Of a stretch of 64,000 nt of DNA, positions 1 through 64,000 are shown piece after piece. The stretch spans positions 1 through 64,000 of the IMG/VR virus record IMGVR_UViG_3300032315_001401; one strand, written 5' to 3'. Numbering within the stretch: the first letter of the stretch is position 1; the number at the start of each line of letters is the position of its first letter. The notes under the pieces are model-generated. The model ran no database searches. It saw nothing but the letters and a program-made list of their open reading frames with translations, and was not told where the DNA came from. Position numbers and translations under genes: made by a program. Source of the stretch: a virus.

Positions 1-415
1 AATGTTGGTAATGATTCCTACTGTTGAATTGAAAGTAGTAATAGTACCAGCAACACCAGTAATGTTGGTAATGATTCCTACTGTTGAATTGAAAGTAGTA
101 ATAGTACCAGCAACACCAGTAATATTGGTGATAATACCTACAGTACTGTTAAAAGTAGTAATAGTACCGGCAACACCAGTCAGGTTGGTGATGATACCTA
201 CAGTACTATTAAGATTCGTTATAGTACCAGCAACACCAGTAATATTGGTGATAATACCTACTGTTGCATTTAGATTCGTTATAGTACCAGCAACACCAGT
301 AATATTGGTTATGATACCTACTGTTGCATTCAGATTCGTGATCGTACCAGCAACACCAGTAATATTGGTGATAATACCTACTGTTGCATTTAGATTCGTT
401 ATAGTACCAACACCA
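1..415 (-). repeat. 60-bp tandem coding repeat, about 7 units (TGVAGTITTFNSTVGIITNI and variants)
   Basis: Units start at 1, 61, 121, 181, 241, 301, 361; units 1 and 2 are identical. Confidence 0.95.
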
Positions 416-2106
416 CTTGCATTAATGTTCCTTACAACTGCTAAATCATTTTCAGTAAATTGAACCGAACCCGCAGCAAGTCTTGTTCCATTAGGGAACT
501 GTGTTGATCCAATACCAACCGCATAGTTCATTAACCAAGCATCAGTACCAAGTCCTGCAAAGGTGCCTTCCTTGAACCACATAATTTTCTTATATGTGGC
601 AGGATTGGTTTCAATACCAGCAATGAATAATTGTACTAATGGACTACCTTCAGTCGATGCAAGAGCAACGCCACCGTGATTGGAGGTAGTATCATTAGAA
701 ACATCATTACCAAATGCATCAGTTCTAAATCCAAGAACAATATCAGGGTCAAAAACAGTTAGGGTAGGAACATTGATAAATGCGGTTGTTCCACCAATTG
801 TAACGTTTCCAGTTACATTTAAGTTGCGATTGACTTGAAGGTCTCTTGTAACTGTTACATCTTGTGGAAGAACTAAATTATTTGGAAGACTTAATGTTGG
901 TGTTGAACCCTCTCCAGTTCCAGAAGTAACTGTAATTTGATTTGAAGTTCCGGTGATGTTTGTTACATAATCGCCAGTTGTATCTGAACCTAATGCAACT
1001 GAATTTGGTTGAATAGTTGCTGCTAATGATACATTCCCAGTACCATCAAAACTAATTGCTGACGCAACAACATCACCAGTAATTTCAAAGGTTCTTGCGG
1101 TTTCAAGTTTTGTTGCTGTGGTAGCAGTACCTGTTAATGCTCCTATAAATGTAGTGGCAGTGACAACACCAGAAACTCTTACATCGCCAATAACATCAAG
1201 TTTTGCTCTAGGTGTTGTGGAACCAATACCCAAATTGGTTCCAGTATTAACTAAAACAGTACCAACACCAGCAGTTGGTCCTATATTGATTTGAGTAAAG
1301 GAACCAGAAAGACCACCAGTACCAAAGTTGATTGTCTTGGTTGTTCCTACACCAGAAGCACCAGTAGCAAGGTTAAGTGTTTGAGATGTTGTTGCTTGTC
1401 CTACAGTAATTGCACCAGTTTGCAATATACCACCAATTGTGACAGTACCTGTTGTATAAGAGGATGCAGTAAAACTTGCAGTAGTTGCAGAATGAGTTAA
1501 TGAACTTGAGAATGTTTGTGCTGCAGAGAATGTTTGAGTAAAATTAGTAATTGCAAGTGTTCCATCTGCAGTCATTAAAGGTATTGTAACCGCTCTATTT
1601 GCAGTAATTGCAGAACCAACAACAGAATATTCAAAAGTATTTGCTGGGTTTCTTATCTTTAAGTTGCTTGATAAGAAAGTAGAAACACCAGCAACATATA
1701 AGTTTGTTGCGGTAATAAATCCTACAGTTGTAACACCAGTTATATTCGCATTACGAGCAGTAAATTCATCAAAAACTAAATCATCTCTTACATATAAATC
1801 TCCACCAACATATAAATCACCACCAGTAGTAACAAAACCACTTACTGCAGCGAGAGTGGTAATACCCGAAACATATAAATTAGTTAGAGAAGTTGCAGAA
1901 CCAATTAAATCTCCATTGACAAAAAATCCTTTAGCAGTAACAACACCAACAAATTCACCATCCCCAATAACATATAAACTTCTTCCACCAGCGTTTGTTG
2001 TAGCAATACCAACCTTACCAATTACCTCTAAAGAAGTAAGATTTTCACTGTAAGATGAGATACCGACTTTTAGATTTTTCTGTCTGCCGCTGGTATATTT
2101 TGCCAT
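1..2106 (-). CDS. Tail-fibre-like virion protein, 3' end outside the window
   Basis: Not in the ORF track. Manual translation from ATG at 2106 (MAKYTSGRQKNLKVGISSYSENLTSLEVIGKVGIATT...) stays open to base 1; Gly/Thr/Val-rich, GIGSTTPRAKLDVIGDV motif typical of cyanophage fibres. Confidence 0.8.
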   Translation of the reverse strand, partial: MAKYTSGRQKNLKVGISSYSENLTSLEVIGKVGIATTNAGGRSLYVIGDGEFVGVVTAKGFFVNGDLIGSATSLTNLYVSGITTLAAVSGFVTTGGDLYVGGDLYVRDDLVFDEFTARNANITGVTTVGFITATNLYVAGVSTFLSSNLKIRNPANTFEYSVVGSAITANRAVTIPLMTADGTLAITNFTQTFSAAQTFSSSLTHSATTASFTASSYTTGTVTIGGILQTGAITVGQATTSQTLNLATGASGVGTTKTINFGTGGLSGSFTQINIGPTAGVGTVLVNTGTNLGIGSTTPRAKLDVIGDVRVSGVVTATTFIGALTGTATTATKLETARTFEITGDVVASAISFDGTGNVSLAATIQPNSVALGSDTTGDYVTNITGTSNQITVTSGTGEGSTPTLSLPNNLVLPQDVTVTRDLQVNRNLNVTGNVTIGGTTAFINVPTLTVFDPDIVLGFRTDAFGNDVSNDTTSNHGGVALASTEGSPLVQLFIAGIETNPATYKKIMWFKEGTFAGLGTDAWLMNYAVGIGSTQFPNGTRLAAGSVQFTENDLAVVRNINASGVGTITNLNATVGIITNITGVAGTITNLNATVGIITNITGVAGTITNLNATVGIITNITGVAGTITNLNSTVGIITNLTGVAGTITTFNSTVGIITNITGVAGTITTFNSTVGIITNITGVAGTITTFNSTVGIITNI

Positions 2107-2121
2107 TATGCGTTTAAGTTA

Positions 2122-2463
2122 TTAATTGAGGGTTTCTAAGATACTACCAATAAATTTAATATCAGTTCCATTACTTGCAGAAAAGACAAGAACATCGCCA
2201 GATTCCAATACTAATTTACCTGCAAGTAAGTTTGCACTATCATTTGCAGAAATTGGAAAATCTTTTAAAATTTCAGTTGTTACTGCAATTCCACTAGAAG
2301 TTCTTTTATGTGAAAATGAAACAGTGTGAGTTCCACTACCAATATTTGTTGCTTGCGCTAAAAGAATAACCCCAGTATATCCAACGGGTGCGGTATAAAT
2401 TCCAACCGCATTTGTAGTTGCAACCTTTGTAACAGTTTTAAATATGTTAAGTGCTAATGCCAT
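2122..2463 (-). CDS. Small putative structural protein between the fibre genes
   Basis: 113 aa ORF, beta-strand-like composition, tightly packed between fibre genes. Confidence 0.65.
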   Translation of the reverse strand: MALALNIFKTVTKVATTNAVGIYTAPVGYTGVILLAQATNIGSGTHTVSFSHKRTSSGIAVTTEILKDFPISANDSANLLAGKLVLESGDVLVFSASNGTDIKFIGSILETLN

Positions 2464-2469
2464 TTTCCT

Positions 2470-4617
2470 TTATTCTCCTCCGAGTGCTAGAATGAATGGT
2501 GTCATTGTAGAGAACAAACTCTTTGAATAAAATCTACCGGAAATAGTTCCAGTTTGTTGATTAATTGCAACACCATCACCAATTCTAAAGTTTCCCGATT
2601 GGTCCGTGCTTGTGAAAACAACAAGACCACCATTTCTCATATCAACTTCATTATCTTGAATTGGAACTCCACCTTGAGCAGGAAGAGCAGCATTAATATT
2701 TGTACCAGAACCAATGTATTCAAAGGAATGCCCAGATGCTAATACCCTACTTTGCTTAAAGAATGGAGCAGTAGAACCAACACCAACTGCATAAGGAACA
2801 TTATCACCTACAGTAATTGTGCAAATACCAGAAGAAATCGGAGTTGAACTTAAAATAGAATAATAAGTGGGAAGTAATTCCAAAGTTGCTGTTGATGTAT
2901 TTATTCCAACATCAGGACCAGTAATTGTAATTGTCGGCGCCGTAGTATAACCTCTTCCACTTGAAACAATTTCAATTGCAGTTACACTTCCATTCGTCAC
3001 TTCTGCAACTGCTGTTGCCTGAACTCCCCAATCAGTTGAAGGTGGGGAAATAGTAACCACAGGAGTTGAGTTATATCCAGTGCCGCCAGCACTCACTCGA
3101 ATCTTATTGACTGTATAATATAAGTCATCAAAATAAACAACCTGACCATCAAAGGGTCTTACAACATTAATCTTTGCCGATCCTCCAGCAACATAAGTAT
3201 GGGCGAGAGTTGAAATGCCAGTATAGACTGTGAAAGAATTTGAAGTAGGAATCGATTGAATCTCAAAAACATATCCGTAATTGCCACTTGGAAACACATA
3301 CCCCATGAATGTTGCAGTTCCATCAGACACATAAGTATGTGGTAAAGTTGATGGTCCAACATTTACAGTAAATTGATTTGATGCTGGAATACTATCAACT
3401 CGGAAAACATATCCTTCTTTACCACTTGGATATGTTAGAGTTGCTGGACCAGAAGGGCAAGTAAATCCAAGTCCTGCAAGACTGACTCCCATTCCAACAC
3501 TAAATCGATGATTTGTAGAGACAGTCGTAATTGTAGCGATTCCACTTACATTATCATAAACTGCATTACTAATTGGTCTTACGGGTATATCAGGAGGATC
3601 TCCTGCTGATGGGCAAAGGAATGCAAGATTCTTAATCGTTACTCCCATTCCAACATTAAACCCGTGAGGAGTTGATGTTGTAATTGTTGTAAGACCTGTA
3701 ATATTTGAATATGATGCTGTTGAAATTGCTAAAGGTTGTGTAGAAACATTCAATACAAAAGTATCACTGTTTGCTTCTGCTGCAACTGTCACAATACCTG
3801 TATATTTTCTTGGTCCAATGCCATCAGCAACAAGACCATAATTACCAAACGATGCATTAGAGTTTGTTAGATCACAAGCAGCACCAGATCCACAGAAGAC
3901 TGCTGTGTCTGGGCAAATCGTGAAGAGTGAAACTAACTGAGCATATCCTTCGTTTGTGATTGAAACCCCAATACCACCTTGATTGTATTGGGTATAAGAG
4001 TCAAGAACCATTGACTTGGTTGGTCCAATTGAATATTGCCCATCGACTTTCATTCCAATACTGTCTGGAATAAAGTTAGTGCAGTTTTGAATATAAGGTG
4101 ACTGATTATTAAAGACTGGTTTGTTGGGATTAAACGCAAAAATAGCACCAGTATTTGCAGAACCTACAAATGCCATTTCGGCAATATAGTTTCCATTCCC
4201 AACATAAAAGAGGTCTCCTTGATTTTGTGGAGTAACTGAGACTTCTCTTAAACTATCACCGACAATACTTACTTGATCTGGTAGTGTAATTGGATTATTT
4301 TCTACATAAGATCCAGCACTAACTCTAATAACGGAACCTGATGTTGAGATTGCAACTGCTCCTGCGATGGTTGCTTTGGCATCTCCGAGTTTTCTTCCTG
4401 TGTTTGTGTCGCTTCCGTCTTTTGTGACATAGATAACATTTTTGACTTTTGCCCCCGATACTACTTTAACAACTTCCGATCCAATACCTACTCTATTTCT
4501 TACAGCAAAGATCTCGGCATCATGAATATTATAAGCCAATTCTCCATATTGGAGTACTCCTTGTGAAGGTACTGCACCTGGTACAGCAGAGCGTTTAATT
4601 CGGATCGGGGTTGCCAT
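2470..4617 (-). CDS. Tail fibre/spike-like protein with pectin-lyase-like region and internal duplication
   Basis: 715 aa; N-terminal IRIKRS...GELAYN motif, NVIYVTKDGSDTNTG and IRVSAGSYVE beta-helix entry motifs; late promoter-like ATAAATA near 4670. Confidence 0.75.
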   Translation of the reverse strand: MATPIRIKRSAVPGAVPSQGVLQYGELAYNIHDAEIFAVRNRVGIGSEVVKVVSGAKVKNVIYVTKDGSDTNTGRKLGDAKATIAGAVAISTSGSVIRVSAGSYVENNPITLPDQVSIVGDSLREVSVTPQNQGDLFYVGNGNYIAEMAFVGSANTGAIFAFNPNKPVFNNQSPYIQNCTNFIPDSIGMKVDGQYSIGPTKSMVLDSYTQYNQGGIGVSITNEGYAQLVSLFTICPDTAVFCGSGAACDLTNSNASFGNYGLVADGIGPRKYTGIVTVAAEANSDTFVLNVSTQPLAISTASYSNITGLTTITTSTPHGFNVGMGVTIKNLAFLCPSAGDPPDIPVRPISNAVYDNVSGIATITTVSTNHRFSVGMGVSLAGLGFTCPSGPATLTYPSGKEGYVFRVDSIPASNQFTVNVGPSTLPHTYVSDGTATFMGYVFPSGNYGYVFEIQSIPTSNSFTVYTGISTLAHTYVAGGSAKINVVRPFDGQVVYFDDLYYTVNKIRVSAGGTGYNSTPVVTISPPSTDWGVQATAVAEVTNGSVTAIEIVSSGRGYTTAPTITITGPDVGINTSTATLELLPTYYSILSSTPISSGICTITVGDNVPYAVGVGSTAPFFKQSRVLASGHSFEYIGSGTNINAALPAQGGVPIQDNEVDMRNGGLVVFTSTDQSGNFRIGDGVAINQQTGTISGRFYSKSLFSTMTPFILALGGE

Positions 4618-4673
4618 TTATAATATGCAGTGTCTACCATAAGGTCAGTATTTACTGCCTTTGATATATTTAT

Positions 4674-5045
4674 TCAAGTTGCATTATTACGCCTTGGACG
4701 ATAAGAATAAAGATTTGTAGGTGCTTCAGGTTTCATCCATTCTTCTATCTTATTAAATTTTTCTTCACTATAAAAATCTTGTTGCACGTACCATAACTTC
4801 CAATGATCGTGCCCCTTTGACTGATTACAACTCTTACAGCAGCAAACTACATTTTTTGTAAAATCTGCTCCACCCTTACATTGAGGAATGACATGATCGA
4901 TTGTCAGATTTTCTTCAGATCCACAATACGCACATTTATTATCCCAACTATCTTTAATGTGTTTTCTCCAGATTCTCTTTGCATCTCCGCTACTTGTTAC
5001 ATGTAGATTAAACATGTAGTCTTGAGGCGAATGGAGAGGAACCAT
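4674..5045 (-). CDS. HNH endonuclease
   Basis: CAYCG...LTIDHVIP..KGG...NVVCCCKSCNQSK. Confidence 0.9.
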   Translation of the reverse strand: MVPLHSPQDYMFNLHVTSSGDAKRIWRKHIKDSWDNKCAYCGSEENLTIDHVIPQCKGGADFTKNVVCCCKSCNQSKGHDHWKLWYVQQDFYSEEKFNKIEEWMKPEAPTNLYSYRPRRNNAT

Positions 5046-5063
5046 AAAAACCTTTCTTTTCTT

Positions 5064-5192
5064 TTATTTATTTTTTCTTTTAATCACTTCTATAAGTTCT
5101 TTGAGAGTAATATAGATGTAATGAAACTCATCATAATAAGTAATATCTTGATCTCTTTCAAGAAGATTTTGAATTTCTTTTAGCACACGCAT
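5064..5192 (-). CDS. Small hypothetical protein (42 aa)
   Basis: Manual translation MRVLKEIQNLLERDQDITYYDEFHYIYITLKELIEVIKRKNK; fills the gap between ORFs. Confidence 0.5.
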   Translation of the reverse strand: MRVLKEIQNLLERDQDITYYDEFHYIYITLKELIEVIKRKNK

Positions 5193-5355
5193 CTCTTGCC
5201 CAAGCACGACTTAAACTATTTACATAAGAACAAGATTTTCTAGATTCTCCGCAGTGTGGACATTTTGCATCTGGGGGGTCTCCAACATAACCCTCAGGTG
5301 TATACATCTTTTTCTTTTTGAGATTTTCAGATTGCTTATGTTTTTGGGGATTCAT
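5158..5355 (-). CDS. Hypothetical protein with CxxC motif
   Basis: ORF track; KCPHCG; start may be the downstream MYTPEG. Confidence 0.55.
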   Translation of the reverse strand: MNPQKHKQSENLKKKKMYTPEGYVGDPPDAKCPHCGESRKSCSYVNSLSRAWARDACAKRNSKSS

Positions 5356-5624
5356 ACAATCACAGGTTTCCCTTGACCTTCCGGAAGTTTTTCCCTGACT
5401 TCATCTAAAACTAATGCCGGACCATGAGGTAGTCCAATCTGTCCCGGAAGTTGCTTATCAGTTTTAGAAGTTACATCAATCACCTGGTCCATTAGAAACC
5501 TATGGCGACTACAACTTCTATTTTGAGAATCAAATGCAACCATCATCATCGCATCATTAATATCAGCACAATGGCAGATGACTCTTCCAGTCTTATTATC
5601 TGTTACAATCCAATATTCATTCAT
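5352..5624 (-). CDS. Hypothetical protein
   Basis: 90 aa, overlaps both neighbours in operon fashion. Confidence 0.65.
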   Translation of the reverse strand: MNEYWIVTDNKTGRVICHCADINDAMMMVAFDSQNRSCSRHRFLMDQVIDVTSKTDKQLPGQIGLPHGPALVLDEVREKLPEGQGKPVIV

Positions 5625-5892
5625 TATCAGATGCCTTTGATGAAACTACTGGATTGCGAGTTGCATTCTTAATGACAATAAAAGCATCATTTTGGTAGGT
5701 GGTCGTTCCATAAGGTTTTGCCCACTTGGGATTTACACCTTCAGTTTGCTCAATGCCACTAAATGCAGCACCACCAATATTTACTTCCAGTTTATCTGCC
5801 CTATCCCATCCAAGTGTTTCAAGAGCAATCGCAAGTTGCCCCAACATATCAGGTGTTCCTTCTGTCATTTTGTTTTTCAGTCTTTGAATCAT
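5617..5892 (-). CDS. Hypothetical protein
   Basis: 91 aa, operon-like overlap. Confidence 0.65.
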   Translation of the reverse strand: MIQRLKNKMTEGTPDMLGQLAIALETLGWDRADKLEVNIGGAAFSGIEQTEGVNPKWAKPYGTTTYQNDAFIVIKNATRNPVVSSKASDNE

Positions 5893-5979
5893 TATAGGAT
5901 ACTTTAGGTGGATTGTAAAGGTTTGGAAAAGTGCCCCTGATAATCTCTGCCAGTTTATATGGAGTTTCTGAAGTAATCA

Positions 5980-6684
5980 TTAATATTTTTTAAGAGTATA
6001 AACTCCATCCTTTTCCACAATCGCAGAGCAAGTATCACACCAATCACCACAGCACATATACAAAAGTTTATTAAAGTATCTAACATTTCCATGATGAATA
6101 TGACCACAAATCACACCATCATACTTCTTATCTCTTTGAACACAATATGAAGCAATATCAGTCTCATATTGATTAATGTAATTCTTTCCCCTCACCGTAT
6201 TCTTCAAAGCATAAACCAAAGAGAACCGAAAGAATCTTTCCAACCAAAAACTTAATGGTGTAATAATCTCATATCCCCTATTAAACATCAACTGCTTCCA
6301 AGACCCAGAAGAATACTCTGAATATTTGTCGCCGTGAATACAAAGAAACTTATTTCCGTTTGAATCTTTATGAGTATATTCATCTACCATTTGGAAGTTC
6401 TTGTGCTCAAAGTTCGTATAACGACGAATCTGTGCCTCATGATTTCCAAGAATATAAACGACTTCTGTTCCCTTCTTTGCAAGGTTAAGAATCTGATGAA
6501 CACATTCCGTATGTTCTTTCTTCCAACGAGTATTATATTTTTCCATACAGGCAATATCAATAATATCACCAACTAAAACTAATTTCTTTGTCTTAAGTTC
6601 TTTGAGAAACTTTAAAAACTTTTGAGTATTACAACGAGGGGTTCCTAGATGAACATCAGAAATAAAAACTGTATCGTAAGTCAT
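5980..6684 (-). CDS. Calcineurin-like metallophosphoesterase, UDP-2,3-diacylglucosamine hydrolase (LpxH2-like) family
   Basis: Motifs SDVHLG, LVGDIID, LGNHE, IHGD, CGHIH. Confidence 0.85.
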   Translation of the reverse strand: MTYDTVFISDVHLGTPRCNTQKFLKFLKELKTKKLVLVGDIIDIACMEKYNTRWKKEHTECVHQILNLAKKGTEVVYILGNHEAQIRRYTNFEHKNFQMVDEYTHKDSNGNKFLCIHGDKYSEYSSGSWKQLMFNRGYEIITPLSFWLERFFRFSLVYALKNTVRGKNYINQYETDIASYCVQRDKKYDGVICGHIHHGNVRYFNKLLYMCCGDWCDTCSAIVEKDGVYTLKKY

Positions 6685-6686
6685 AA

Positions 6687-6848
6687 TCAGAATCTTGATG
6701 GGGTATATTCCATATCTTCAGTTAAATTATCTAACATTTTTCCATATTCTTTGAATCTTTTATCTCCAGCAATAAAACATCTTTGTCTCATCCATAATGC
6801 GTCTGCCAGAAGTTTAAGTTCTTCTTCTGTGAAAGTTATAGTTTTCAT
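6687..6848 (-). CDS. Small hypothetical protein (53 aa)
   Basis: Manual translation MKTITFTEEELKLLADALWMRQRCFIAGDKRFKEYGKMLDNLTEDMEYTPSRF. Confidence 0.6.
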   Translation of the reverse strand: MKTITFTEEELKLLADALWMRQRCFIAGDKRFKEYGKMLDNLTEDMEYTPSRF

Positions 6849-6873
6849 AGTTAAAAGGTAACTACTGTATGTA

Positions 6874-6954
6874 TTAAAGTTCTTGTGTGAGAGACATTAT
6901 GAACATGAAGAGTCCAAAGAGTTGGAAGAGGAGGAGGATAAGAAGGAAGGTCAT
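6874..6954 (-). CDS. Putative 26-aa membrane peptide
   Basis: MTFLLILLLFQLFGLFMFIMSLTQEL; start overlaps the upstream stop (ATGA). Confidence 0.45.
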   Translation of the reverse strand: MTFLLILLLFQLFGLFMFIMSLTQEL

Positions 6955-7634
6955 TTTAGTTTTGAGAATACTTCTAAAAGATGAGGAATACCTTCTGGTT
7001 TTATAAGTTCAGTTGTAGAATGACTGGAATATCTCCAACCGTTTTCTTTTGCATATTTTAGTTGTTCTTGTTCTATATCAAAACATTCGCCCAATGTAGA
7101 TTTATAAACATCTACAATTGAAACCAAATGTTTTTTAAGTCTTTCTTGTAAATTGCGAACTGTTATGCCCAACTTAAAATGAGTTCCTTCATCATCAACA
7201 TAACGAACCAAATATAAAGAACAAGGAAGTTCTCTTTGCTCTTCTGTTGGCAATCTACCATATCCACCAAATCCATCCCAACCTTCTTCTAATTTCTTTT
7301 TCCAAGAATTGCTTATATTTTTTGCTCTTTCTGGAGAACAAGGAACTCTTGCGGATGGATTTGGTTTTCCTTTTCTTGAAGATGTGTAAATTCCCTTCAA
7401 TCCCCTATTCCAAGCAACTTGTGCTCCTTTTAATCCTTTATTCCAAGGTTCTTTTCCTTTTTGCCATTCAGACCAGTTGCGAGTAATACCACATTTTTGC
7501 AAATACTTATATACTGTTGGTTTAGGAATATTAAGTTGCCTTGCAATTTCGTGAGATGATAATCCAGAAATATACATTTCTTCCCAAATCTTTTTTTGCT
7601 CTTGTGTATATTTTTGATTCATTTTACTGCTCAC
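6951..7634 (-). CDS. Putative free-standing homing endonuclease (N-terminal HTH, NUMOD3-like repeats, C-terminal GIY-YIG/T5orf172-like domain)
   Basis: GLSSHEIARQLNIPKPTVYKYL HTH; KGKEPWNKGLKG/AWNRGLKG repeats; LYLVRY...FKLGITVRNLQERL. Confidence 0.7.
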   Translation of the reverse strand: MSSKMNQKYTQEQKKIWEEMYISGLSSHEIARQLNIPKPTVYKYLQKCGITRNWSEWQKGKEPWNKGLKGAQVAWNRGLKGIYTSSRKGKPNPSARVPCSPERAKNISNSWKKKLEEGWDGFGGYGRLPTEEQRELPCSLYLVRYVDDEGTHFKLGITVRNLQERLKKHLVSIVDVYKSTLGECFDIEQEQLKYAKENGWRYSSHSTTELIKPEGIPHLLEVFSKLK

Positions 7635-7642
7635 GGTTACTT

Positions 7643-7650
7643 TATTTATA
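7643..7650 (-). promoter_or_regulatory. T4-type late promoter TATAAATA for the endonuclease gene
   Basis: Exact consensus 9 bp upstream of the ATG at 7634. Confidence 0.85.
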
Positions 7651-7652
7651 TT

Positions 7653-7676
7653 AAAAAGAGACCTTAAAAGGGTCTC
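7653..7676 (-). terminator. Intrinsic terminator after psbA
   Basis: GAGACC/GGTCTC stem followed by a U-run. Confidence 0.8.
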
Positions 7677-7687
7677 TCCTTATTATA

Positions 7688-8770
7688 TCACCCAATGGTT
7701 GGAGCAGTCAAAGCAACAGGAGTTGCTTCAATGGATGCTAAATCCAATGGAAAGTTATGTGCGTTCCGTTCGTGTTGAACTTCAATCCCCAAATTTGCCC
7801 TATTGAGCATATCTGCCCAAGTAGGAATTGGACGACCTTGATGGTCAAGAATTGATTCATTAAAATTTAGACCGTTCAAGTTAAAAGATGAAACTGCAAT
7901 ACCCATAGCAGCACACCAAATACCAAATACTGGAAGTGCAGCAAGGAAAAAGTGAAGACTACGGGAGTTATTAAAGGAAGCATATTGGAAAATAAGACGA
8001 CCGAAATACCCGTGTGCAGCAACTATTGAATAAGTTTCTTCTTCCTGTCCAAACTTATATCCATAATTTTGAGATACTTGTTCGGTAGTTTCACGAACAA
8101 TAGAAGAAGTCACGAGAGAACCGTGCATTGCCGATGCCAATGCACCACCAAAAACACCCGCAACACCTAACATATGAAACGGATTCATAAGAATATTGTG
8201 TTCAGCAGAAAATACAAGCATATAATTAAAGGTTCCAGAAATACCAAGAGGCATTCCATCACTAAAACTTCCTTGACCAAAAGGATAAATCAGGAATACA
8301 GCAGTTGCAGCAACCGCAGGAGCACTATAAGCAACTGCAATCCAAGGTCTCATACCCAAACGGTATGAAAGTTCCCATTCTCGACCAAGATAACACCAGA
8401 CACCAATCAAAAAGTGAAATACCACTGCTTGATATGCCCAACCATTATAAAGTGCTTCATCAATAGAAGCAGCATCCCAAAGATTATAGAGATGCAAACC
8501 AATAGCATTAGAAGAAGGAACAACAGCACCAGAGATGATATTGTTTCCCCACATTAAAGACCCAGCAACGGGTTCTCTTATGCCATCAATATCTACAGGT
8601 GGATTTGCAATAAAAGCAATAATAAAAACTGAAGTAGCAACGAGAAGGCAAGGAATCATCAGAACACCAAACCAACCAACATAAAGACGGTTATTGGTTG
8701 AAGTAACCCACTGGCAGAATTGTTCCCAGAGGTTTTCGCCAGAACGGCGTGTAGCGATTGTAGCAGTCAT
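7688..8770 (-). CDS. psbA: Photosystem II D1 protein, divergent (360 aa)
   Basis: [57 protein letters not shown]; real start is MTATIATRR at 8770, not the 8842 track start. Confidence 0.97.
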
Positions 8771-8789
8771 TTTTTCGTTAAAGGGTAAG

Positions 8790-8897
8790 TATAAGTCCAG
8801 GGGGAACTGAACAATTACAGTATATCCCACAACACCCTCCATTGTGGGTATGAGAGACTGTGTTTTACCTCCCCATAGGTCTCGGTTAGGTAGAGGA
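8790..8897 (-). ncRNA. Structured psbA 5' UTR, likely PhotoRC-II-type RNA motif
   Basis: GAGAC...GTCTC and CCCACA...TGTGGG helices in a long leader before psbA; resembles from memory the motif described upstream of cyanophage psbA; no covariance search run. Confidence 0.65.
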
Positions 8898-8942
8898 ACA
8901 ACATTAAGGGTTTGTTACATTCCTTAACTTGTTGTTGTATTT

Positions 8943-8971
8943 ATTATAGCATTGTCAGGAAATCCTGTCAA
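8943..8971 (-). promoter_or_regulatory. Sigma70 promoter for psbA
   Basis: TTGACA-N17-TATAAT, with a late-type ATAAATA just downstream. Confidence 0.9.
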
Positions 8972-8984
8972 TAGGTCCAATTGC

Positions 8985-9146
8985 TCATCTGGCATACTCC
9001 TCAATTTTATCCAATACCTTGTTCAAATACTTATGAGCAAGTCCCTTTGGATCTGAAGTATATCCAATATTTTCTTCGTATAATTCGTTCTTATACATCA
9101 ACAATATTCTCTTCATTTCTTGCTTGGTCAGTTGTCCGCGTGGCAT
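8985..9146 (-). CDS. Small hypothetical protein (53 aa)
   Basis: MPRGQLTKQEMKRILLMYKNELYEENIGYTSDPKGLAHKYLNKVLDKIEEYAR. Confidence 0.65.
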   Translation of the reverse strand: MPRGQLTKQEMKRILLMYKNELYEENIGYTSDPKGLAHKYLNKVLDKIEEYAR

Positions 9147-9219
9147 ATACAAAAAAACTCTGCCTTATTTAGGGGGCAGAGTTAATATTCATTGCAAAGG
9201 TGTGTTGATTTTCTAATAC

Positions 9220-9339
9220 TCACCATACTCCAGGAATTACTTGCCCAGTGGTGAGATATGCGCCAACAGCAGCGACGAATCCAATCATCGCAAGTCTTCC
9301 ATTCAGACGCTCTGCTGCTTCAGTAAAGATTTTGTCCAT
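9220..9339 (-). CDS. hli: High-light-inducible protein (39 aa)
   Basis: Manual translation MDKIFTEAAERLNGRLAMIGFVAAVGAYLTTGQVIPGVW; ExxNGRxAMxG motif; AGGAG RBS. Confidence 0.92.
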   Translation of the reverse strand: MDKIFTEAAERLNGRLAMIGFVAAVGAYLTTGQVIPGVW

Positions 9340-9349
9340 GTTTTTCTCC

Positions 9350-9436
9350 TTAATAAGTTTCGGAAAGTTGATTAACAGCATGTGCAAGAAGCACAAAGAA
9401 AGTAATGCTTGTAAGAGTAAAAATTACTTCAGTCAT
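9350..9436 (-). CDS. 28-aa membrane peptide between the hli genes
   Basis: MTEVIFTLTSITFFVLLAHAVNQLSETY; start overlaps the upstream stop (TGATG). Confidence 0.55.
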   Translation of the reverse strand: MTEVIFTLTSITFFVLLAHAVNQLSETY

Positions 9437-9630
9437 CAGAAGATACCGAAGAAGAACTTACCCGTTGCTGCATAGGAAATAAATCCAGCAACAATTCCCA
9501 TCATTGCCCAGCGCCCATTGTACTTTTCCTTTATTTGATTGGGAGTATCCATCCCATAATTTTCATAATACATTTGAGGTTCTTTGGCAAACATATTCTG
9601 CTGCCCACGCTCATTGGTTGTAACCGTCAT
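9436..9630 (-). CDS. hli: High-light-inducible protein
   Basis: EKYNGRWAMMG...TGKFFFGIF. Confidence 0.9.
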   Translation of the reverse strand: MTVTTNERGQQNMFAKEPQMYYENYGMDTPNQIKEKYNGRWAMMGIVAGFISYAATGKFFFGIF

Positions 9631-9659
9631 TTTTTCGTTTTATTACGAAGTATTGCACA

Positions 9660-9688
9660 ATTATATAGGAAATCTTAAGACCTGTCAA
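9660..9688 (-). promoter_or_regulatory. Sigma70 promoter for the hli cluster
   Basis: TTGACA-N17-TATAAT. Confidence 0.9.
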
Positions 9689-9691
9689 GTC

Positions 9692-10486
9692 CTATTTGCC
9701 TTCAAAACCCGGTGGTAGTGTTCCAAAATAAGGATCATAATCAAAAATAGGATTCCAATCACTCACATTGGTAGCATCAACCTTCCAAAAATTCCACAGA
9801 CCTTCATAACTTGACTTATGAAATACATCAACATGCTCATCATGAATAGAAGATCCCAATTCAATCTTATAAAGAAACAAAGGAATTGCAAAGGTATTGC
9901 CAGAATTATAAATCAAATCATCGGCAACTGCACGCGGTTTGACTCCATTATCCAACTTATACTTATCTCCACGCACATGGAGATCTATAAGTTTTTGTGC
10001 ATGATGGCGAGTAATCAAATAGCAAGCAGTTGAGAAGTCATTGACAAACCTACGGTGTAGTTTTACATGAACCTGTGCCGGATTAATAATTGCAAGTTGA
10101 ACTACATCATAATCATAAGGAACTTTGCAGAAGAAGTCTTTCCAGGCAAAAGGCCAATATGTTACTGTAGAAATATCACAATCATCCTCCATGATAAGAG
10201 CACAAGGCGAATCTGAAGTCTCTAGGAAGTGCTTCAGTGCCTTTAGATGCGATGTTGTACAACCTACCTCACCAGAAGACATCATATCAGGATAGCGCCC
10301 TTTAAGAATGTCTCCAAGGTCTCTACCATCTCTTCCATCATAAGCAGAGATACGAGTATAATCTTCAATTTCCCAATACTTAAACTGACCTTCCATATAT
10401 TGTGCTCTTTCTGGTTGTTCATCCAGATTGAGATAATAGATGGGAGGAAGTCCTTTAAGTTTATATACCGCTTTGTTTTTATCCAT
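9692..10486 (-). CDS. Glycosyltransferase family 25
   Basis: IYYLNLD...ER, GEVGCTTSH, ALIMEDD, ACYLITR. Confidence 0.9.
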   Translation of the reverse strand: MDKNKAVYKLKGLPPIYYLNLDEQPERAQYMEGQFKYWEIEDYTRISAYDGRDGRDLGDILKGRYPDMMSSGEVGCTTSHLKALKHFLETSDSPCALIMEDDCDISTVTYWPFAWKDFFCKVPYDYDVVQLAIINPAQVHVKLHRRFVNDFSTACYLITRHHAQKLIDLHVRGDKYKLDNGVKPRAVADDLIYNSGNTFAIPLFLYKIELGSSIHDEHVDVFHKSSYEGLWNFWKVDATNVSDWNPIFDYDPYFGTLPPGFEGK

Positions 10487-11318
10487 GATTATAACACTTA
10501 TATTGATTAAGATATTCTTGAGAGTGATAATATTGTTTCAATTTTTGTTTATCTAAACTCTGCAGATATTCCCATAATTGATTATTTTTTTCAATATATG
10601 GATTTGCAAACCAAGAATTTTGACCACGATAATGCTCCAAATGATAAACAAATTCATCCTCCAATCTACCCACTTTATAACCTAATGTAGTAAATCTAAA
10701 ATATCTTTCTTTATCTTCTGGAGACCAAGAAATAAAATTTTCATTTTCCATTCCACCTTCAATATAAGAAGATGTTTTGAAAAATTGCACATGTCCAAAT
10801 TGTGAGATGTATGGTTTTTCTTTTTTTTCTAAAATTGAAAAATCAAAATTATTATTTAAAAAATAAGTTACCAATTCATCATTTGCATAAATTTGTTTTT
10901 GATAATTACCAAAACCGTATGGATATACTATATCATAATTTTCATTGAGAATCATTTTAACTGATTTTAAATATGCGTCAACTTTTAATAAAACATCAGA
11001 ATCATAATTAACAACAACTTTTGTATCAACTTGATTCAGCATTTCATTAATTATTTTCATTCTATGAAATTCTGAAAGATCAGATTTCTCAAATGAATAT
11101 GATAAATTTTCCAGTTCATCATCTTCCAAAAATTTTTCAATTTGAGAAAGAACATACTTTTTAAAAAACTGTTCCCTATCTACTTCTTTTACAATAATTT
11201 TAGTGTTAAATTGTTTTAATAAGAAACATAAAACCGTTATAAGATTTCTCGTTCTATCATCAGAATCAATTCTGACTGGAATAATAAAAGTACAATCCGA
11301 TAAATCTACTTTATTCAT
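10479..11318 (-). CDS. GT-A glycosyltransferase (GT2/GT7-like)
   Basis: FIIPVR, VNYDSD, GGMENENFISWSPEDKERYFR. Confidence 0.8.
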   Translation of the reverse strand: MNKVDLSDCTFIIPVRIDSDDRTRNLITVLCFLLKQFNTKIIVKEVDREQFFKKYVLSQIEKFLEDDELENLSYSFEKSDLSEFHRMKIINEMLNQVDTKVVVNYDSDVLLKVDAYLKSVKMILNENYDIVYPYGFGNYQKQIYANDELVTYFLNNNFDFSILEKKEKPYISQFGHVQFFKTSSYIEGGMENENFISWSPEDKERYFRFTTLGYKVGRLEDEFVYHLEHYRGQNSWFANPYIEKNNQLWEYLQSLDKQKLKQYYHSQEYLNQYKCYNHG

Positions 11319-12115
11319 TATATTTTAATCCAATCATCCAAATAAAGATCTTGAGTTTGATTTTTAGCAGTATTTCCTTCAGTACCAAACCATTGTGATG
11401 GTGCAATTACTTTTTTAGATTTTGCCAACCAAGCACCCCACCAAGAAAATGATGAATTAGCAATAATATGATAATTACACATACTCATAAGACATAAATC
11501 AACTGCACCATCATTTGATTCTGATATCATAAATCTATCCGATTCAAATAAAGGTTGGTATTCACACCACCGAATATCGTCAGAAAAAATCATAACTGGA
11601 ATATTAGAATCAAAATAAGTTAATGCCTTTTCATAATAAGAAATGTCACATAGTGGGTGATTAGTAGAATTAGAAACATAATCAGATCTTCTAACATGCA
11701 AAGCAATAATTTCATCAAAATGAAAATTATTAACACATGGTTCTAAAATATAATCTTTAAATTTAAAATCTTTTCTTATACTTTCTTCAATGTGTTTAAA
11801 ATATTTTTCACTTTGATAATAACCATGTAGATTAACATTATCTGGACAATTTTCTACATATTCTGAATCATAATGAAATTGTTTTTCAGGGTAAAATTCA
11901 GCGGGCAAAAATCCAACATTTTCTACATTACCCAACTCAAATATATCAAAAAGATGATTATCTTTCCAAATATCGCCATAGTTTGTTTTAGGTATGCAAA
12001 ACTCATAGTTTTTTGTAGCAGCAATACCTCTCAATGAAGCATACTGAAACATTTGATTTGCTAACCTACCGTATTGCCCAAGATAATTAAATCCAATCAT
12101 TTTTATTAAGAACAA
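11318..12115 (-). CDS. Alpha-1,2-fucosyltransferase-like, GT11
   Basis: GRLANQMFQYA, GYYQSEKYF, LHVRRSDY, IANSSFSWWGAWL. Confidence 0.92.
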   Translation of the reverse strand: MFLIKMIGFNYLGQYGRLANQMFQYASLRGIAATKNYEFCIPKTNYGDIWKDNHLFDIFELGNVENVGFLPAEFYPEKQFHYDSEYVENCPDNVNLHGYYQSEKYFKHIEESIRKDFKFKDYILEPCVNNFHFDEIIALHVRRSDYVSNSTNHPLCDISYYEKALTYFDSNIPVMIFSDDIRWCEYQPLFESDRFMISESNDGAVDLCLMSMCNYHIIANSSFSWWGAWLAKSKKVIAPSQWFGTEGNTAKNQTQDLYLDDWIKI

Positions 12116-12900
12116 AGAGTAATTTTTTTATCAGATGGAGAGTGAATCATTCTTGCAAAAAAATCAAATTCTTGATCAGGATAATCTCCTGGTTTTGCAA
12201 AAGATGGATGTAAAATATGGAAATCATCAAATCTTTCTATCCTATACTTATTTAAGTGACTTTCATCGTGTGCTTTAGCTAGAATATTATTTTCTAAATC
12301 TTTTTTAATTCTAGTATCCAACTCATCAATTAATTCAAAAACATCAGGAACTTTACCGCCCCAAATGCATCCTTGAAGATATACATCATCTCTTTCTTCT
12401 TCTTCCTTTACACAAGACAAAGATCTTTCATTTCTTTCAAATGGTAATGTTCCAATAAATTTACTCCAATGAGTACTAAATGTTGGATGTTGGACACCAA
12501 AAAATGATTTCTCATCATTAAAAAATTCTTGATATGTAATCACTTGATTGCAACAATACATATCAGCATCAAAATATACATACCAATCATAATTTTTTAA
12601 CTGTTCTTCAATTTTTTTAATTTCACCAAATCTCCTCAAACCACCAATACTATTGTACATCAAATTATACCAATTATCAGAGGAATAATCTGATGTTGTA
12701 ATCTCAACATCCTCAGATGCTTTTATAATTTCAATATTATCTGGGATATCATCACCCAGATCCCCATCAGTAAATACAAAAAAATCTTTATCACATTCTG
12801 GAATAAAATACTCCATTAATGTTTCATAATACTTTGGAAAGAATTTAAGATAATTTCCAGTACCAATAAAGTTAATAGCAATTTTTTTAGTCATGATCAA
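12106..12900 (-). CDS. Glycosyltransferase family 6
   Basis: FIGTGNY, YFDAD, YLQGCIWGG, AHDESHLNKY. Confidence 0.85.
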   Translation of the reverse strand: MIMTKKIAINFIGTGNYLKFFPKYYETLMEYFIPECDKDFFVFTDGDLGDDIPDNIEIIKASEDVEITTSDYSSDNWYNLMYNSIGGLRRFGEIKKIEEQLKNYDWYVYFDADMYCCNQVITYQEFFNDEKSFFGVQHPTFSTHWSKFIGTLPFERNERSLSCVKEEEERDDVYLQGCIWGGKVPDVFELIDELDTRIKKDLENNILAKAHDESHLNKYRIERFDDFHILHPSFAKPGDYPDQEFDFFARMIHSPSDKKITLCS

Positions 12901-13844
12901 CTATTTTTAATAATTGTTTCTACAGATGGAATATAGTATTTTTTCAAAACTTCTTTCCATTCAAACTGTTTTGAATATTCTAAAATTTCTTTTCTATGTT
13001 TAATAGAATATTCTCGATTTTCGATTATTTTTTCTTCAACGTAACTAATATCTGAAATTTTATTTTCAGGAATGATTGTAATAAATTCTTTAGATGCATC
13101 CAAATTAGCTCTTCCCCATTCACAAACAACTACCCCAAGTCCAGCAGCAAGTGCTTCCATACAAACAAGAGGATGTGCTTCACCATCAGATAAAAGAACT
13201 AAATTGCCATAATTAGTTAGATCATTATATAATGTATTCTTATCCCATTCTCCAAGATAATTTTTAGAAGTATTAAATCTATTATCTGCAATATTTCCAG
13301 CATACCACAAACTTTCAATACTTTGAAAAGAGTATTGTCTCTTTCTATAATCAATTTTAGCAAGATAAATTGATCTATCCAAATACTGAGGATTATCACT
13401 AACTCTAAACTGAGATAGGTTTACGCCATTTGGAGTTAAAAATAAATTATTTTCAGGAAGATTCAAAAGAACTTTATACATGTTTTGAATGCCTTCAGAC
13501 AAACAAAAAGTATTTGGTTTGAGGTTGGCAAACTCATTAGCGATGTATGCGTAACCACCAAAAAGTTCTGGTCTTTCTAGATATCCATAATGACTCGTAA
13601 TTGCCTTTGGATATTGAATATATGGATAAAGATTAATAAACTCATCATAATGAATATGAACAAAGTCTGGATTAAAAGAATTAATCTCTCTAATAATTTG
13701 ATTATAATCTTTAGTATTTGTAATTTGAACTTGATGTCCTAAAGACTCCAAAGAAATTTTAGTATCCCATATAAGGATTTCAACTGCACCCCACCCTAAT
13801 GGGGGAATTGGCATAATACCAGGACCAATTAGTGTAATTTTCAT
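12897..13844 (-). CDS. GT-B glycosyltransferase (GT4-like)
   Basis: PIPPLGWGAVE; EAHPLVCMEALAAGLGVV. Confidence 0.85.
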   Translation of the reverse strand: MKITLIGPGIMPIPPLGWGAVEILIWDTKISLESLGHQVQITNTKDYNQIIREINSFNPDFVHIHYDEFINLYPYIQYPKAITSHYGYLERPELFGGYAYIANEFANLKPNTFCLSEGIQNMYKVLLNLPENNLFLTPNGVNLSQFRVSDNPQYLDRSIYLAKIDYRKRQYSFQSIESLWYAGNIADNRFNTSKNYLGEWDKNTLYNDLTNYGNLVLLSDGEAHPLVCMEALAAGLGVVVCEWGRANLDASKEFITIIPENKISDISYVEEKIIENREYSIKHRKEILEYSKQFEWKEVLKKYYIPSVETIIKNS

Positions 13845-14758
13845 AGGTAATTTTTAATCCAGTCTTCCAATTTAACTTTAGGTTCCCATCCAAAAGTTTT
13901 TTTCGTTTTTTGAATATTTGCAAGAGTAACTCTAGACTCACCTGGTCTAGGGGGAAGATTAATTTTATTTTTTGATATCATTCCTGCAATTTGATTGATG
14001 GAATGATTTGTTCCTGTGCCAACATTAAATACTTGACCAAAAAATTCACTATCAATTGAAGAGGTTGCGGCAAGAACATTGGCACTTACTACATCAGAAA
14101 CGTGAGTAAAATCTCTACGTTGGTTTCCATCGCCAACGATCGTTAGTGGTTCTCCTGATGCACGTTGACGAAGGAAAATACCAATTACAGGAGCATATTG
14201 TCCACGTAAGGGTTGACGTTCCCCATAGACGTTAAAATACCTAAAGCAAATCGTGGGAAGACCATAAAGTCTTGTATACATCTTACAGAGTTTTTCACCA
14301 TTTACTTTGGAAACGGAATATGGATTGAGACAATCATCTGGTTGCGTCTCAACATTTGGGGACTCATTCATTCCATATGCAGAAGAGGTAGAAGAGTACA
14401 TCACTCTCCCCACTCCTGCTTCACGAGCACACTGCAGTACGGTACAAGTCCCCACAGAGTTAATACTCACTGCCTGAATGGGATTTTCAATAGCAGGTTG
14501 AATACGTGCCTCTGCAGCAATGTGAAAAACAAAATCTACGCCATCATAAAGAGGTCGTGTTTTTTCATAATCACGAATATCGTACTTATAATTTTGTGCT
14601 TCACGATTCCAATAAAATTGATCATGAACATCAGAGTATTCATTATCAATTACAATAACTTCATGCCCGATTTGAATGAGATGATCTACAAGATTTGATC
14701 CAATAAACCCAGCACCACCAGTAACTAAACTTTTCATACCATTTCTTGGAATAAACAA
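13841..14758 (-). CDS. NAD-dependent nucleotide-sugar epimerase/dehydratase
   Basis: VTGGAGFIGS, SSTSS, YSVSK, FRYFNVYG; start probably the MKSLVT codon. Confidence 0.93.
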   Translation of the reverse strand: MFIPRNGMKSLVTGGAGFIGSNLVDHLIQIGHEVIVIDNEYSDVHDQFYWNREAQNYKYDIRDYEKTRPLYDGVDFVFHIAAEARIQPAIENPIQAVSINSVGTCTVLQCAREAGVGRVMYSSTSSAYGMNESPNVETQPDDCLNPYSVSKVNGEKLCKMYTRLYGLPTICFRYFNVYGERQPLRGQYAPVIGIFLRQRASGEPLTIVGDGNQRRDFTHVSDVVSANVLAATSSIDSEFFGQVFNVGTGTNHSINQIAGMISKNKINLPPRPGESRVTLANIQKTKKTFGWEPKVKLEDWIKNYL

Positions 14759-15558
14759 AGATGATTTTTACCATTAACTCGATGAAACCTAGTAAAAAGA
14801 TTCTCTTTTGTTTTGCAGAGATATCCAATTGCTATCTGTTCATTATTTACATTTTTATTTTGCAACATGCTTTGCATAAGATTGTCTAGTTCAATTGTGA
14901 TATTTTCAATGGCAACTTTATTACCACCAAACATACTACCACAAATGAATGAGCGATTATCCCACAAATACTTTTCGGTTAAAGTTTTGGAGTTTACAAG
15001 GTCAGAATAACACTCAGTATTATACTGTATCAGCATTGTATTGTCAATTGCTGCCAACTCTTTAAGCGCATCTTCACTAGGATATTCATTTGAAATGTCA
15101 CAATCATATAAAAATCTGCTTGCTCCAGCGTCTAACCAAAAGAAAAATTTTGACTTAAATGGATTAATTTCTGTTGCTTTTTTTAACCATTTAAACTTAG
15201 AATATTGAATGACAGAATACATTGAATTTTTACATTCTACTCTATTCAGATCTCCCATATTTTCCTTATAAAAATCGGAATCTAAAACATCTTGAATCGG
15301 TTGTTTTAGGTAGTAATATGGAATATTTTCTAATGATTCTACTACAATTTCCGTTGGTAAATCTTTTCTTACTTCCCTTATAGTATCAACCAAATCTTCT
15401 TCTGTAAAAATAATAAAAGGACATTTAACATTTAGTGTTTTGCAGAACCATTCAACATAATCTTCCCAACTTCTTCCATCTTCTCTTTGCAATTCTTTGA
15501 CATTATAAAGAGAAGTAACAATTACAAAATCAGTGTTCATTGTGATACAGATAAACAA
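14734..15558 (-). CDS. HtrL/YibB-like protein
   Basis: IVTSLY, SKFKWLKKA...NPF...FFWLDAG, GSMFGG, NNEQI. Confidence 0.75.
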   Translation of the reverse strand: MFICITMNTDFVIVTSLYNVKELQREDGRSWEDYVEWFCKTLNVKCPFIIFTEEDLVDTIREVRKDLPTEIVVESLENIPYYYLKQPIQDVLDSDFYKENMGDLNRVECKNSMYSVIQYSKFKWLKKATEINPFKSKFFFWLDAGASRFLYDCDISNEYPSEDALKELAAIDNTMLIQYNTECYSDLVNSKTLTEKYLWDNRSFICGSMFGGNKVAIENITIELDNLMQSMLQNKNVNNEQIAIGYLCKTKENLFTRFHRVNGKNHLCLFQEMV

Positions 15559-16102
15559 TGTCGTCGTGTCTATTTTTATTTATTCTCAAATCCACAACTT
15601 CAAAAACATCAAGAAATTCGGGATTACTCCATCCTGGATTTGAATCTACATCTTCAATAATATAATAACCACCTTTTTTAAGTTTTGATTTAAGAATATT
15701 CCAGGTTTTTAAGGTTAGTCCTGGATCATGTGAGGCATCATCAATAATTAAATCAAATTCTGGACAGTTTTCGAAAATGCTTGGATTATCTTGAGATCCT
15801 TCTTCGAGAAAAATAAATCTTTCTTTTTCATGATCAGTAAGTTGAAGACGAGAATAATCTTTATCAAACCCATAAATTTTAGTTGATGATGAGAAAATAT
15901 CCCTCCACATTCTCAGACTGTATCCAGAAGAAACACCAACCTCCAATATACAAAGACCTTTATTGTCTTTGATCTTTTCAAAAACTTCAGGATAAAATAA
16001 TTCATATGAATGATCCGATCCCTTATCACTACATCCAGTCCATGGAGTAGAACTATAATGCTCAATAATCTCTTTTGCTTTTTGTTTAAATGATTTTGCC
16101 AT
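15530..16102 (-). CDS. Class I SAM-dependent (sugar O-)methyltransferase
   Basis: ILEVGVSSGYS, YGFD, DLIIDDASH, GGYYIIED. Confidence 0.88.
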   Translation of the reverse strand: MAKSFKQKAKEIIEHYSSTPWTGCSDKGSDHSYELFYPEVFEKIKDNKGLCILEVGVSSGYSLRMWRDIFSSSTKIYGFDKDYSRLQLTDHEKERFIFLEEGSQDNPSIFENCPEFDLIIDDASHDPGLTLKTWNILKSKLKKGGYYIIEDVDSNPGWSNPEFLDVFEVVDLRINKNRHDDIVYLYHNEH

Positions 16103-16103
16103 T

Positions 16104-16979
16104 TTAATTCATATTTTTAAAGTGTTCAAAATTAACATGCTCAACCCAATTTGGCCACATATTAATTTCTAAAGGTTTGCAAGATTCGTAATCAAAATGT
16201 GTAATATAAAATTTTGAATCAATTTTATATTTTTTGTACCAATCTGTTGCTTGTTTATATATAATTGCCCCAAAATCCACCAAATTAATATTTAAATTTT
16301 GTTTGGTACAAACATCGATGCAATGATCTCTAACATGTATTATTCCATTTTCATAACTGCTTGGAATAAAATTATACCATCCTGATAGAAATTTTTCCAT
16401 AGATTCAGTTTTTCCAAGAAAAAACCAATCACATGGATTGTTTGGAAATTCTCCAGCATACAAATGCCCACCACCCATCGAACTTTGAAAGTATAAAGTA
16501 TTATCCTCTAATTGTATTTGAGACAATATAGTTTTAAGTGGTTTAGTTAAAATAATATCTGGTCTTGTTTTTACGACAACATCAATATCATGTTCTTTAA
16601 CTTTTAAAAATGATTGATAATTTGAATAAGTTTGACTTAGTAAACCATATAACACTATGGGAGTAATTACTTTATAGTGTTCTATACTTTCATCTTTCCA
16701 AACATCAAAATTAAATTTTTTAAAGAATGAGATATCAAAGTCTTTATGAGGTTCAACAATAAAATCAGTTACATTATATTTTTCTATAAATTCTTTGTCT
16801 AAATTTTCACCATTAAAAGTATCAGTAAACCAAAGTTTATACATTTTTCCATTATAAGATTTGTCCCACCATAGATGAGAACAAACCTTATCATTCTTTT
16901 CTACTTGATAATTTGAAAAGTAATCGAGGGTTGTTTGATAAAAAATTGGTTGTCCAGAAAACAAATATGCACAATTCAT
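16104..16979 (-). CDS. Glycan-locus hypothetical protein, GT-like
   Basis: FSGQP, VVVKTRPDI, DWFFLG; paralogous pattern to 21538-22281. Confidence 0.6.
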   Translation of the reverse strand: MNCAYLFSGQPIFYQTTLDYFSNYQVEKNDKVCSHLWWDKSYNGKMYKLWFTDTFNGENLDKEFIEKYNVTDFIVEPHKDFDISFFKKFNFDVWKDESIEHYKVITPIVLYGLLSQTYSNYQSFLKVKEHDIDVVVKTRPDIILTKPLKTILSQIQLEDNTLYFQSSMGGGHLYAGEFPNNPCDWFFLGKTESMEKFLSGWYNFIPSSYENGIIHVRDHCIDVCTKQNLNINLVDFGAIIYKQATDWYKKYKIDSKFYITHFDYESCKPLEINMWPNWVEHVNFEHFKNMN

Positions 16980-17650
16980 TTTTCAAAAATAAACTTTGCC
17001 ACTTGTAATGTATATTCACCAACATGCATAGTAAAAGGATCTGGTTCAGAATAATCACAAGCACCCAATAATGTCAATCCAGAAGATTCAATCAATTTCA
17101 CAACTAATTCTGGTTTAATAAATTCACCAAACTCATTCTTAATATCCACATCGGAAACAATAATAAATTTTCCACCTGGTTTAAGAACTCTATAAATTTG
17201 TTCTGAAATATCTTTCCATCCTTGATTGTTAATCTTATCAGAGTGTGCTCTGTTAAAATGCGTTACTGCACAAGAATCTACAAAATAATCAACAGTATTA
17301 TCATCCATTTCTTTAACTTCTGCCAAAGCATCATTCAAAATCATTCTAACTAAACTTCCAGAAAAAGAATGACCCACATCACTAATATCAATTCCAGTAA
17401 CATCATGTCCCAATGAAGAAACAATATGAGGTAATGGTGAACTAGAACACCCAAGATCAACGACGATCTTATTTTCCTCATCTAATTCTTGAAAATAATT
17501 TGCGATGAAAGTCCATTTCATCAAAGCATCATCGTTAGTCCAAGTTATATGAGGAAACCTAGTTTGATATTCATATTGTTCTACTTTTTCTTTACAAAAA
17601 AGTAGATCATCATTGTTTAGCAATTTACTATCAAAATTCATTTCAAACAA
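16976..17650 (-). CDS. Class I SAM-dependent methyltransferase
   Basis: VVDLGC, VTGID, YRVLKPGGKFI. Confidence 0.88.
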   Translation of the reverse strand: MFEMNFDSKLLNNDDLLFCKEKVEQYEYQTRFPHITWTNDDALMKWTFIANYFQELDEENKIVVDLGCSSSPLPHIVSSLGHDVTGIDISDVGHSFSGSLVRMILNDALAEVKEMDDNTVDYFVDSCAVTHFNRAHSDKINNQGWKDISEQIYRVLKPGGKFIIVSDVDIKNEFGEFIKPELVVKLIESSGLTLLGACDYSEPDPFTMHVGEYTLQVAKFIFEK

Positions 17651-18326
17651 CCTCTTTCCAATTTGCAGAGTTACTAATTACTTCCATATCAGTAATTAAA
17701 CCAATGCCTACGATATCTTCATGATACTCTGATGTAACATCAGTATAAGTTGGAACATATAATTTTGCACCATTCAAAGCCCCCACAACTTCTCCAGGTC
17801 CACAAATTTTTCCGCCACACACATCATACTTCACTTGAGGATTAAATGGATTTTGAAAATCATCAATAAAAATTGCAAAATTTTTAAGTTTAGTTGTTAC
17901 AAAACTAACCTCATCAAACAAAGGCCAAGAGTACATTCTCTGACCGTTTTCTTCCCATTCTCCATGCGCATCAAACCAAAATACACACTTTTTATTTTTT
18001 AGATCAGGTTCTTTTCCTAGAACATAATAGAGAATTTCGGGTGATGACATTTTTTGCATGTCAACATTATCCAGTTCTTTTAATATATCGTAAGAAACTG
18101 AAAAACGATAATCATCGATTTCGCAAGTATATACTTTTTTATCTGAAAAATTGTCTGCAATGAAATAAGAACTTTCTGCATAAGCAGTTCCAGTTTCAAT
18201 AAACAAATCAGAATTTTTCATGTAATCATATATTGTGTCAATAATATAAGTATCACCATGAAAAGGATTTCCATGAGTCCATCCAGCTGGATCTTTACTA
18301 AAATTTGCTATTTTGTACTTTGCCAT
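17643..18326 (-). CDS. Methyltransferase-like protein
   Basis: FIETGT, YTCEID, FWFDAH, IFIDD. Confidence 0.7.
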   Translation of the reverse strand: MAKYKIANFSKDPAGWTHGNPFHGDTYIIDTIYDYMKNSDLFIETGTAYAESSYFIADNFSDKKVYTCEIDDYRFSVSYDILKELDNVDMQKMSSPEILYYVLGKEPDLKNKKCVFWFDAHGEWEENGQRMYSWPLFDEVSFVTTKLKNFAIFIDDFQNPFNPQVKYDVCGGKICGPGEVVGALNGAKLYVPTYTDVTSEYHEDIVGIGLITDMEVISNSANWKEVV

Positions 18327-19054
18327 TTTCCTCCGTAGTTACCTGAATAAAATTCTCTATGTTGATGTAGCAGTGGATGCCCAGAATATCTCCAATTTGG
18401 ATTTCTTATACACTCCGTTTGATCTGGATTTTCTTCATAAGTATACCCAAATAAAGAAAATAAAAATGCTAACAAATAATCATAACAAATCATTCGTGGA
18501 TCCAATTCCAATCCACCAGACAACTTATCAAGATTATTTGTAAGTTGTTCATACATTCCATAAAATGAAGATGTTTTCATAACACCTCCTGCAGGACCCC
18601 ATGTTCCGTTATTTTTACCACCATTCATTATAACATATCTTTGCACACTTTCTGGCATTATGTTTACTGTTGGACCAGCAAGATCAGATTTGATTGGATT
18701 TAATTTTCCTCGAACTAAAACATCAGGTTCCATTAAAACCATATACTCAGTATTGCAATAATCACATCCATTTTTAAGTCTTCTCAAAAATTCCATCGAT
18801 ATTCCCATGAAAAGATCAATGTTTCCAGAATTTTCTCTAACGTATTGATCAACATCTCTAGCAATACCAACTACTTCTGTAGTTTCTTTTATTGTTTCAA
18901 TATTTTCAAAATCTTCTTTTAGATATGAAAAATCTAATCCATTGTCCGATACAAGATAAATTGGATTATTTGGATAAAATTCTCTAAATTTAGATAAAGA
19001 ATATTCAATTGCAGACTGCTCTTTATAACAGATATAAAATACACCTAGATCCAT
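18308..19054 (-). CDS. Putative GT-A glycosyltransferase
   Basis: IYLVSDNG, VLMEPDVLVRG, GPAGGV; island context. Confidence 0.6.
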   Translation of the reverse strand: MDLGVFYICYKEQSAIEYSLSKFREFYPNNPIYLVSDNGLDFSYLKEDFENIETIKETTEVVGIARDVDQYVRENSGNIDLFMGISMEFLRRLKNGCDYCNTEYMVLMEPDVLVRGKLNPIKSDLAGPTVNIMPESVQRYVIMNGGKNNGTWGPAGGVMKTSSFYGMYEQLTNNLDKLSGGLELDPRMICYDYLLAFLFSLFGYTYEENPDQTECIRNPNWRYSGHPLLHQHREFYSGNYGGKWQSTK

Positions 19055-19055
19055 A

Positions 19056-20546
19056 TTACTTAATAATTAAAAGAATGTTATTGTCAATTTTGTTATTTGG
19101 ATTTGGCAACTTTAGAAGTTTCATGTAATCTAAAGAATACTCACTTTCTAAACTTGAAAGAATATTCTCAAATGAATTGAATGTAGAAATTGTTAGATCC
19201 TCAATAATGAAGATGCCACCTTTTTTAAGTTTGTGAATTGATTCTTTTAAAAAATTCAAATTAGATATAAACTCATGTTTACCATCATCCATAATCACAT
19301 CAAAATGTAAATCTTTCAATTTATCATCATTCCACATATTTTGAATTGACGATACATCATCTTGATTGCAGTAAAAACATTCCACATCAAGATCTTGAAC
19401 CCTTAAAAAAGTTTCCTTATCAACATCGGCAGCAAAAATTTTAGCTTTTGAAAAATACTCTCTCCAACTATGAACTGATGCTCCATGATAAATTCCTACT
19501 TCCAAAAAATTAATTTCATCTTCTCGTAGATGTTGAAAGAAATAGTTGTAAAGAGGAGAATAATTATGCCAATCAGAACTTTTATCAGATCCGTGTTTTT
19601 TAAGTATCTTACACAAATCAGTTTCTTCAGATAATTTGACCGGATTCAAAAATGATATAATATCATTTTCAGTAATTTCAACTGATAAATTTTCCATATA
19701 AGTTAGTAACTCAGTATTTTTAAGTTCACTTATTCCAGTGAAATGATAGTTGTCGTTATTTACACCGCTCCAAAGAAATGGTCTATTTTCGTATCTTAAA
19801 ACTCTATATAAAAAAGAAAATCTTGGAAATGTTCTGGGTAACTTCCCATCCAATATGTATTTATAGACTAAACAATTGAGAACATCTTGGTCTCCACAAG
19901 ACCACTGAAATTCTGGATCTGGATTGTAATTGGGACTTTTGGCAATTAGATTTTTATTTTTACATAACTCAAGATACTCTGAAATAAATTTTCTACCAAA
20001 TTCATTGTTTCTTACTAACACTCTTGCTGCGTTAATAAGATGAGAATTTTTTACTATACGTTTTTCAGATTCAGTAAAGAAATAATCTAAAGTATATTCT
20101 TTTACACAAGACTTCACATAACAACCTTCCCGTTCCATCTGAAACCAAATATCTGTACCATTTTCAAATAATAAATTTTTTGACAATGATTCGATATTTT
20201 CCCAATCACTTTGCCAATACTGTTGATTTTTAATGAAGTTCCCATCATGATACAATAATAAGGAATCTTCTGGAATATTTTTTAATGTGTAATCAATTAA
20301 AAAAGGTTTAAAATCAAAGTATCCAAAATGATGAACATTTGCATTTTGATCTAATGGTTCATCATAACTATTGCAGATGTCTTCACTATTTGGAAGATCC
20401 TTCAAAGTTTTTTTGTTATAAAGAAAAATTTGATCAAAATATGGAGTCAAATTTTTTTGTATTTCTTCAGCAACTGAAGATAAGGAAAAACCTTCATCAT
20501 AAGGTTCTCCTTCAGAATAAAATGATAAAAAATACATAACTATCAA
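19056..20546 (-). CDS. Two-domain protein: GT-like N-terminus fused to a SAM methyltransferase
   Basis: N-half FDFKPFLI, LLYHDG, DQDVLN; C-half HGSDK..WHNY, LEVGI, DVIMDDGKH, GGIFIIED. Confidence 0.7.
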   Translation of the reverse strand: MIVMYFLSFYSEGEPYDEGFSLSSVAEEIQKNLTPYFDQIFLYNKKTLKDLPNSEDICNSYDEPLDQNANVHHFGYFDFKPFLIDYTLKNIPEDSLLLYHDGNFIKNQQYWQSDWENIESLSKNLLFENGTDIWFQMEREGCYVKSCVKEYTLDYFFTESEKRIVKNSHLINAARVLVRNNEFGRKFISEYLELCKNKNLIAKSPNYNPDPEFQWSCGDQDVLNCLVYKYILDGKLPRTFPRFSFLYRVLRYENRPFLWSGVNNDNYHFTGISELKNTELLTYMENLSVEITENDIISFLNPVKLSEETDLCKILKKHGSDKSSDWHNYSPLYNYFFQHLREDEINFLEVGIYHGASVHSWREYFSKAKIFAADVDKETFLRVQDLDVECFYCNQDDVSSIQNMWNDDKLKDLHFDVIMDDGKHEFISNLNFLKESIHKLKKGGIFIIEDLTISTFNSFENILSSLESEYSLDYMKLLKLPNPNNKIDNNILLIIK

Positions 20547-21541
20547 TAATTTACTACTTCAAGTAATTCTTTGACTCTATTTACATAAGTGTGATTATCT
20601 TTAACAAATAACATTTGAGATTTAATTAAGTCATAATTTTCTCTTTCTTTTTCGGCATCAAAAAAGAGTTGATAAGTGTCTTCATTATAAATGATATTAC
20701 CATCAAAAAATTCATAAACTGGTTTTGAATTAGTAATTCCTAGTTGACCATAACTGATATTTTTAAAATTCCTACATGGGATATACCCCCATTCTTTGAA
20801 TGCATTATGTCTAACATCTGGAGCAAGATATGACTTTTGAATTACAATCTTTTGATCTTCAAATGATTGGGGACTAATCCATGGACAATTATATTTGAAT
20901 TCAATTCCATTTTCCTCACATGCCCGAATAAAAGGATTCAGATAAATTAAATTATCATACTCTGGCGGTGCTGGTCTACAATCTTTTGGACCACCTTGAC
21001 CACCGCCAATTGTTCCTGCAAAGAAAACATAATTTTCTTTAGAAATGAATCGATCTTCAATATTAATTTGATCGGGTAATAAATCAGTTGCCCAAGTTGT
21101 ATATAAGCAATCATAATCTGATCCTTTTTCAAAGTAACAACCTGACCCAATTTTAGTTGCTTTAGTTCTATTTAGAGTGTAATTATAATTTTTATCAGTC
21201 CACTTATTTGCATTGTATCTTACATCAATCAATCTACCAACTTTACCAAGATAAGCAGCGGCACCAGGGTTACCTTCTACACGATTATCTTTATTGCCAA
21301 TATAATGTACTGCATAAGTGGAATTACTAAACAGTGGAATATTTGGATTTCCAATTACTGCCCATTGTTCCGTAAAAATTAATGCGTCATTAAACAATTG
21401 TGGATCAAAGTTATCTGTTCCATCAAGCCAATATGTTTCATATCCAAGTGCTTTAAAAGCATTAAAATACCCAGCATGGATATATGAATGTGTATGAGAA
21501 TATAATTTATATCCCCATATAATAACCCTCTTATGTTTCAA
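20543..21541 (-). CDS. Putative GT-B glycosyltransferase
   Basis: HTHSYIH, YIPCRNFKNISYG, HTYVNR C-terminus. Confidence 0.6.
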   Translation of the reverse strand: MKHKRVIIWGYKLYSHTHSYIHAGYFNAFKALGYETYWLDGTDNFDPQLFNDALIFTEQWAVIGNPNIPLFSNSTYAVHYIGNKDNRVEGNPGAAAYLGKVGRLIDVRYNANKWTDKNYNYTLNRTKATKIGSGCYFEKGSDYDCLYTTWATDLLPDQINIEDRFISKENYVFFAGTIGGGQGGPKDCRPAPPEYDNLIYLNPFIRACEENGIEFKYNCPWISPQSFEDQKIVIQKSYLAPDVRHNAFKEWGYIPCRNFKNISYGQLGITNSKPVYEFFDGNIIYNEDTYQLFFDAEKERENYDLIKSQMLFVKDNHTYVNRVKELLEVVNY

Positions 21542-22281
21542 AATGATACTCCCAAATCAATTGATTTTGTTTTAATTTTATTGTTTTTTAGATGATCTCT
21601 AAGTAACAGTTCAACACACCAAATATTTTCTTTAGACATTACTTGGTGATAAACTGGTTCAAAATGATAATAAAGTGTGCTCCAAACATTCATGATTTTG
21701 GGAGATCCCATTCCAAACCAATCACTAATCATATCCAATGGTTGATTTAGATTTTGATGATATAAGACATTTGAATCAAACTCAAAATTTGAAAAGTCCA
21801 ATCTAATCGAAGGACTTACATCATATCTCATAGTAATGACTACATCATACTTTACATTATTCTCAATAGAATAATTTTCTCTGAGAAAATTAACCATCAT
21901 CTTACTGTAACATTGACTGTGACATCTGTCAACAGTATATTTCTCAAAAAACTCTATTCCATTTGGATCATTTAAACCATAATCAAAACACCTTTTAATA
22001 TTTTCCTCTGTAACTTTTATATTAGAATTTTCCCAATGTTTTGGTTTTTCAAAACAAAAACCTTTTGGATTATAAACATCTAAAAGTTTTTTATCAATAT
22101 CAATTTCAGAAGATCTTCCCCAATGACCAGGTGTTCTTTTACCAAAATCTAAATTAGCAGAATCATACCAACAATGTAAAAAAACATCTACATCGTTGCC
22201 ATTTATGGTAGTCTCTTTAACTCTTTGAGAAGTTTGTATAGCATTCCTTGGTTGACCAGACAAACATAATGCGATTTTCAT
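21538..22281 (-). CDS. Glycan-locus hypothetical protein
   Basis: MKIALCLSGQPR, DVFLHCW, YDVVITMRYD, SDWF. Confidence 0.6.
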   Translation of the reverse strand: MKIALCLSGQPRNAIQTSQRVKETTINGNDVDVFLHCWYDSANLDFGKRTPGHWGRSSEIDIDKKLLDVYNPKGFCFEKPKHWENSNIKVTEENIKRCFDYGLNDPNGIEFFEKYTVDRCHSQCYSKMMVNFLRENYSIENNVKYDVVITMRYDVSPSIRLDFSNFEFDSNVLYHQNLNQPLDMISDWFGMGSPKIMNVWSTLYYHFEPVYHQVMSKENIWCVELLLRDHLKNNKIKTKSIDLGVSF

Positions 22282-23267
22282 AAAGAAATTTCCTTCACAA
22301 CTTTTTTAATTAAAGATTCAATGCTTGTATTAGGTTCCCACCCTAAAAGTTCTTTCGCTTTTTCATAGGATCCTTTAGAATATTTATTGGTTTCTTTAGC
22401 AACAATTTTTTTATCTAAAGGATATTCTCCAGTAAATAATTCCGGATAGTTGTCCCAAAGTTTTGAAGATTCTCTATAAACTGCTTTAATATCCGTATTA
22501 AAAACTTCGCAAATACAATTTGCAATTTGATTTACGGAAACAAGAGTCCCGGTACAAACATTAAAAGTATCATCGGGTTTTTTATCCAAACATATATCAA
22601 TCAATTTAACCACATCATCAACATGAATATAATCTCTCTTTTGTTCGCCATCAGAATGCAATATTGGAGAATTGTTGTTTAGAATTTCTCTGACAATGTA
22701 ATTAATAAGTGGTGGATGTTTTCTATGAATATCTTGTCTTGGACCAAATACATTAAAAAATCTAAGAGTACTAATAGGCATATTATAATTAATTCGATAT
22801 GATTCGCATACCTCTTCTGCCATCTTCTTAGATAAAGAGTACCATAATCTTGGATTTATTTCTAAATCTTCAGTAAATACTTTCTCTTTATTATTTTCAT
22901 AAACAGCACTGGTGCTGGCAAAAATTACATGCGGAACTTTCCACTTTCTTGCACACTCAAGAATGTTCATCGTTCCGGAGACATTCACATTGATTGTATC
23001 GACAGCGTTAGTTTCACAATCAGGAAGAGCAGTGATAGCGGCAAGATGAATAATACAGTCATATTCATCCTTAAGTAGTTCTACAATATTTAAATTGGAA
23101 ATACTTAGATTATAAAACTTTCCAAAAGTTTCACCATTAATCGTTAGATTTTCTAGATACCCATTTCTTAAATTATCAATAAGTGTAAGCGTATGACCTT
23201 TTTTAAAGAGATAATATCCTAAAGTAGATCCTATTCCACCAGCAGCACCAGTTAAAAGTATTTTCAA
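22278..23267 (-). CDS. NAD-dependent nucleotide-sugar epimerase/dehydratase
   Basis: LTGAAGGIGS, FASTS, YSLSK, LRFFNVFG. Confidence 0.92.
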   Translation of the reverse strand: MKILLTGAAGGIGSTLGYYLFKKGHTLTLIDNLRNGYLENLTINGETFGKFYNLSISNLNIVELLKDEYDCIIHLAAITALPDCETNAVDTINVNVSGTMNILECARKWKVPHVIFASTSAVYENNKEKVFTEDLEINPRLWYSLSKKMAEEVCESYRINYNMPISTLRFFNVFGPRQDIHRKHPPLINYIVREILNNNSPILHSDGEQKRDYIHVDDVVKLIDICLDKKPDDTFNVCTGTLVSVNQIANCICEVFNTDIKAVYRESSKLWDNYPELFTGEYPLDKKIVAKETNKYSKGSYEKAKELLGWEPNTSIESLIKKVVKEISL

Positions 23268-24322
23268 TGTAAAAACTCCTTTAAATTGTCACTATTTCTT
23301 GGCAAGTTAATCGCTTCACATGACGGATATGGATTACTTTTTGCAAAATCATTGATAATAACTCGCTTACAATGTGGCAAACCCATAATCAATTCATCAT
23401 ATAAAATCTTCTTGTCTTCTAATTCAGAAACTGTTATGTCTCTCATATTTTTAGGTCTACTTGTTGTCAAAACTATTTTGACTTTACCTGCTTGATGCAA
23501 TGAGTTTAAATAGTCAATATTATCCTGCAAAGCATCTGCATTACCAATATATGGTGGGAAATGAACTGAAGAGTTTGTGACTAGAGTACCATCAATATCA
23601 ACGAACAAACATTTGTATTGGGACTTGTATTTGTTCCAAGCATTAAGTGTTCCCCAATCTTTAAAATTTGATGTTTTAGTTCCATAAAATGTTGAACCAG
23701 ATAACATCATCTCAAAAATAATATAACTAATATAACACTCACCTTCCATATCTTGCAGTTTTTCATAAGTAGCACAAAACTCTCTTGTATCTGTAAATCC
23801 ATAACCACCGCTGGAAAAGGTAGAACTAACAACATGTTTTTCAACAATATTAGTTATCATTTGATTAATATCAAGCTCTATGTAACTTTTTGTACGAGCA
23901 TTAATATCATCCATATCATTTAAATCAAAATATGCAACTTGATTTTTTTCATTATTTAATTCACATTCATAATATCCATCAGAATCTTTGATGAATATAA
24001 ACCCCGACAATTGACTATTCTTCAAAAAATTATAAACGGTTTCAGATTGTGATTTAGTTTGTTCTGGTAACAAAACTATTTTTGACTTTTCATATAATCC
24101 AAGATTATTAAGTTCTGAAGTAAAACCTTTCATGAACTCATATTTATCTTCATGTTCTTGCAAACAAATAAAATAAATATGATCAAAAAAATTTAAGTTA
24201 AGACCAAGAATAGATTCTGTTACCATAAACCTATTAGTCATTGGATGTGTAAGCATCCACTTGGGTCTCATATTTGGGAAACGGCTAGACCGTCCCGCCA
24301 TAGGAATTATTAAAGTTCGCAT
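23264..24322 (-). CDS. Nucleotidyltransferase fused to a HAD-type phosphatase
   Basis: IIPMAGRSSRF...PKW; C-terminal FVDIDGTL and LTTSR. Confidence 0.85.
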   Translation of the reverse strand: MRTLIIPMAGRSSRFPNMRPKWMLTHPMTNRFMVTESILGLNLNFFDHIYFICLQEHEDKYEFMKGFTSELNNLGLYEKSKIVLLPEQTKSQSETVYNFLKNSQLSGFIFIKDSDGYYECELNNEKNQVAYFDLNDMDDINARTKSYIELDINQMITNIVEKHVVSSTFSSGGYGFTDTREFCATYEKLQDMEGECYISYIIFEMMLSGSTFYGTKTSNFKDWGTLNAWNKYKSQYKCLFVDIDGTLVTNSSVHFPPYIGNADALQDNIDYLNSLHQAGKVKIVLTTSRPKNMRDITVSELEDKKILYDELIMGLPHCKRVIINDFAKSNPYPSCEAINLPRNSDNLKEFLH

Positions 24323-25112
24323 ATAACTTTGATGATTTTACCATTATATCAAGTATACTTCTTTGATGGGAAAAAGTCAAGTAGGGTTCAATTCTAAGAC
24401 TATTCAGTGCTTCCAAAATATCAAACTCATCAGTATCAATAAACTTAGAGTATCTACAATAAAGTTGATTCCAGATATGTTTATAAATTTGCTCTATCCT
24501 ATTTGATTGTATGTTTTGAGTTTTGATGCTCCAGAGATGATAAAGATCTTGTTTCAATTTAACAAGATCGGAAATAAAACTATCAACATAACAATCAAGA
24601 AAATCAATAAAAAATAATCTATTTTTATGAAAAATAATATTATTAAAGGTTAAATCTCCATGACAAAAAGTTTTAGGAACATAGACATTTTGCTTTTTAA
24701 TTAAAAGTTCAATGTATTCCAAATAATTTTCATAGCAAGTTTTATTTTTTAAAACTTTAATTTTTTCATCAATATTTGATTGAACATTAATCAATCGATA
24801 ATTTAAAATAAGAGAATCAAAATATTCAAATAAAGTATCAATAACAAATTCTATGTCCTTAATAGAAGATGTGGAAAAAAATTCCACAAAAGATTTTCCA
24901 GGAATGTATTCCATATCAAAATACTCATCCCGAATATTATGAACTTTGGGGGTATCTACATTCTTTAAAATTCTACGAGAAAATAAAACTTGTTTATTAA
25001 CCTGCAAAGAAAGTCTTGAGTTATAACTAATTGATGAAGAATACTTTCTAAGTACTCTACTATCAATTAATTCAAGTTTACATCCAGATAACCCTACAGA
25101 AAAATCTAACAT
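24285..25112 (-). CDS. APH/choline-kinase-like phosphotransferase
   Basis: GLSG, CHGDLTFNNII, FIDFLD. Confidence 0.85.
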   Translation of the reverse strand: MLDFSVGLSGCKLELIDSRVLRKYSSSISYNSRLSLQVNKQVLFSRRILKNVDTPKVHNIRDEYFDMEYIPGKSFVEFFSTSSIKDIEFVIDTLFEYFDSLILNYRLINVQSNIDEKIKVLKNKTCYENYLEYIELLIKKQNVYVPKTFCHGDLTFNNIIFHKNRLFFIDFLDCYVDSFISDLVKLKQDLYHLWSIKTQNIQSNRIEQIYKHIWNQLYCRYSKFIDTDEFDILEALNSLRIEPYLTFSHQRSILDIMVKSSKLYANFNNSYGGTV

Positions 25113-25894
25113 TAAAAATATTGCTGTATTTTAAAAAGATTATGATCTATACCATGAGTAAATAACAATCTATAAAATCTCCCAAAATTATCAGCAAAAT
25201 GATTACCAACATCTTGGATGGTTTTCTTTTCATCATTATCTAAAAGATAATCCCAAGATTTTGAACTTGGATGAAATCTTTCTAACAAATACTTATAAAC
25301 ATCTATTGGATGTCTTTGTATTAAGTTTTTACTTACAGAAAAGCAATGTGCATGGTCGAAGGCATAAACTTTTCCAGGAAGATTGCTCCTATCTGGAAAA
25401 ATATGGTTGTACCAATCTTCAAATACTTCCCATCTCTTTGCTCTGCCATCAAAATTAAATGGATTGCCAGTTACATATGGACTATCTACATTAATATAAG
25501 TATCTCCCAATATTTCTTTTAAATGCAAATTGTCATTATTGTACCAAATATATGATCGCAATCCAGATCCAACTTCGCAATAGTCGTAATTTGCACAATT
25601 ATCAAGTAAGTAATAAAAATTTATACCTTGCTCTTTCCAATTAATTTTTGTAAATAGTGTATGGTCAGGAAGAATAGAATAATTATCTACAATATAACTT
25701 AAAAAAGCATAATCAGATTTCCCATAATTTGGTATTAAAATTTGATTTTCAACTATTTTATTCTCACCTATTTTTAGATCATCAGATTTTTTATAAACGA
25801 CTAAATTATAATTTTTTTGATGGACCAGATTATCCCAATCCAATTTATAAAAATCATTATAATAAGAAGTTATTACATTTATATTATTTTTCAT
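25112..25894 (-). CDS. DUF3431-like glycan-locus protein
   Basis: VVYKK, IPNYGKSDYAFLSYIVDNY..LPD, CFSVSKNLI. Confidence 0.6.
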   Translation of the reverse strand: MKNNINVITSYYNDFYKLDWDNLVHQKNYNLVVYKKSDDLKIGENKIVENQILIPNYGKSDYAFLSYIVDNYSILPDHTLFTKINWKEQGINFYYLLDNCANYDYCEVGSGLRSYIWYNNDNLHLKEILGDTYINVDSPYVTGNPFNFDGRAKRWEVFEDWYNHIFPDRSNLPGKVYAFDHAHCFSVSKNLIQRHPIDVYKYLLERFHPSSKSWDYLLDNDEKKTIQDVGNHFADNFGRFYRLLFTHGIDHNLFKIQQYF

Positions 25895-25898
25895 TAGA

Positions 25899-26069
25899 TT
25901 AGAAATTATCTAAATTATATTTTTCAACATCACTCTGATCTCTCAAATCAAAATGAGTTCTTGGGGCAGAATAGATATTTTTATATCCTTTAGCAATTAA
26001 ATTTCTTACAATCGCAGATCCTACAAGACCTCGATTACCCGCAACAAATATTTTACTATCACTGTCCAT
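25899..26069 (-). pseudogene. fcl: 5' fragment of GDP-L-fucose synthase
   Basis: [24 protein letters not shown]...FDLRDQSDVEKY then stop after 56 aa; directly after gmd; the full enzyme is about 310 aa. Confidence 0.85.
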
Positions 26070-27063
26070 AAATGCACATGTCCTCAATCAATTGGTCAAA
26101 TGTAATTTTAGGTTCCCATCCTAATTGTGTTTTTGCCTTCGTGGCATCCCCTAATAAGGTTTCTACTTCAGCGGGTCGAAAATATTTAGGGTCAACCATT
26201 ACACGCACTAAACCAGTATTCTTATCAACTCCAACTTCTTCTCCAGCGTCAGTAAACTGCCATTCAATATTCATTCCAAAGTAAGGTGCTGCTTTTTCAA
26301 CAAACTCACGCACAGAGTATTGCTCTCCAGTAGCAATCACGTAATCTTCTGGAGTTTCCTGCTGCAACATCAACCACATTGCTTCAGCGTAATCTTTTGC
26401 GTGACCCCAGTCTCTTTTGGCATTTAGATTGCCAAGTTTGAGGACATTCTGAAGTCCAACTGACATTCTTGAGAGACCTCTTACAATTTTTCTGGTAACA
26501 AAAGTTTCACCACGACGGGGAGATTCATGATTAAAAAGAATTCCTGTGCAGGCATACATTCCATATGCTTCACGATAGTTTTTAGTAATCCAGTAGGCAT
26601 AGAGTTTTGCTACCCCATAAGGAGAACGGGGATAAAAGGGCGTAGTCTCCTTTTGTGGTGTCTCCTGAACTAATCCGTAGAGTTCGCTTGTAGATGCTTG
26701 ATAAATTCTTACCTTATCTTCCATACCCAAGAGACGAACTGCCTCAAGAATACGGAGAGTTCCAACAGCATCAACATCAGCAGTGTATTCAGGCATCTCA
26801 AAGGATACCTTTACATGACTTTGAGCACCTAGATTATAAATCTCATCTGGTTGAACTTGCTGAATCACTCTTACAAGGTTTGTAGCGTCAGTAAGATCCC
26901 CATAATGAAGATGAAGTTGGGAATAGATATGATCAATTCTATGAGTATTAATGAGTGAGGCACGACGAATAATTCCATGCACTTCATATCCTTTTTCTAA
27001 AAGAAGTTCGGCAAGATATGATCCATCTTGACCAGTAATTCCAGTAATTAAAGCAACTTTCAT
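26059..27063 (-). CDS. gmd: GDP-mannose 4,6-dehydratase
   Basis: [51 protein letters not shown]. Confidence 0.97.
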
Positions 27064-27083
27064 ATATCAAAGTCTTTTATACT

Positions 27084-27118
27084 ATTATACCAAAAAAGGA
27101 GAGTTTATGCAACTCTCC
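27084..27118 (-). promoter_or_regulatory. Terminator hairpin overlapping a sigma70 promoter for gmd
   Basis: GGAGAG...CTCTCC plus U-run containing TTGCAT-N17-TATAAT. Confidence 0.75.
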
Positions 27119-27121
27119 CAT

Positions 27122-27260
27122 TAGGTCTTTCATGCACGCCACTTGCCCTTTGACTGGAGGCAAGAAACCAGGCGGGAGTAACCTCCATCCGCACCAGTCG
27201 GCATATTTAATGTCCAATCCGACGAGGACAAAATGGGTCATTGGCTCCACCACCTAGTTT
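27122..27260 (-). ncRNA. Structured RNA upstream of gmd, probably manA-type (wcaG-type not excluded)
   Basis: Non-coding gap with helices GTCC/GGAC, GACTGG/CCAGTC, CTTGCC/GGCAAG; sequence style recalled from cyanophage motifs; not searched. Confidence 0.55.
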
Positions 27261-27487
27261 GTCTTAACTAGGAAAAGATGTACAACTTTTGATATCTCAG
27301 AAATACCAAAGAATGCACAAAGGAATAAAACATCCCAGAGTTTAAGTTTAATTGCAAAAGGTACTGTGAGTAATCCCCCAATACTTTTTAAAATTAAACC
27401 ATATTTAAAATCTCCCCACAACATAGTTTGATAACCAATAATGAGAAGAAAGTTGCCAAGATATCTTAAGACACTTGTTTTAGACAT
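27254..27487 (-). CDS. Small membrane protein
   Basis: 77 aa hydrophobic ORF. Confidence 0.6.
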   Translation of the reverse strand: MSKTSVLRYLGNFLLIIGYQTMLWGDFKYGLILKSIGGLLTVPFAIKLKLWDVLFLCAFFGISEISKVVHLFLVKTN

Positions 27488-27532
27488 AAGGGGTTTGCTC
27501 CCGACCAGTGCGCGTTTATAGTCATCCCGAGA

Positions 27533-27784
27533 CTAATCATCTCCTTTCACATAAGCAGGAACCGTATCAGGATCTAACCAGCAAGTGTAGTTATGGTCCT
27601 CCATTGCAGTCATAAGTTGCATTTCATTATCCAAAAGATACATATCTCGGTATCTTCCAGTATAAGAATCTACTTTTTGAATACGATAGTCAGGTTTGCC
27701 ATTGATTTCTAGGATGCCACATTGAATATAGCGATATGGAAACCGCTCCAGAAGAACGGTTGGTTTCCTAATAACTTTCATCAA
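27533..27784 (-). CDS. Hypothetical protein
   Basis: 83 aa ORF, operon overlap. Confidence 0.65.
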   Translation of the reverse strand: MMKVIRKPTVLLERFPYRYIQCGILEINGKPDYRIQKVDSYTGRYRDMYLLDNEMQLMTAMEDHNYTCWLDPDTVPAYVKGDD

Positions 27785-27996
27785 GCAACCTCTACGGTTT
27801 CAAGATCTTGAGCAACATACTCCATAAGCATTTCATAGTCGTCAAGGGGGTCACCCGAAAATACAACCCCTACATTTTCATAGTAACGGCGCACCTTTTT
27901 ATAAAGTTTCGGATTCTTTACATCAAGGTAGATTTCCCCGTTAGCAGCAAGACGAAGAGTGCTAACATCTTTCTTGAATTTTGAGATCAGAGACAT
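27781..27996 (-). CDS. Hypothetical protein
   Basis: 71 aa ORF after a consensus promoter. Confidence 0.65.
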   Translation of the reverse strand: MSLISKFKKDVSTLRLAANGEIYLDVKNPKLYKKVRRYYENVGVVFSGDPLDDYEMLMEYVAQDLETVEVA

Positions 27997-28019
27997 TGTT
28001 TTGTTTTGTTTGCTCTAGT

Positions 28020-28048
28020 ATTATAAGGTGTTTGAGACTTTATGTCAA
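28020..28048 (-). promoter_or_regulatory. Sigma70 promoter
   Basis: TTGACA-N17-TATAAT. Confidence 0.88.
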
Positions 28049-28072
28049 GTGTGCCAGTGAAGAAACTGGCAA

Positions 28073-28144
28073 TCCAGAAGGTTGGGATCGAACCAACGTC
28101 TTCACCGCCCCAAACGGTGCCGTCTACCGCTGACTTACTCCTGG
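28073..28144 (-). tRNA. tRNA-Pro(TGG), copy 1
   Basis: Anticodon arm CACCG-TTTGGGG-CGGTG, T-loop TTCGATC. Confidence 0.9.
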
Positions 28145-28152
28145 TTACACCG

Positions 28153-28269
28153 TTATTTAGTTCGGTGTATAAGCATTATACCCATAATCGGGGCAACTGT
28201 CAACCCTGCCCCACAAATACCTAACCATATAGGACTTGCTGCCAGTGTCTCTACAATATGAAAAATCAT
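28153..28269 (-). CDS. 38-aa membrane peptide
   Basis: MIFHIVETLAASPIWLGICGAGLTVAPIMGIMLIHRTK; start overlaps the upstream stop. Confidence 0.5.
   Translation of the reverse strand: MIFHIVETLAASPIWLGICGAGLTVAPIMGIMLIHRTK
28175..28203 (-). promoter_or_regulatory. Sigma70 promoter for tRNA-Pro
   Basis: TTGACA-N17-TATAAT. Confidence 0.85.
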
Positions 28270-28451
28270 ATTCCTCTCCAATTCTTATATTCATAATGGA
28301 AGTATTGATCAACAGTATCGTCTAATGGGGCATCCACTCCCCATTCAGACCATTCTCTACAAAACTGTTTGATGTGATTATCATTCAAGACATGTCTGCC
28401 ATAAGACCTTACAAAGCAAGTCATAGCAAAACTATATCTTTGCTTATCCAT
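28266..28451 (-). CDS. Hypothetical protein
   Basis: 61 aa ORF. Confidence 0.6.
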   Translation of the reverse strand: MDKQRYSFAMTCFVRSYGRHVLNDNHIKQFCREWSEWGVDAPLDDTVDQYFHYEYKNWRGI

Positions 28452-28530
28452 ATGCGTGTGTAAGACTCCACTGAATGAAGAATGAAATTAGTCCAAAAAG
28501 AACACAGGCAACTATAAGTGTGTTAGTCAT
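28444..28530 (-). CDS. 28-aa membrane peptide
   Basis: MTNTLIVACVLFGLISFFIQWSLTHAYG; overlaps both neighbours. Confidence 0.5.
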   Translation of the reverse strand: MTNTLIVACVLFGLISFFIQWSLTHAYG

Positions 28531-28675
28531 TCTTATCTCCAAGATACTTTGCGAGAGGATCTTTTTTGGTTTTGACTATTTCACACGATCTTCGGTAAAA
28601 CGTATTATCAGTATTACCGGACTTTTCAAAGGTTGCTTTAATTTTCACCCAATTCTGGTAAGTGTGGTCATCCAT
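28523..28675 (-). CDS. Small hypothetical protein (50 aa)
   Basis: MDDHTYQNWVKIKATFEKSGNTDNTFYRRSCEIVKTKKDPLAKYLGDKND. Confidence 0.6.
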   Translation of the reverse strand: MDDHTYQNWVKIKATFEKSGNTDNTFYRRSCEIVKTKKDPLAKYLGDKND

Positions 28676-28771
28676 TGGGAATTTAGTTTGATACTACTAG
28701 TTATGCTAGTAAGTATTTTGGGAATGTCAAGTTTGTGTGGATTTGATGATAGTGTTTAAGAAAATATTAAA

Positions 28772-28854
28772 CGGAGAGAACAGGAATCGAACCTGCGAAG
28801 CTTTTACACCCAGCCGCTTTCAAGGCGGTGTCCTCGACCAACCGGACTCTCTCC
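28772..28854 (-). tRNA. tRNA-Ser(TGA)
   Basis: GGAGAG acceptor, loop CTTGAAA, long variable arm, G73. Confidence 0.9.
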
Positions 28855-28892
28855 ATGTGTTATAATATACTATATGTATTTGATTTTGTCAA

Positions 28893-29501
28893 GTGTTTAT
28901 CAAACCATCACAAAAAAGAATTGAATTTGAAAGACTTCTACACCAACTTGGATATAAAGACCGACTACCAGTCTATCCAAAAGAAAATAAGAGATATCAA
29001 CAAGTCAATTTCAAATGCTCTGATGGAGCAATGGCAATTTATACCTTTATTATACTCTATCAAACTAAAAAAAGTTACTTGTATTTAGAGTTTAAAGACC
29101 ATTATAAGTCACCAAATCTGAAAGAAAAGATTCAATTCCTTGCAGAAAAGATTCACTTTCACGAAAAAACCAGAGTTGCTGAAGTTGGTTGGGAAGTCAA
29201 ATATACAAAGCAACCGGATGAGTTTTCATTAGAAGAAAGAAAACAAATCTTCTATCACTTTATGAAATACACATATCAAAATCTTGAAGAAGGTATGGTA
29301 AAACTTTCACCAAGACCCGGTGATATTTTAGCAGCAAAACCTCACGGTCCAAAAATCAATGAAGGATTTACAGAATCTTCACTGGTGATTGGGAAGCATC
29401 AGAGGTCTTTGGTTGCCCGCAAATTTGGATTTGGTGAATTGCAAGAAGATGGATTTCAATACGCTCGTTATGATGAAAACTGCGTATTGAAACCTATCTG
29501 A
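28893..29501 (+). CDS. Orphan hypothetical protein, opposite strand
   Basis: 202 aa ORF divergent from tRNA-Ser. Confidence 0.65.
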   Translation: MFIKPSQKRIEFERLLHQLGYKDRLPVYPKENKRYQQVNFKCSDGAMAIYTFIILYQTKKSYLYLEFKDHYKSPNLKEKIQFLAEKIHFHEKTRVAEVGWEVKYTKQPDEFSLEERKQIFYHFMKYTYQNLEEGMVKLSPRPGDILAAKPHGPKINEGFTESSLVIGKHQRSLVARKFGFGELQEDGFQYARYDENCVLKPI

Positions 29502-29751
29502 CTTCAAAGTCAAGTCGCCTTACTTTACGTTGCCTTCTTTCCTCTTGCCACATAATATCAGCATTTGACAAAACATTATTTTTTTGTTTTGCTTGTGGAG
29601 AATTAATCATCACCACTTGGTCTAAATCAAGTGCTGAAATGACTCCATTACGAATGGTTGCCATATTCGAACAACCACAAGATACTGTTTTTCCAGAGAT
29701 GCCTTCTAACTCCTTACCACAGGAGCGGCATCTGATTTTAATGTTTTCCAT
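29494..29751 (-). CDS. Hypothetical Zn-ribbon protein
   Basis: CRSCG...CGCSN. Confidence 0.7.
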   Translation of the reverse strand: MENIKIRCRSCGKELEGISGKTVSCGCSNMATIRNGVISALDLDQVVMINSPQAKQKNNVLSNADIMWQEERRQRKVRRLDFEVR

Positions 29752-29757
29752 AGTTAA

Positions 29758-30195
29758 TTATTTTTCAGTAAATGAACGAAGCATCCAAACGAACTTACCG
29801 TGTGCTTCATTTAAATCATCAAGAAGATTGACTGTGCCTCTTGACTTTTGCTCATCCGCTTCTACAGCAGCATCTGAAAGCATTGTGATTATTTTTTGAT
29901 GACCTTCCATCAAATCACGAATCATTTCCATTTCGGAAATATTAGATTTTGCTTCACCGATACCAGAAACTTCTACTACTCTGGTCAGAGAACTAACTGG
30001 TTTAATTTCAAGAAATCTCATGTGCTCTGCAATACGATCAACTTCTTCCTGAATTGCAAGATACTGCTCACCAAATAAATCGTGAATCTGCTTAAAGTCA
30101 GGTCCAACAATATGCCAGTGATAGACCCAAGTCTTTTGGAACAATACAAAAAGACTTGCTTGAGTATCAGAAAGTAATTTATATAGTTTTTCCAT
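29758..30195 (-). CDS. dps: Dps-family ferritin-like protein
   Basis: YHWHIVGPDFKQIHDLFGEQY, DRIAEH, HGKFVWML ferroxidase signature. Confidence 0.92.
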   Translation of the reverse strand: MEKLYKLLSDTQASLFVLFQKTWVYHWHIVGPDFKQIHDLFGEQYLAIQEEVDRIAEHMRFLEIKPVSSLTRVVEVSGIGEAKSNISEMEMIRDLMEGHQKIITMLSDAAVEADEQKSRGTVNLLDDLNEAHGKFVWMLRSFTEK

Positions 30196-30221
30196 TATAC
30201 CTGTTTTTTAGGTATTTATAA

Positions 30222-30293
30222 TGGGCGATACTGGATTCGAACCAGTGACCATCTCCGTGTAAAGGAGGCACTCTACCGCTGAGTTAATCGCCC
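30222..30293 (-). tRNA. tRNA-Val(TAC)
   Basis: Loop TTTACAC; cloverleaf. Confidence 0.92.
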
Positions 30294-30300
30294 AAAAAAG

Positions 30301-30465
30301 TCAAGATTGACTTAACATATATTCTACAGTGTTTGCTATATCACTCATAGCATCACGAAGATTTTCTCTTTGACCTGACTCTTGTTTAATGATTGGTCGA
30401 TGGTCGTCAGTTAAGGTCCACCGCCACTGATTCATTTCTTTACAATACCAAAGATTAATTTTCAT
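30301..30465 (-). CDS. Small hypothetical protein (54 aa)
   Basis: MKINLWYCKEMNQWRWTLTDDHRPIIKQESGQRENLRDAMSDIANTVEYMLSQS. Confidence 0.6.
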   Translation of the reverse strand: MKINLWYCKEMNQWRWTLTDDHRPIIKQESGQRENLRDAMSDIANTVEYMLSQS

Positions 30466-30613
30466 TCTTAAAATGCTCTAGTTCAATCCAACGAAGAAGA
30501 GTATTAAACGCTGTAATAGATGCTTGAGTACAATTATCTTCTTTTAATTTACGAATATAATACTCAAGTGCTTCGATGACCATTTCACGGTCCATTTGAG
30601 AAATAAGAGACAT
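30455..30613 (-). CDS. Small hypothetical protein (52 aa)
   Basis: MSLISQMDREMVIEALEYIIRKLKEDNCTQASITAFNTLLRWIELEHFKNEN; GGAGG RBS. Confidence 0.6.
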   Translation of the reverse strand: MSLISQMDREMVIEALEYYIRKLKEDNCTQASITAFNTLLRWIELEHFKNEN

Positions 30614-30634
30614 AACCCTCCTGATTCATTTCCT

Positions 30635-30669
30635 ATTATACTGAAAAGGGGAGTCGTTGTCAACTCCCC
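30635..30669 (-). promoter_or_regulatory. Terminator hairpin overlapping a sigma70 promoter
   Basis: GGGGAG-TTGACAACGA-CTCCCC-TTTT; TTGACA-N17-TATAAT. Confidence 0.85.
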
Positions 30670-30692
30670 AATTCACACTATGTATTCAAATA

Positions 30693-31577
30693 TCAGAACT
30701 TGAAACCAAGACCAGTAGTGAAGACTGGCGAATAAGTTCCATTGGTAGCACCGTAACTGTTAGCAGCATTGGTGGTAGGGAACTTCAGGTCAGCAAAACC
30801 AACGAGTGAATTGCTGATGCGACCTTCGACTCCAAGAGCAAGAACAAATTGACCACGATTGCCAACTGCCGACTGATAGTTGGAAGTAGTATTGTTCACG
30901 AAGGGAATCTGATAACCAACACCAGCATACACATTGGCACGACTCACACCACTCTTGGCACGGGAAACGCTCCAGTCATAAGAAACCAGAGCACCACCAC
31001 CCGCGCCGATTTGACCAGCAGGACTACCGACAAGGTTGGCATAGGGACGAACTGAAACAGCATTCAGATTGGTGAAGTTCTTCACAGCATAACGTGCTTG
31101 AATCGTGGCACCGGAGACAGTTTTTTGAGCACTGAATCCATTACCAGCAACACCTTGCTGATCGAGAAGCACACCAACACCCAGATAATTACCAACACCT
31201 TGTGCCTTTTGAGCAGCAGCGACTTCAAGTGCAGTCACACGAGTATTGGTAGCAGCAATCTCCTTTGCAAACTCTGCACGAAGGGCAGCAGCAAGAGCAG
31301 CATCAGCGGCACTTTGATACTCACTAATGCGGTCGAGGCAAGCATTAGTCAGAGCAGCAAGTTCAGCACGGGTCGCAGGTTGACCAGGACGGAAGGTGCC
31401 ATTGGGATAACCAGCAACACAACCGTAACGCTCTACCAGATTAGTGATTGCTTGATAAGACCACTGGGTAGGTTGAACATCACGCAGTTGAGAAGCACTG
31501 GTGACTTGTGCCATAGCAGGAGCAGCAATAGAAGTTGCAGCAACTACGCCAGCAGCAATAATATTTTGAAAAGTCAT
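30693..31577 (-). CDS. SLH-domain outer-membrane beta-barrel protein
   Basis: Signal peptide (AxA), SLH motif DVQPTQWSYQAI...VAGYPNGTFRP...TRAE, amphipathic strands, terminal GLGFKF. Confidence 0.85.
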   Translation of the reverse strand: MTFQNIIAAGVVAATSIAAPAMAQVTSASQLRDVQPTQWSYQAITNLVERYGCVAGYPNGTFRPGQPATRAELAALTNACLDRISEYQSAADAALAAALRAEFAKEIAATNTRVTALEVAAAQKAQGVGNYLGVGVLLDQQGVAGNGFSAQKTVSGATIQARYAVKNFTNLNAVSVRPYANLVGSPAGQIGAGGGALVSYDWSVSRAKSGVSRANVYAGVGYQIPFVNNTTSNYQSAVGNRGQFVLALGVEGRISNSLVGFADLKFPTTNAANSYGATNGTYSPVFTTGLGFKF

Positions 31578-31634
31578 ATTGTATTAAGATTTACAACTAC
31601 GATGGTTATTTAGACGCCCCGAATTTATAGGGCA

Positions 31635-31706
31635 AGCGGAGTATCGGATTCGAACCGACGACATCTAACTTGGAAGGATAGCGTTCTACCACTGAACTAA
31701 CTCCGC
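31635..31706 (-). tRNA. tRNA-Gly(TCC)
   Basis: Loop CTTCCAA; U73. Confidence 0.92.
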
Positions 31707-31784
31707 AATGTGGGAGATTTGACTCTCCCGGCACTTGCCTTCACACGGACATATGAAGTATATGACATAATGAGTATTATGTCA

Positions 31785-31856
31785 AGCCCCCGACCGGATT
31801 TGAACCAGCGACCAATGGTTTACAAAACCATTGCTCTACCACTGAGCTACAAGGGC
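31785..31856 (-). tRNA. tRNA-Thr(TGT)
   Basis: ATGGT-TTTGTAA-ACCAT. Confidence 0.92.
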
Positions 31857-31935
31857 AACACGGGGGTGATCAAGTCCCCGACCTAACAAAGTTAGGATTT
31901 AGAAAGGAAGACCCGGACATTTCCAGTTCTTCCAA

Positions 31936-32008
31936 CTGGGGCGGCAGGGATCGAACCTGCGACCTAGATGTTAACAGCATCCCGCTACTACCGCTGAGCT
32001 ACACCCCA
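31936..32008 (-). tRNA. tRNA-Asn(GTT)
   Basis: Loop CTGTTAA; U1-A72, G73. Confidence 0.92.
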
Positions 32009-32019
32009 ATATTTGTTTT

Positions 32020-32054
32020 TATAAATAAGATTAGCACCTAATGTTAATCTTATG
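32020..32054 (+). promoter_or_regulatory. Late promoter TATAAATA plus a 12-bp hairpin reaching into the HNH start codon
   Basis: ATAAGATTAGCA-CCTAA-TGTTAATCTTAT(G). Confidence 0.75.
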
Positions 32055-32396
32055 AAATGTGTTTGGCATCTATGTTTAGAAGAAGCAGTGCTCTACAATG
32101 GTAGAGGTAAGTTTTGTTCTAAGCAATGTAAGAACAAATACTATGTAGACCAGAAAAGAAAGAAACTCAAGCAAGACAGTATAGCATATAAAGGTGGTGC
32201 TTGTCAATGCTGTGGTTACAATCGCTCACATTGGGCTTTAGAGTTTCACCATTTGGACCCCAAAGAAAAAGATTTTCATCTGTCTAAAGGTGGTCATACT
32301 AGAAGTTGGGAAAAAGTCAAAGAAGAATTAAACAAATGCATTCTAGTATGCTCTAACTGCCATTCTGAAATTCATCACGGAATTCGCAATGTATAA
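32052..32396 (+). CDS. HNH homing endonuclease inside the tRNA array
   Basis: KGGACQCCGY...LEFHHLDP...KCILVCSNCHSEIH. Confidence 0.9.
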   Translation: MKCVWHLCLEEAVLYNGRGKFCSKQCKNKYYVDQKRKKLKQDSIAYKGGACQCCGYNRSHWALEFHHLDPKEKDFHLSKGGHTRSWEKVKEELNKCILVCSNCHSEIHHGIRNV

Positions 32397-32441
32397 GGAG
32401 AAGGAGAGCTCTTGGACGAATCCGCAGGATCACTTCCCCAG

Positions 32442-32512
32442 TGGAGAATAGCAGAATCGAACTGCTAATAAGTGCTTGCAAAGCACCCGTTATACCGTTT
32501 AACTAATTCCCC
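32442..32512 (-). tRNA. tRNA-Ala(TGC), copy 1
   Basis: G3:U70, loop TTTGCAA. Confidence 0.9.
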
Positions 32513-32516
32513 AAAT

Positions 32517-32591
32517 TGGAGGCGGGGGGTGGAGTTGAACCACCTACCTGAAGCTTATGAGACTTCTGTGCAACCATTACACTTCCCCACG
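32517..32591 (-). tRNA. tRNA-CAT (Met; possibly initiator-like), CCA encoded
   Basis: GAAGT-CTCATAA-GCTTC; C1:C72 mismatch; A at position 8. Confidence 0.8.
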
Positions 32592-32685
32592 ATGAAGGGT
32601 TAAGTGTGGTATGCCTTAAGGACATATCAGGGACTTAACCTCTGTCTTTTATATATTAGGGTATTTTCAAAAATTTGTCAACCCC

Positions 32686-33156
32686 CTACTGAAACAAATA
32701 GTCCTTCCATTCAAAAACTTTTGTTTTCTGAATATCAAGTATCACTCTACTAATTGGTGCTTGTGGAATACTCTTTAAGACCATATTAGTCTCTTTAAGA
32801 AGTTTATTTCCTTTTTTAAGATTACAAGATGTGCAACAAGCAACTAAATTATCCCAAGTATCTTGACCACCTTTTGATCGGGGAATTATGTGGTCAATTG
32901 TAAGGTCATTTTTAGACCCACAATACTGACATTCATAATCATCCCGTTTATAGATGAGAGCTCTCGTTGGGTAATCTGATCTTCCATAGGAAAATGGAAT
33001 TTTCACATAATTCACCAAACGAATAATTCTCTTGGAGATAAGTTTTGCTTTCTGTTTAAAAAGTAAAACAATTGCACGTTTCCAATTAGTGAAGTGTAGT
33101 GGCTCGTAAGAACTATTCAAAACTAGTATAGTTGAGTATGGTTCTACTAATTCCAT
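32686..33156 (-). CDS. HNH endonuclease (McrA-like)
   Basis: Start MELVEPY...; LVLNSSYEPL, RDDYECQYCG, LTIDHIIPRSKGG, NLVACCTSCN. The longer track ORF runs over tRNA genes. Confidence 0.9.
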   Translation of the reverse strand: MELVEPYSTILVLNSSYEPLHFTNWKRAIVLLFKQKAKLISKRIIRLVNYVKIPFSYGRSDYPTRALIYKRDDYECQYCGSKNDLTIDHIIPRSKGGQDTWDNLVACCTSCNLKKGNKLLKETNMVLKSIPQAPISRVILDIQKTKVFEWKDYLFQ

Positions 33157-33193
33157 TTTCCTATCACACCTCTCGTTGCTATTTAGATTTAAA

Positions 33194-33270
33194 TGGCACC
33201 CTCTGCAAGATTCGAACTTGCGACTTCTTGGTTCGTAGCCAAGCACTCTGGTCCACTGAGTTAAGAGGGC
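33194..33270 (-). tRNA. tRNA-Arg(ACG), CCA encoded
   Basis: CTTGG-CTACGAA-CCAAG. Confidence 0.92.
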
Positions 33271-33273
33271 AGG

Positions 33274-33345
33274 CGAAGGATGAGGGACTTGAACCCCCAC
33301 TAACGGTTTTGGAGACCGTCGTGCTACCAATTACACCAATCCAAC
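33274..33345 (-). tRNA. tRNA-Trp(CCA) with two acceptor-stem mismatches
   Basis: ACGGT-CTCCAAA-ACCGT; acceptor GTTGGAT/ATCCTTC. Confidence 0.75.
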
Positions 33346-33349
33346 AAGG

Positions 33350-33423
33350 TGTCCGTGAGAGGACTCGAACCTCCAACAAATAGATCCTTAGTCTATTGCC
33401 TCTTCCAATTGGGCTACACGGAC
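33350..33423 (-). tRNA. tRNA-Leu(AAG), short variable loop
   Basis: ATAGA-CTAAGGA-TCTAT; perfect acceptor GTCCGTG/CACGGAC, A73. Confidence 0.8.
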
Positions 33424-33426
33424 GAG

Positions 33427-33498
33427 TTCCAGAACTAGGATTCGAACCTAGATAAACTCCTTCAAAGGGAGGTGTCCTGCCAGTTAGACGATTCTGGA
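33427..33498 (-). tRNA. tRNA-Gln(TTG)
   Basis: Loop CTTTGAA; U1-A72. Confidence 0.88.
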
Positions 33499-33503
33499 TT
33501 AGG

Positions 33504-33577
33504 AGTTCAGGGTGGGATTCGAACCCACGATAAGAAGTTTTGCAGACTTCCGCATTCGACCACTCTGCCACCTGAAC
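33504..33577 (-). tRNA. tRNA-Cys(GCA)
   Basis: GAAGT-CTGCAAA-ACTTC; U73. Confidence 0.92.
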
Positions 33578-33579
33578 GG

Positions 33580-33651
33580 GGTGTCGTATGAGAATTGAAC
33601 TCATCTCCTCTGTTTCACAAACAGATGCCTTGACCACTAGGCTAACGACAC
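33580..33651 (-). tRNA. tRNA-His(GTG)
   Basis: TCTGT-TTGTGAA-ACAGA; C73; base -1 is T. Confidence 0.88.
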
Positions 33652-33652
33652 A

Positions 33653-33724
33653 AGGCAGTAGGTAGAATTGAACTACCGACATAGAGGGTATGAATCTCTT
33701 GTTCTACCACTGAACTACACTGCC
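33653..33724 (-). tRNA. tRNA-CAT (Met or Ile2)
   Basis: Loop TTCATAC. Confidence 0.82.
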
Positions 33725-33726
33725 AA

Positions 33727-33811
33727 CGGAGAGTAGAGGATTCGAACCTCTGGTGCTGTTACACACAAGACCTTTCCAAGATCTCACCATAAACCACTCG
33801 GACAACTCTCC
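33727..33811 (-). tRNA. tRNA-Ser(GGA)
   Basis: AGATC-TTGGAAA-GGTCT; long variable arm. Confidence 0.9.
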
Positions 33812-33815
33812 AAGG

Positions 33816-33898
33816 CGGAAGATGTTGGATTCGAACCAACGGAGGTTTTATCCTCACGGTTTAGCAAACCGCTGCATTAACCGCTCTGCCAATCTTCC
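33816..33898 (-). tRNA. tRNA-Ser(GCT)
   Basis: GCGGT-TTGCTAA-ACCGT; long variable arm. Confidence 0.9.
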
Positions 33899-33902
33899 AA
33901 GT

Positions 33903-33992
33903 AGGGAGAGGGTGGAATCGAACCACCATTGCCAATGGACGGAATCGAACCGTCTCTGATACCGTCGTATCCACCATCCAAGGTGCTCTCCC
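33903..33992 (-). ncRNA. tRNA-like RNA with two T-arms and no anticodon loop
   Basis: Acceptor GGGAGAG/CTCTCCC; GACGG-TTCGATT-CCGTC and GGTGG-TTCGATT-CCACC; GATAC-GACG-GTATC hairpin. Confidence 0.7.
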
Positions 33993-33995
33993 AAG

Positions 33996-34067
33996 TGGAA
34001 CCGACAAGATTTGAACTTGTGACCGCTCGGTTATCAGCCGAGTGCTCTACCACTGAGCTACGGTTCC
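33996..34067 (-). tRNA. tRNA-Ile(GAT)
   Basis: CTCGG-CTGATAA-CCGAG. Confidence 0.93.
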
Positions 34068-34069
34068 AT

Positions 34070-34186
34070 CAAGGTAGGGGTCGATATCAACAACCTACCA
34101 GTTTCAGTTTTCGGACTGAAAAACCTATCACTAACCAACCGAAGTTTCATAACGGAGGAAGTGAATCTCCGTGACCATAAGGTCAA
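34070..34186 (-). ncRNA. Four-hairpin structured RNA between tRNA-Phe and tRNA-Ile
   Basis: TGACC/GGTCA, CGGAG/CTCCG, TTCAGT/ACTGAA, GGTAGG/CCTACC helices. Confidence 0.5.
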
Positions 34187-34187
34187 G

Positions 34188-34261
34188 AGGGAACAATCGG
34201 ATTTGAACCGATAACACCTTGATCTTCAATCAAGTGCTCTACCAATTGGAGCTATGTTCCC
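34188..34261 (-). tRNA. tRNA-Phe(GAA)
   Basis: CTTGA-TTGAAGA-TCAAG. Confidence 0.9.
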
Positions 34262-34264
34262 AAG

Positions 34265-34336
34265 TCCAGAAGGTTGGATTTGAACCAACGTCCTCACCGC
34301 CCCAAACGGTGCCGTCTACCGCTGACTTACTCCTGG
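34265..34336 (-). tRNA. tRNA-Pro(TGG), copy 2
   Basis: Near-identical to 28073-28144. Confidence 0.9.
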
Positions 34337-34337
34337 A

Positions 34338-34412
34338 TGGTAGTCTCGAAGGGATTTGAACCCTCGTTTTTGCTGTGAAAGAGCAACGTCCTAACCATTA
34401 GACGACGAGACC
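34338..34412 (-). tRNA. tRNA-Glu(TTC), CCA encoded
   Basis: TTGCT-CTTTCAC-AGCAA. Confidence 0.9.
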
Positions 34413-34460
34413 TTGATGCTACAACCACCAAGGAGGGACACTCCATCGGCAGCGTAGCAA

Positions 34461-34533
34461 CGACCCTAACGGGATTCGAACCCGTGATACCACCGTGACA
34501 GGGTAGCGTGATAGACCACTTCACTATAGGGTC
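34461..34533 (-). tRNA. tRNA-Asp(GTC)
   Basis: CTACC-CTGTCAC-GGTGG; G73. Confidence 0.92.
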
Positions 34534-34579
34534 AAGAGCACAATCCACTACCAATGGTATCATTGGGCAGATCATGCAG

Positions 34580-34670
34580 TGGGAGAGGAGGGAATTGAAC
34601 CCCCGATGGTTCCGATGTAACGGTTTTACAGACCGCAGCCACACATATTGCCAACAGTAGCCACTCTCCC
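34580..34670 (-). tRNA. tRNA-Tyr(GTA), enlarged D-loop
   Basis: GCGGT-CTGTAAA-ACCGT; long variable arm. Confidence 0.88.
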
Positions 34671-34673
34671 AGA

Positions 34674-34742
34674 TAGGTTCAATTGAGTTACGGCACTGAG
34701 AAGCATTAGATCTCCCCCAAGAGTCCGTTTCAAGAGAACCTA
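34674..34742 (-). ncRNA. Long irregular hairpin RNA between tRNA-Lys and tRNA-Tyr
   Basis: Nested helices TAGGTTC/GAACCTA, TTGA/TCAA, ACGG/CCGT, ACT/AGT, GGAGA/TTCTC. Confidence 0.5.
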
Positions 34743-34743
34743 A

Positions 34744-34815
34744 TGGGACATCTCGGATTCGAACCGAGGACTAACCGGTTAAAAGCCGGATACTCTACCG
34801 CTGAGTTAATGTCCC
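34744..34815 (-). tRNA. tRNA-Lys(TTT)
   Basis: Loop CTTTTAA. Confidence 0.93.
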
Positions 34816-35002
34816 ACATAATATGGATAAATATTCGGTTGTCTAGGTTCGGTGTGGTCTCTCTCGACCACTTGATTAGAATACCACCGTTTGGTCTCTG
34901 GGGGGAGATTGGTGGACACTTAGGAAACTGTCACAAGCAACAAAAAAGGGGAGGAAACTTTTGGTTTCTCTCCCCTGTCTTTTTGCTTTTATGGATTACA
35001 TC

Positions 35003-35104
35003 TTACATAAGACTTTCCATATCCGCAAACAGGGGAGCACCCTCAATATGCCAATAGCGGCAATCGAGAATACTAAACTGTTTTGTGGGCATTGGGAAAG
35101 TCAT
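35003..35104 (-). CDS. 33-aa hypothetical peptide behind a late promoter
   Basis: MTFPMPTKQFSILDCRYWHIEGAPLFADMESLM; TATAAATA about 25 bp upstream; purine-rich hairpin downstream. Confidence 0.5.
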   Translation of the reverse strand: MTFPMPTKQFSILDCRYWHIEGAPLFADMESLM

Positions 35105-35157
35105 TGTTTTCGACCTAAGTGTTTTTATTTATAAGACTTTTTTTTCAAAAAGTCAAG

Positions 35158-35231
35158 CGTCTCAGGTTGGATTCGAACCAACGGCTAACCGCTTAGAAGG
35201 CGGATACTCTTGTCCACTGAGTTACTGAGAC
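35158..35231 (-). tRNA. tRNA-Arg(TCT)
   Basis: Loop CTTCTAA. Confidence 0.92.
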
Positions 35232-35234
35232 ATA

Positions 35235-35300
35235 AAGTAGGTTCCTATCGCCGCCACTCCTGAACCTACCGAAGGGGAGTGTCGCAGTTGATTTCTCAAC
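35235..35300 (-). ncRNA. Pseudoknotted leader RNA upstream of tRNA-Arg(TCT)
   Basis: GTTGA-GAAA-TCAAC hairpin; ACTCC/GGAGT stem whose loop TAGGTTC pairs with downstream GAACCTA. Confidence 0.5.
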
Positions 35301-35306
35301 CCTGAT

Positions 35307-35335
35307 ATTATAAGGTATTAAGGGTCGCTCGTCAA
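35307..35335 (-). promoter_or_regulatory. Sigma70 promoter
   Basis: TTGACG-N17-TATAAT. Confidence 0.82.
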
Positions 35336-35520
35336 GCCTTTTCTTCCTTACGGGCGTTCTTTTCTTCAGTGATTTCGGTTCTACGGGCTTTGACCAGTTT
35401 GGCGACTTCCTGAAGTGCTTTACGAGCACGAGTGCCTGCTGCATTGTTTCCAGCAACAAACTTTTCGTCTTCTACTTTCCACGCTTCAACAGCATTCAGT
35501 AGTTCTTGTGATACGGACAT
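35332..35520 (-). CDS. Histone H1-like (Hc1-type) small basic protein
   Basis: EKFVAGNNAAGTRARKALQEVAKLVKARRTEI motif; start probably MSVSQ. Confidence 0.75.
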   Translation of the reverse strand: MSVSQELLNAVEAWKVEDEKFVAGNNAAGTRARKALQEVAKLVKARRTEITEEKNARKEEKA

Positions 35521-35553
35521 AATAATCTCCAAAAATAAGATATGTTTATATAG

Positions 35554-35961
35554 TTAATTTTTAGGGCAATCATCAACCCAAGGAGCACAGATTCTCATTT
35601 CTCCTCCTAAAAGTCTTGATTCTCCTGTTTGAAGATTTGGATCAATTGGTTTTTCAGAATATCTTGGTCGATATTTTTGATCCGCTTCTTGAATAATTCT
35701 ATCATACTCTGGAGTTACATCACGAATTGCTTTGTCTACATCTCTTACAATTCTTCGATTCAACTTTTCAGGGTCCTTGATAATAAACTCATTTAAAATA
35801 GTTTGCGGAAAATATTTTCTTTGAATTTCATCTAGTAAATCCCAAAGACCATTTTCCGACACTCCAGTGCATTGTGAGAGTGCTGCAATAATAGAAGATA
35901 ATGCAATTCCTATAATTGCATATTGCTTTATATCCGGTTTCTTTTTACCAAACTTAAACAT
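35554..35961 (-). CDS. Hypothetical protein with N-terminal membrane anchor
   Basis: 135 aa; KKK followed by a hydrophobic helix. Confidence 0.65.
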   Translation of the reverse strand: MFKFGKKKPDIKQYAIIGIALSSIIAALSQCTGVSENGLWDLLDEIQRKYFPQTILNEFIIKDPEKLNRRIVRDVDKAIRDVTPEYDRIIQEADQKYRPRYSEKPIDPNLQTGESRLLGGEMRICAPWVDDCPKN

Positions 35962-35967
35962 AAAAGA

Positions 35968-36174
35968 TTAAAATGACAAATCACTTCTCTTTACTCTGGA
36001 TTTCATTGCTCGTTGTCTTTGATTATGCCTTGTAGATGCTTCAAAATCTCCTTTCTGCGATGCTTCCTTTTCTGACTTTTTAGCAGCAGTCATTTGTTTT
36101 TTGATGCGGTTTTCTTTTTCCTTACTCATTCCTTGATAGGACATTTCTGAAATAAAATCTTTAAAAGTTTTCAT
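35968..36174 (-). CDS. Small basic protein with a T4 internal-protein-like N-terminus
   Basis: Begins MKTFKDFISE; Lys/Arg-rich; late promoter-like ATAAATA upstream. Confidence 0.65.
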   Translation of the reverse strand: MKTFKDFISEMSYQGMSKEKENRIKKQMTAAKKSEKEASQKGDFEASTRHNQRQRAMKSRVKRSDLSF

Positions 36175-36224
36175 TTGAATAAAAAGAGGAGGTTTATGGC
36201 ACTCCCCCTATTTATTCTATTGTA

Positions 36225-36314
36225 TCAAACTTCTACCTTGATCAGACGGGATGCATAATCATAAGCATAAGATGTGCGAGCACCATGATATCCCCAACCA
36301 ATTATCCAAGAATA
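36225..36314 (-). pseudogene. Orphan 3' end of a second cell-wall hydrolase allele
   Basis: Translates YSWIIGWGYHGARTSYAYDYASRLIKVEV*, matching YKWISWGHHGARTDYAYNYANKLVLADA* of 37450-38091. Confidence 0.8.
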
Positions 36315-36673
36315 CTTTCTCTCCAATCTTCACTCATATTCACCATAATGACTTCTGCTTGTTCTTGTGTTTCAGCATAACCTTCATCAAGGAGATGTGA
36401 GAGGATGATGTCGTAAATATCTACTTGTTCTTGAGTTTTTTTCATATTTCTTTCACTTTTAGACATTTTTCCAGTCATACTACCAAAATTTGTAGTGCCC
36501 AACATTCCATATTGTTTATTACCAAAAAATGAGGGATTTTGTTTTGCTTTTCTTACTGTTGGTTTTTCCTGTCCCACTTTTTCAGGATTTATTTTCTTTT
36601 TGTAATCATTCCCTTCTTTCATAACAACTTCCATATATGCTTCTTGAAGATTGCGAAGTTCTTGTGAGTTCAT
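36302..36673 (-). CDS. Hypothetical protein, paralog family with 40433-41740
   Basis: NLQEAY N-terminus; YDIILSHLLDEGYAET...AEVIMVNM C-terminus; TATAAATA upstream. Confidence 0.7.
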   Translation of the reverse strand: MNSQELRNLQEAYMEVVMKEGNDYKKKINPEKVGQEKPTVRKAKQNPSFFGNKQYGMLGTTNFGSMTGKMSKSERNMKKTQEQVDIYDIILSHLLDEGYAETQEQAEVIMVNMSEDWRESILG

Positions 36674-36695
36674 CTTAAAACTACTTTTTTAGTAT

Positions 36696-37346
36696 TTATA
36701 AAACTCTACCATACCGAAAACCATCTGGAACCTTATCAGTAGCATTTATATATTTATTTTCATTTCCATTCGTAATCCATTTTTTACCATAACAAGGATT
36801 TTTCTCACCAAGTTTTGCCTCAATATGTTTCCTTTTTGTCCCCGGATTTTGATGGGATTTGATTGCTGCCTGTCTATGTTTCTCAATTACTTCTGGTTGA
36901 TTGTGTGATAGTTTTCCACTTATACTTTTTTTCTTTTTAATTTCTGGATTACTCAAAGTCTTAATCAAGTTTTTTCTTGCTTTCTCTTTGAGTTCTGGAT
37001 TACTCATAGGATTATATTCTGTTTTCATCAACTCACTTCTTTTTTTGTTTGCTTCTTTACTTGGTCCTTTATTACAATAAAATCCAGTAGAAGTTTGTTT
37101 TGCTCTATTAGCAAAGTGTGGATTTTTATCTACCTCATAAAAATTATGAAGAGCACATTCTGCTTCAAGTGCCTCTTCTACACTATCAAAAGTTTCTAAA
37201 ATAATTTTTTGAGTTGGATTGAAAATTTTATCGTGAAAACTTCCAAAATAACTTACATCTTCCTCTGGAAGACAACTGCATTCTCTTTTTCCAATATAAC
37301 CTCTTCCATACTCCTCATAGGAATAATACACATAAAAGTGTTTCAT
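36696..37346 (-). CDS. GIY-YIG (Seg-like) free-standing homing endonuclease
   Basis: FYVYYSY...GYIGKR, YFGS, AEC..LH, FANRA; WITNG..GFRYGR tail; TATAAATA at about 37375-37382. Confidence 0.85.
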   Translation of the reverse strand: MKHFYVYYSYEEYGRGYIGKRECSCLPEEDVSYFGSFHDKIFNPTQKIILETFDSVEEALEAECALHNFYEVDKNPHFANRAKQTSTGFYCNKGPSKEANKKRSELMKTEYNPMSNPELKEKARKNLIKTLSNPEIKKKKSISGKLSHNQPEVIEKHRQAAIKSHQNPGTKRKHIEAKLGEKNPCYGKKWITNGNENKYINATDKVPDGFRYGRVL

Positions 37347-37449
37347 AGTTCTACTCTAACTTGTGTGGTATTACTATTTATACAAGAAAGGAGTGCCGAA
37401 GCACTCCAATCATACCTGAAAAGTTACCACACAAGTCAGGTAAAATTAT

Positions 37450-38091
37450 TTAGGCATCAGCAAGAACCAATTTGTTAGCATAGTTATAAGCATAATCAGT
37501 TCTCGCACCATGATGTCCCCAAGAAATCCATTTGTAGGCATAACTCATATACCTATTAATTGATTTTCCTGGAACTTTCATTTTACTTTCAATACTCTTC
37601 CACTGCGGTTCAGTAACAATATACCGAAGTTGAGTATCAAGTGTTGAAGGATTACCTCCTATTTTTTTGGCAAAATCACCCAATCCATAATAACGAGAAG
37701 CAGAAGTAAATTGAATTAGACCATAACCGCCGTAGCAATTACGATAATTCGTTCTGCTACCACCTTCGCAAATGTTAGGAACAAATGTTGATTCCTGACG
37801 AATATTGCCCATGATGGTAGCAAGGGCGTTTCTGTCTTTAATACCAAGACTCTGGAAATGTGCCAGAGCAGCATTTTCATATTCATTACACCCTTTACAA
37901 ATTAACCTTGACTCTTTAGGTTTTTCGGGAGCAACCTCGCGGATTGCTGTCTTTGATGTAGGCTCCTCTTGAACAATTGCGAAAGGTGGAGGACCATTCA
38001 CAGGTGGAGGAGGAAACACTGAAGGCAGTGATGCCGTTGTGGTTGTAACCGTTGCCAAAAGAGGCAGGGTTACTGTAAAGAAATTTTGCAT
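37450..38091 (-). CDS. Exported cell-wall hydrolase (phage tail lysozyme-like domain)
   Basis: Hydrophobic N-terminus, Pro-rich linker, ALATIMGNIRQES, GYGLIQFT. Confidence 0.75.
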   Translation of the reverse strand: MQNFFTVTLPLLATVTTTTASLPSVFPPPPVNGPPPFAIVQEEPTSKTAIREVAPEKPKESRLICKGCNEYENAALAHFQSLGIKDRNALATIMGNIRQESTFVPNICEGGSRTNYRNCYGGYGLIQFTSASRYYGLGDFAKKIGGNPSTLDTQLRYIVTEPQWKSIESKMKVPGKSINRYMSYAYKWISWGHHGARTDYAYNYANKLVLADA

Positions 38092-38098
38092 TTAAATT

Positions 38099-38214
38099 AA
38101 TTGAACTCTACATCCGTATAGAAGGGGGGGTACACCTTTTTCTCAAAAGGCACCTTCCACGGCTCTAATTGTCACGATCAAAAACTCATAATAATTACCC
38201 TGCTCATAACAGGG
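38099..38214 (-). ncRNA. Structured 5' leader of the hydrolase gene
   Basis: CCGT-GGAAG/CTTCT-ATACGG, GGTGC/GTACC, CTTTT-GAGA-AAAAG, CCCTG/CAGGG helices. Confidence 0.55.
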
Positions 38215-38222
38215 ATTTCTTC

Positions 38223-38251
38223 ATAATAAGTTAATATTTAGTGTTTGTCAA
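38223..38251 (-). promoter_or_regulatory. Sigma70 promoter
   Basis: TTGACA-N17-TATTAT. Confidence 0.78.
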
Positions 38252-38302
38252 GTATGACAGTTTGTAAAGTGTCCCATAAATACAGAGTTCGCATTATTTC
38301 CA

Positions 38303-38494
38303 ATGCCCAGAGAGTGGAACACTCCAATTAGAGAACCATGGAATCCTGTCATTAAAAAATGCCTTGATGCTGTTGACGAGCACATCAAGACATATATTAA
38401 AACAGGGGATGAATGGCACTTAATGCAAGCAGAAATATTACGGAAGTATGTAAAAGACTTAAAGATTTGGATTCATAATCAAGAAAAAAGTTAA
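38303..38494 (+). CDS. Small hypothetical protein
   Basis: 63 aa; late-type ATAAATA about 25 bp upstream. Confidence 0.7.
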   Translation: MPREWNTPIREPWNPVIKKCLDAVDEHIKTYIKTGDEWHLMQAEILRKYVKDLKIWIHNQEKS

Positions 38495-38955
38495 GACACC
38501 CAGAGTTTTCCTTCTGCAATTCTTCTTCTTCTCAATCCTGCTTCGACTTTACTACCAGGATTTCGATACATTTCAAGAGTCGCAGGAATTCCTTTCCAAT
38601 CTTTTTCTTTTAACTTTCGGGTAATTGAATTAAAACCCGGAGCATTGTAAAAATCAGCACCAAGATTATAAGCAAAAGAGAGCAATGCCCCCCTTTGATT
38701 ATCATTCATCTCACCCCAATAAGTAATCTTTGATAATTTGGGAAGAAAACGATTCAATACATCGTGCTCCAAAAGACGATCAGCATACTCTTGAGTAATG
38801 ACTCGATCTCTTTTAAATGGAGTATAATTAAAGTCTCTTGTGCTTCCCCATCCAATCGTAATTGGAAGTCCTCCAGTTAAAGGATCTGGATATGCCTTTA
38901 AATGACATCCTTCAAATTCTTTGATTAATTTAATTCCCGGAGTTGGAATATTCAC
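38491..38955 (-). CDS. Lysozyme (GH24) endolysin
   Basis: LIKEFEGC...YPD...TIGWG, ALLSFAYNLG, GLRRRRIAE. Confidence 0.92.
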   Translation of the reverse strand: MNIPTPGIKLIKEFEGCHLKAYPDPLTGGLPITIGWGSTRDFNYTPFKRDRVITQEYADRLLEHDVLNRFLPKLSKITYWGEMNDNQRGALLSFAYNLGADFYNAPGFNSITRKLKEKDWKGIPATLEMYRNPGSKVEAGLRRRRIAEGKLWVS

Positions 38956-39656
38956 GACTTTGCTGCATCAAATACTCTTCCCCACCCATCATTTCCTGCA
39001 GGACACCAACGTCTGGAAAGATCTGATTTCTTATATACAGCACCTTTGCCATTGGTTACGGGTCCAGTATAACCATCATTCAAACTACCATAAGGGTCAT
39101 TTACAACATAATCACCAGAAGGTGTCTTTCCAATTACTACAACCATGTGCCCGCCAGTAGGTGCAGATAAAGAACCCCTATGAAGAATCCCGATAACAAC
39201 AGGTCTCCCAGCAGCAATCTCCCGATCAAGATCAGCAAAAGACAAATTGTAACTAAATTGTGAAGAAACACCATAAGACGCAAGAACTTTGGTTTGAACT
39301 GCGTGATCTGTTGTATCGCCAACTGCGAATACTTTGCGAACGTATGCATCATCACCCTTTGATCCTACAAGTGTTCCTGGTTTAAAATACTCAAGACACA
39401 TTGCACAGGAAGATGAATTACAGGTGCGATCAGCATCTCTGTAATTATCTGTTTGTGGAAAATAAGGAACTTGAAGAATTCCTGGAGTTTTTGGTGCTTC
39501 TACTTTAGTTCTAAAAATACGCACCCAATTTGCATCATCAACCATTAAGTCTGATGCTTTTGCAAGAAGATCCTTTTCAAATTGCTCTACTGCTGCAATG
39601 TGTTTTGGATTCTTCTCATCAAAATGTTTAAAAAAGTTATGAAGATCAATTTGCAT
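38952..39656 (-). CDS. C39-like cysteine peptidase
   Basis: VPYFPQ, TCNSSSCAM, GHMVVV, VVNDPYG. Confidence 0.88.
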   Translation of the reverse strand: MQIDLHNFFKHFDEKNPKHIAAVEQFEKDLLAKASDLMVDDANWVRIFRTKVEAPKTPGILQVPYFPQTDNYRDADRTCNSSSCAMCLEYFKPGTLVGSKGDDAYVRKVFAVGDTTDHAVQTKVLASYGVSSQFSYNLSFADLDREIAAGRPVVIGILHRGSLSAPTGGHMVVVIGKTPSGDYVVNDPYGSLNDGYTGPVTNGKGAVYKKSDLSRRWCPAGNDGWGRVFDAAKS

Positions 39657-39657
39657 T

Positions 39658-39855
39658 TTATTCTCCGATGTATTCTAATGAAAAAATATCATGCTCTGGA
39701 ATATCAGGATTCAACCATTCACTAAACTCAGATTGAATTGCATATGCATCTTCAATATTTTCTTTACTTAGATAATGAATACGATCAATTGCCCAGTCAT
39801 GAGAAGTCCTCAGGGTTTGTTCCAAAGTGACCATAGTATTTAGAGTTTGATTCAT
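39658..39855 (-). CDS. Small hypothetical protein
   Basis: Probable start MNQTLN after TTGCCT-N17-TAGACT; the longer track ORF overlaps the + gene. Confidence 0.55.
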   Translation of the reverse strand: MNQTLNTMVTLEQTLRTSHDWAIDRIHYLSKENIEDAYAIQSEFSEWLNPDIPEHDIFSLEYIGE

Positions 39856-39912
39856 TTTTTCAAGTCTATCATTTTTGGGTATGAAAGGCAAGTCTAAATA
39901 AGCAAATAAGGT

Positions 39913-40344
39913 ATGCTTATGAATTGGCAATATAATGGTGAGGTCTTTACCGATGTTCCCAAAGGAATGGAGGGATTTGTTTACATAATTACGAATCTTA
40001 CGAATAATAAAAAATATATTGGCAAAAAACATTTCTGGACAAGGCAAAAGGATAGAAAGACTGGACGAAGAAAAACTTTAGAAAGTGATTGGAAAAATTA
40101 CTTTGGTTCTTGTGATGAATTAAATGAAGATGTAAAGACTTTAGGTAAAGAACATTTTCTTCGAGAAATCCTATATCTTTGCCCTCATAAGAAGTCAATG
40201 AGTTATTATGAAACCTATGAACAGTTCAAAAGAAATGTTTTGTTAAGTGAAGACTATTATAATACGAATATTGGTGGCACTTTCTATATGAGTGAGTCTG
40301 AAAGGATTTATGGTGTGGTCCTTAAGAGCTCAAAGTATTATTAA
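39913..40344 (+). CDS. GIY-YIG-like protein
   Basis: GFVYIITN...KKYIGKK, YFGS, REIL. Confidence 0.8.
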   Translation: MLMNWQYNGEVFTDVPKGMEGFVYIITNLTNNKKYIGKKHFWTRQKDRKTGRRKTLESDWKNYFGSCDELNEDVKTLGKEHFLREILYLCPHKKSMSYYETYEQFKRNVLLSEDYYNTNIGGTFYMSESERIYGVVLKSSKYY

Positions 40345-40374
40345 ATATAACTTATCTTCAACGGAGACAAACCT

Positions 40375-40412
40375 AGTCTAGCAATAAAAAAGCACCCTGT
40401 CAAGAGGGTGCT
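40375..40412 (-). promoter_or_regulatory. Terminator hairpin overlapping a sigma70-type promoter
   Basis: AGCACCCT/AGGGTGCT plus U-run; TTGACA-N17-TAGACT. Confidence 0.7.
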
Positions 40413-40432
40413 TTGAATTATGTTAGGATTTA

Positions 40433-41740
40433 TCAATCCTTCTTTGGCATTCTAGCGCCAGTTTTGTGTCTTTCAACACCTGCAGAATCCCTATAGGTTT
40501 CACTTTCTCTTCTTGGTGTTACATAACCAACTCCGGGAACTGCACCAGTTTGTCCAGCATCTCTAGCAGCATTTCTTGCTGCTGCTCTTTGTGCTGCTCT
40601 CCTACGATTTTTATCGTAGTTTGCACCTTCATTGATAACTTCTTCGACAATATCACGGATGACTTCTGCATCCATTTCCATCATTACATAAAGTGCTTCA
40701 TCTACGGTCTCTACGTGCCCGTTGTCGATGAGATACTCAAGAACTAAATCAAAAGCATCATACTCATAAGACTGGTTTAGCATCTTCTCTCTAGCGGTCT
40801 GTCTGGGTGCTACAGGGGTTGGTTTAGGGGTTGCAGCAAGGGCAGCGGTCTGCTTAACTTCAGGTGCTTTAAATGCTTTTGCACCAGCTTCCTGACCCGC
40901 TGATTGAATTTTAGCAGTGGTGCCAGCAGCCTTTGCCGCCTGAAGTGCTTTTTCTGGAGAAGCACCAGAAGCTCTTGCTGCTTGTGCTGCTTTTAATTCT
41001 GCAGAAGTTGGGGTTCTTCTTTCAAATGAAGTATTTCCTAATTTTCCAATTGCCGGTGCTGGAGGTTTTGGAGATGCTGTAGGTTGAGATGGTCTTAATT
41101 TATTAAGATCGGCAGTTCCACCACCGCCGGTGCCACTACCACCACCGCCAGTGCCACTACCACCACCGCCAGTGCCGCCGGTGGATCCAAGACGGGATTT
41201 TCTTGCTGCGAGAGCATCGTTATAATTTGCGTATGTTTTTCCATCAGATGATGAATAATATTTCCCTTTTGATTTTGCAAAATCTTGTTTTGCTTTCAAA
41301 GAAGGTTGATTACCTGCTGTATTATCAGGTTTTGAATTATCAGGTTTTGAATTATCAGGTTTTGGACCTTTTAGGGCAAGTTGTCCCCTTTTAATTACTT
41401 CATCTCTAGATAGATTTTCTCTTCTACCTCTTGCAGCATTTAAAGCTGCTTCTCCACCGCCAGCTTTGAATTCTTTTTGTGATTGATTAAGTTGTTTTTG
41501 TCTTGCTTCTTGTTCTGCCTTTGCCCTTAAAGCTCTTACATCTCCTACTACTTCCTCAATATAATTCTCATACATCTCTTCCCAAGTATAATCACTCAAG
41601 TCATAACCTTCTTCTAAAAGTGAGTTAACCCAGTTTTCAACTTCTTCCCAAATTTGCTCTTCAGTGAGTTCTTGTGGGGCATAAACTGATGCATACGCTT
41701 CCATCAAGTTTTTTGCATCACTTCCAGTAAGTCTAGACAT
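40433..41740 (-). CDS. Low-complexity late protein (KPDNS x3, GGGGSGT repeats)
   Basis: 435 aa; TATAAATA at 41765-41772; shares motifs with 36302-36673. Confidence 0.7.
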   Translation of the reverse strand: MSRLTGSDAKNLMEAYASVYAPQELTEEQIWEEVENWVNSLLEEGYDLSDYTWEEMYENYIEEVVGDVRALRAKAEQEARQKQLNQSQKEFKAGGGEAALNAARGRRENLSRDEVIKRGQLALKGPKPDNSKPDNSKPDNTAGNQPSLKAKQDFAKSKGKYYSSSDGKTYANYNDALAARKSRLGSTGGTGGGGSGTGGGGSGTGGGGTADLNKLRPSQPTASPKPPAPAIGKLGNTSFERRTPTSAELKAAQAARASGASPEKALQAAKAAGTTAKIQSAGQEAGAKAFKAPEVKQTAALAATPKPTPVAPRQTAREKMLNQSYEYDAFDLVLEYLIDNGHVETVDEALYVMMEMDAEVIRDIVEEVINEGANYDKNRRRAAQRAAARNAARDAGQTGAVPGVGYVTPRRESETYRDSAGVERHKTGARMPKKD

Positions 41741-41785
41741 TTTTTACTTTTAATTCTTTAATTTTATTTATAAAAAAAGAGGGTC

Positions 41786-41929
41786 TTAACGACCCTCAAC
41801 ATTATCTTCTAACCAAACATAAGAATAATCAAAGTCTCCAAATAAAAACTTATCTGATTCTGCTGCTTCCTTATAAGAGTTTTTCATTTCTTCAATATCC
41901 CACTCTATGTTGGGACTTTCAGTATTCAT
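41786..41929 (-). CDS. Small acidic hypothetical protein (47 aa)
   Basis: MNTESPNIEWDIEEMKNSYKEAAESDKFLFGDFDYSYVWLEDNVEGR; overlaps the nrdB stop. Confidence 0.55.
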   Translation of the reverse strand: MNTESPNIEWDIEEMKNSYKEAAESDKFLFGDFDYSYVWLEDNVEGR

Positions 41930-43107
41930 AGTTTAAATCCGGCAAAAGTATCATTCTTCATATCTTGCTTAATGCCGCCAATCAAATATTGCTCAATTTC
42001 TACTTCTTGAGGAGCATTTTGAAGACTTCTGGAATTTAACCAATGGTCAGTCCAAGGAAGTGGATTATTCTTTGCAGAAACATCATAAAGTGGGCGAAGT
42101 CCAATTGCTTTCATTCTGCGATTAGCAACCCACTCAACATATTGCTGAAGAAGTTTATCATTTAAACCAATCATTGATCCGTTTTTAAACAGATATTCTG
42201 CCCAAAGTTTTTCTTGATTGACTGCCTTCTCAAAGGTCTTGTAAACCCACTGTTCCTCTTCTTGTGAGATTTTCTTCATATCAGGGTCATCACCCTCTTT
42301 CCACTTGTTTAGAATGTTTTGGGTGATGACCAAATGCTGACTTTCATCACGAGCAATCAATGAGATGATCTTTGCACTTCCTTCCATAAGCTTGAGTTCG
42401 CCAAATGCAAAACTGCAAGCGAAACTGACATAAAAGCGAATACCTTCAAGAATATTAACGTTTGCAACTGCTCTGAACAATTTTCTTTTAAGTTCATATC
42501 TTGTATCTTGTGCGGTGGGAACTTGTTCTAACGCATGAATCCAATCATTAGATGTTCCATAATGTTGAGCACCATTAATAAAATCATTGTATGATTCAGT
42601 AACACTAACAGCACGTTCCATAATACGATCATCATTTAGAATCGTATCGAAAACTTCAGAGGGATCCGAATACACATTTTTTATAATGTATGTATAAGAT
42701 CTGGAATGAATCATTTCCATGAATTCCCAGACTTTCATACACGCTTCCAATTCGGGAAGAGAACAATATGGAGCAAATGCCATACCAGGACCACGACCTT
42801 GAACTGAATCAAGCATAATCTGATATTTCAAGTTACTAGTAAAAATATGTTTCTGCTCAGGACGAAGAGTTTGATAGTCTCCTCTGTCCTTTTGTAACGA
42901 AATTTCTTCAGGTCTCCAAAAGTAACTTAATTGTTGTTGAGTTAATTTATCAAAAACTGGATACTTGTATTGGTCATAACGCTGTAGACCTAATGGTTGT
43001 CCAAAAAACATTGGTTGCTTTTTAGTATCTACCTCTTGAGAATTGAAAACGGTCATTGATTCGACCATGTTTTTTTCCTCTGAATTTTTTTTGAAATTAA
43101 AAACCAT
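41926..43107 (-). CDS. nrdB: Ribonucleotide reductase class Ia beta subunit
   Basis: FWRPEEI, DSVQGRG, EMIHSRSY, LEGIRFYVSFA, RDESQH. Confidence 0.97.
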   Translation of the reverse strand: MVFNFKKNSEEKNMVESMTVFNSQEVDTKKQPMFFGQPLGLQRYDQYKYPVFDKLTQQQLSYFWRPEEISLQKDRGDYQTLRPEQKHIFTSNLKYQIMLDSVQGRGPGMAFAPYCSLPELEACMKVWEFMEMIHSRSYTYIIKNVYSDPSEVFDTILNDDRIMERAVSVTESYNDFINGAQHYGTSNDWIHALEQVPTAQDTRYELKRKLFRAVANVNILEGIRFYVSFACSFAFGELKLMEGSAKIISLIARDESQHLVITQNILNKWKEGDDPDMKKISQEEEQWVYKTFEKAVNQEKLWAEYLFKNGSMIGLNDKLLQQYVEWVANRRMKAIGLRPLYDVSAKNNPLPWTDHWLNSRSLQNAPQEVEIEQYLIGGIKQDMKNDTFAGFKL

Positions 43108-43156
43108 ACTTCCCTCAATAAATTAACTTTAACTCACACTGTAATATTTAACTGAA

Positions 43157-45469
43157 TCAGATTTTGCAACTTTCACAATCTTCTTCACTACTTCCCATAA
43201 TATCATCAAGAAGAGATTGCAGTTCTTGTTTTGGTTCTTCAACTACTTCATCGGTCTTAATGTCGTAGGTATTCTGATAATATGAAGTCTTCCAACCGTA
43301 ACGGTAAGTAGTCAACAGGTCATTCGCCATTACGCTAACAGGGACTTCATTATCTGGATAATTCTGCGGGTTATAGGACCAGTTTCCACTAATCGCTTGA
43401 TCGAAGAATTTTTGCATAACAGCAACAATATTGATGTAACCACTATTGCTAGGCATATCCCACAGAAGCGTATAATTGTTCTTAAGTGTTTGATACTGGG
43501 GAACAATTTGCTTAAGTGGACCCTTCTTCGATTTCTTAACGGACAGGTATCCTCTAGGTGGTTCGATTCCATTGGTTGCATTTGACACAACGGAACTGCT
43601 CTCCGATGGCATCTGTGCGGACAATGTTGAGTTCCGTACCCCATACTTCTTGACACGCTGCCGTAATGTCTCCCAATCATATTTAAGTTCGTTAGGTACA
43701 ATCTCATCTACATCTTTCTTGTAAGTATCTATAGGAAGAATTCCTTGAGCATATTTTGTTCGGTGAGAATATTCACAAGGTCCTTTTTCTCTAGCAAGTC
43801 TTACAGTTGCCCGAATCAGATAATACTGGAATGCTTCGGTAAGATCATGAACCAGTTTCCAAGCGCCAGGATTGCCGTAATGCTCCCCGTGCTTGGCGAG
43901 ATAATGTGCTAGACCAATGTAACCCACCCCAAGAGAACGACGTGCTCTGGTGGCGATTTCCGCTGCTTTGACGGGATATCCCTGAAAATCGATAAGTTCG
44001 TCAAGACTCCTAACGGTAAGGTCACAGAGACTCTCCAATTCATCATTTGACTTCAATTTACCAACATTAATTGCAGAAAGAATGCAAAGGGCAATTTCAC
44101 CATCGGGATCGTCAATATGCTGAATGGGTTTGGTTGGTAGAGTAATTTCCTGGCAGAGATTACTCATCTCAATCTTATCGATAAAGGAAGAGTGGGAGTT
44201 GCAATGGTCGATATTCATAATGTAGATACGACCAGTTTCGGCACGTTCTTTCAGGAGGTCCAAAAAGAGTTCTTGAGCGCCGATAGTTTTTCTTGGAATA
44301 GACTCATCTCGTTCATAACGAAGATATAACTCGTCAAATCCATCAGTGCCAAAAGCATCATACAGACCAGGAACAAGATGTGGAGAGAAGAGTGTGATCT
44401 CTTCGTTATGGATGAATCGTTCATAGAAGAGTTTGGAGATTTGAATAGAGTAGTCTAGTTTACGAACACGATTATCTTCTGTTCCTTTATTATTTTTTAG
44501 TACTAGGATATCCTCTATTTCTTGATGCCAGATTGGAAAGTGTACAGTAGCACTTCCACCACGAATCCCGTTTTGTGTACAACTTCGGACAGTTGCCTCA
44601 AATTTTTTGAGGAATGGGACAACGCCCGTATGCATAACTTCTCCGCCTCTGATTTTAGCGTTGATGCCCCTGATGCGACCTGCGTTGATACCAATTCCTG
44701 CTCTTTGAGCAACATACCTAAAAATTGCAGCATCACTAGACTCGATACTGCGCATGGTGTCATCAACATCAACAAGAACGCAACTTGCATATTGACGAAG
44801 TGGGGTTCTAACACCTGCCATGATTGGCGTGGGAATGTTGATTTTGTGCTTTGAGATTGCGTCATAATACTTCCTAACGTAATCTAGACGGGTTTCTTTA
44901 GGATACTTTGAAAAGATAGTCGCCGCAATCAAAAGATACATGAATTGTGGCGTTTCATAAAGATTGCCAGTGCTTCTATCTTGCACAAGATACTTATCCA
45001 CAACCTGACGAAGACCGGCATAAGTAAACAGATAATCGCGTCCATGATCTATAAAACTCTCAAGTTTTTCAAATTCTTCTTCAGAATAAAGATCTAGAAT
45101 TTCAGCGTCATAGACTCCTTTCTCAACACACCTCTTCGTATGCTCCAATACAGTTGAGTTGTCATACATTCTTCCAAAAATTTGTTTGCGAATCGCAAAT
45201 AAAAGAAGACGAGCAGCAACAAACTGATAATTGGGATGCTCAAGGTCAATCAAATCAGAAGCAGAACGAATCAGAATCTCTTGAATCTCTGCAGTAGTAA
45301 TTCCATTATAAAATTGAATTCCAGACTGCATTTCAACCTGCGAAGCAGAAACTCCAGCAAGATCTTTACACGCCTCTTCAACCATTACATGAAGTTTGTT
45401 CAGATTGAGAGATTCTGTATCACCACTTCTTTTAACAACTTTTGTTCCGTTACTCATACCTTTTTCCAA
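43157..45469 (-). CDS. nrdA: Ribonucleotide reductase class Ia alpha subunit
   Basis: ATP cone, PTPIMAGVRT, SCVL, SNLCQEI, MPSESSS, KTSYYQNT. Confidence 0.97.
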   Translation of the reverse strand: MEKGMSNGTKVVKRSGDTESLNLNKLHVMVEEACKDLAGVSASQVEMQSGIQFYNGITTAEIQEILIRSASDLIDLEHPNYQFVAARLLLFAIRKQIFGRMYDNSTVLEHTKRCVEKGVYDAEILDLYSEEEFEKLESFIDHGRDYLFTYAGLRQVVDKYLVQDRSTGNLYETPQFMYLLIAATIFSKYPKETRLDYVRKYYDAISKHKINIPTPIMAGVRTPLRQYASCVLVDVDDTMRSIESSDAAIFRYVAQRAGIGINAGRIRGINAKIRGGEVMHTGVVPFLKKFEATVRSCTQNGIRGGSATVHFPIWHQEIEDILVLKNNKGTEDNRVRKLDYSIQISKLFYERFIHNEEITLFSPHLVPGLYDAFGTDGFDELYLRYERDESIPRKTIGAQELFLDLLKERAETGRIYIMNIDHCNSHSSFIDKIEMSNLCQEITLPTKPIQHIDDPDGEIALCILSAINVGKLKSNDELESLCDLTVRSLDELIDFQGYPVKAAEIATRARRSLGVGYIGLAHYLAKHGEHYGNPGAWKLVHDLTEAFQYYLIRATVRLAREKGPCEYSHRTKYAQGILPIDTYKKDVDEIVPNELKYDWETLRQRVKKYGVRNSTLSAQMPSESSSVVSNATNGIEPPRGYLSVKKSKKGPLKQIVPQYQTLKNNYTLLWDMPSNSGYINIVAVMQKFFDQAISGNWSYNPQNYPDNEVPVSVMANDLLTTYRYGWKTSYYQNTYDIKTDEVVEEPKQELQSLLDDIMGSSEEDCESCKI

Positions 45470-46425
45470 TTGTTGAATTTAATTTTTGCTTCTAAGCCTG
45501 CATATGTATTTGATTTTAACATATCCATAACATTATGTCCAGCAAGGATCATGTCGTTTATATCCTTCTCTAAAATAGTTGTTGGCCAGATGACGACTGT
45601 TTCACCTCTTCGGATACACTTTTCAATACGACTAACAATTTCTCTATTACGGGGTTCATTATCATAAACAAAAATGAGATCATTTCCCTCAAGACAACTA
45701 ACATCACCATCACTGCCACACAGAGCGACACTATTGTCGATGAAAGTGCTGTCAAAGGGTCCTTCGACCACATAGATTGGTAATTTCTCATTGACTGTGT
45801 TAAGTCCATAAATTTTTGGTGCTCCCTCATTAAGCATCACGGTAATGTATTTAACAGAATTAGGAACTAAAGATCTTCCCTGAAATCCTATCAAGTTAGA
45901 GTCTTTATCATACATTGGTATAATAATGCGACTCTCATCCCTAGTGATAGTGTCAAAAGTTTGTTTTTGTGTATTTACCCACTCTTTAAATTTATCAGCG
46001 AAATAAAACTTTTCTGGATTTACCTTCCGTCTTTCCAGATATTCTTTAGCAATTGGAATTTCTGATGCTTTAGGTAAATCAAGTTTCTTTTTAAAGACCG
46101 GTTTAACAAAATCAAACTTGGGTTCTTCAACCACAAAGTTCTTTCCGGTATGACCCTCCTTAAACTTCTCCATTATATACTGTTTATGGAGGGATGGGTC
46201 TAATTCTTTAAGAAAATTATTGAAGGACAAACTTGCCCCACAGTTGTGGCACTTAAAGTTTGTATTATTTTTTACTGTGTAAATGTATCCCCTTGTCTTG
46301 TTTTTATTCTTTTGAGAGTCGCCACACAGAGGACACCGGAAATTGTAGAGATCTGCCTTAACTCTTTTAAATTTCTGTAAGCGCGACGAAACTAGTCCAA
46401 TATACTTGGAGTCAATCAAATCCAT
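45454..46425 (-). CDS. gp61: DNA primase (gp61)
   Basis: CPLCGDS, CHNC, VVEGPFDS, DNEPRN, KDINDM. Confidence 0.95.
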   Translation of the reverse strand: MDLIDSKYIGLVSSRLQKFKRVKADLYNFRCPLCGDSQKNKNKTRGYIYTVKNNTNFKCHNCGASLSFNNFLKELDPSLHKQYIMEKFKEGHTGKNFVVEEPKFDFVKPVFKKKLDLPKASEIPIAKEYLERRKVNPEKFYFADKFKEWVNTQKQTFDTITRDESRIIIPMYDKDSNLIGFQGRSLVPNSVKYITVMLNEGAPKIYGLNTVNEKLPIYVVEGPFDSTFIDNSVALCGSDGDVSCLEGNDLIFVYDNEPRNREIVSRIEKCIRRGETVVIWPTTILEKDINDMILAGHNVMDMLKSNTYAGLEAKIKFNNWKKV

Positions 46426-46438
46426 TATAAAGAGGTTA

Positions 46439-46858
46439 CTACTTCGTGCTCTCTATCCTAACAGGTTGTGAGTCTGGTGTCAATATATCTACAACCATAT
46501 GGGATTGTGAAACTGCAAAAGAAACTACAACGGCAATTCCAACAATAATCCAACGAAACTTTGCAATATCTTCAACTTTCATTTCCAACGCTTTAATTCT
46601 ATCCGTTACGCCCTTATGTTGATCTCTATTTTCGTCCTTTAATTCTCCAATCATTCTAGAAATCATCTCATCCGTTTTAACAGACTGCTCAATTTTTTCA
46701 TCATGGACTGCCAGCATCTTACTGATGTTTTGACTGGTCTTGCCCATAATTTGAATTGCTTCATCAATCTTTTTTAACAAAAGTTCGTATGATGAAAGAC
46801 GCTCTTCTAAAACTGCGATCTTGGTGTCTGGTGATGGTGTGGTATTTTGGTTAAACAT
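46439..46858 (-). CDS. Coiled-coil protein with C-terminal TM helix
   Basis: IAVLEER; FRWIIVGIAVVVSF. Confidence 0.7.
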   Translation of the reverse strand: MFNQNTTPSPDTKIAVLEERLSSYELLLKKIDEAIQIMGKTSQNISKMLAVHDEKIEQSVKTDEMISRMIGELKDENRDQHKGVTDRIKALEMKVEDIAKFRWIIVGIAVVVSFAVSQSHMVVDILTPDSQPVRIESTK

Positions 46859-46901
46859 TTTTCTTTCCGGTAAGATTTGCTCATAACAAACCCATTACTA
46901 T

Positions 46902-47111
46902 TTATTCACCCTTCAAATACTGCAACCACCACTTACGCGATCTCCTTCCACCCTTCGCATATGTCTTTTTTTTCTTTGAAGGAAATACTGGAGGAGTGCC
47001 AGTGTTGATATTATATCCAAGAGATTTTTCACCATCACCAACCACGTTTGCAATCTCACCTTCTTCTTTAAGATTATGAATAATTTGGATTAGTCTATCT
47101 AGTTTATTCAT
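46902..47111 (-). CDS. Hypothetical protein
   Basis: Probable start MNKLDRL. Confidence 0.6.
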   Translation of the reverse strand: MNKLDRLIQIIHNLKEEGEIANVVGDGEKSLGYNINTGTPPVFPSKKKKTYAKGGRRSRKWWLQYLKGE

Positions 47112-47482
47112 TAGATTGTTTGCAAATGTGCCAGACACTCTTCATCTTCTTTAATATTATGCATCTGCGTTTTGGGATATTCCGGAAACCGATTCAAAAA
47201 TAAAAGAAAACTTTTTATCGCTGGCCAAAGGTCACTATCTAAATTATAAAATAGTAATGGTACAGCAGCGTCATTAAAGACATTAAAAAGTATTGTCAAG
47301 TGATTCAAAATAAGGTGAGTTCTTAGCTCACCTGTATTTTTATATTTTTTCAATAACCTTTTTACATATCGTATTCGTTTCAAATCAGATTGAAAATCCT
47401 CCATCGTGAGTGCTTGAGGATTATCATAGAATTTTATAGCAAATAACAGATAGTTATCCTCATTCAACTCATCAAATCTCAT
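47111..47482 (-). CDS. Conserved T4-like hypothetical protein
   Basis: YDNPQA...DLKRIRYVKRLL...LILNHL. Confidence 0.75.
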   Translation of the reverse strand: MRFDELNEDNYLLFAIKFYDNPQALTMEDFQSDLKRIRYVKRLLKKYKNTGELRTHLILNHLTILFNVFNDAAVPLLFYNLDSDLWPAIKSFLLFLNRFPEYPKTQMHNIKEDEECLAHLQTI

Positions 47483-47490
47483 ACTATATT

Positions 47491-48516
47491 TTATCTAACG
47501 GTTAACGTAGTAGTACCGAGACCAACTGAACCTGTAGTTCCTGCACCACCGACATTACGAAGAAGAACATCTCCGAATTGTGAAGTGAATGAACTGATTA
47601 CGCCAACACCGTTTGAACCATCGGTAATAACACCAACAAACCCACGAGATAAATCAATTTTGAGTTTTGTTGCATTTGTACGGGTACTAAATGTGGCAGC
47701 AGTACCTGCTATAATTGTTGACCCAATTGTACTTGCAGACCCAATCTGAATAAAAGTATTTCCAACTGCAACTACAGGAACATTTGTGAGTTTTCCAGTA
47801 ATTGTCAATGAACTTCCGACAGAAACATTTGAAACAGAATCAACGAAAATATTAGTTCCGCCAATTGCAACGGTTTGACCAGAGGTTGTTTGAGTGGTTA
47901 GAAAATTGACATTTGCAGTCAGGACAGTGCTTGGTGAAGTGAATGCAAATGCTACTCTGTTGGTAATCTGACCGTTGAAATTTGCATATACATCTGGAGA
48001 ACCGTGAGCAACTGCTGTACCTGACCAAGCATATTGAGTTCCGCCATTTGATACTGCAGTACCAACGATTGCTGTAGATTCGTTAGCATCATTTGCATCA
48101 AATGTACGAATACGAACCGTTGCTCCAGCACCAGCAAAAACAAGTTCATTAAACACAACATGAACATAACCAGTAGTATTTGTAGCAATACCAGTTGTTC
48201 CACCACCACCAACAGAAATTGGTGATGCTTGGTTAGGATCTTCAAAGAACACTGCAACTGGTCCGGCAGTTCCAATACCAATAGTTCCGCCAACATTAGT
48301 ACTATTAATCCCAGTAACAGGAACTAAAACTTCATCAAAATAACGAGTAGAAAGTCCAGAATTTTCTTTAGTTTTATATCTTCTTTGAATCCAACCACGA
48401 ACATCTGCGAAAGTATTCCAAGGACTCCTATTACGATCCGTTTCTTTTTGAAATTTTGGAATAGCGTAATTATTTGCTGCGGTTTCGCTAGTTGATGAAA
48501 TGCCCCAAAGAGCCAT
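47491..48516 (-). CDS. Putative virion structural protein
   Basis: MALWG start, Thr/Gly-rich; TATAAATA about 30 bp upstream. Confidence 0.65.
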   Translation of the reverse strand: MALWGISSTSETAANNYAIPKFQKETDRNRSPWNTFADVRGWIQRRYKTKENSGLSTRYFDEVLVPVTGINSTNVGGTIGIGTAGPVAVFFEDPNQASPISVGGGGTTGIATNTTGYVHVVFNELVFAGAGATVRIRTFDANDANESTAIVGTAVSNGGTQYAWSGTAVAHGSPDVYANFNGQITNRVAFAFTSPSTVLTANVNFLTTQTTSGQTVAIGGTNIFVDSVSNVSVGSSLTITGKLTNVPVVAVGNTFIQIGSASTIGSTIIAGTAATFSTRTNATKLKIDLSRGFVGVITDGSNGVGVISSFTSQFGDVLLRNVGGAGTTGSVGLGTTTLTVR

Positions 48517-48605
48517 GTTTCTTACCTATAGTTCTTTTTCTAGTAATATTTATAAAAAAAGGAGACCTTTACTTTATAGGTCTCCTTAACATTTTTGATT
48601 AACTC

Positions 48606-48785
48606 TCAAGGAGTAATATCTTTTGCACCTTTTGCTTTAAGAGCATTTTGTGCCTGAATAAGAATGAGTGAAAGAATACCGTTTGCTTTGATTTTTGGGT
48701 TTGCTCCAAGTGCTTCCGAAACTGCAAAAAGAACAGTTGCGATAAGTGCTTGATTAGCAAATGCCCATGCGATTAATGCTGACAT
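48606..48785 (-). CDS. Small membrane protein (59 aa)
   Basis: MSALIAWAFANQALIATVLFAVSEALGANPKIKANGILSLILIQAQNALKAKGAKDITP; GAGG RBS. Confidence 0.65.
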   Translation of the reverse strand: MSALIAWAFANQALIATVLFAVSEALGANPKIKANGILSLILIQAQNALKAKGAKDITP

Positions 48786-48828
48786 AATAACCTCGTGTGA
48801 ATGAAACCTGGATTATTTAGGATTTAAT

Positions 48829-50337
48829 TTAATCAGATTCGCCTGCTCTTGGTTTGTACATATCCTGTGATCTTTGAGCAGCAGCGGATTGTTGTGCTTT
48901 TTTCTTGGCAAGTCTATCGGCAGTTGTCTGTTCCGATCTTTTAGGACGGTCACGTTCCGAAACACCTCTTTCACCTTCATGTTGAGCAACAGTTTTTCCA
49001 CTTCTAGTCATCAATCCCTGACGGGCATTTGGCATTGACCTTAACATTTCTATGGCACGATCACGGGGTTTTCTTGGAGTGCCTTTTTCTTCACGTCTTC
49101 TTTCGTCAAGAATTTCAGTTTCTTCTGTCGAAACCATCACAATAGGATTCTTGGCACCCATCGCTCTTGCATAATTTTTAGCAAGATTAACTGCGGTTGG
49201 AAGAGATCTAGGATCCTTTTCTTCCATTTCCTTTTTTGCTTTCTTATCTGTTTCTTCCTTCATAGGAGTTTTCTTTTCAGGAAGACCTTTATGAGAAGTT
49301 GTAGCAAACTTCTTAGCTTCCTTTTTACTCATTCCAGAAGCTGCCTTTGCCACCTCTGGAGACGCTGGCATTTCACCTTTCTTTGCAGCATAAACCATTC
49401 CCATAAACTTTTGTTGCGCTTTGCTTACTGCTTTCTCCACAACAAAAGATCCTTCCATATCATAATGTGCTAATTGCATACCATAATTAGATTTTCCACT
49501 GGTTGATCCAGGAGCTTCGGGATTAACCTTTACTTTATTTTTCCCCTTCATTACATCAATCTTTTCTGCGTTTGCATCGGGGTTGGATGATTCATCATTA
49601 GCATCAGTAAGAAACTCTTCCTTTACACTGGAAGTATCTTGACCGTCTGGTTTTCCGCCCGTTTTACGCTGGATGGCATTATGAACTGCACCGCGATATT
49701 CTTTAGCGCCAGATTCAACTTTACCATCACCATCATAATCTTTTCCTGCCTTTGCTGCTGCAGTCTGCTCACCTTTCTTCTTTTCGCCCTCATAAGGTTC
49801 ACCATAACCAGTCATTTCAACTGATTCAATGTTTGAATTTGCACGAAGTTCACTAATCTTTTGGCGGTCTGCATATCTCACATAAGAGCGACCATCTTTT
49901 CCAGTGACTCTAACCTTATATTTCTTATGCTCGGATGTTTCTAACTTCTCCATATAAGTTAGACGAATTGGTTCTTCTTCTTTTTGAACCCCTTCTACAA
50001 ATACTTTAAAGAGTGCATTTGCCACACTAGAAGATGCCAAATCCTCAATATTAAAATCTTCTGCTTGAATTCCACCCTTTCCAAAAAGTTTTTGCTTTAC
50101 CATTGTTTTTTCCTGCTGACTCATGCTGCTATTTTGCATATATTGCGAATATGCCTGGCGAAGAGGAAGTTCTTCTCTTCTAGCTCTATATCGTATATCA
50201 TAAATTGCTTGCTTGGCTCTCTTTTCTGGAGTTTTACCACCCTCCTTCTTATCTCCCCCACCACCTTTCCCTGATGAAGGTGCCTCAGCAGGTGCGTGCT
50301 TTCTTGCTGGAAGCTCTTCAGCAATATGTTTTTTCAT
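48829..50337 (-). CDS. Large Lys/Glu-rich hypothetical protein
   Basis: 502 aa; DYDGDGKVE motif; AVSKAQQKFMGMV motif. Confidence 0.75.
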   Translation of the reverse strand: MKKHIAEELPARKHAPAEAPSSGKGGGGDKKEGGKTPEKRAKQAIYDIRYRARREELPLRQAYSQYMQNSSMSQQEKTMVKQKLFGKGGIQAEDFNIEDLASSSVANALFKVFVEGVQKEEEPIRLTYMEKLETSEHKKYKVRVTGKDGRSYVRYADRQKISELRANSNIESVEMTGYGEPYEGEKKKGEQTAAAKAGKDYDGDGKVESGAKEYRGAVHNAIQRKTGGKPDGQDTSSVKEEFLTDANDESSNPDANAEKIDVMKGKNKVKVNPEAPGSTSGKSNYGMQLAHYDMEGSFVVEKAVSKAQQKFMGMVYAAKKGEMPASPEVAKAASGMSKKEAKKFATTSHKGLPEKKTPMKEETDKKAKKEMEEKDPRSLPTAVNLAKNYARAMGAKNPIVMVSTEETEILDERRREEKGTPRKPRDRAIEMLRSMPNARQGLMTRSGKTVAQHEGERGVSERDRPKRSEQTTADRLAKKKAQQSAAAQRSQDMYKPRAGESD

Positions 50338-50346
50338 GAGAAAACT

Positions 50347-51660
50347 TTACTTCTTATTTTTTCTATACTTATTTATGAAATCAAGACCGTATGCTCTCCC
50401 ACCCGGTTGAAGATTTTCCTTTCCGGTGCCAATTGCTCCCGGAGTTTGTTTTGCAGCATACTTAAAGTATCCCAAAGTGCCAACTAAAGTATTTGGTTTT
50501 CCCGGTTGACGATATTCTTTATCCATCTTAACTTCAGTATATTCGCGCAAGTCTTTAATCCAAGATTTAAACATTTGACCAGATTCTGTGACACAAATCA
50601 AATAATTAGTGCCCCTGCGAATAATACGACCTACTAATCCAGTATTTAAATTTTCAACAACTTCACCAATTCTAAAAATAGTCTCTGTAATATAATTTTC
50701 ACGAAGGGATTGAAAATCAAGTTTTGGTGCAATCTCCCAAATATCCCAACCTTCCTTCACATTCATCGCACCACGAAGAATATTGAATAATTCCTTCGCT
50801 TCTGCTGGTTTGACTTCTGGAGGAAGACCTGAACGGAAAGTTTTAAAATCTCCTTCTGCAGCAGCAAGTCTCATTCTTGATGCAGACATACCCTCAACAC
50901 CCTTTGCATCAGGGTCTCTATCACCTGCGGAAACTACTTCTATATTATCAAAGTTATAAAGTTGCCCATTATACTGGGTGGAAAGTTTTTCAAATTCCTT
51001 AACTCTATCAGCACCACCAATAATTCTTACACCAGCATATCCATTATTATGTGCCATTTTTAAGACATCAAAAATTGTCTTTGTATTGGCATCATTGACT
51101 ATATTTCCTGCGTGCTGTGGATAAAACTTCTGCATATAAGCAATTTTTGTGTCCGGATCAAGAGGATTCTTTTTCTTATCCTGACTTCTTGATGGGAAAA
51201 TTAAATACTCACCACCATCTTCTTGTGCCGCAGATTGTGCTGCAACATCCATTAATTGTTGGTGTCCAATTGTAGGAGGATTAAAACGACCAAATGCAAT
51301 TGTCAAAGTGCCTTTGGTTTTTGGAACTGGAAGATATCGTGCCGGTGGTTGCTCTTGTGCCGCTGCTTGCTGCTCTGGTGCTGGAGGTTGCTCTGTAGGT
51401 GCCTGTTGTTGGGCAGTTTGTTGAGCGGTTGCTGGATCTTGATATCCGGGAGAGGCGATTGTTTTTTCCTTTTCTGTTTGCTTTGGATCTTTTCCAACTC
51501 GTTGACGCTTATTATAAAACTTGAGTTTGCCACCTTCTGTTTTTGCAACAAACTCACCTTGACGATCATACCAACCGCCGTGACCGTCTCCAACAAGACC
51601 AAGACGCTGTGCTTGCTGTGAGGCAGATGCTTCTGTTATGAATTGGAAAAAACTTTTCAT
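50347..51660 (-). CDS. Cytidyltransferase-family nucleotidyltransferase
   Basis: FGRFNPPTIGH, GGADR, SAGDRDPD, MSASRMR. Confidence 0.9.
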   Translation of the reverse strand: MKSFFQFITEASASQQAQRLGLVGDGHGGWYDRQGEFVAKTEGGKLKFYNKRQRVGKDPKQTEKEKTIASPGYQDPATAQQTAQQQAPTEQPPAPEQQAAAQEQPPARYLPVPKTKGTLTIAFGRFNPPTIGHQQLMDVAAQSAAQEDGGEYLIFPSRSQDKKKNPLDPDTKIAYMQKFYPQHAGNIVNDANTKTIFDVLKMAHNNGYAGVRIIGGADRVKEFEKLSTQYNGQLYNFDNIEVVSAGDRDPDAKGVEGMSASRMRLAAAEGDFKTFRSGLPPEVKPAEAKELFNILRGAMNVKEGWDIWEIAPKLDFQSLRENYITETIFRIGEVVENLNTGLVGRIIRRGTNYLICVTESGQMFKSWIKDLREYTEVKMDKEYRQPGKPNTLVGTLGYFKYAAKQTPGAIGTGKENLQPGGRAYGLDFINKYRKNKK

Positions 51661-51709
51661 TACTTACTTTGAATTATGTATCCAGTTACTCTAATATTAT
51701 GTATTTATT

Positions 51710-52636
51710 CTAGACATATCTTTGTATTGTTCTTCCACCAATTGGTTGAATAACCACTCTGGCATTTTTAATTCTATGATCATCCCTATCACCCTTATAA
51801 ACTGCTAGAAAGACTGGTTCATAAGATCCAGCAATTCTATCACCATTATTCAATTTATGACCACTACAAGTTAATTCATAATATGTTCCACGATTACGAA
51901 TATCTAATATTCCTTGCATTGTGGCATCAACATTATTTTCTCCCATCACGCCAGTTCCATATCCACTCCCATATACCGACATTTTTTGGAGATTTTGATC
52001 CTGCATTCTTCTACCAACAGTTGTTGCTGGAGGAATGCCATTAGGAAACATATCTTGCAACGTAGATATAAATGCTTGTGTTTCCGGATGTGCATATATC
52101 AATGGTTCAGATCTTTGCGATGTCCCGGACCATTGTTGAAATGCTCTAGCACCATCACCAGCTTTATGAGATACATGCCCAACATATCCAGAAACTCCTC
52201 TAAAATGGAAATCACATTTAGGAGTTCCGGGCGTACTTTCGCAAAGTCCAACATCATAAATTGTCTTTCCTACTTTTAATCTAATAAAATCTTTACCTAA
52301 TTTATCAAAAATTCGAGTAAGTTGTTGATTAATACGGATAACTTGAGCATCTTCTTGAGCAGTTGTTGCTTGAGTTCTTCCAGAAAATTCAGAGTCTTTA
52401 TAAATTTCAGTTAGTCTAACTGATTGACCTGTAGAAGTTGGCAAAACAATAGATGGACCAACTTTAAATTTATTAAAATGGATAATAGAGGTCAACTGTT
52501 TTAAAATAGATTTATCTAGTTTAACTTTTGCACCGTTTGACTCATTTAGAGTAAACTCTTTTCCAGTCCTAATTCTGTTTAAAAAAATATTAAAATTATT
52601 CCTCTTTGCAAGATGTTGCGGATTAAGAGTTGCCAT
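51710..52636 (-). CDS. Hypothetical protein, possible PD-(D/E)xK nuclease
   Basis: E...PKCDF...VSHK pattern. Confidence 0.5.
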   Translation of the reverse strand: MATLNPQHLAKRNNFNIFLNRIRTGKEFTLNESNGAKVKLDKSILKQLTSIIHFNKFKVGPSIVLPTSTGQSVRLTEIYKDSEFSGRTQATTAQEDAQVIRINQQLTRIFDKLGKDFIRLKVGKTIYDVGLCESTPGTPKCDFHFRGVSGYVGHVSHKAGDGARAFQQWSGTSQRSEPLIYAHPETQAFISTLQDMFPNGIPPATTVGRRMQDQNLQKMSVYGSGYGTGVMGENNVDATMQGILDIRNRGTYYELTCSGHKLNNGDRIAGSYEPVFLAVYKGDRDDHRIKNARVVIQPIGGRTIQRYV

Positions 52637-52655
52637 TTTTATTTTTATTTAGAAA

Positions 52656-52728
52656 TGCCCGTGAGAAGATTCGAACTTCCACTGTATGGATTCTAAGTCC
52701 ACCCTCTCTACCATTGGAGTACACGGGC
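52656..52728 (-). tRNA. tRNA-Leu(TAG), short variable loop
   Basis: GTGGA-CTTAGAA-TCCAT. Confidence 0.88.
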
Positions 52729-52733
52729 ATAAA

Positions 52734-52804
52734 TGGAGAATAGGAGAATCGAACTCCTAATAAGTGCTTGCAAAGCACCCGTTATACCGTTTAACTAATT
52801 CCCC
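52734..52804 (-). tRNA. tRNA-Ala(TGC), copy 2
   Basis: G3:U70; matches copy 1 except in the T-stem. Confidence 0.9.
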
Positions 52805-52819
52805 AGTAAAACCATTATA

Positions 52820-53218
52820 TCACCGAAGTGGCATAAGGTCAAATAGTTCTGGATGAAGTCTTCCATACTTCCTCATAATTTCACCCGCTTTAGCATTTGC
52901 CTCATTTTCAGCAGGACTTCCCGGATGTGATGTAATTTTTTTACCATCCACCACTTGCTTATAATGTATAAACTCGTGAGATACGGTCCTTAAAATATCA
53001 ATGGGATGACGATTAACAATGCTAATATAGAGAATGTTTTTCTTCATCATCCCAAATGTCATATTATCTTTGGCAAAGTCAGAATCGTCTATTAAAACAT
53101 ATGGAATATCATATGTCAAACGAAGTTCTCTTTTAAGGAAGACTAAAAATGTTTTAAGAAGAGCATCAAACTGCATTCTTGTAGTTGGTCTTCCTTTTCT
53201 TTTGCCAATCAAAGACAT
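52820..53218 (-). CDS. HExxH putative zinc metalloprotein
   Basis: RTVSHEFIH...ENEANA. Confidence 0.65.
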   Translation of the reverse strand: MSLIGKRKGRPTTRMQFDALLKTFLVFLKRELRLTYDIPYVLIDDSDFAKDNMTFGMMKKNILYISIVNRHPIDILRTVSHEFIHYKQVVDGKKITSHPGSPAENEANAKAGEIMRKYGRLHPELFDLMPLR

Positions 53219-53233
53219 TTTTTAAAATATTTA

Positions 53234-53650
53234 TTATCGGTCATCGGCAGCACGGTTTTCAGAAAAATAAACATCGAACGCACCTTCAGGATAACGCTTG
53301 AGAAGTTTCTGCACATTGCGAGCAACAACTTCATCAAGAGTGATATCAAGTGCAATACATGCTTGAGCAACGTACCACATAATATCACCCAGTTCAATAA
53401 TTAGGTGCTCACGATTGTCCTCATTATATGGTTTGCCTTGAAAGATCATTTTTTTAACAATCTCAAGGAATTCTCCGCCTTCGGCATTAATTCCAACACC
53501 GGCAGTAAGAAGTCGTTCAATATTAGCACCCTTTTCATCCAATTGAACCAGACGATCGGAGAGAGCAAGAAAATCTTTAGATGCATCAGAAGTGACTACA
53601 TCCACAAACTCAGCGTACTTATCAAAATTAACGTGTTTTGCGTTTTCCAT
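53234..53650 (-). CDS. mazG: MazG nucleotide pyrophosphohydrolase
   Basis: GINAEGGEF, ELGDIMWY, NVQKLLKRYP. Confidence 0.92.
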   Translation of the reverse strand: MENAKHVNFDKYAEFVDVVTSDASKDFLALSDRLVQLDEKGANIERLLTAGVGINAEGGEFLEIVKKMIFQGKPYNEDNREHLIIELGDIMWYVAQACIALDITLDEVVARNVQKLLKRYPEGAFDVYFSENRAADDR

Positions 53651-55029
53651 TAAAATTTAAATCCTTCAAATGATTTTTTAGGTTTTTTGTCTTCATTATC
53701 ATTATACTCGTCTTCGTTTCCGGAGTCAAGTATGTCTTTTTGTGCTGTTTGTTCGCAGTCATAAAGACGCATTTTAGCACGATCAATTCCTACAATAAAT
53801 CTTTTATAAACTGTAGGGTCATTATATCTATTTTTAAGTTGTTTCACCATAATCTGCCCCAACCCCTCCAACTCTTCTGTACTAATAAGGGCAAACATAA
53901 GATCAGCAGTAGCAGGAAGACCAAAGGACTCACTAGTATCAGTAAGTTCAACATCAGAAGAACCAAAACCTGAACGAGTGGTCTGAGTGGCGGATACAAT
54001 TGGGACATTAAACTCAACGGCGAGTCCGCGCAATTCCTCAGCAATTGACTTGATATACGAATAAGAATTGATAGAGCTGTTTGCCTTATGCCTAGAGGAA
54101 GCACAAATATTAAGGTAGTCAATGAAAATAATATCAGGTCTAAATGATTTCTTGAGAGCAAGTTCATTGAGAAGTGCCTTGAAATGTCCTGAATGTGCCG
54201 AAGCAGTCGGATACTCTTTAATTATAAGAGTTCCTTGAGTTTTTTTGGAAAGACTCGTCACTTTATTCTCAAACATCTGACGAGGAAGATCTACCAGTTG
54301 CTGAATTGGGACATTTAATAAGTTTGCATCAATTCTTTCAGCAATGCGTTCTTCTGCCATTTCCATCGTAATGTACAAAACGTTCCGTCCTTGGAGCAAG
54401 ACGGAGCTAGCCACATGGCACATGAATAAAGATTTCCCGACACCCGTACCAGCAAGAGCGATATTAAGAGTTTTGTTAGGGATCCCACCTTTGGTAATTT
54501 TGTTAAAATATTCAAGATCAAATTCAATCCGGTCTTCTTTTCTGTGATAAAACTCATATCGTTCTTCATAATTTTGTAGGTAATCGTGCCCAATATTATT
54601 GTCAAAAGATACTGCCAATGCATCAGAAAGAATACTAGGAATAGCGTCCCTATTCTTTTTTTCATTATTTCCATCGGCAATATGAATTGACTCCATAAGT
54701 GCCAGATAAATCGCACGGTCACGACACCACTTTTCAGTGGTATCAAGTAACCATTGTTTTTCTACAGGAGCATCATTTAGAGATTTATTAATTTCTCTTA
54801 CTTCTTTTATCTGTTCTTCTGTTAAGTCTGTGCGATTTTCTATTTCAATGCTGAGTGCTTCAATGGTGATTGCTGAACCATACTTAACAATAAATTGGAC
54901 AACCTCTTCAAAAATGACCTTTTCGGTCTTTTTCTCAAAATAATCTGGTTGTATGAAAGGAATAACTTTGCGTGAGTAGTCTTCATTGAATACTAGATTT
55001 CTGAGAATTGTGGTCTCAATTCGTTCCAT
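53650..55029 (-). CDS. gp41: Replicative helicase gp41
   Basis: AGTGVGKS, YITMEM, IFIDYL, QLKNRY; start MERIET. Confidence 0.96.
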   Translation of the reverse strand: MERIETTILRNLVFNEDYSRKVIPFIQPDYFEKKTEKVIFEEVVQFIVKYGSAITIEALSIEIENRTDLTEEQIKEVREINKSLNDAPVEKQWLLDTTEKWCRDRAIYLALMESIHIADGNNEKKNRDAIPSILSDALAVSFDNNIGHDYLQNYEERYEFYHRKEDRIEFDLEYFNKITKGGIPNKTLNIALAGTGVGKSLFMCHVASSVLLQGRNVLYITMEMAEERIAERIDANLLNVPIQQLVDLPRQMFENKVTSLSKKTQGTLIIKEYPTASAHSGHFKALLNELALKKSFRPDIIFIDYLNICASSRHKANSSINSYSYIKSIAEELRGLAVEFNVPIVSATQTTRSGFGSSDVELTDTSESFGLPATADLMFALISTEELEGLGQIMVKQLKNRYNDPTVYKRFIVGIDRAKMRLYDCEQTAQKDILDSGNEDEYNDNEDKKPKKSFEGFKF

Positions 55030-56023
55030 AACTAAATTGTTTTCTTGCAATTTCATCAAGTGCCTGCATTACTTCCGGAGTGAAATACTTCTCAGGACTT
55101 TTCAATATTTCTTTTGCATAGAGTTTTTTACCATCCATTTCATAACGACCAGCAACATTCTTCCAAATTTCACCAAGTTCTCCAAGTTCAAGAAGACCAT
55201 AATATCTGTCAAGTCCTCTCTCATCATAATAGAGACGAACTTCAACATCTTGGTTTTCTTTACTTAATCGGGATTTGGCAGTTTTACACTTGATAATATT
55301 TCCAATGATTTCTGTACCATCCTTTTCCTTTTTCTTTGAAAGATGTATGATGGTAGAAGCAGCGTACTTAAGACCACTACCGCCACCCATTTCTTTTGTT
55401 GGAACATAGGCACCGATAACATCGTATGTGTGATTTGTCACAATCATTGGAATATTTGCTTGACCCAATTTCAAAGTAAGCATACGGAATGCACCTTTGA
55501 TAAGTTGAGATTTGGTCATATCTCTAGTCTCTTTATCATTTAGAGCATCATTAATCTCCTTACTCGTAGAAAGCATCCCCAAAGAGTCTAGTACAAACAT
55601 ACAAGGATTGCGCTCACCTTCAGGCTTTTTCATATACAAATCTACTGCCTTGAGTGCCTTTCCACGAAACTCTTCCACAGTAACGACATTAACAACCACA
55701 AGACGAGTAGTATCAATTCCGCGAGATTCTAAAAGAGATTTAGTGATAGCAGCCTCAGTGTCAAAGTAGAGACAGTAACCATTGGGATTAGAATTAAGAA
55801 AGTTCTTAACAACGGCGAGAGAGAAAAAAGTCTTTCCAGTAGAAGACTCTCCAGCAATAGCAGTAATCTTATTCCCAGAGACACCACCAAAAATGCTACC
55901 TGAAACCAGTGCATTAAAAATGTATGAACCCGTATCAACATAAGTTTCTTTTTCTTCAATATCAGAAGCAAGTTGCGTATAGTCGCCACCGATTTCTTTT
56001 ACAATATCTTTAAGAAAGTCCAT
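55016..56023 (-). CDS. uvsX: RecA-like recombinase UvsX
   Basis: AGESSTGKT, VLDSLG, VTNHTY, GGGSG, KSR. Confidence 0.95.
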   Translation of the reverse strand: MDFLKDIVKEIGGDYTQLASDIEEKETYVDTGSYIFNALVSGSIFGGVSGNKITAIAGESSTGKTFFSLAVVKNFLNSNPNGYCLYFDTEAAITKSLLESRGIDTTRLVVVNVVTVEEFRGKALKAVDLYMKKPEGERNPCMFVLDSLGMLSTSKEINDALNDKETRDMTKSQLIKGAFRMLTLKLGQANIPMIVTNHTYDVIGAYVPTKEMGGGSGLKYAASTIIHLSKKKEKDGTEIIGNIIKCKTAKSRLSKENQDVEVRLYYDERGLDRYYGLLELGELGEIWKNVAGRYEMDGKKLYAKEILKSPEKYFTPEVMQALDEIARKQFSYGTN

Positions 56024-56025
56024 AG

Positions 56026-56142
56026 TTATTTGTTCCTGTTAAAATTAAAGGTCCACAATTTATTATACAACTGCTTTTCATCAGTTCTTTTAAGTAATTC
56101 TAGAATTTTTTTAAATTCTAGTTCAGTAATCGGTAAATTCAT
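56026..56142 (-). CDS. Small hypothetical protein (38 aa)
   Basis: MNLPITELEFKKILELLKRTDEKQLYNKLWTFNFNRNK; TAATG overlap with gp43. Confidence 0.45.
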   Translation of the reverse strand: MNLPITELEFKKILELLKRTDEKQLYNKLWTFNFNRNK

Positions 56143-58643
56143 TAGATAAAAAATGAATCAAGACTTGTTGTTTTTTCTACTTTCCACCCAATTGAATCGA
56201 GAATGGACTTAAGAGGGTCAATAAAACTCTTTTCAAATTGTAGGTCATAGTCTATGTATTTGTCAAGATCAAGTTCTTTGGGAAAATCTTGAATGAATGC
56301 TATTACATTTTCCTGAATAATATTGGGTTTTTTCAAGAAAATAAACTTAACTTTTTCACCATTGGCAATCAAAGAATATTTGTGGGTCAATTTCTTTTCC
56401 TTTATATAATGATTAAAAAGAAGCGCTCCACGAATATGAATGGGAGTTTTTGAAGCGTAGATCGTTGAATGGGAATAATACTTACGAACATCAGAAGCAG
56501 TTCTTGGAAATGCAATTTGTTCTGGTGGAAGTTTTTTGAAGGCATTGCGGCACTTATCAATAAACTCAATCACCTCCCCTTCAGTCCCACTCATCATCAA
56601 CTTAAGTCCGTCCTTAATCATCTGACGACACGGAGCAGGTGTAGAAGATTTAACTGCCTCAATGCCCATCATTTTAAGTTTAGGTTCTTCATAACGAACA
56701 CCTTCACTATCCCAGACATTAAGAATATAACGCTTTTTGGCAGTCCAGATTCCACGCTCGGCAATGTTCTCACGCTTCATCTGCATCTTCTGGTCGTAAG
56801 CATTTACATACTGAGCCAGTTCTTGGTAGCAACCTTCAATATACTTTTCAAGTTCCACTTTACAGATCTTATCAAGGAATGAAACAATGCCTTCAGTAGT
56901 TTTCTCTCTTCCCTTGTATACAGTCTCAACCAAAGGACCCATATTAAGATAAACAGAGTCAGTATCGGAAGCAATAACATAATCCACCTCTTCAGTTTTC
57001 AGAACTTTATTCAAATACTTATTAAGTTTATTTTCAATCCAACGAATTGCAACTTGCCCAGAAAGTGTAATTGCTTCAGCGTTTGCTAGTTTATAATAGC
57101 GGAAGTACTGATTACCAATGGCACCATAAGCACTATTAAGTTGAATCTTCCTTGCCATTTGAATGTTATTACACCTTGCAATCTCCTTTTCCAGTTCTTT
57201 TGTTGGAGTTTTTTCATACTGTTGCTTTGCCAAAAGCATTTTCTTTTTATAGATGGTGCGGTCCTCATAGATTTTCTCCATCAATTCTGGAAGAAACCCA
57301 CGAACATCTTTGCGATACATTGCACCGTTAGCACAGACTGCATAATCCTTATAAAGTTCAAATGTCAATTCTTGATTGAGAATTTTATCAACAGTCACTG
57401 TGGGGTGTCTATCATCAACAAGAGTTTCGGGACTTACATTAAATTGCATAATCAAATGTGGATATAGACTATTCAAGTCAAAACTCACCACCCAGTCATA
57501 CATTCCTGGAATAGGTTCCTTAACATAAGCGCCGGCATATTTTGAATCTTTATCGGAACGTTCTTTGGGGGGGATAACAATATCCCGCTTTTTCAAATAG
57601 TTGTAGATGATTGTATCCCACATTCTAACTTGAGAAAAAACATCAGCATAGTTTGCTTTAGCATCATATGCCATTGTAATTGCAAGTTCAATTAGTTTCA
57701 TCTTGTCTTCCATTCGGTCAACAAGTTCCACGTCGATAATGTTGTATTCTACAAATTTCTGCCACCCTTTAGTGTAGAAATCTTTAAAAGTATCAAATTC
57801 AGAGTGATCTAATTTTTTCTGACCAAGTTCAACATTTGCAATATAATCTAGGCGATAAGATTCCTGTGCTTTATAAGTAAACTTCTTATAAAGATTAAGG
57901 TAGTCAAGTTGAGTAATGCCACCAACATCATAGGAAATGTGCTTACGTCCAGCAATATAAATTTCACTTTCAGTTACAAGTCCCCATGGAGACATTCTTT
58001 TCATTAACTTTTCACCAAGAATTCTATCAAGGCGACGAACAAGATATGGAATATCATATAACTCAATATTCCAACCAGTTACAACTTCTGGCGTATTGTC
58101 TTCCGTCATCCACCAAGCAATAAAATCGTTTAATAGGTCTCTTTCAGTTGCAAAAGATTTATACATCACATTCTTTTGCTTGTTTTCAAAAGGACCAACG
58201 CCCCAAGTGCGAATTTGCTTTGAAGCATAATCTTGAATTGTAATCAAAAGAACTTCCTCAGCCGCAGATTCTACATCAGGAAATCCATTTTCCGATGCAA
58301 CCTCAATATCAAGAGTAGTTAATTTAATTTTATTGATGTCAAACTTGATTTCCTCTTCAGAATACATTTCAGAAATATACTGATAAATGTATCCCGTATT
58401 TCCATAAATGTTAAAGTTCTCTACACCATCGTATTTTTTAACAAAGTCGCGACACTCTCTTACAGATCCGGGTTGAACTTCTTCTACATAGTCTCCCGTC
58501 AAAGTTTGATATTTTGTTTTCTTTTTTGAAGGGACAAAAAGGGTCGGGTAAAACTTCTCACGGGTCATAAAATGCTTACCATTTTCATAACCACGGACCA
58601 AGAAGTGATCCCCGACCATTTGAACGTTTGTATAAAATCTCAT
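56142..58643 (-). CDS. gp43: DNA polymerase, family B
   Basis: DIEV, FDLNSLYP, KIQLNSAYG, SDTDS, KKRY. Confidence 0.97.
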   Translation of the reverse strand: MRFYTNVQMVGDHFLVRGYENGKHFMTREKFYPTLFVPSKKKTKYQTLTGDYVEEVQPGSVRECRDFVKKYDGVENFNIYGNTGYIYQYISEMYSEEEIKFDINKIKLTTLDIEVASENGFPDVESAAEEVLLITIQDYASKQIRTWGVGPFENKQKNVMYKSFATERDLLNDFIAWWMTEDNTPEVVTGWNIELYDIPYLVRRLDRILGEKLMKRMSPWGLVTESEIYIAGRKHISYDVGGITQLDYLNLYKKFTYKAQESYRLDYIANVELGQKKLDHSEFDTFKDFYTKGWQKFVEYNIIDVELVDRMEDKMKLIELAITMAYDAKANYADVFSQVRMWDTIIYNYLKKRDIVIPPKERSDKDSKYAGAYVKEPIPGMYDWVVSFDLNSLYPHLIMQFNVSPETLVDDRHPTVTVDKILNQELTFELYKDYAVCANGAMYRKDVRGFLPELMEKIYEDRTIYKKKMLLAKQQYEKTPTKELEKEIARCNNIQMARKIQLNSAYGAIGNQYFRYYKLANAEAITLSGQVAIRWIENKLNKYLNKVLKTEEVDYVIASDTDSVYLNMGPLVETVYKGREKTTEGIVSFLDKICKVELEKYIEGCYQELAQYVNAYDQKMQMKRENIAERGIWTAKKRYILNVWDSEGVRYEEPKLKMMGIEAVKSSTPAPCRQMIKDGLKLMMSGTEGEVIEFIDKCRNAFKKLPPEQIAFPRTASDVRKYYSHSTIYASKTPIHIRGALLFNHYIKEKKLTHKYSLIANGEKVKFIFLKKPNIIQENVIAFIQDFPKELDLDKYIDYDLQFEKSFIDPLKSILDSIGWKVEKTTSLDSFFI

Positions 58644-58897
58644 CAGGCAGTTAATTCAAGATACTTTTCAATAATTTCTTCTTTTGGATCTACAATTGTA
58701 AGAATACTATCGGAATGAATCATCATTTCTCTTTGGTCAGTTACATCTGGCCAAGGAGTAAGATTTCCTTCAGCATCAATACGATATGGATTAATCAATC
58801 TACAATCAGGTTCTCCAAGTTCAGATCCAACTTCCACAATTTCCGTAACAATTACGTTATCAACTTTCAACAAAAGACATTTAACTGTTTTTTCCAT
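58643..58897 (-). CDS. Hypothetical protein
   Basis: 84 aa; similar pattern to the adjacent ORF. Confidence 0.7.
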   Translation of the reverse strand: MEKTVKCLLLKVDNVIVTEIVEVGSELGEPDCRLINPYRIDAEGNLTPWPDVTDQREMMIHSDSILTIVDPKEEIIEKYLELTA

Positions 58898-59189
58898 TTA
58901 CTCTCCCCTCATAAAGATCTTTAACTGAATTAAGTGGTTCTACAATCGTCACAACCCAATCTAACGGAACTAAAATCTGATCATCCTGCGTAAGAAGTAT
59001 CCAAGCAGACAAAGATACTTGAATTTTTGCATCATAATCTACTTCTTCCGTCAAAAGAATGGACCTTTCTGTAAGAACCTTATATGGTTTATTAAAGATG
59101 TATCCGCAAGGTTTTTCATCAGAGACAATTTCCTTAAGATCGGAAATAACCGTCTCTCCAGATTTTAATAGTGCAAGTTTAATTGACAT
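58881..59189 (-). CDS. Hypothetical protein
   Basis: MSIKLALLKSGETVISD; GAAGGAG RBS. Confidence 0.75.
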   Translation of the reverse strand: MSIKLALLKSGETVISDLKEIVSDEKPCGYIFNKPYKVLTERSILLTEEVDYDAKIQVSLSAWILLTQDDQILVPLDWVVTIVEPLNSVKDLYEGRVNGKNS

Positions 59190-59211
59190 TTTTATCTTTC
59201 TCCTTCAACTT

Positions 59212-59264
59212 ATTATAGCAAAAAAATGGGGGAGTGTCAAACTGGATTTTGCCAGTTGCTCCCC
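59212..59264 (-). promoter_or_regulatory. Terminator hairpin overlapping a sigma70 promoter
   Basis: GGGGAG...CTCCCC plus U7; TTGACA-N17-TATAAT. Confidence 0.85.
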
Positions 59265-59288
59265 TGCGGCGACGATATTCACTAGTAT

Positions 59289-59456
59289 TTATTCTTCTTC
59301 ACATCCACGCCCACCTCCTCCAGGATTAAATGGAACTGCCTTTCCCTTTGGAACTCTTTGTTTTTTATGAGTTTTTGGATCAATCACCATGTGTGCTTGA
59401 GCCATCGGATAAGAGATCGTTTTGGTCTCTTGCATGAACTTCTGAAAAGATTTCAT
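59289..59456 (-). CDS. 55-aa basic protein overlapping the hsp20 3' end
   Basis: MKSFQKFMQETKTISYPMAQAHMVIDPKTHKKQRVPKGKAVPFNPGGGGRGCEEE. Confidence 0.5.
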   Translation of the reverse strand: MKSFQKFMQETKTISYPMAQAHMVIDPKTHKKQRVPKGKAVPFNPGGGGRGCEEE

Positions 59457-59886
59457 ATACCTTTCTCTTCTGATGCTCTGGAATAACTCTATTTAGTTTG
59501 ACGGTAAGTAATCCATCAACATATGAAACATCTTTAACTTCAACATCATCAGAAAGAGTCCATGTACGAGTGAATGCTCTTTTTGCCAATCCCTGATGTA
59601 GATATTCATCACTAGAATCACCCGATTTCTTTGCTTCCACAAAGAGTTTATTCCATTCCGTAGTGACTTCGATATCTTCTTTTTTATATCCAGCAAGTGC
59701 AATTTCCAATCTGAAATCAACACTACTTTCTTTAATTAGATTATATGGGGGATAATTTGTGTGCGTTTCAAACGCCGTATCAAACCTTTTAAACCACTCA
59801 TCCATCCCAATACTATTTCTCCGAATATCCATCAGATATTTTGCAGTTTCTGGTACTGTTAGAGTAAGAGAACTTGTTCCAAACAT
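59380..59886 (-). CDS. hsp20: Small heat-shock protein
   Basis: YPPYNLIK, LEIALAGY, GLAKRAFTRTW, DGLL. Confidence 0.95.
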   Translation of the reverse strand: MFGTSSLTLTVPETAKYLMDIRRNSIGMDEWFKRFDTAFETHTNYPPYNLIKESSVDFRLEIALAGYKKEDIEVTTEWNKLFVEAKKSGDSSDEYLHQGLAKRAFTRTWTLSDDVEVKDVSYVDGLLTVKLNRVIPEHQKRKVYEIFSEVHARDQNDLLSDGSSTHGD

Positions 59887-59992
59887 AATAGACCTCCTTA
59901 AAGCGTCTGTAAGTTAATAATGTCCCCGAAGGCAACATCATTATTATATATTTGAAACATAAAAAATGGGGAGTGTTGTTATCCCCACTTTT

Positions 59993-60436
59993 TTATTCGG
60001 TTTCCTCTTCTGTGCGCTTTTTCTTGGCGCCAATATTATATTTGGTCTCTAGAATCCAATCTCCTTTGTCCTTGTAAGCAAGAACTTTGATTTGATTGAG
60101 TGGTGCAATATCTTGCACTTGTTGGGCATTTACAATTGTAACCAATCCCCAATCAGCAATAAGTTGCACAATTCGATTACGACGCTGAACATCATTCACG
60201 GTAAGATTTGCATGTTTGCCATCCAGAGCAAACAATTCCTTAAAATGAACGAGATAATATCTACCTTGCTTATGAAGAATATGGCAAGATTGATAAAGTT
60301 TTTTCTCCTTTCTTGATGCAACTCCGATACGAGTCAAAGTTTCACGAACCTTAAGAAAATCATCAGGTTCATTCAGCAAAACTTCAATCATCATATTAGG
60401 CGTCCAGTTTACTACAGGTTCTTGAACGACACTCAT
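59993..60436 (-). CDS. regA: Translational repressor RegA
   Basis: FLKVRETLTRIG, CHILHKQGRYY, HFKELFALDG. Confidence 0.97.
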   Translation of the reverse strand: MSVVQEPVVNWTPNMMIEVLLNEPDDFLKVRETLTRIGVASRKEKKLYQSCHILHKQGRYYLVHFKELFALDGKHANLTVNDVQRRNRIVQLIADWGLVTIVNAQQVQDIAPLNQIKVLAYKDKGDWILETKYNIGAKKKRTEEETE

Positions 60437-60813
60437 TTTTTTCCTCCAGTTTCAAATTTCGATTTTATAAAAGTAAGTTGTTCTTTAGTAAGAATCCTCA
60501 AAGCCTGTTTTGCCTTTTCATTATTAAAACCATAATATTGTTTGACATAATCAAGATCTTTGATTTTATCTTGTCGGAGCCAGGGAGAAAATCTCTTCTT
60601 TTTCCTCAGACTATTTATAAAAAAGTCATACTGCATCTTCTTTGGAAGAAAATGATAGCGATTCATTTCATTCGCAAACATAATACAATCAATGTGCCCA
60701 GAAAAGCAACGATTGATGATATAAGGGGCGTATTCCTTCTCAAGTGAAGGATCTTCATCAATTAGATTCTGCTTCGTTTGATTGATCGAGTTTAACCAGT
60801 CCTTCAATTCCAT
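60433..60813 (-). CDS. gp62: Clamp loader small subunit
   Basis: Start MELKDWLNSIN; YAPYIINR, FANEMN, VKQYYG. Confidence 0.93.
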   Translation of the reverse strand: MELKDWLNSINQTKQNLIDEDPSLEKEYAPYIINRCFSGHIDCIMFANEMNRYHFLPKKMQYDFFINSLRKKKRFSPWLRQDKIKDLDYVKQYYGFNNEKAKQALRILTKEQLTFIKSKFETGGKK

Positions 60814-61630
60814 AATTAAAAAGCAATAGTTCTTTTCTTTGTTTTTGCTCACGCATATATTCACCAACAGAACGCATCGTATAAGTCAAATCAAACTCGG
60901 CAGCGTTCCAGTCCTTAAACCTATCTTTTACAAGTTGGTCAGAATTATAACTAATCAACTGATCCATATTGTTAGAGTCGCAATCAGCAGCAAACTTATC
61001 GTGATCGAATCCTTTATGCATTGATCCCTTTCTCCCATAGAGATTATCCTTAATGTCATAAGGAGGATCGAGATACATAAAAGCACCTTTGTTTCCATCC
61101 ATCAGATAATCGTAAGAGTAATTAGTTATGCGCCAATGAGCAATTAACTTGGAATATTCGGGCAGTTTATAGATTCCTCGCAGGGAGAAATTGGAGTTAC
61201 TTGCTTGCTCTGAAAAAGATGAACTTTCGGTAAGACCACTAAAAGAACATTTATTAACAATATAGAAAGCGACAGCACGATTAAAGTTCGATTCAGACTC
61301 ATTATTGATATGCTCCTTTGACTTCGCAAATAACTCTCTTGCCAATTCTGGGGTATTATATGCTGTTTTCAAATCCACCAATTCACTTTTTAAATCATAT
61401 CCAAACATCTGGAGTTGTTGCCAGAAGTTTACAAGAGGTTCGTAAAGGTCATTGACCCATATATCTAGGTTGGGATATTTTTTAGTAATATAAATCGCAA
61501 CGCTTCCACCACCAAGAAATGGTTCTCGGAACTCATCATAATTGCGAAGGTCTGTAAAATAAGGTCCCATCTTTTCGCAAGCACGGGACTTACCGCCAGG
61601 ATAACGAAGAGGTGTCTTGAGTGATTTCAT
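60758..61630 (-). CDS. dam: Dam-like N6-adenine methyltransferase (D12 class)
   Basis: LRYPGGKS, EPFLGGGS, YLDPPY. Confidence 0.92.
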   Translation of the reverse strand: MKSLKTPLRYPGGKSRACEKMGPYFTDLRNYDEFREPFLGGGSVAIYITKKYPNLDIWVNDLYEPLVNFWQQLQMFGYDLKSELVDLKTAYNTPELARELFAKSKEHINNESESNFNRAVAFYIVNKCSFSGLTESSSFSEQASNSNFSLRGIYKLPEYSKLIAHWRITNYSYDYLMDGNKGAFMYLDPPYDIKDNLYGRKGSMHKGFDHDKFAADCDSNNMDQLISYNSDQLVKDRFKDWNAAEFDLTYTMRSVGEYMREQKQRKELLLFNYGIEGLVKLDQSNEAESN

Positions 61631-62157
61631 TCTTCAATTTCCCTAATATAATTCAAATAAAAATCAACTTTTTTCTGGAAAAAGTTTTCCTGCAAAGTTG
61701 GACCACCATTTAGAAAAAAATGTTCTGGTTCGGGATTACAGGAAGCAGTAATAGTTGTTCCACTAATCTTGACATTATAAAGCATTTCTCCAGGAACACA
61801 ACAAGCTTTGAGTTTATCTGGATCAGTAAAAATATAATAATCTGCAGGACTAAATCGAGATAAATCTGGTGTGCTACGTCCGTTCATAACAACTACGCCA
61901 CGAACAGCGGTTTCACTTTTATTTGCAAATTTTATTTTTTTACTCTCATACGTCTTACCAAAATTATCAATCAAATCCTTACCGATCAAATTGATACGCT
62001 TGAGTTGCCCCTTACCATACTCTTGATAGGCATATTCGATAACTTTCCCCACCTCAAAATACTCTGTTGGATCAGTATTTCCAGAAAGAGTGGAAAGGAA
62101 TTTTGAAAGTTTGTTCAATTCAATGGTAGAAAAATCAATCATTGGTTTCATAATCAA
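61627..62157 (-). CDS. Hypothetical protein, possible PD-(D/E)xK endonuclease
   Basis: E...GKDL...YESKK pattern; overlaps the dam start. Confidence 0.5.
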   Translation of the reverse strand: MIMKPMIDFSTIELNKLSKFLSTLSGNTDPTEYFEVGKVIEYAYQEYGKGQLKRINLIGKDLIDNFGKTYESKKIKFANKSETAVRGVVVMNGRSTPDLSRFSPADYYIFTDPDKLKACCVPGEMLYNVKISGTTITASCNPEPEHFFLNGGPTLQENFFQKKVDFYLNYIREIEE

Positions 62158-62347
62158 TAGGGTGATACTTCAAATACTCTCTAAAAGTGAGTTTCATTTC
62201 TTTCTGCGTCATACCACAGTGCCTGGCAGCATCGGGAAGATTCATTATAGCGCGAAAGAGACCTTCATTTGCCTCTTGGACATTTTCGGGAGTTGTTTTA
62301 ACTGGCAATTCATACAATTCCCACTTATTGATTTTAAATGGATTCAT
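62135..62347 (-). CDS. Hypothetical protein
   Basis: 70 aa; AARHCGMTQKEMKLTF HTH-like. Confidence 0.65.
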   Translation of the reverse strand: MNPFKINKWELYELPVKTTPENVQEANEGLFRAIMNLPDAARHCGMTQKEMKLTFREYLKYHPIDYETND

Positions 62348-63288
62348 CGAAACTCACACTCCACCATTATTTCTGTAAGAGCGGCAAGAAGGTTGATTTC
62401 CTGATCGGCAACAAACGACCCCTGATACATATACTTTGCAATGATAAGAATTGCTGCAGGAATTGTAGAAGGTGTGAGAGATTCATAGCAAGAGTCATAA
62501 AGACGACGCAAAATGAGATTTGCATCATTATCAAGATTTGCTACTACCCATTTACGAACTTCAGCAAAATTCTTATCTTTCATATTTTTGATAAGACCAT
62601 TTACTGCAATGTCTGTGAAGGATGCAAGAATTGCTGCGTCAATTTTTCCTCCTGTTGCATACCTTTGACATTCGTTGAGGACTCTTCGAAAATCTGGGAA
62701 GTGCTTGGAGATAATTTCAACAAGAACTTTTTGATCATACTCGATCCTTTCCTCATCCAAAATGTTTTGTAGGCGCTTGAAAAAGGATCCTGCCAACTGC
62801 GCCTTTTGTTTGCCCTTGATGGTGAAATCAATGACGGCACATCGGGAATGAAGAGGTTCGATGATTTTGTTTTTGTAGTTGCAGGTGAAAATGAATCTGC
62901 AGTTGTTATAAAATGTCTCAATATTTGCCCGTAGAAGGAGTTGTACATCTGCGGTCGTGTTGTCACTTTCATCCACAATGATGACTTTGTGTTTAGAAGA
63001 TCCCGTAAGTGAGACGGTCGAAGCGAAGTTCTTTGCTTGGTTCCGTACAGTATCCAAGAAACGCCCTTCGTCGGATCCATTGATGACATAATAGTCTGCC
63101 CCTAACTCATTACACAGTGCTTTTGCAATCGTGGTTTTACCAATACCAGGAGGTCCAGAAAGAAGAAGATTTGGAATCTCCCCTTTTTCCACAAACTCCT
63201 TAAATGTTTTTTTAATTTCATCAGGAAGAATACAGTCCTCAATCACTTGAGGACGATATTTTTCCGTTAGAAGGAATTCACTTGTCAT
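62344..63288 (-). CDS. gp44: Clamp loader large subunit
   Basis: EKYRP, GPPGIGKT, VDESD, LHSRC. Confidence 0.96.
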   Translation of the reverse strand: MTSEFLLTEKYRPQVIEDCILPDEIKKTFKEFVEKGEIPNLLLSGPPGIGKTTIAKALCNELGADYYVINGSDEGRFLDTVRNQAKNFASTVSLTGSSKHKVIIVDESDNTTADVQLLLRANIETFYNNCRFIFTCNYKNKIIEPLHSRCAVIDFTIKGKQKAQLAGSFFKRLQNILDEERIEYDQKVLVEIISKHFPDFRRVLNECQRYATGGKIDAAILASFTDIAVNGLIKNMKDKNFAEVRKWVVANLDNDANLILRRLYDSCYESLTPSTIPAAILIIAKYMYQGSFVADQEINLLAALTEIMVECEFR

Positions 63289-63291
63289 AAT

Positions 63292-63915
63292 TTAATTTAC
63301 ACCCTTAACTTTCCTTAACTTTTGTTTTGAAACAATGCCAGTAATTTCTTCTTTTGTTTTACCTTTAGATTTAAGATAATCCTCGTAAGTATATCCAGAT
63401 TTAATAAAATTGGATAACTCATCAAGTTTTAATTTATCTTCATTACTCACATAAAAGTATTTTCCTTGCCTAAATCTATTAATTTCGGCAATTATACACC
63501 AATTGGAAAGTGTTGTTGGACTTGTATATCCATAAATCTGCTTTAAATCGGTTGTCTTAAAAATTTTACTATTTAACTTATTATTGCCACAAACTCTTGG
63601 GGACGAATTTATATTAATACAATTTAAGTGTAATTTAAATTTTTGAATTAAATTTGTCTCATAAAAAATCATTTCATTTTCATTAGAAAAAATTTTTAAA
63701 ATGACCTTCTTACCATCACCATTAGTTTTATCTGTATAAGAACCAGTGTATTTTTTATCTTCATCTGGTTTGCAGTCACACTGACGAGACCCTATGTAAA
63801 AATTACCATTTGGAAAGAAAATTACATAAACATAATAATACATTATTTGCTTATATTCTTCCTGAATGTTGTTAATTTCAGTTAAAATTTCATTCAAAAT
63901 TTCAATCTCTTTCAT
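63292..63915 (-). CDS. GIY-YIG homing endonuclease with C-terminal HTH
   Basis: YVYV...FYIGSR, YTGS, YET.LI, CININ; very AT-rich. Confidence 0.8.
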   Translation of the reverse strand: MKEIEILNEILTEINNIQEEYKQIMYYYVYVIFFPNGNFYIGSRQCDCKPDEDKKYTGSYTDKTNGDGKKVILKIFSNENEMIFYETNLIQKFKLHLNCININSSPRVCGNNKLNSKIFKTTDLKQIYGYTSPTTLSNWCIIAEINRFRQGKYFYVSNEDKLKLDELSNFIKSGYTYEDYLKSKGKTKEEITGIVSKQKLRKVKGVN

Positions 63916-63918
63916 AAT

Positions 63919-64000
63919 TTAATTCACCCATTCTGGTTTTCTTTCTGGCATACGAAGATAATTAGATGCAACCCAAGGTTTGGATGCGATATACATCTTG
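63919..64000 (-). CDS. 3' end of a possible pyrimidine-dimer glycosylase-like gene (partial)
   Basis: KMYIASKPWVASNYLRMPERKPEWVN*; family assigned from memory of this C-terminus only. Confidence 0.45.
   Translation of the reverse strand, partial: KMYIASKPWVASNYLRMPERKPEWVN

Follow-up and report, generated by a model that had tools for sequence, protein, structure and literature searches.

A divergent photosystem II D1 protein with intact cofactor ligands encoded by an uncultured freshwater cyanomyovirus

The window, by which we mean the whole stretch of 64,000 nucleotides analysed here, is part of a 188-kb IMG/VR viral record that was assembled from a metagenome and is estimated to be 84% complete. 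It carries a psbA gene, coding for the D1 protein of photosystem II (PSII), with the following features in and around it:

7688..8770, minus strand: psbA, coding in 360 codons plus stop for a standard-type D1 with Glu130, intron-free
7657..7677, no strand: palindromic, GC-rich, terminator-like hairpin directly past the psbA stop codon
6951..7634, minus strand: neighbouring ORF of 227 aa with an N-terminal helix-turn-helix, given as context and separate from D1
8771..8936, minus strand: long 5' leader of psbA, assessed by a fold-energy test against shuffles
8943..8971, minus strand: promoter-like site TTGACA-17-TATAAT, 12/12 matches, TG ahead of the -10 hexamer
9220-9396 and 9436-9630, minus strand: two small Hlip-like (high-light-inducible) genes upstream of psbA, with weak Chloroa_b-bind matches

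The D1 frame is intact and sits inside a longer ORF (7688..8842, minus strand), in which the D1-homologous start is the ATG at 8770, yielding a protein of 360 aa. The promoter-like site lies about 170 nt upstream of this start codon (8971-8943, minus strand), and its 12/12 match to the sigma-70 consensus, together with the TG extension, bears out the original prediction of a perfect promoter. The structured leader described along with it fared less well: the leader of ~165 nt is no more structured than shuffled sequence (fold energy z-score of -0.38). On the other side of psbA, the 227-aa ORF fills the slot where relatives have different endonuclease-like genes; its Pfam matches are to the helix-turn-helix only, and counterparts of it were found only in contigs L002 and L003. 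The arrangement of the Hlip gene pair upstream of psbA matches that in the Synechococcus phage S-SRM01.

A second, canonical psbA elsewhere in the genome had been proposed as something to look for, but neither a second psbA nor a psbD is present in the 188-kb record (84% complete), in which the window psbA is the sole Photo_RC gene. The window genome resembles S-SRM01 over nrdA/B and the tail genes, and its psbA is accompanied by hli and other phage genes; the carrier is an uncultured freshwater T4-like cyanomyovirus from a lake, related to this phage. The closest isolate genome is indeed that of S-SRM01 (Kyanoviridae, Serangoonvirus; PMC8557907), itself a freshwater Synechococcus phage, with a nucleotide identity of 82.5% over 59% of a 20-kb test stretch and a gene order in common with the window that runs from glycosyltransferases through hli genes, psbA and the endonuclease slot to a metallophosphatase.

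With phmmer, 53 distinct solved D1 sequences match the window protein over its full length; the best structural match, the solved Synechocystis D1:2, aligns with it end to end (E 2e-199), and Pfam Photo_RC (PF00124) covers its whole core with 291 bits against a cut-off of 27. AlphaFold2 places the five transmembrane helices, with low confidence (pLDDT 56), at window residues 32-55, 111-137, 143-161, 197-216 and 269-298. Residues are otherwise given in standard D1 numbering with Synechocystis as reference; the window residue number is the standard number plus one, there being one extra residue near position 9. The window D1 agrees in length, topology and fold family with standard D1s, such as Synechocystis D1:2 (PDB 6wj6/7n8o) and those of the phages S-CREM1, S-RIP2 and S-SSM5; it also has every cofactor ligand in common with them, and the extension for C-terminal processing, here a 16-residue tail after D342-L343-A344, the predicted CtpA processing site.

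All 45 functional residues that we checked are intact in the window D1 and its close relatives. Present are the Mn4CaO5 ligands D170, E189, H332, E333 and D342 with the A344 C-terminus; the second-sphere residues D61, H337 and R334, which are also kept in all relatives covering these positions; the YZ tyrosine Y161 with H190 and N298; the P680 ligand H198, the ChlD1 residue T179 and the ChlZD1 ligand H118; the pheophytin residues Y126, E/Q130 and Y147; the non-heme iron ligands H215 and H272; the bicarbonate residues Y246 and E244; and the QB head-group residues H215, S264, F265, H252 and F255. Kept likewise in the window and in all close relatives are D59, R64, E65, N87, H118, Y126, Y147, Q165, S169, T179, N181, M183, V185, F186, M214, L218, E244, Y246, F255, F265, S268, L271, F274, N296, N298, E329, R334, N338 and L343. 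The 15 residues from D61 to A344 that had been named as intact are all so, and position 130 is Glu as stated, a residue that the window D1 has in common with the high-light D1:2 and most phage D1s. From this complement of residues we infer that the window D1 would be catalytically competent and retain its activity.

D1 is among the most conserved proteins known, and the other side of the window protein is the number of places at which it departs from this conservation. All 19 substitutions of the original prediction are present, to which can be added I96L, L102I, T292V, A294S, V281F, A43V, T46S, C47V and F124W. Their rarity was gauged with a comparison panel of 241 D1s (80 from viral contigs, 80 from cellular genomes and ~80 metagenome proteins), residue frequencies being counted in 227 comparison D1s that again comprise viral, cellular and metagenomic forms. 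None of the 227 carries the window residue at A55N, P95N, W105A, G110W, P111A, L114A and Q304E, and only 2-5 of them share it at Q187S, H195N, F211A, N247S, W278L, F285C, M293S and M331Q. The description of the altered positions as near-invariant hence holds for these 15, whereas Y73W (30/227), F93L (56/227), E231V (41/227) and F300L (17/227) are ordinary variants. H195N does, as noted earlier, recreate a D2-like NPFH motif.

The same signature is common to ten viral contigs and one metagenome protein cluster with 91-98% identity to the window D1, hereafter the group, whose members bear 24-35 of the window's 35 rare residues; the 90%-identity cluster of the window protein itself has 263 distinct member sequences, drawn from JGI and ENA. 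Counting, for every sequence, the departures at sites that its own background conserves to at least 95% gives 15 for the window and 14-19 for its group, against a panel median of 3 and a 95th percentile of 11, and only one other viral lineage outside the group, L076, has a comparable burden. Relative to standard D1s the window thus has about 15 replacements at sites at least 95% conserved elsewhere, among them W105A/G110W/P111A/L114A, A55N, Q187S, H195N and T292V/M293S/A294S.

The provenance of the group was investigated with trees rooted on ChlF, one made with FastTree from 161 sequences and one with IQ-TREE (fast search, SH-aLRT) from 69 sequences, both including rogue D1, D1' and far-red D1 from Chlorogloeopsis, Calothrix and Synechocystis genomes. 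In both trees the group is nested deep within standard (G4) D1, in its picocyanobacterial/phage part, with a support of 0.988 (FastTree SH-like) and 88.8 (IQ-TREE SH-aLRT). Its sister is P0015 (0.948 and 96.8 for the two together), beyond which follow the P0046 group and the L076/L049 group, the joint divergent viral set being supported at 0.969 (SH-like) and 94.4 (aLRT). At 0.93, the root-to-tip length of the group exceeds the median of 0.66, and the branch of the window D1 is remote from the atypical D1s of the panel (L190-L192, L181, L188/L189 and P0125-P0136). What the trees recover is a fast-evolving viral sublineage and no deep class; of the earlier proposal of a distinct viral D1 class there remains a coherent, virus-only lineage beyond ordinary phage variation, whereas its separateness from standard D1 does not stand.

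An early-branching deep class, suggested by W124, C285, D98 and L278, which are shared with rogue D1, is ruled out by the ChlF-rooted trees, and given the nesting within standard D1 the residues in common with rogue forms are therefore convergent or exchanged. The atypical D1s (ChlF/super-rogue G1, rogue/sentinel G2, D1' G3 and far-red) have V123/W124/L127 and C285/A286 in common with the window, and N195 also occurs in one rogue D1. However, these forms have lost or altered Mn-cluster ligands or branch outside standard D1, and they keep W105 and G110; the window D1, unlike them, has all ligands, falls inside standard D1 and is without W105 and G110. The other divergent viral D1s (L076; L049/P0021; P0046/P0028; P0015) share subsets of the window's rare residues, each of these lineages having its own set of changes.

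The build-up of the signature can be followed along the tree, since the number of shared rare residues rises stepwise from 5-11 in the outer relatives to 17 in P0015 and 24-35 in the group. The D1 of S-SRM01 is canonical at every signature position, in contrast to the divergent window allele, and three introns, inserted behind H92, A250 and R334, interrupt its psbA where that of the window has none; contigs with the intermediate allele P0015 have the same synteny as S-SRM01 and the window. This shared synteny places canonical, intermediate and fully derived D1 alleles in one phage lineage. The divergent allele was not found among cultured phages, the best D1 match there (S-CREM1) having 82.5% identity and the best cellular D1 83%.

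Within the group the median dN/dS (Nei-Gojobori) is 0.109 at a dS of ~0.5, compared with 0.072 for other viral and 0.078 for cellular D1s at similar depth. A ratio near 1 had been named as the mark of decay; the value of ~0.11 instead denotes purifying selection. Constraint appears strong, if slightly below the usual, and because the ratio is mildly above that of other D1s some relaxation may have occurred. In a McDonald-Kreitman-type test the group shows 45-67 fixed non-synonymous differences from four other D1 groups, against 4-31 for control pairs, and neutrality indices of 0.07-0.20, against 0.14-0.39 for the controls; the test is significant, but synonymous saturation pushes all indices, controls included, below 1. 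Because saturation lowers every index, we use only the relative excess of fixed replacements, and this agrees with a faster rate of protein evolution along the lineage's stem without proving positive selection. The reading that we favour, and regard as quite probable, is that of a working standard-type D1 which went through a burst of protein evolution and is now under purifying selection.

The substitutions are not scattered evenly. They fall into the following segments:

8426..8641, minus strand: N module, residues 43-114, extending from the lumenal half of helix A across the lumenal a-b helix into the beginning of helix B
8183..8209, minus strand: C module part 1, Q187S and H195N, where the lumenal c-d helix ends and helix D begins
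7886..7936, minus strand: C module part 2, residues 278-294 in helix E
8027..8143, minus strand: variable patch, residues 209-247, just upstream of the H215/G216 intron site

The N module comprises A43V, T46S, C47V, A55N, P95N, I96L, E98D, L102I, W105A, G110W, P111A and L114A, the second part of the C module W278L, V281F, F285C, T286A, L288M, V290I, S291A, T292V, M293S and A294S, and the variable patch S209A, F211A, L223I, T230Q, E231V and N247S; F211A, N247S and W278L are polymorphic inside the group. We take residues 40, 43, 46, 47, 93, 95, 96 and 102 of the N module to line ChlZD1 or CarD1 as well, residues 187, 286 and 290 to line PD1, and the C-module changes (Q187S, H195N and those at 285-294) to sit near P680 and YZ.

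Two natural mosaics separate the modules. L022 has the N module only, with a nucleotide identity to the window of 86-93% over codons 31-105 and of 61-85%, mostly ~70%, outside them, while P0046 combines the C module (S187, N195, C285, A291, V292, S293 and S294) with a canonical N module. Beyond the group the W105A/G110W module is found only in P0015 and the mosaic L022, and the 187/195 plus 285-294 module only in the P0046 group. Inside the group the nucleotide identity profiles are patchy too, and it is as modules recombining between phage psbA genes that the changes are organised. The signature codons of the N module are identical in 10/10 group members, as would be expected had this segment spread recently, whereas the C-module residues persist in L006 and L009 though third codon positions there are only ~50% identical. 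Since the N-module DNA is nearly identical across the group, the case for its long-term upkeep is weaker than for the C module, and it may represent a recent sweep.

A host origin of the modules was considered and rejected, no cellular donor being present in the genomes searched: among 401 Cyanobiaceae genomes the N-module peptide reached at most 73% identity, to a canonical sequence, and the C-module peptide passed E 1e-17 in a single genome, with a D1'-like protein 75% identical overall. One named cellular D1, that of Synechococcus sp. UW140 (P0114), shares C285, A291, S293 and H309.

Most informative of all the changes is the disappearance of W105 together with the gain of a new Trp at 110. 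Among 282 D1s of all types W105 is present in 269 and G110 in 270, and ChlF, rogue, D1' and far-red D1 all retain both. A105, W110 and A114 occur together in exactly the same 12 of the 282, namely the group, P0015 and L022, and A111 in those same 12 and P0059. According to Cardona and colleagues (PMC6492235) D1-W105 is strictly conserved and joins a beta-ring of CarD1 to ChlZD1. This co-occurrence suggests that W105A/G110W/P111A/L114A would be a coupled, compensated repacking in which the Trp has shifted by five positions, a structural reading that draws on the PMC6492235 statement and on known PSII structures, the mean pLDDT of the AlphaFold2 model being 56.

It is possible, though we lean against it, that the substitutions in this working D1 were selected for PSII properties useful to the phage. 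Candidate properties would be photoprotection or side-path electron transfer through ChlZD1/CarD1, the redox balance of P680 and YZ (Q187S, H195N and 292-294), the QB tail niche or inhibitor sensitivity (S209A and F211A), and resistance to turnover. Consistent with such a shift are the excess of fixed replacements, with the lowest neutrality indices of all comparisons, the conservation of the changes once acquired, their stepwise accumulation along the lineage and their concentration near pigments and cofactors, as at the CarD1-ChlZD1 link of W105 and the QB tail contact of F211. Yet the McDonald-Kreitman signal is confounded by saturation, three of the replacements (F211A, N247S and W278L) are not fixed in the group, and the donor-side ligands, like the QB head-group residues, are all unchanged. 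Resistance to oxidation is not supported as an explanation, as the counts of Trp, Met, His, Tyr and Cys in the window D1 are within the range of other D1s and its content of oxidisable residues is thus unshifted.

F211 is a QB tail contact (PMC4030317), and changes in this region are limited to it and the neighbouring S209; the altered QB chemistry put forward in the original prediction is only weakly supported by the sequence, inasmuch as all head-group residues are kept and F211A, besides being polymorphic in the group, also occurs in other viral D1s. A more specific version of the adaptive proposal, in which the photoprotective pair ChlZD1-CarD1 was rebuilt and the environment of P680 and YZ retuned (Q187S, H195N and T292V/M293S/A294S) to give a virus-specific PSII variant, we consider doubtful.

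A different explanation is that homing endonucleases and group I introns moving through phage psbA account for most of the divergence as a side effect, with resistant sites and co-converted exon tracts spreading by linkage to endonucleases and not for PSII function. The locus offers ample material for it. Introns of 211-212 nt follow R334 in L007 and L008; others lie after A336 (L022 and cluster members) and after H337 (L009), and several cluster members have one after H215, with the frame reading through into the intron. With the three in S-SRM01 these make psbA a recurrent target. S-PM2-type psbA is likewise targeted, both by an intron of group I and by F-CphI, an adjacent free-standing endonuclease; L007 and L008 are like that type in carrying a psbA intron, whereas the window copy is without one. 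In a survey with an intron-core pattern 8/80 loci were psbA, too small a number to map the sites, and the placeable introns all fell in the 334-338 cluster. Nearly every relative has a different endonuclease-like ORF right behind psbA.

Local traces are also apparent, as residues 209-213, adjoining the 215/216 site, are hypervariable within the group, and codons 332-335 of the window are synonymously recoded at the 334/335 site, R334 being CGG and not CGT. DNA mosaicism and the near-identical N module further suggest gene conversion. Against this, rare residues are not enriched within 7 codons of the verified intron sites (7/35 versus 6.2 expected, p = 0.43), nor with two further sites added (13 versus 9.4 expected, p = 0.10), the main clusters at 105-114, 187/195 and 285-294 lie away from the verified sites, and the endonuclease-like ORF of the window recurs only in the two contigs named above. 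Scars at homing sites are hence rejected as a general cause, given the lack of enrichment at verified intron sites, and are a local contributor at most. Mobile elements probably drive psbA recombination, but they do not explain the main substitution clusters, and as the principal source of the divergence we regard them as unlikely.

That the gene makes a non-functional product, either a dominant-negative poison of PSII assembly or the output of a gene drifting towards decay, is very improbable. The many changes at positions that 95% or more of other D1s conserve, the loss of the reportedly strictly conserved W105 and the slightly raised dN/dS could be read in this way, but more than 10 independent contigs have an undamaged reading frame, no metal, tyrosine, chlorophyll, pheophytin, iron, bicarbonate or quinone residue among those checked has been lost, the signature residues are themselves conserved, the strong promoter is retained and the lineage is abundant. 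The dominant-negative decoy of the original prediction is unlikely for the further reason that nothing has been lost that a decoy would be expected to lose. The chance that assembly or sequencing errors or a chimeric contig created the variant is negligible, for although the record is metagenome-assembled, identical residues recur in contigs that stem from many different samples and from two data sources, the codon-level variation between these contigs fits real divergence, and the genes to either side of psbA keep their synteny with S-SRM01. Artefact and decay alike are set aside because ten viral contigs and one metagenome protein cluster share the signature, the cluster has 263 members and dN/dS is ~0.11.

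Under the favoured reading of a working, constrained D1, the host RNA polymerase would probably transcribe the viral psbA from the consensus sigma-70 promoter, and the viral D1 would enter the host PSII through the normal D1 repair cycle. It would there pair with the host D2, as the 188-kb record (84% complete) is without a psbD, and PSII would be kept running during infection. One group member, L007, does have a psbD 1.5 kb downstream of psbA; its D2 is near-canonical and resembles other viral D2s apart from a few private changes in the final helix. From this D2, and from the lack of psbD in the window's record, it follows that the variant D1 has to work with an ordinary D2. As to its origin, the proposed course is that a virus-only sublineage underwent a burst of amino-acid replacement followed by purifying selection. 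The replacements lie in second-shell and packing positions and none in ligands, and recombination carries the modules from one phage psbA to another. The N module would rebuild the peripheral pigment pocket of ChlZD1-CarD1, W105 being lost and a Trp placed at 110 along with P111A and L114A.

If the virus-specific variant were real, side-path electron transfer, photodamage or turnover would not be the same in PSII with the phage D1 as in that of the host, and the altered PSII would be of advantage to the phage in the few hours that an infection lasts. The practical consequences will stay modest until the protein has been assayed. Even so, natural replacements of residues such as W105, G110, Q187 and H195 are rare or unrecorded, and here the absence of these residues is maintained by selection across many phage genomes, which amounts to a ready-made, internally compensated set of mutants for probing the ChlZD1-CarD1 link and the P680-proximal residues. 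For the phages, the sequences show that psbA can depart widely from the sequence space of host D1, yet must fit the host D2, CP43 and PsbI, and that it evolves by module exchange in a locus crowded with introns and endonucleases.

Group I introns interrupt psbA in close relatives of the window phage, and the D1 genes of these relatives hold three distinct insertion points (R334, A336 and H337) within a span of four codons:

L007:4003-4213, group I intron in psbA, after R334
L008:4003-4214, group I intron in psbA, after R334
L009:1547-1782, group I intron in psbA, after H337
L022 (a mosaic relative), 4009-4266, group I intron in psbA, after A336
Window 7766-7783, minus strand, codons for D1 residues 330-335, at the R334/N335 intron site
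S-SRM01 psbA, L163:12379-14850 (MW015081.1 207378-209850), located by tblastn

The four introns have conserved cores in common, with T ending each 5' exon and G ending each intron. At the R334/N335 site the window reads CAC GAA CGG AAC, whereas the intron-bearing relatives have CAT GAG CGT AAT with the insertion point following CGT. Each of the four codons thus differs by one synonymous change, which in the window has cost the Arg codon its terminal T. In the freshwater Synechococcus phage S-SRM01, tblastn resolves psbA into four exons and three introns (after H92, A250 and R334), of which only the first intron contains an endonuclease ORF; its record annotates two partial D1 genes, with exons 3 and 4, the last two, left without annotation.

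Within the 90% cluster to which the window protein belongs, P0139, P0140, P0142 and P0151 terminate directly past H215 in an identical read-through peptide. This common peptide points to a further, putative intron insertion site between H215 and G216 in the D1 lineage of the window. Residues 209-213, immediately upstream of this junction, differ among cluster members.

The slot directly 3' of psbA and its surroundings comprise the following:

Window 6951-7634, minus strand, 227-aa ORF with an N-terminal helix-turn-helix
L004:1170-1766, L007:4379-5690, L008:4452-5901 and L193:1957-2553, endonuclease-like ORFs in the same slot
Window 7682-7711, minus strand, promoter-like site TTGACT-18-TATAAT, near-consensus (11/12)
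Window 9692-27063, long co-oriented run of glycosyltransferase and methyltransferase-like ORFs

Different relatives hold mutually unrelated endonuclease-like ORFs in this slot, HNH-like and GIY-YIG-like by eye, and the 227-aa ORF is common to the window, L002 and L003 only. The promoter-like site overlaps the final psbA codons and points toward the downstream endonuclease-like ORF. The glycosyltransferase/methyltransferase-like block adjoins the hli-psbA cluster, has a GC content of about 29%, below the rest of the window, and is likewise annotated in S-SRM01.

Divergent viral D1s also form another lineage, independent of the first (L076, i.e. IMGVR_UViG_3300007735_000001, L049 and P0021), which carries 19 changes at conserved sites, a burden comparable to that of the window lineage but at different positions (e.g. 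F33S, V58T, L106A and G128M). Among 401 Cyanobiaceae genomes searched, one encodes a D1'-like atypical D1 (L316, G057:C10:25281-28409; 75% identity to the window D1), which has a 17-residue stretch in common with the window's close relatives; the first Q of this stretch is E in the window (Q304E).

One phage with the divergent D1 of the window lineage also carries a D2 gene:

L007:5759-6820, psbD

Compared with nine other viral D2s, its product displays a few private changes in the last helix, W to F and F to L, located around the His that ligates the iron, and in this one sequence they may represent co-adaptation to the divergent D1.

What the first reader, a model, noticed from the sequence alone, without database searches (positions are those of the whole stretch)
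33903..33992. tRNA mimic with two T-arms and no anticodon
Seen: perfect 7-bp acceptor stem plus discriminator, a CACC/GGTG D-like hairpin, GATAC-GACG-GTATC (4-nt loop where the anticodon should be), then two complete T-arms with identical TTCGATT loops separated by CATTGGCAAT. Spaced like a normal member between Ser(GCT) and Ile. All stems pair perfectly, which argues against simple decay. Inference: an RNase P/CCA-processed non-decoding RNA, for example a decoy for anticodon nucleases or tRNA-sensing defences, or a ligand for T-loop-binding proteins.
Basis: partly seen in the sequence, partly recalled or inferred. Interest (0 to 1): 0.76.

Follow-up and report, generated by a model that had tools for sequence, protein, structure and literature searches.

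The report
Two-elbow tRNA look-alike of phages
This 90-base gene in a cyanophage tRNA array encodes a tRNA-shaped RNA that cannot read codons and carries two T-arms; it belongs to a large, undescribed RNA family found here only in phage DNA, and its job is unknown.

Summary
Window 33903-33992 (minus strand) folds into a 7-bp acceptor-like stem, a D-like hairpin, a 5-bp stub with a GACG tetraloop where the anticodon arm should be, and two T-arms with TTCGATT loops.

It is neither decay nor an assembly chimera. I found 56 distinct relatives in isolates (S-CREM1, B3/B23), IMG/VR contigs and metagenomes. In these, 23 of 26 base pairs keep pairing through double changes.

A looser pattern showed a still wider superfamily of double-T-arm RNAs in viral contigs. 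It gave no match in 401 cyanobacterial genomes, and the covariance model found only tRNA-Leu in 121 picocyanobacterial genomes.

New here: the D-like loop GG covaries with the third base of the internal T-loop (GG/C in 53, GA/U in 2 independent lineages). So the internal T-arm forms a real tRNA-type elbow.

The GACG loop is a subfamily trait. Some superfamily members encode CCA after the discriminator.

Both decoding readings, Leu-CAG (ARAGORN) and Ser-CGA, are rejected. Rfam has no such family, and T4 rnaC/rnaD, YrlA and tmRNA are analogues only.

The function is not shown. My best guess is a tRNA mimic or decoy for factors that bind the T-loop or elbow.

The scan flagged this family earlier on other phage DNA.

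The parts
33986..33992 (-). 5' strand of the 7-bp acceptor-like closing stem (GGGAGAG)
   Evidence: Pairs with 33904-33910. All 7 pairs show double changes across 56 homologues.
33972..33985 (-). D-like hairpin CACC-TTGGAT-GGTG, with a conserved GG in the loop
   Evidence: All 4 pairs covary. The loop reads TGG in 53 of 56 and TGA only where the internal T-loop reads TTTGATT.
33958..33971 (-). Stub hairpin GATAC-GACG-GTATC in the anticodon-arm position, with a 4-nt loop and no anticodon
   Evidence: 4 of 5 pairs covary. The loop is GACG or GTCG in the cyanophage subfamily and other stable tetraloops in the superfamily.
33955..33957 (-). Linker AGA
   Evidence: Present in cyanophage-type members and absent in B3-type and most other members.
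33938..33954 (-). Internal T-arm GACGG-TTCGATT-CCGTC, in the variable-arm position
   Evidence: 4 of 5 pairs covary. The third loop base covaries with the D-like loop.
33928..33937 (-). Inter-arm linker CATTGGCAAT with a conserved GG
   Evidence: GG is present in 53 of 56 even though the search patterns did not constrain it. That it caps the terminal T-loop is my inference.
33911..33927 (-). Terminal T-arm GGTGG-TTCGATT-CCACC, contiguous with the closing stem
   Evidence: 4 of 5 pairs covary in the broad set.
33904..33910 (-). 3' strand of the closing stem (CTCTCCC)
33903..33903 (-). Discriminator-position base (T here). CCA is not encoded.
   Evidence: Across members this position is A 47, T 23, G 21, C 20.

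Best explanation
The element is a gene for a roughly 90-nt non-decoding RNA derived from a tRNA. It belongs to a phage family of two-elbow, twin-T-arm tRNA look-alikes.

Shown: the five-helix fold is kept by selection. No 7-nt anticodon loop exists. The GG of the D-like loop pairs with the internal T-loop in the manner of G19-C56 in tRNA. The family is widespread in phage DNA and was not found in the cyanobacterial genomes searched.

Inferred: it is co-transcribed with the tRNA array. It is released by the same cuts that mature its neighbours, namely RNase P at the 5' sides and RNase Z or exonucleases plus the CCA-adding enzyme at the 3' sides. The closing stem stacks on the terminal T-arm as an acceptor/T minihelix. 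The linker GG caps the terminal T-loop, so the RNA shows two tRNA elbows.

Most likely mode of action: molecular mimicry. The RNA would occupy or titrate a factor that recognises tRNA shape through the T-loop or elbow, for example a defence nuclease that cuts T-loops, without entering translation.

My odds: real functional non-decoding RNA with this fold, about 0.9. Matured like a tRNA, about 0.6. Acts as a mimic or decoy, about 0.35.
For: Structure: 97.7% of cells are paired and 23 of 26 pairs show double changes in 56 distinct sequences. Slid controls give 44-57% paired. The 19-sequence seed, aligned without reference to the structure, gives 9 such pairs, and RNAalifold finds the same fold.

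Tertiary pair: TGG with TTCGATT in 53 sequences, TGA with TTTGATT in 2 independent lineages (B3 and L309), and no mixed cases. Fisher p = 6.7e-4. The search pattern allowed C or T at that loop base, and the D-like loop was unconstrained.

Selection: X is 86.7% identical between this phage and S-CREM1, higher than 10 of 12 orthologous tRNAs.

Distribution: the gene is single-copy in this record, S-CREM1, B3 and two complete IMG/VR genomes. It is absent from the S-PM2 genome, whose syntenic Ser(GCT) and Ile genes are directly adjacent. The best model hits in 121 picocyanobacterial genomes are tRNA-Leu at 28-38 bits.

tRNA-like end: 6 of 56 superfamily members have CCA directly after the discriminator, against about 1 expected by chance. 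One subfamily has a conserved GCC there.

Plausibility of a decoy: prokaryotic Schlafen nucleases cut tRNA at the UUC of the T-loop and hold two loops of one tRNA in adjacent pockets (PMC13462974). The Schlafen AlbA_2 domain occurs in 12 of 121 sampled picocyanobacterial genomes.
Against: No partner is identified, and no conserved neighbouring protein gene was found.

Many non-cyanophage members have closing helices of 10-20 bp, or 2-3 nt between the closing stem and the terminal T-arm. A free tRNA-type acceptor end may therefore not be universal.

The discriminator varies, which argues against one fixed aminoacylation identity.

Pairing of the linker GG with the terminal T-loop rests on conservation plus one suggestive variant (L047) only.

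The pair counts come from an alignment fitted to the model.

The Schlafen link is circumstantial.
Confidence: 0.6

Rival explanations
1. It is a working but odd decoding tRNA. One version is Leu(CAG), as ARAGORN calls it. The other is Ser(CGA), with the internal TTCGATT hairpin read as the anticodon arm, followed by a short variable arm.
For: ARAGORN reports Leu(CAG). ARAGORN calls two relatives Ser(CGA). The two T-loop variants TTCGATT and TTTGATT would both read as serine anticodons.
Against: ARAGORN's anticodon stem overlaps the GACG hairpin, whose pairs covary.

Read as an anticodon loop, TTCGATT would put U at position 37, which is a purine in essentially all tRNAs (textbook knowledge).

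The C-to-T change in that loop is matched by a G-to-A change in the D-like loop, which is the behaviour of C56-G19, not of a wobble base.

A third variant, TTCAATT, would switch the identity to Leu.

The Rfam tRNA model does not match, and the discriminator varies.
Confidence: 0.03
2. It is a decaying pseudogene, a fusion of two tRNA genes, or an assembly chimera without function.
For: Phage tRNA arrays do contain pseudo-tRNAs; B3 is annotated with several. A truncated copy without the second T-arm exists (L250).
Against: The same architecture occurs in more than 100 distinct sequences from isolates and independent assemblies. There is strong compensatory variation, and X is better conserved than most neighbouring tRNAs.
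Confidence: 0.02
3. It is a processing or punctuation signal, a 't-element'. Its only role would be to recruit RNase P or RNase Z to cut polycistronic transcripts, or to stabilise transcript ends.
For: Solitary relatives lie between the terminase small and large subunit genes (L236, L232) or after the portal and Mu-F genes (L239), where no tRNA flanks them.
Against: In this window and most arrays it is flanked at 2-4 nt by real tRNAs, which already supply the cut sites. A simple cut signal does not need two elbows, a conserved GG linker and a stub helix kept over such wide divergence.
Confidence: 0.12
4. It is charged with an amino acid and serves outside decoding, as a donor for a transferase or in a tmRNA-like way.
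For: It has an acceptor/T minihelix. Some superfamily members encode CCA or GCC. Its closest cellular matches by model are class II tRNA-Leu genes with a similar acceptor stem.
Against: The discriminator is variable. There is no G3.U70: that pair is GC 40, UA 6, CG 5, AU 4, UG 1. There is no G-1. The spacing between the stub and the internal arm changes from 3 to 0 nt, which would reorient any variable-arm identity element. Many members have long closed stems. No tag reading frame and no tmRNA call were found.
Confidence: 0.08
5. It binds tRNAs rather than imitating them. The two T-loops would form a double T-loop platform that stacks on a tRNA elbow, as in T-box stem I, RNase P and the L1 stalk.
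For: Double T-loop platforms are the known elbow-docking device (PMC3664808). X has two T-loops close together.
Against: Known platforms use interdigitated pentanucleotide T-loops in bulges, not two full 5-bp/7-nt T-arms. The covariation shows the internal T-loop is occupied by the D-like loop as in a tRNA.
Confidence: 0.05

Closest known systems
Phage T4 species 1 and species 2 stable RNAs (rnaC, rnaD)
   Same: Small stable RNAs of unknown role encoded in a T4-type phage tRNA cluster (PMC3014915). rnaC ends in a T-arm plus an acceptor-like strand.
   Different: They are not homologous. Model R1 scores rnaC at 12.7 bits, below most of T4's real tRNAs (five of eight score 13-20), and does not score rnaD. 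rnaC has one T-arm, is 139 nt long and has a different body.
Class II tRNA-Leu of picocyanobacteria
   Same: These are the best cellular matches of the family model (28-38 bits). They have a similar acceptor stem (GGGAGTG/CACTCCC), TTGG in the D-loop, and a long extra arm between the anticodon arm and the T-arm.
   Different: The tRNA has a 7-nt anticodon loop and an ordinary variable arm. X has a tetraloop stub and a full T-arm in the variable-arm position. Descent from a class II tRNA is plausible but not shown.
Bacterial Y RNA-like YrlA (Rfam RF02553)
   Same: A non-decoding RNA with tRNA-like D and T arms. Some members are cut by RNase P and receive CCA (PMC4201824).
   Different: In YrlA the 5'/3' stem takes the anticodon-arm position and binds Ro60, and there is one T-arm. 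The Rfam model does not match X, and no TROVE/Ro60 gene is found in this phage record.
tmRNA tRNA-like domain
   Same: An acceptor stem stacked on a T-arm, a reduced D region and no anticodon.
   Different: tmRNA needs G3.U70, alanine charging and a tag reading frame. None of these is present.
tRNA-like processing signals (plant mitochondrial t-elements, mascRNA)
   Same: tRNA-shaped, non-decoding elements recognised by tRNA-processing enzymes.
   Different: Those elements have single elbows and are degenerate. X sits among real tRNAs and keeps a more elaborate fold.

Membership tests
tRNA (Rfam RF00005) | Covariance-model score at or above 29 bits | tested here: not met
   No RF00005 match on 33903-33992 even at E up to 10, while 16 neighbouring tRNAs score 45-78 bits.
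tRNA (Rfam RF00005) | 5-bp anticodon stem with a 7-nt loop carrying U33 and a purine at position 37 | tested here: not met
   The arm in that position has a 4-nt loop. The only 7-nt internal loop behaves as a T-loop.
tRNA (Rfam RF00005) | 7-bp acceptor stem contiguous with a 5-bp T-stem and a TTCRANY loop | tested here: met
tRNA-Sec (Rfam RF01852) | Model score at or above 47 bits, and a UCA anticodon | tested here: not met
   21.4 bits. There is no anticodon loop.
YrlA / bacterial Y RNA | Match to RF02553 and a linked Ro60 (TROVE) gene | tested here: not met
   No RF02553 match on X. No TROVE match in the 188-kb record, which is about 84% complete.
T4 rnaC / rnaD | Sequence and structure homology | tested here: not met
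   Model R1 with filters off scores rnaC at 12.7 bits, within the tRNA background, and gives nothing for rnaD.
tmRNA | G3.U70, a tag reading frame, and detection by ARAGORN | tested here: not met
   Pair 3:70 is never G.U. There is no tmRNA call.
Twin-T-arm phage tRNA-like RNA (family defined here, models R1 and R2) | Closing stem, D-like hairpin with a YTGG loop, tetraloop stub, internal T-arm, GG linker and terminal T-arm | tested here: met
   The window element scores 115.5 bits with R1 and 97.5 bits with R2. CGACGG-type members score 48.6 bits or more, and tRNAs 37 bits or less.

The most novel reading that the evidence does not exclude
Two-elbow tRNA mimics are a phage-wide class of RNA counter-defence. 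Made in bulk from tRNA arrays, they would offer two T-loops as bait to host nucleases that kill by cutting tRNA T-loops or by sensing tRNA shape, such as Schlafen-type enzymes, and so spare the real tRNA pool.
Probability: 0.2. Interest if true: 0.9.

Novelty: new variant of a known kind. Interest (0 to 1): 0.72.

Why it matters
Phage tRNA arrays are usually explained by codon supply or by replacing tRNAs that host defences destroy. Here an array member is better conserved than most of the tRNAs around it, yet it cannot decode.

It recurs in very different phages, and I did not find it in the 401 cyanobacterial genomes searched. This points to a second, non-translational use of the tRNA shape by phages.

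The fold itself is also of structural interest. One tRNA body carries two T-loop elbows, and one of them sits where the variable arm should be.

A cultured phage-host pair exists (S-CREM1 on Synechococcus sp. CB0101), so the question can be tested directly.

Practically, gene finders either miss these genes or mislabel them as Leu, Ser or pseudo-tRNA. That distorts tRNA counts in phage genomes.

Tried and rejected
- Cellular origin: the 18-mer TTGGCAATGGTGGTTCRA gave 76 places in prokaryote genomes, but none is the element by the model.
- Pattern on the D-like arm plus stub: the extra hits were chance matches in GC-rich coding DNA, except one truncated copy.
- Scans for A or G at the third base of the internal T-loop, or a non-C base at that place in the terminal T-loop: no hits. 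The tertiary covariation therefore rests on two C-to-T lineages.
- BLAST of two divergent types against named phages: no match.
- Homology to T4 rnaC/rnaD: rejected.
- YrlA/Ro60 reading: rejected.
- GACG as a universal recognition loop: rejected. Its invariance in my first broad set came from the search pattern. A scan that left the stub free found GATA, GAAA, GGCA, TACG, GATG and other loops.
- Hairpin within the linker (ATT-GGC-AAT): not supported, because the first pair is lost in most homologues.
- Literature: no paper in the held library describes the family. The S-CREM1 genome paper lists only Rfam hits and leaves this gene unannotated.
- Complex prediction and the protein-structure tools were not used, because no protein partner is proposed.

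Full report
**What is in the sequence.** The RNA is read from the minus strand of 33903-33992. It consists of, in order:
- a 7-bp closing stem (GGGAGAG / CTCTCCC) with discriminator T
- a D-like hairpin, CACC-TTGGAT-GGTG
- a 5-bp hairpin with a 4-nt loop, GATAC-GACG-GTATC
- the linker AGA
- a first T-arm, GACGG-TTCGATT-CCGTC
- the linker CATTGGCAAT
- a second T-arm, GGTGG-TTCGATT-CCACC, which runs straight into the closing stem

The minimum-energy fold is exactly this (-37.8 kcal/mol, z = -2.64). The gene lies 2 nt after tRNA-Ile and 4 nt before tRNA-Ser(GCT), inside an array that holds 26 of the window's 28 ARAGORN calls. ARAGORN forces a Leu(CAG) cloverleaf on it, with a G.G mismatch and a poor D-arm. 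The Rfam tRNA model does not match it at all; the best hit is tRNA-Sec at 21.4 bits against a threshold of 47.

**What the genome is.** The window is part of a 188-kb IMG/VR virus record. Its tRNA array resembles those of T4-like cyanophages of the Kyanoviridae, namely S-CREM1 and S-PM2.

**Homologues.** BLAST found the element in Synechococcus phages S-CREM1, B3 and B23, where it is unannotated. A conserved 18-mer and three further patterns recovered it from IMG/VR contigs and metagenomes.

The first 19 distinct sequences were aligned by MAFFT without any structural input.

A covariance model, R1, then collected 56 distinct sequences (A3). In these, 97.7% of cells are paired and 23 of 26 pairs have double changes. 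Slid controls give 44-57% paired. This alignment is fitted to the model, so the percentage paired leans towards the structure. The number of pair types and the independent RNAalifold result do not depend on that.

A second model, R2, separates these members (48.6 bits or more) from tRNAs (37 bits or less).

**The decoding readings fail.** ARAGORN's anticodon stem cuts across the GACG hairpin, whose pairs covary.

The alternative reads the internal TTCGATT hairpin as a Ser(CGA) anticodon arm. That would put a pyrimidine at position 37. The loop also varies as a T-loop does: TTCGATT in 53, TTTGATT in 2 and TTCAATT in 1.

**A tertiary contact.** The D-like loop reads TGG in 53 sequences and TGA in two, B3 and L309. 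These two are exactly the ones whose internal T-loop has T instead of C at its third base. There are no mixed cases (Fisher p = 6.7e-4). The two lineages are independent, because B3's close relatives L276, L273, L229 and L305 have GG with C. The patterns allowed C or T at that base and left the D-like loop free, so the way the sequences were found did not create the association.

This is the signature of the G19-C56 pair of tRNA. Here, however, it joins the D-like loop to the internal T-arm, not the terminal one.

The linker between the two T-arms keeps a GG in 53 of 56 sequences although no pattern required it. One exception is L047, which reads AG and has a terminal loop of TGCAACT. The other exceptions are L312 and L283, which instead carry an extra 5' insert containing CGG. 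I infer that this GG caps the terminal T-loop, giving a second elbow. That step is not shown.

**A wider superfamily, and a correction.** My first broad sets required CGACGG and GTTYGATTC, so the apparent invariance of the GACG loop was partly built in by the patterns. It gave about 69 further distinct elements with the same layout, but with stub loops such as GATA, GAAA, GGCA, TACG and GATG.

GACG is therefore a trait of the cyanophage subfamily. The common core is the closing stem, the GG-bearing D-like hairpin, a capped stub and two T-arms joined by a GG linker.

**Genomic context.** Most members lie inside phage tRNA arrays. Some are solitary, lying between the terminase small and large subunit genes (L236, L232) or after the portal and Mu-F genes (L239).

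In this window, as in most cyanophage-type members, the closing stem is 7 bp with at most 1-2 further base pairs. Elsewhere it is often 10-20 bp, or set off from the arms by 2-3 nt.

Six of 56 superfamily members carry CCA directly after the discriminator, against about one expected by chance. One subfamily has a conserved GCC there. At least part of the superfamily therefore has a tRNA-type 3' end.

**Selection and distribution.** Between this phage and S-CREM1 the element is 86.7% identical, more than 10 of 12 orthologous tRNAs. Its place in the array differs, however: between Ile and Ser(GCT) here, and between Phe and Ile in S-CREM1.

It is single-copy in this record, S-CREM1, B3 and two complete IMG/VR genomes. 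It is absent from S-PM2, where Ser(GCT) and Ile abut. It is thus an accessory array member.

In 121 picocyanobacterial genomes the best model matches are tRNA-Leu genes at 28-38 bits. The double-T-arm pattern gave no match in 401 cyanobacterial genomes. The tRNA-Leu acceptor stem and D-loop resemble those of X, so descent from a class II tRNA is plausible. In that case the variable arm would have been rebuilt as a T-arm and the anticodon arm truncated.

**Comparison with known RNAs.** Rfam 15 has no matching family.
- T4 rnaC and rnaD are the classical small RNAs of unknown role in a tRNA cluster (PMC3014915). R1 scores rnaC at 12.7 bits, below most of T4's own tRNAs, so they are analogues, not relatives.
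- YrlA differs in topology and needs Ro60, which this record lacks (PMC4201824).
- The identity marks of tmRNA are absent.
- The S-CREM1 genome paper reports only Rfam-derived RNAs (PMC9964418).

Four full-text searches found no description of the family. Earlier notes of this scan had flagged the same family in other cyanophages and a two-T-arm RNA in coliphages. My tests agree with them. They add the tertiary pair, the superfamily, the host-genome negatives and the correction about GACG.

**How it probably works.** The RNA cannot decode. In the array it would be set free by the cuts that mature its neighbours. Its acceptor/T minihelix is the part RNase P, RNase Z and the CCA-adding enzyme recognise (textbook knowledge), so maturation like a tRNA is likely but unproven.

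What it offers a partner is tRNA shape with two elbows. Decoys for anticodon nucleases are unlikely, because there is no anticodon loop.

A concrete candidate class is the prokaryotic Schlafen nucleases. These cut tRNAs at the UUC of the T-loop and hold two loops of one tRNA in adjacent pockets (PMC13462974). Schlafen-domain genes occur patchily in the host order, in 12 of 121 genomes. This is a lead, not evidence.

The rivals, in falling order of my odds, are a processing signal, a charged non-ribosomal donor, a tRNA-elbow binder, a decoding tRNA and a pseudogene.

Noticed in passing
window 34579-34670 (-): ARAGORN calls this 92-nt gene tRNA-Arg(gcg), and the Rfam tRNA model misses it (tRNA-Sec 31 bits). 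By eye it is a tRNA-Tyr with a CTGTAAA anticodon loop (GTA). It sits in the Asp-Tyr-Lys position seen in S-CREM1 and S-PM2. It has an oversized D-loop of about 14 nt containing TTGGCAAT, and the same acceptor stem as the element studied.
   Followed up: partly
window 34068-34186: A 119-nt gap without a tRNA lies between tRNA-Ile and tRNA-Phe and contains hairpins. Another first-stage note (e1-5819458) reads it as a four-hairpin RNA. Its place in S-CREM1 is taken by a different hairpin.
   Followed up: no
L128:6972-7032, L079:971-1031, L066:7286-7350: In unrelated viral contigs there are tRNA-like RNAs of 61-65 nt. Each has a 7-bp acceptor stem, one T-arm and two small hairpins, with no anticodon arm. 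They seem to be a separate mini tRNA-like class.
   Followed up: no
L032:569-657 and 691-779; L318:8270-8355 and 6846-6933: Two contigs each carry two diverged copies of the twin-T-arm RNA. In one second copy the stub loop is ACTCAC instead of GACG.
   Followed up: partly
L250:11318-11381: A truncated copy of the cyanophage-type element keeps the acceptor 5' strand, the D-like arm, the GACG stub and the first T-arm, but lacks the second T-arm. It is probably a remnant.
   Followed up: no
L236:10570-10654, L232:5101-5184, L239:7145-7230: Solitary family members lie in packaging or head modules, between terS and terL or after the portal and Mu-F genes. They have long closing stems and no flanking tRNA, except a tRNA-Met after the L239 copy.
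   Followed up: partly
L229:938-1010: ARAGORN reports a tRNA with a four-base anticodon (ttcg) in a B3-like phage array, next to the twin-T-arm gene.
   Followed up: no
L082:2762-2839 and identical copies in several contigs: A 78-nt phage tRNA-Tyr(GTA) has the motif TTGGCAAT as the 3' half of its variable arm (TGCC-TTT-GGCA). The same octamer forms the linker of the studied element and lies in the D-loop of the window's tRNA-Tyr.
   Followed up: no
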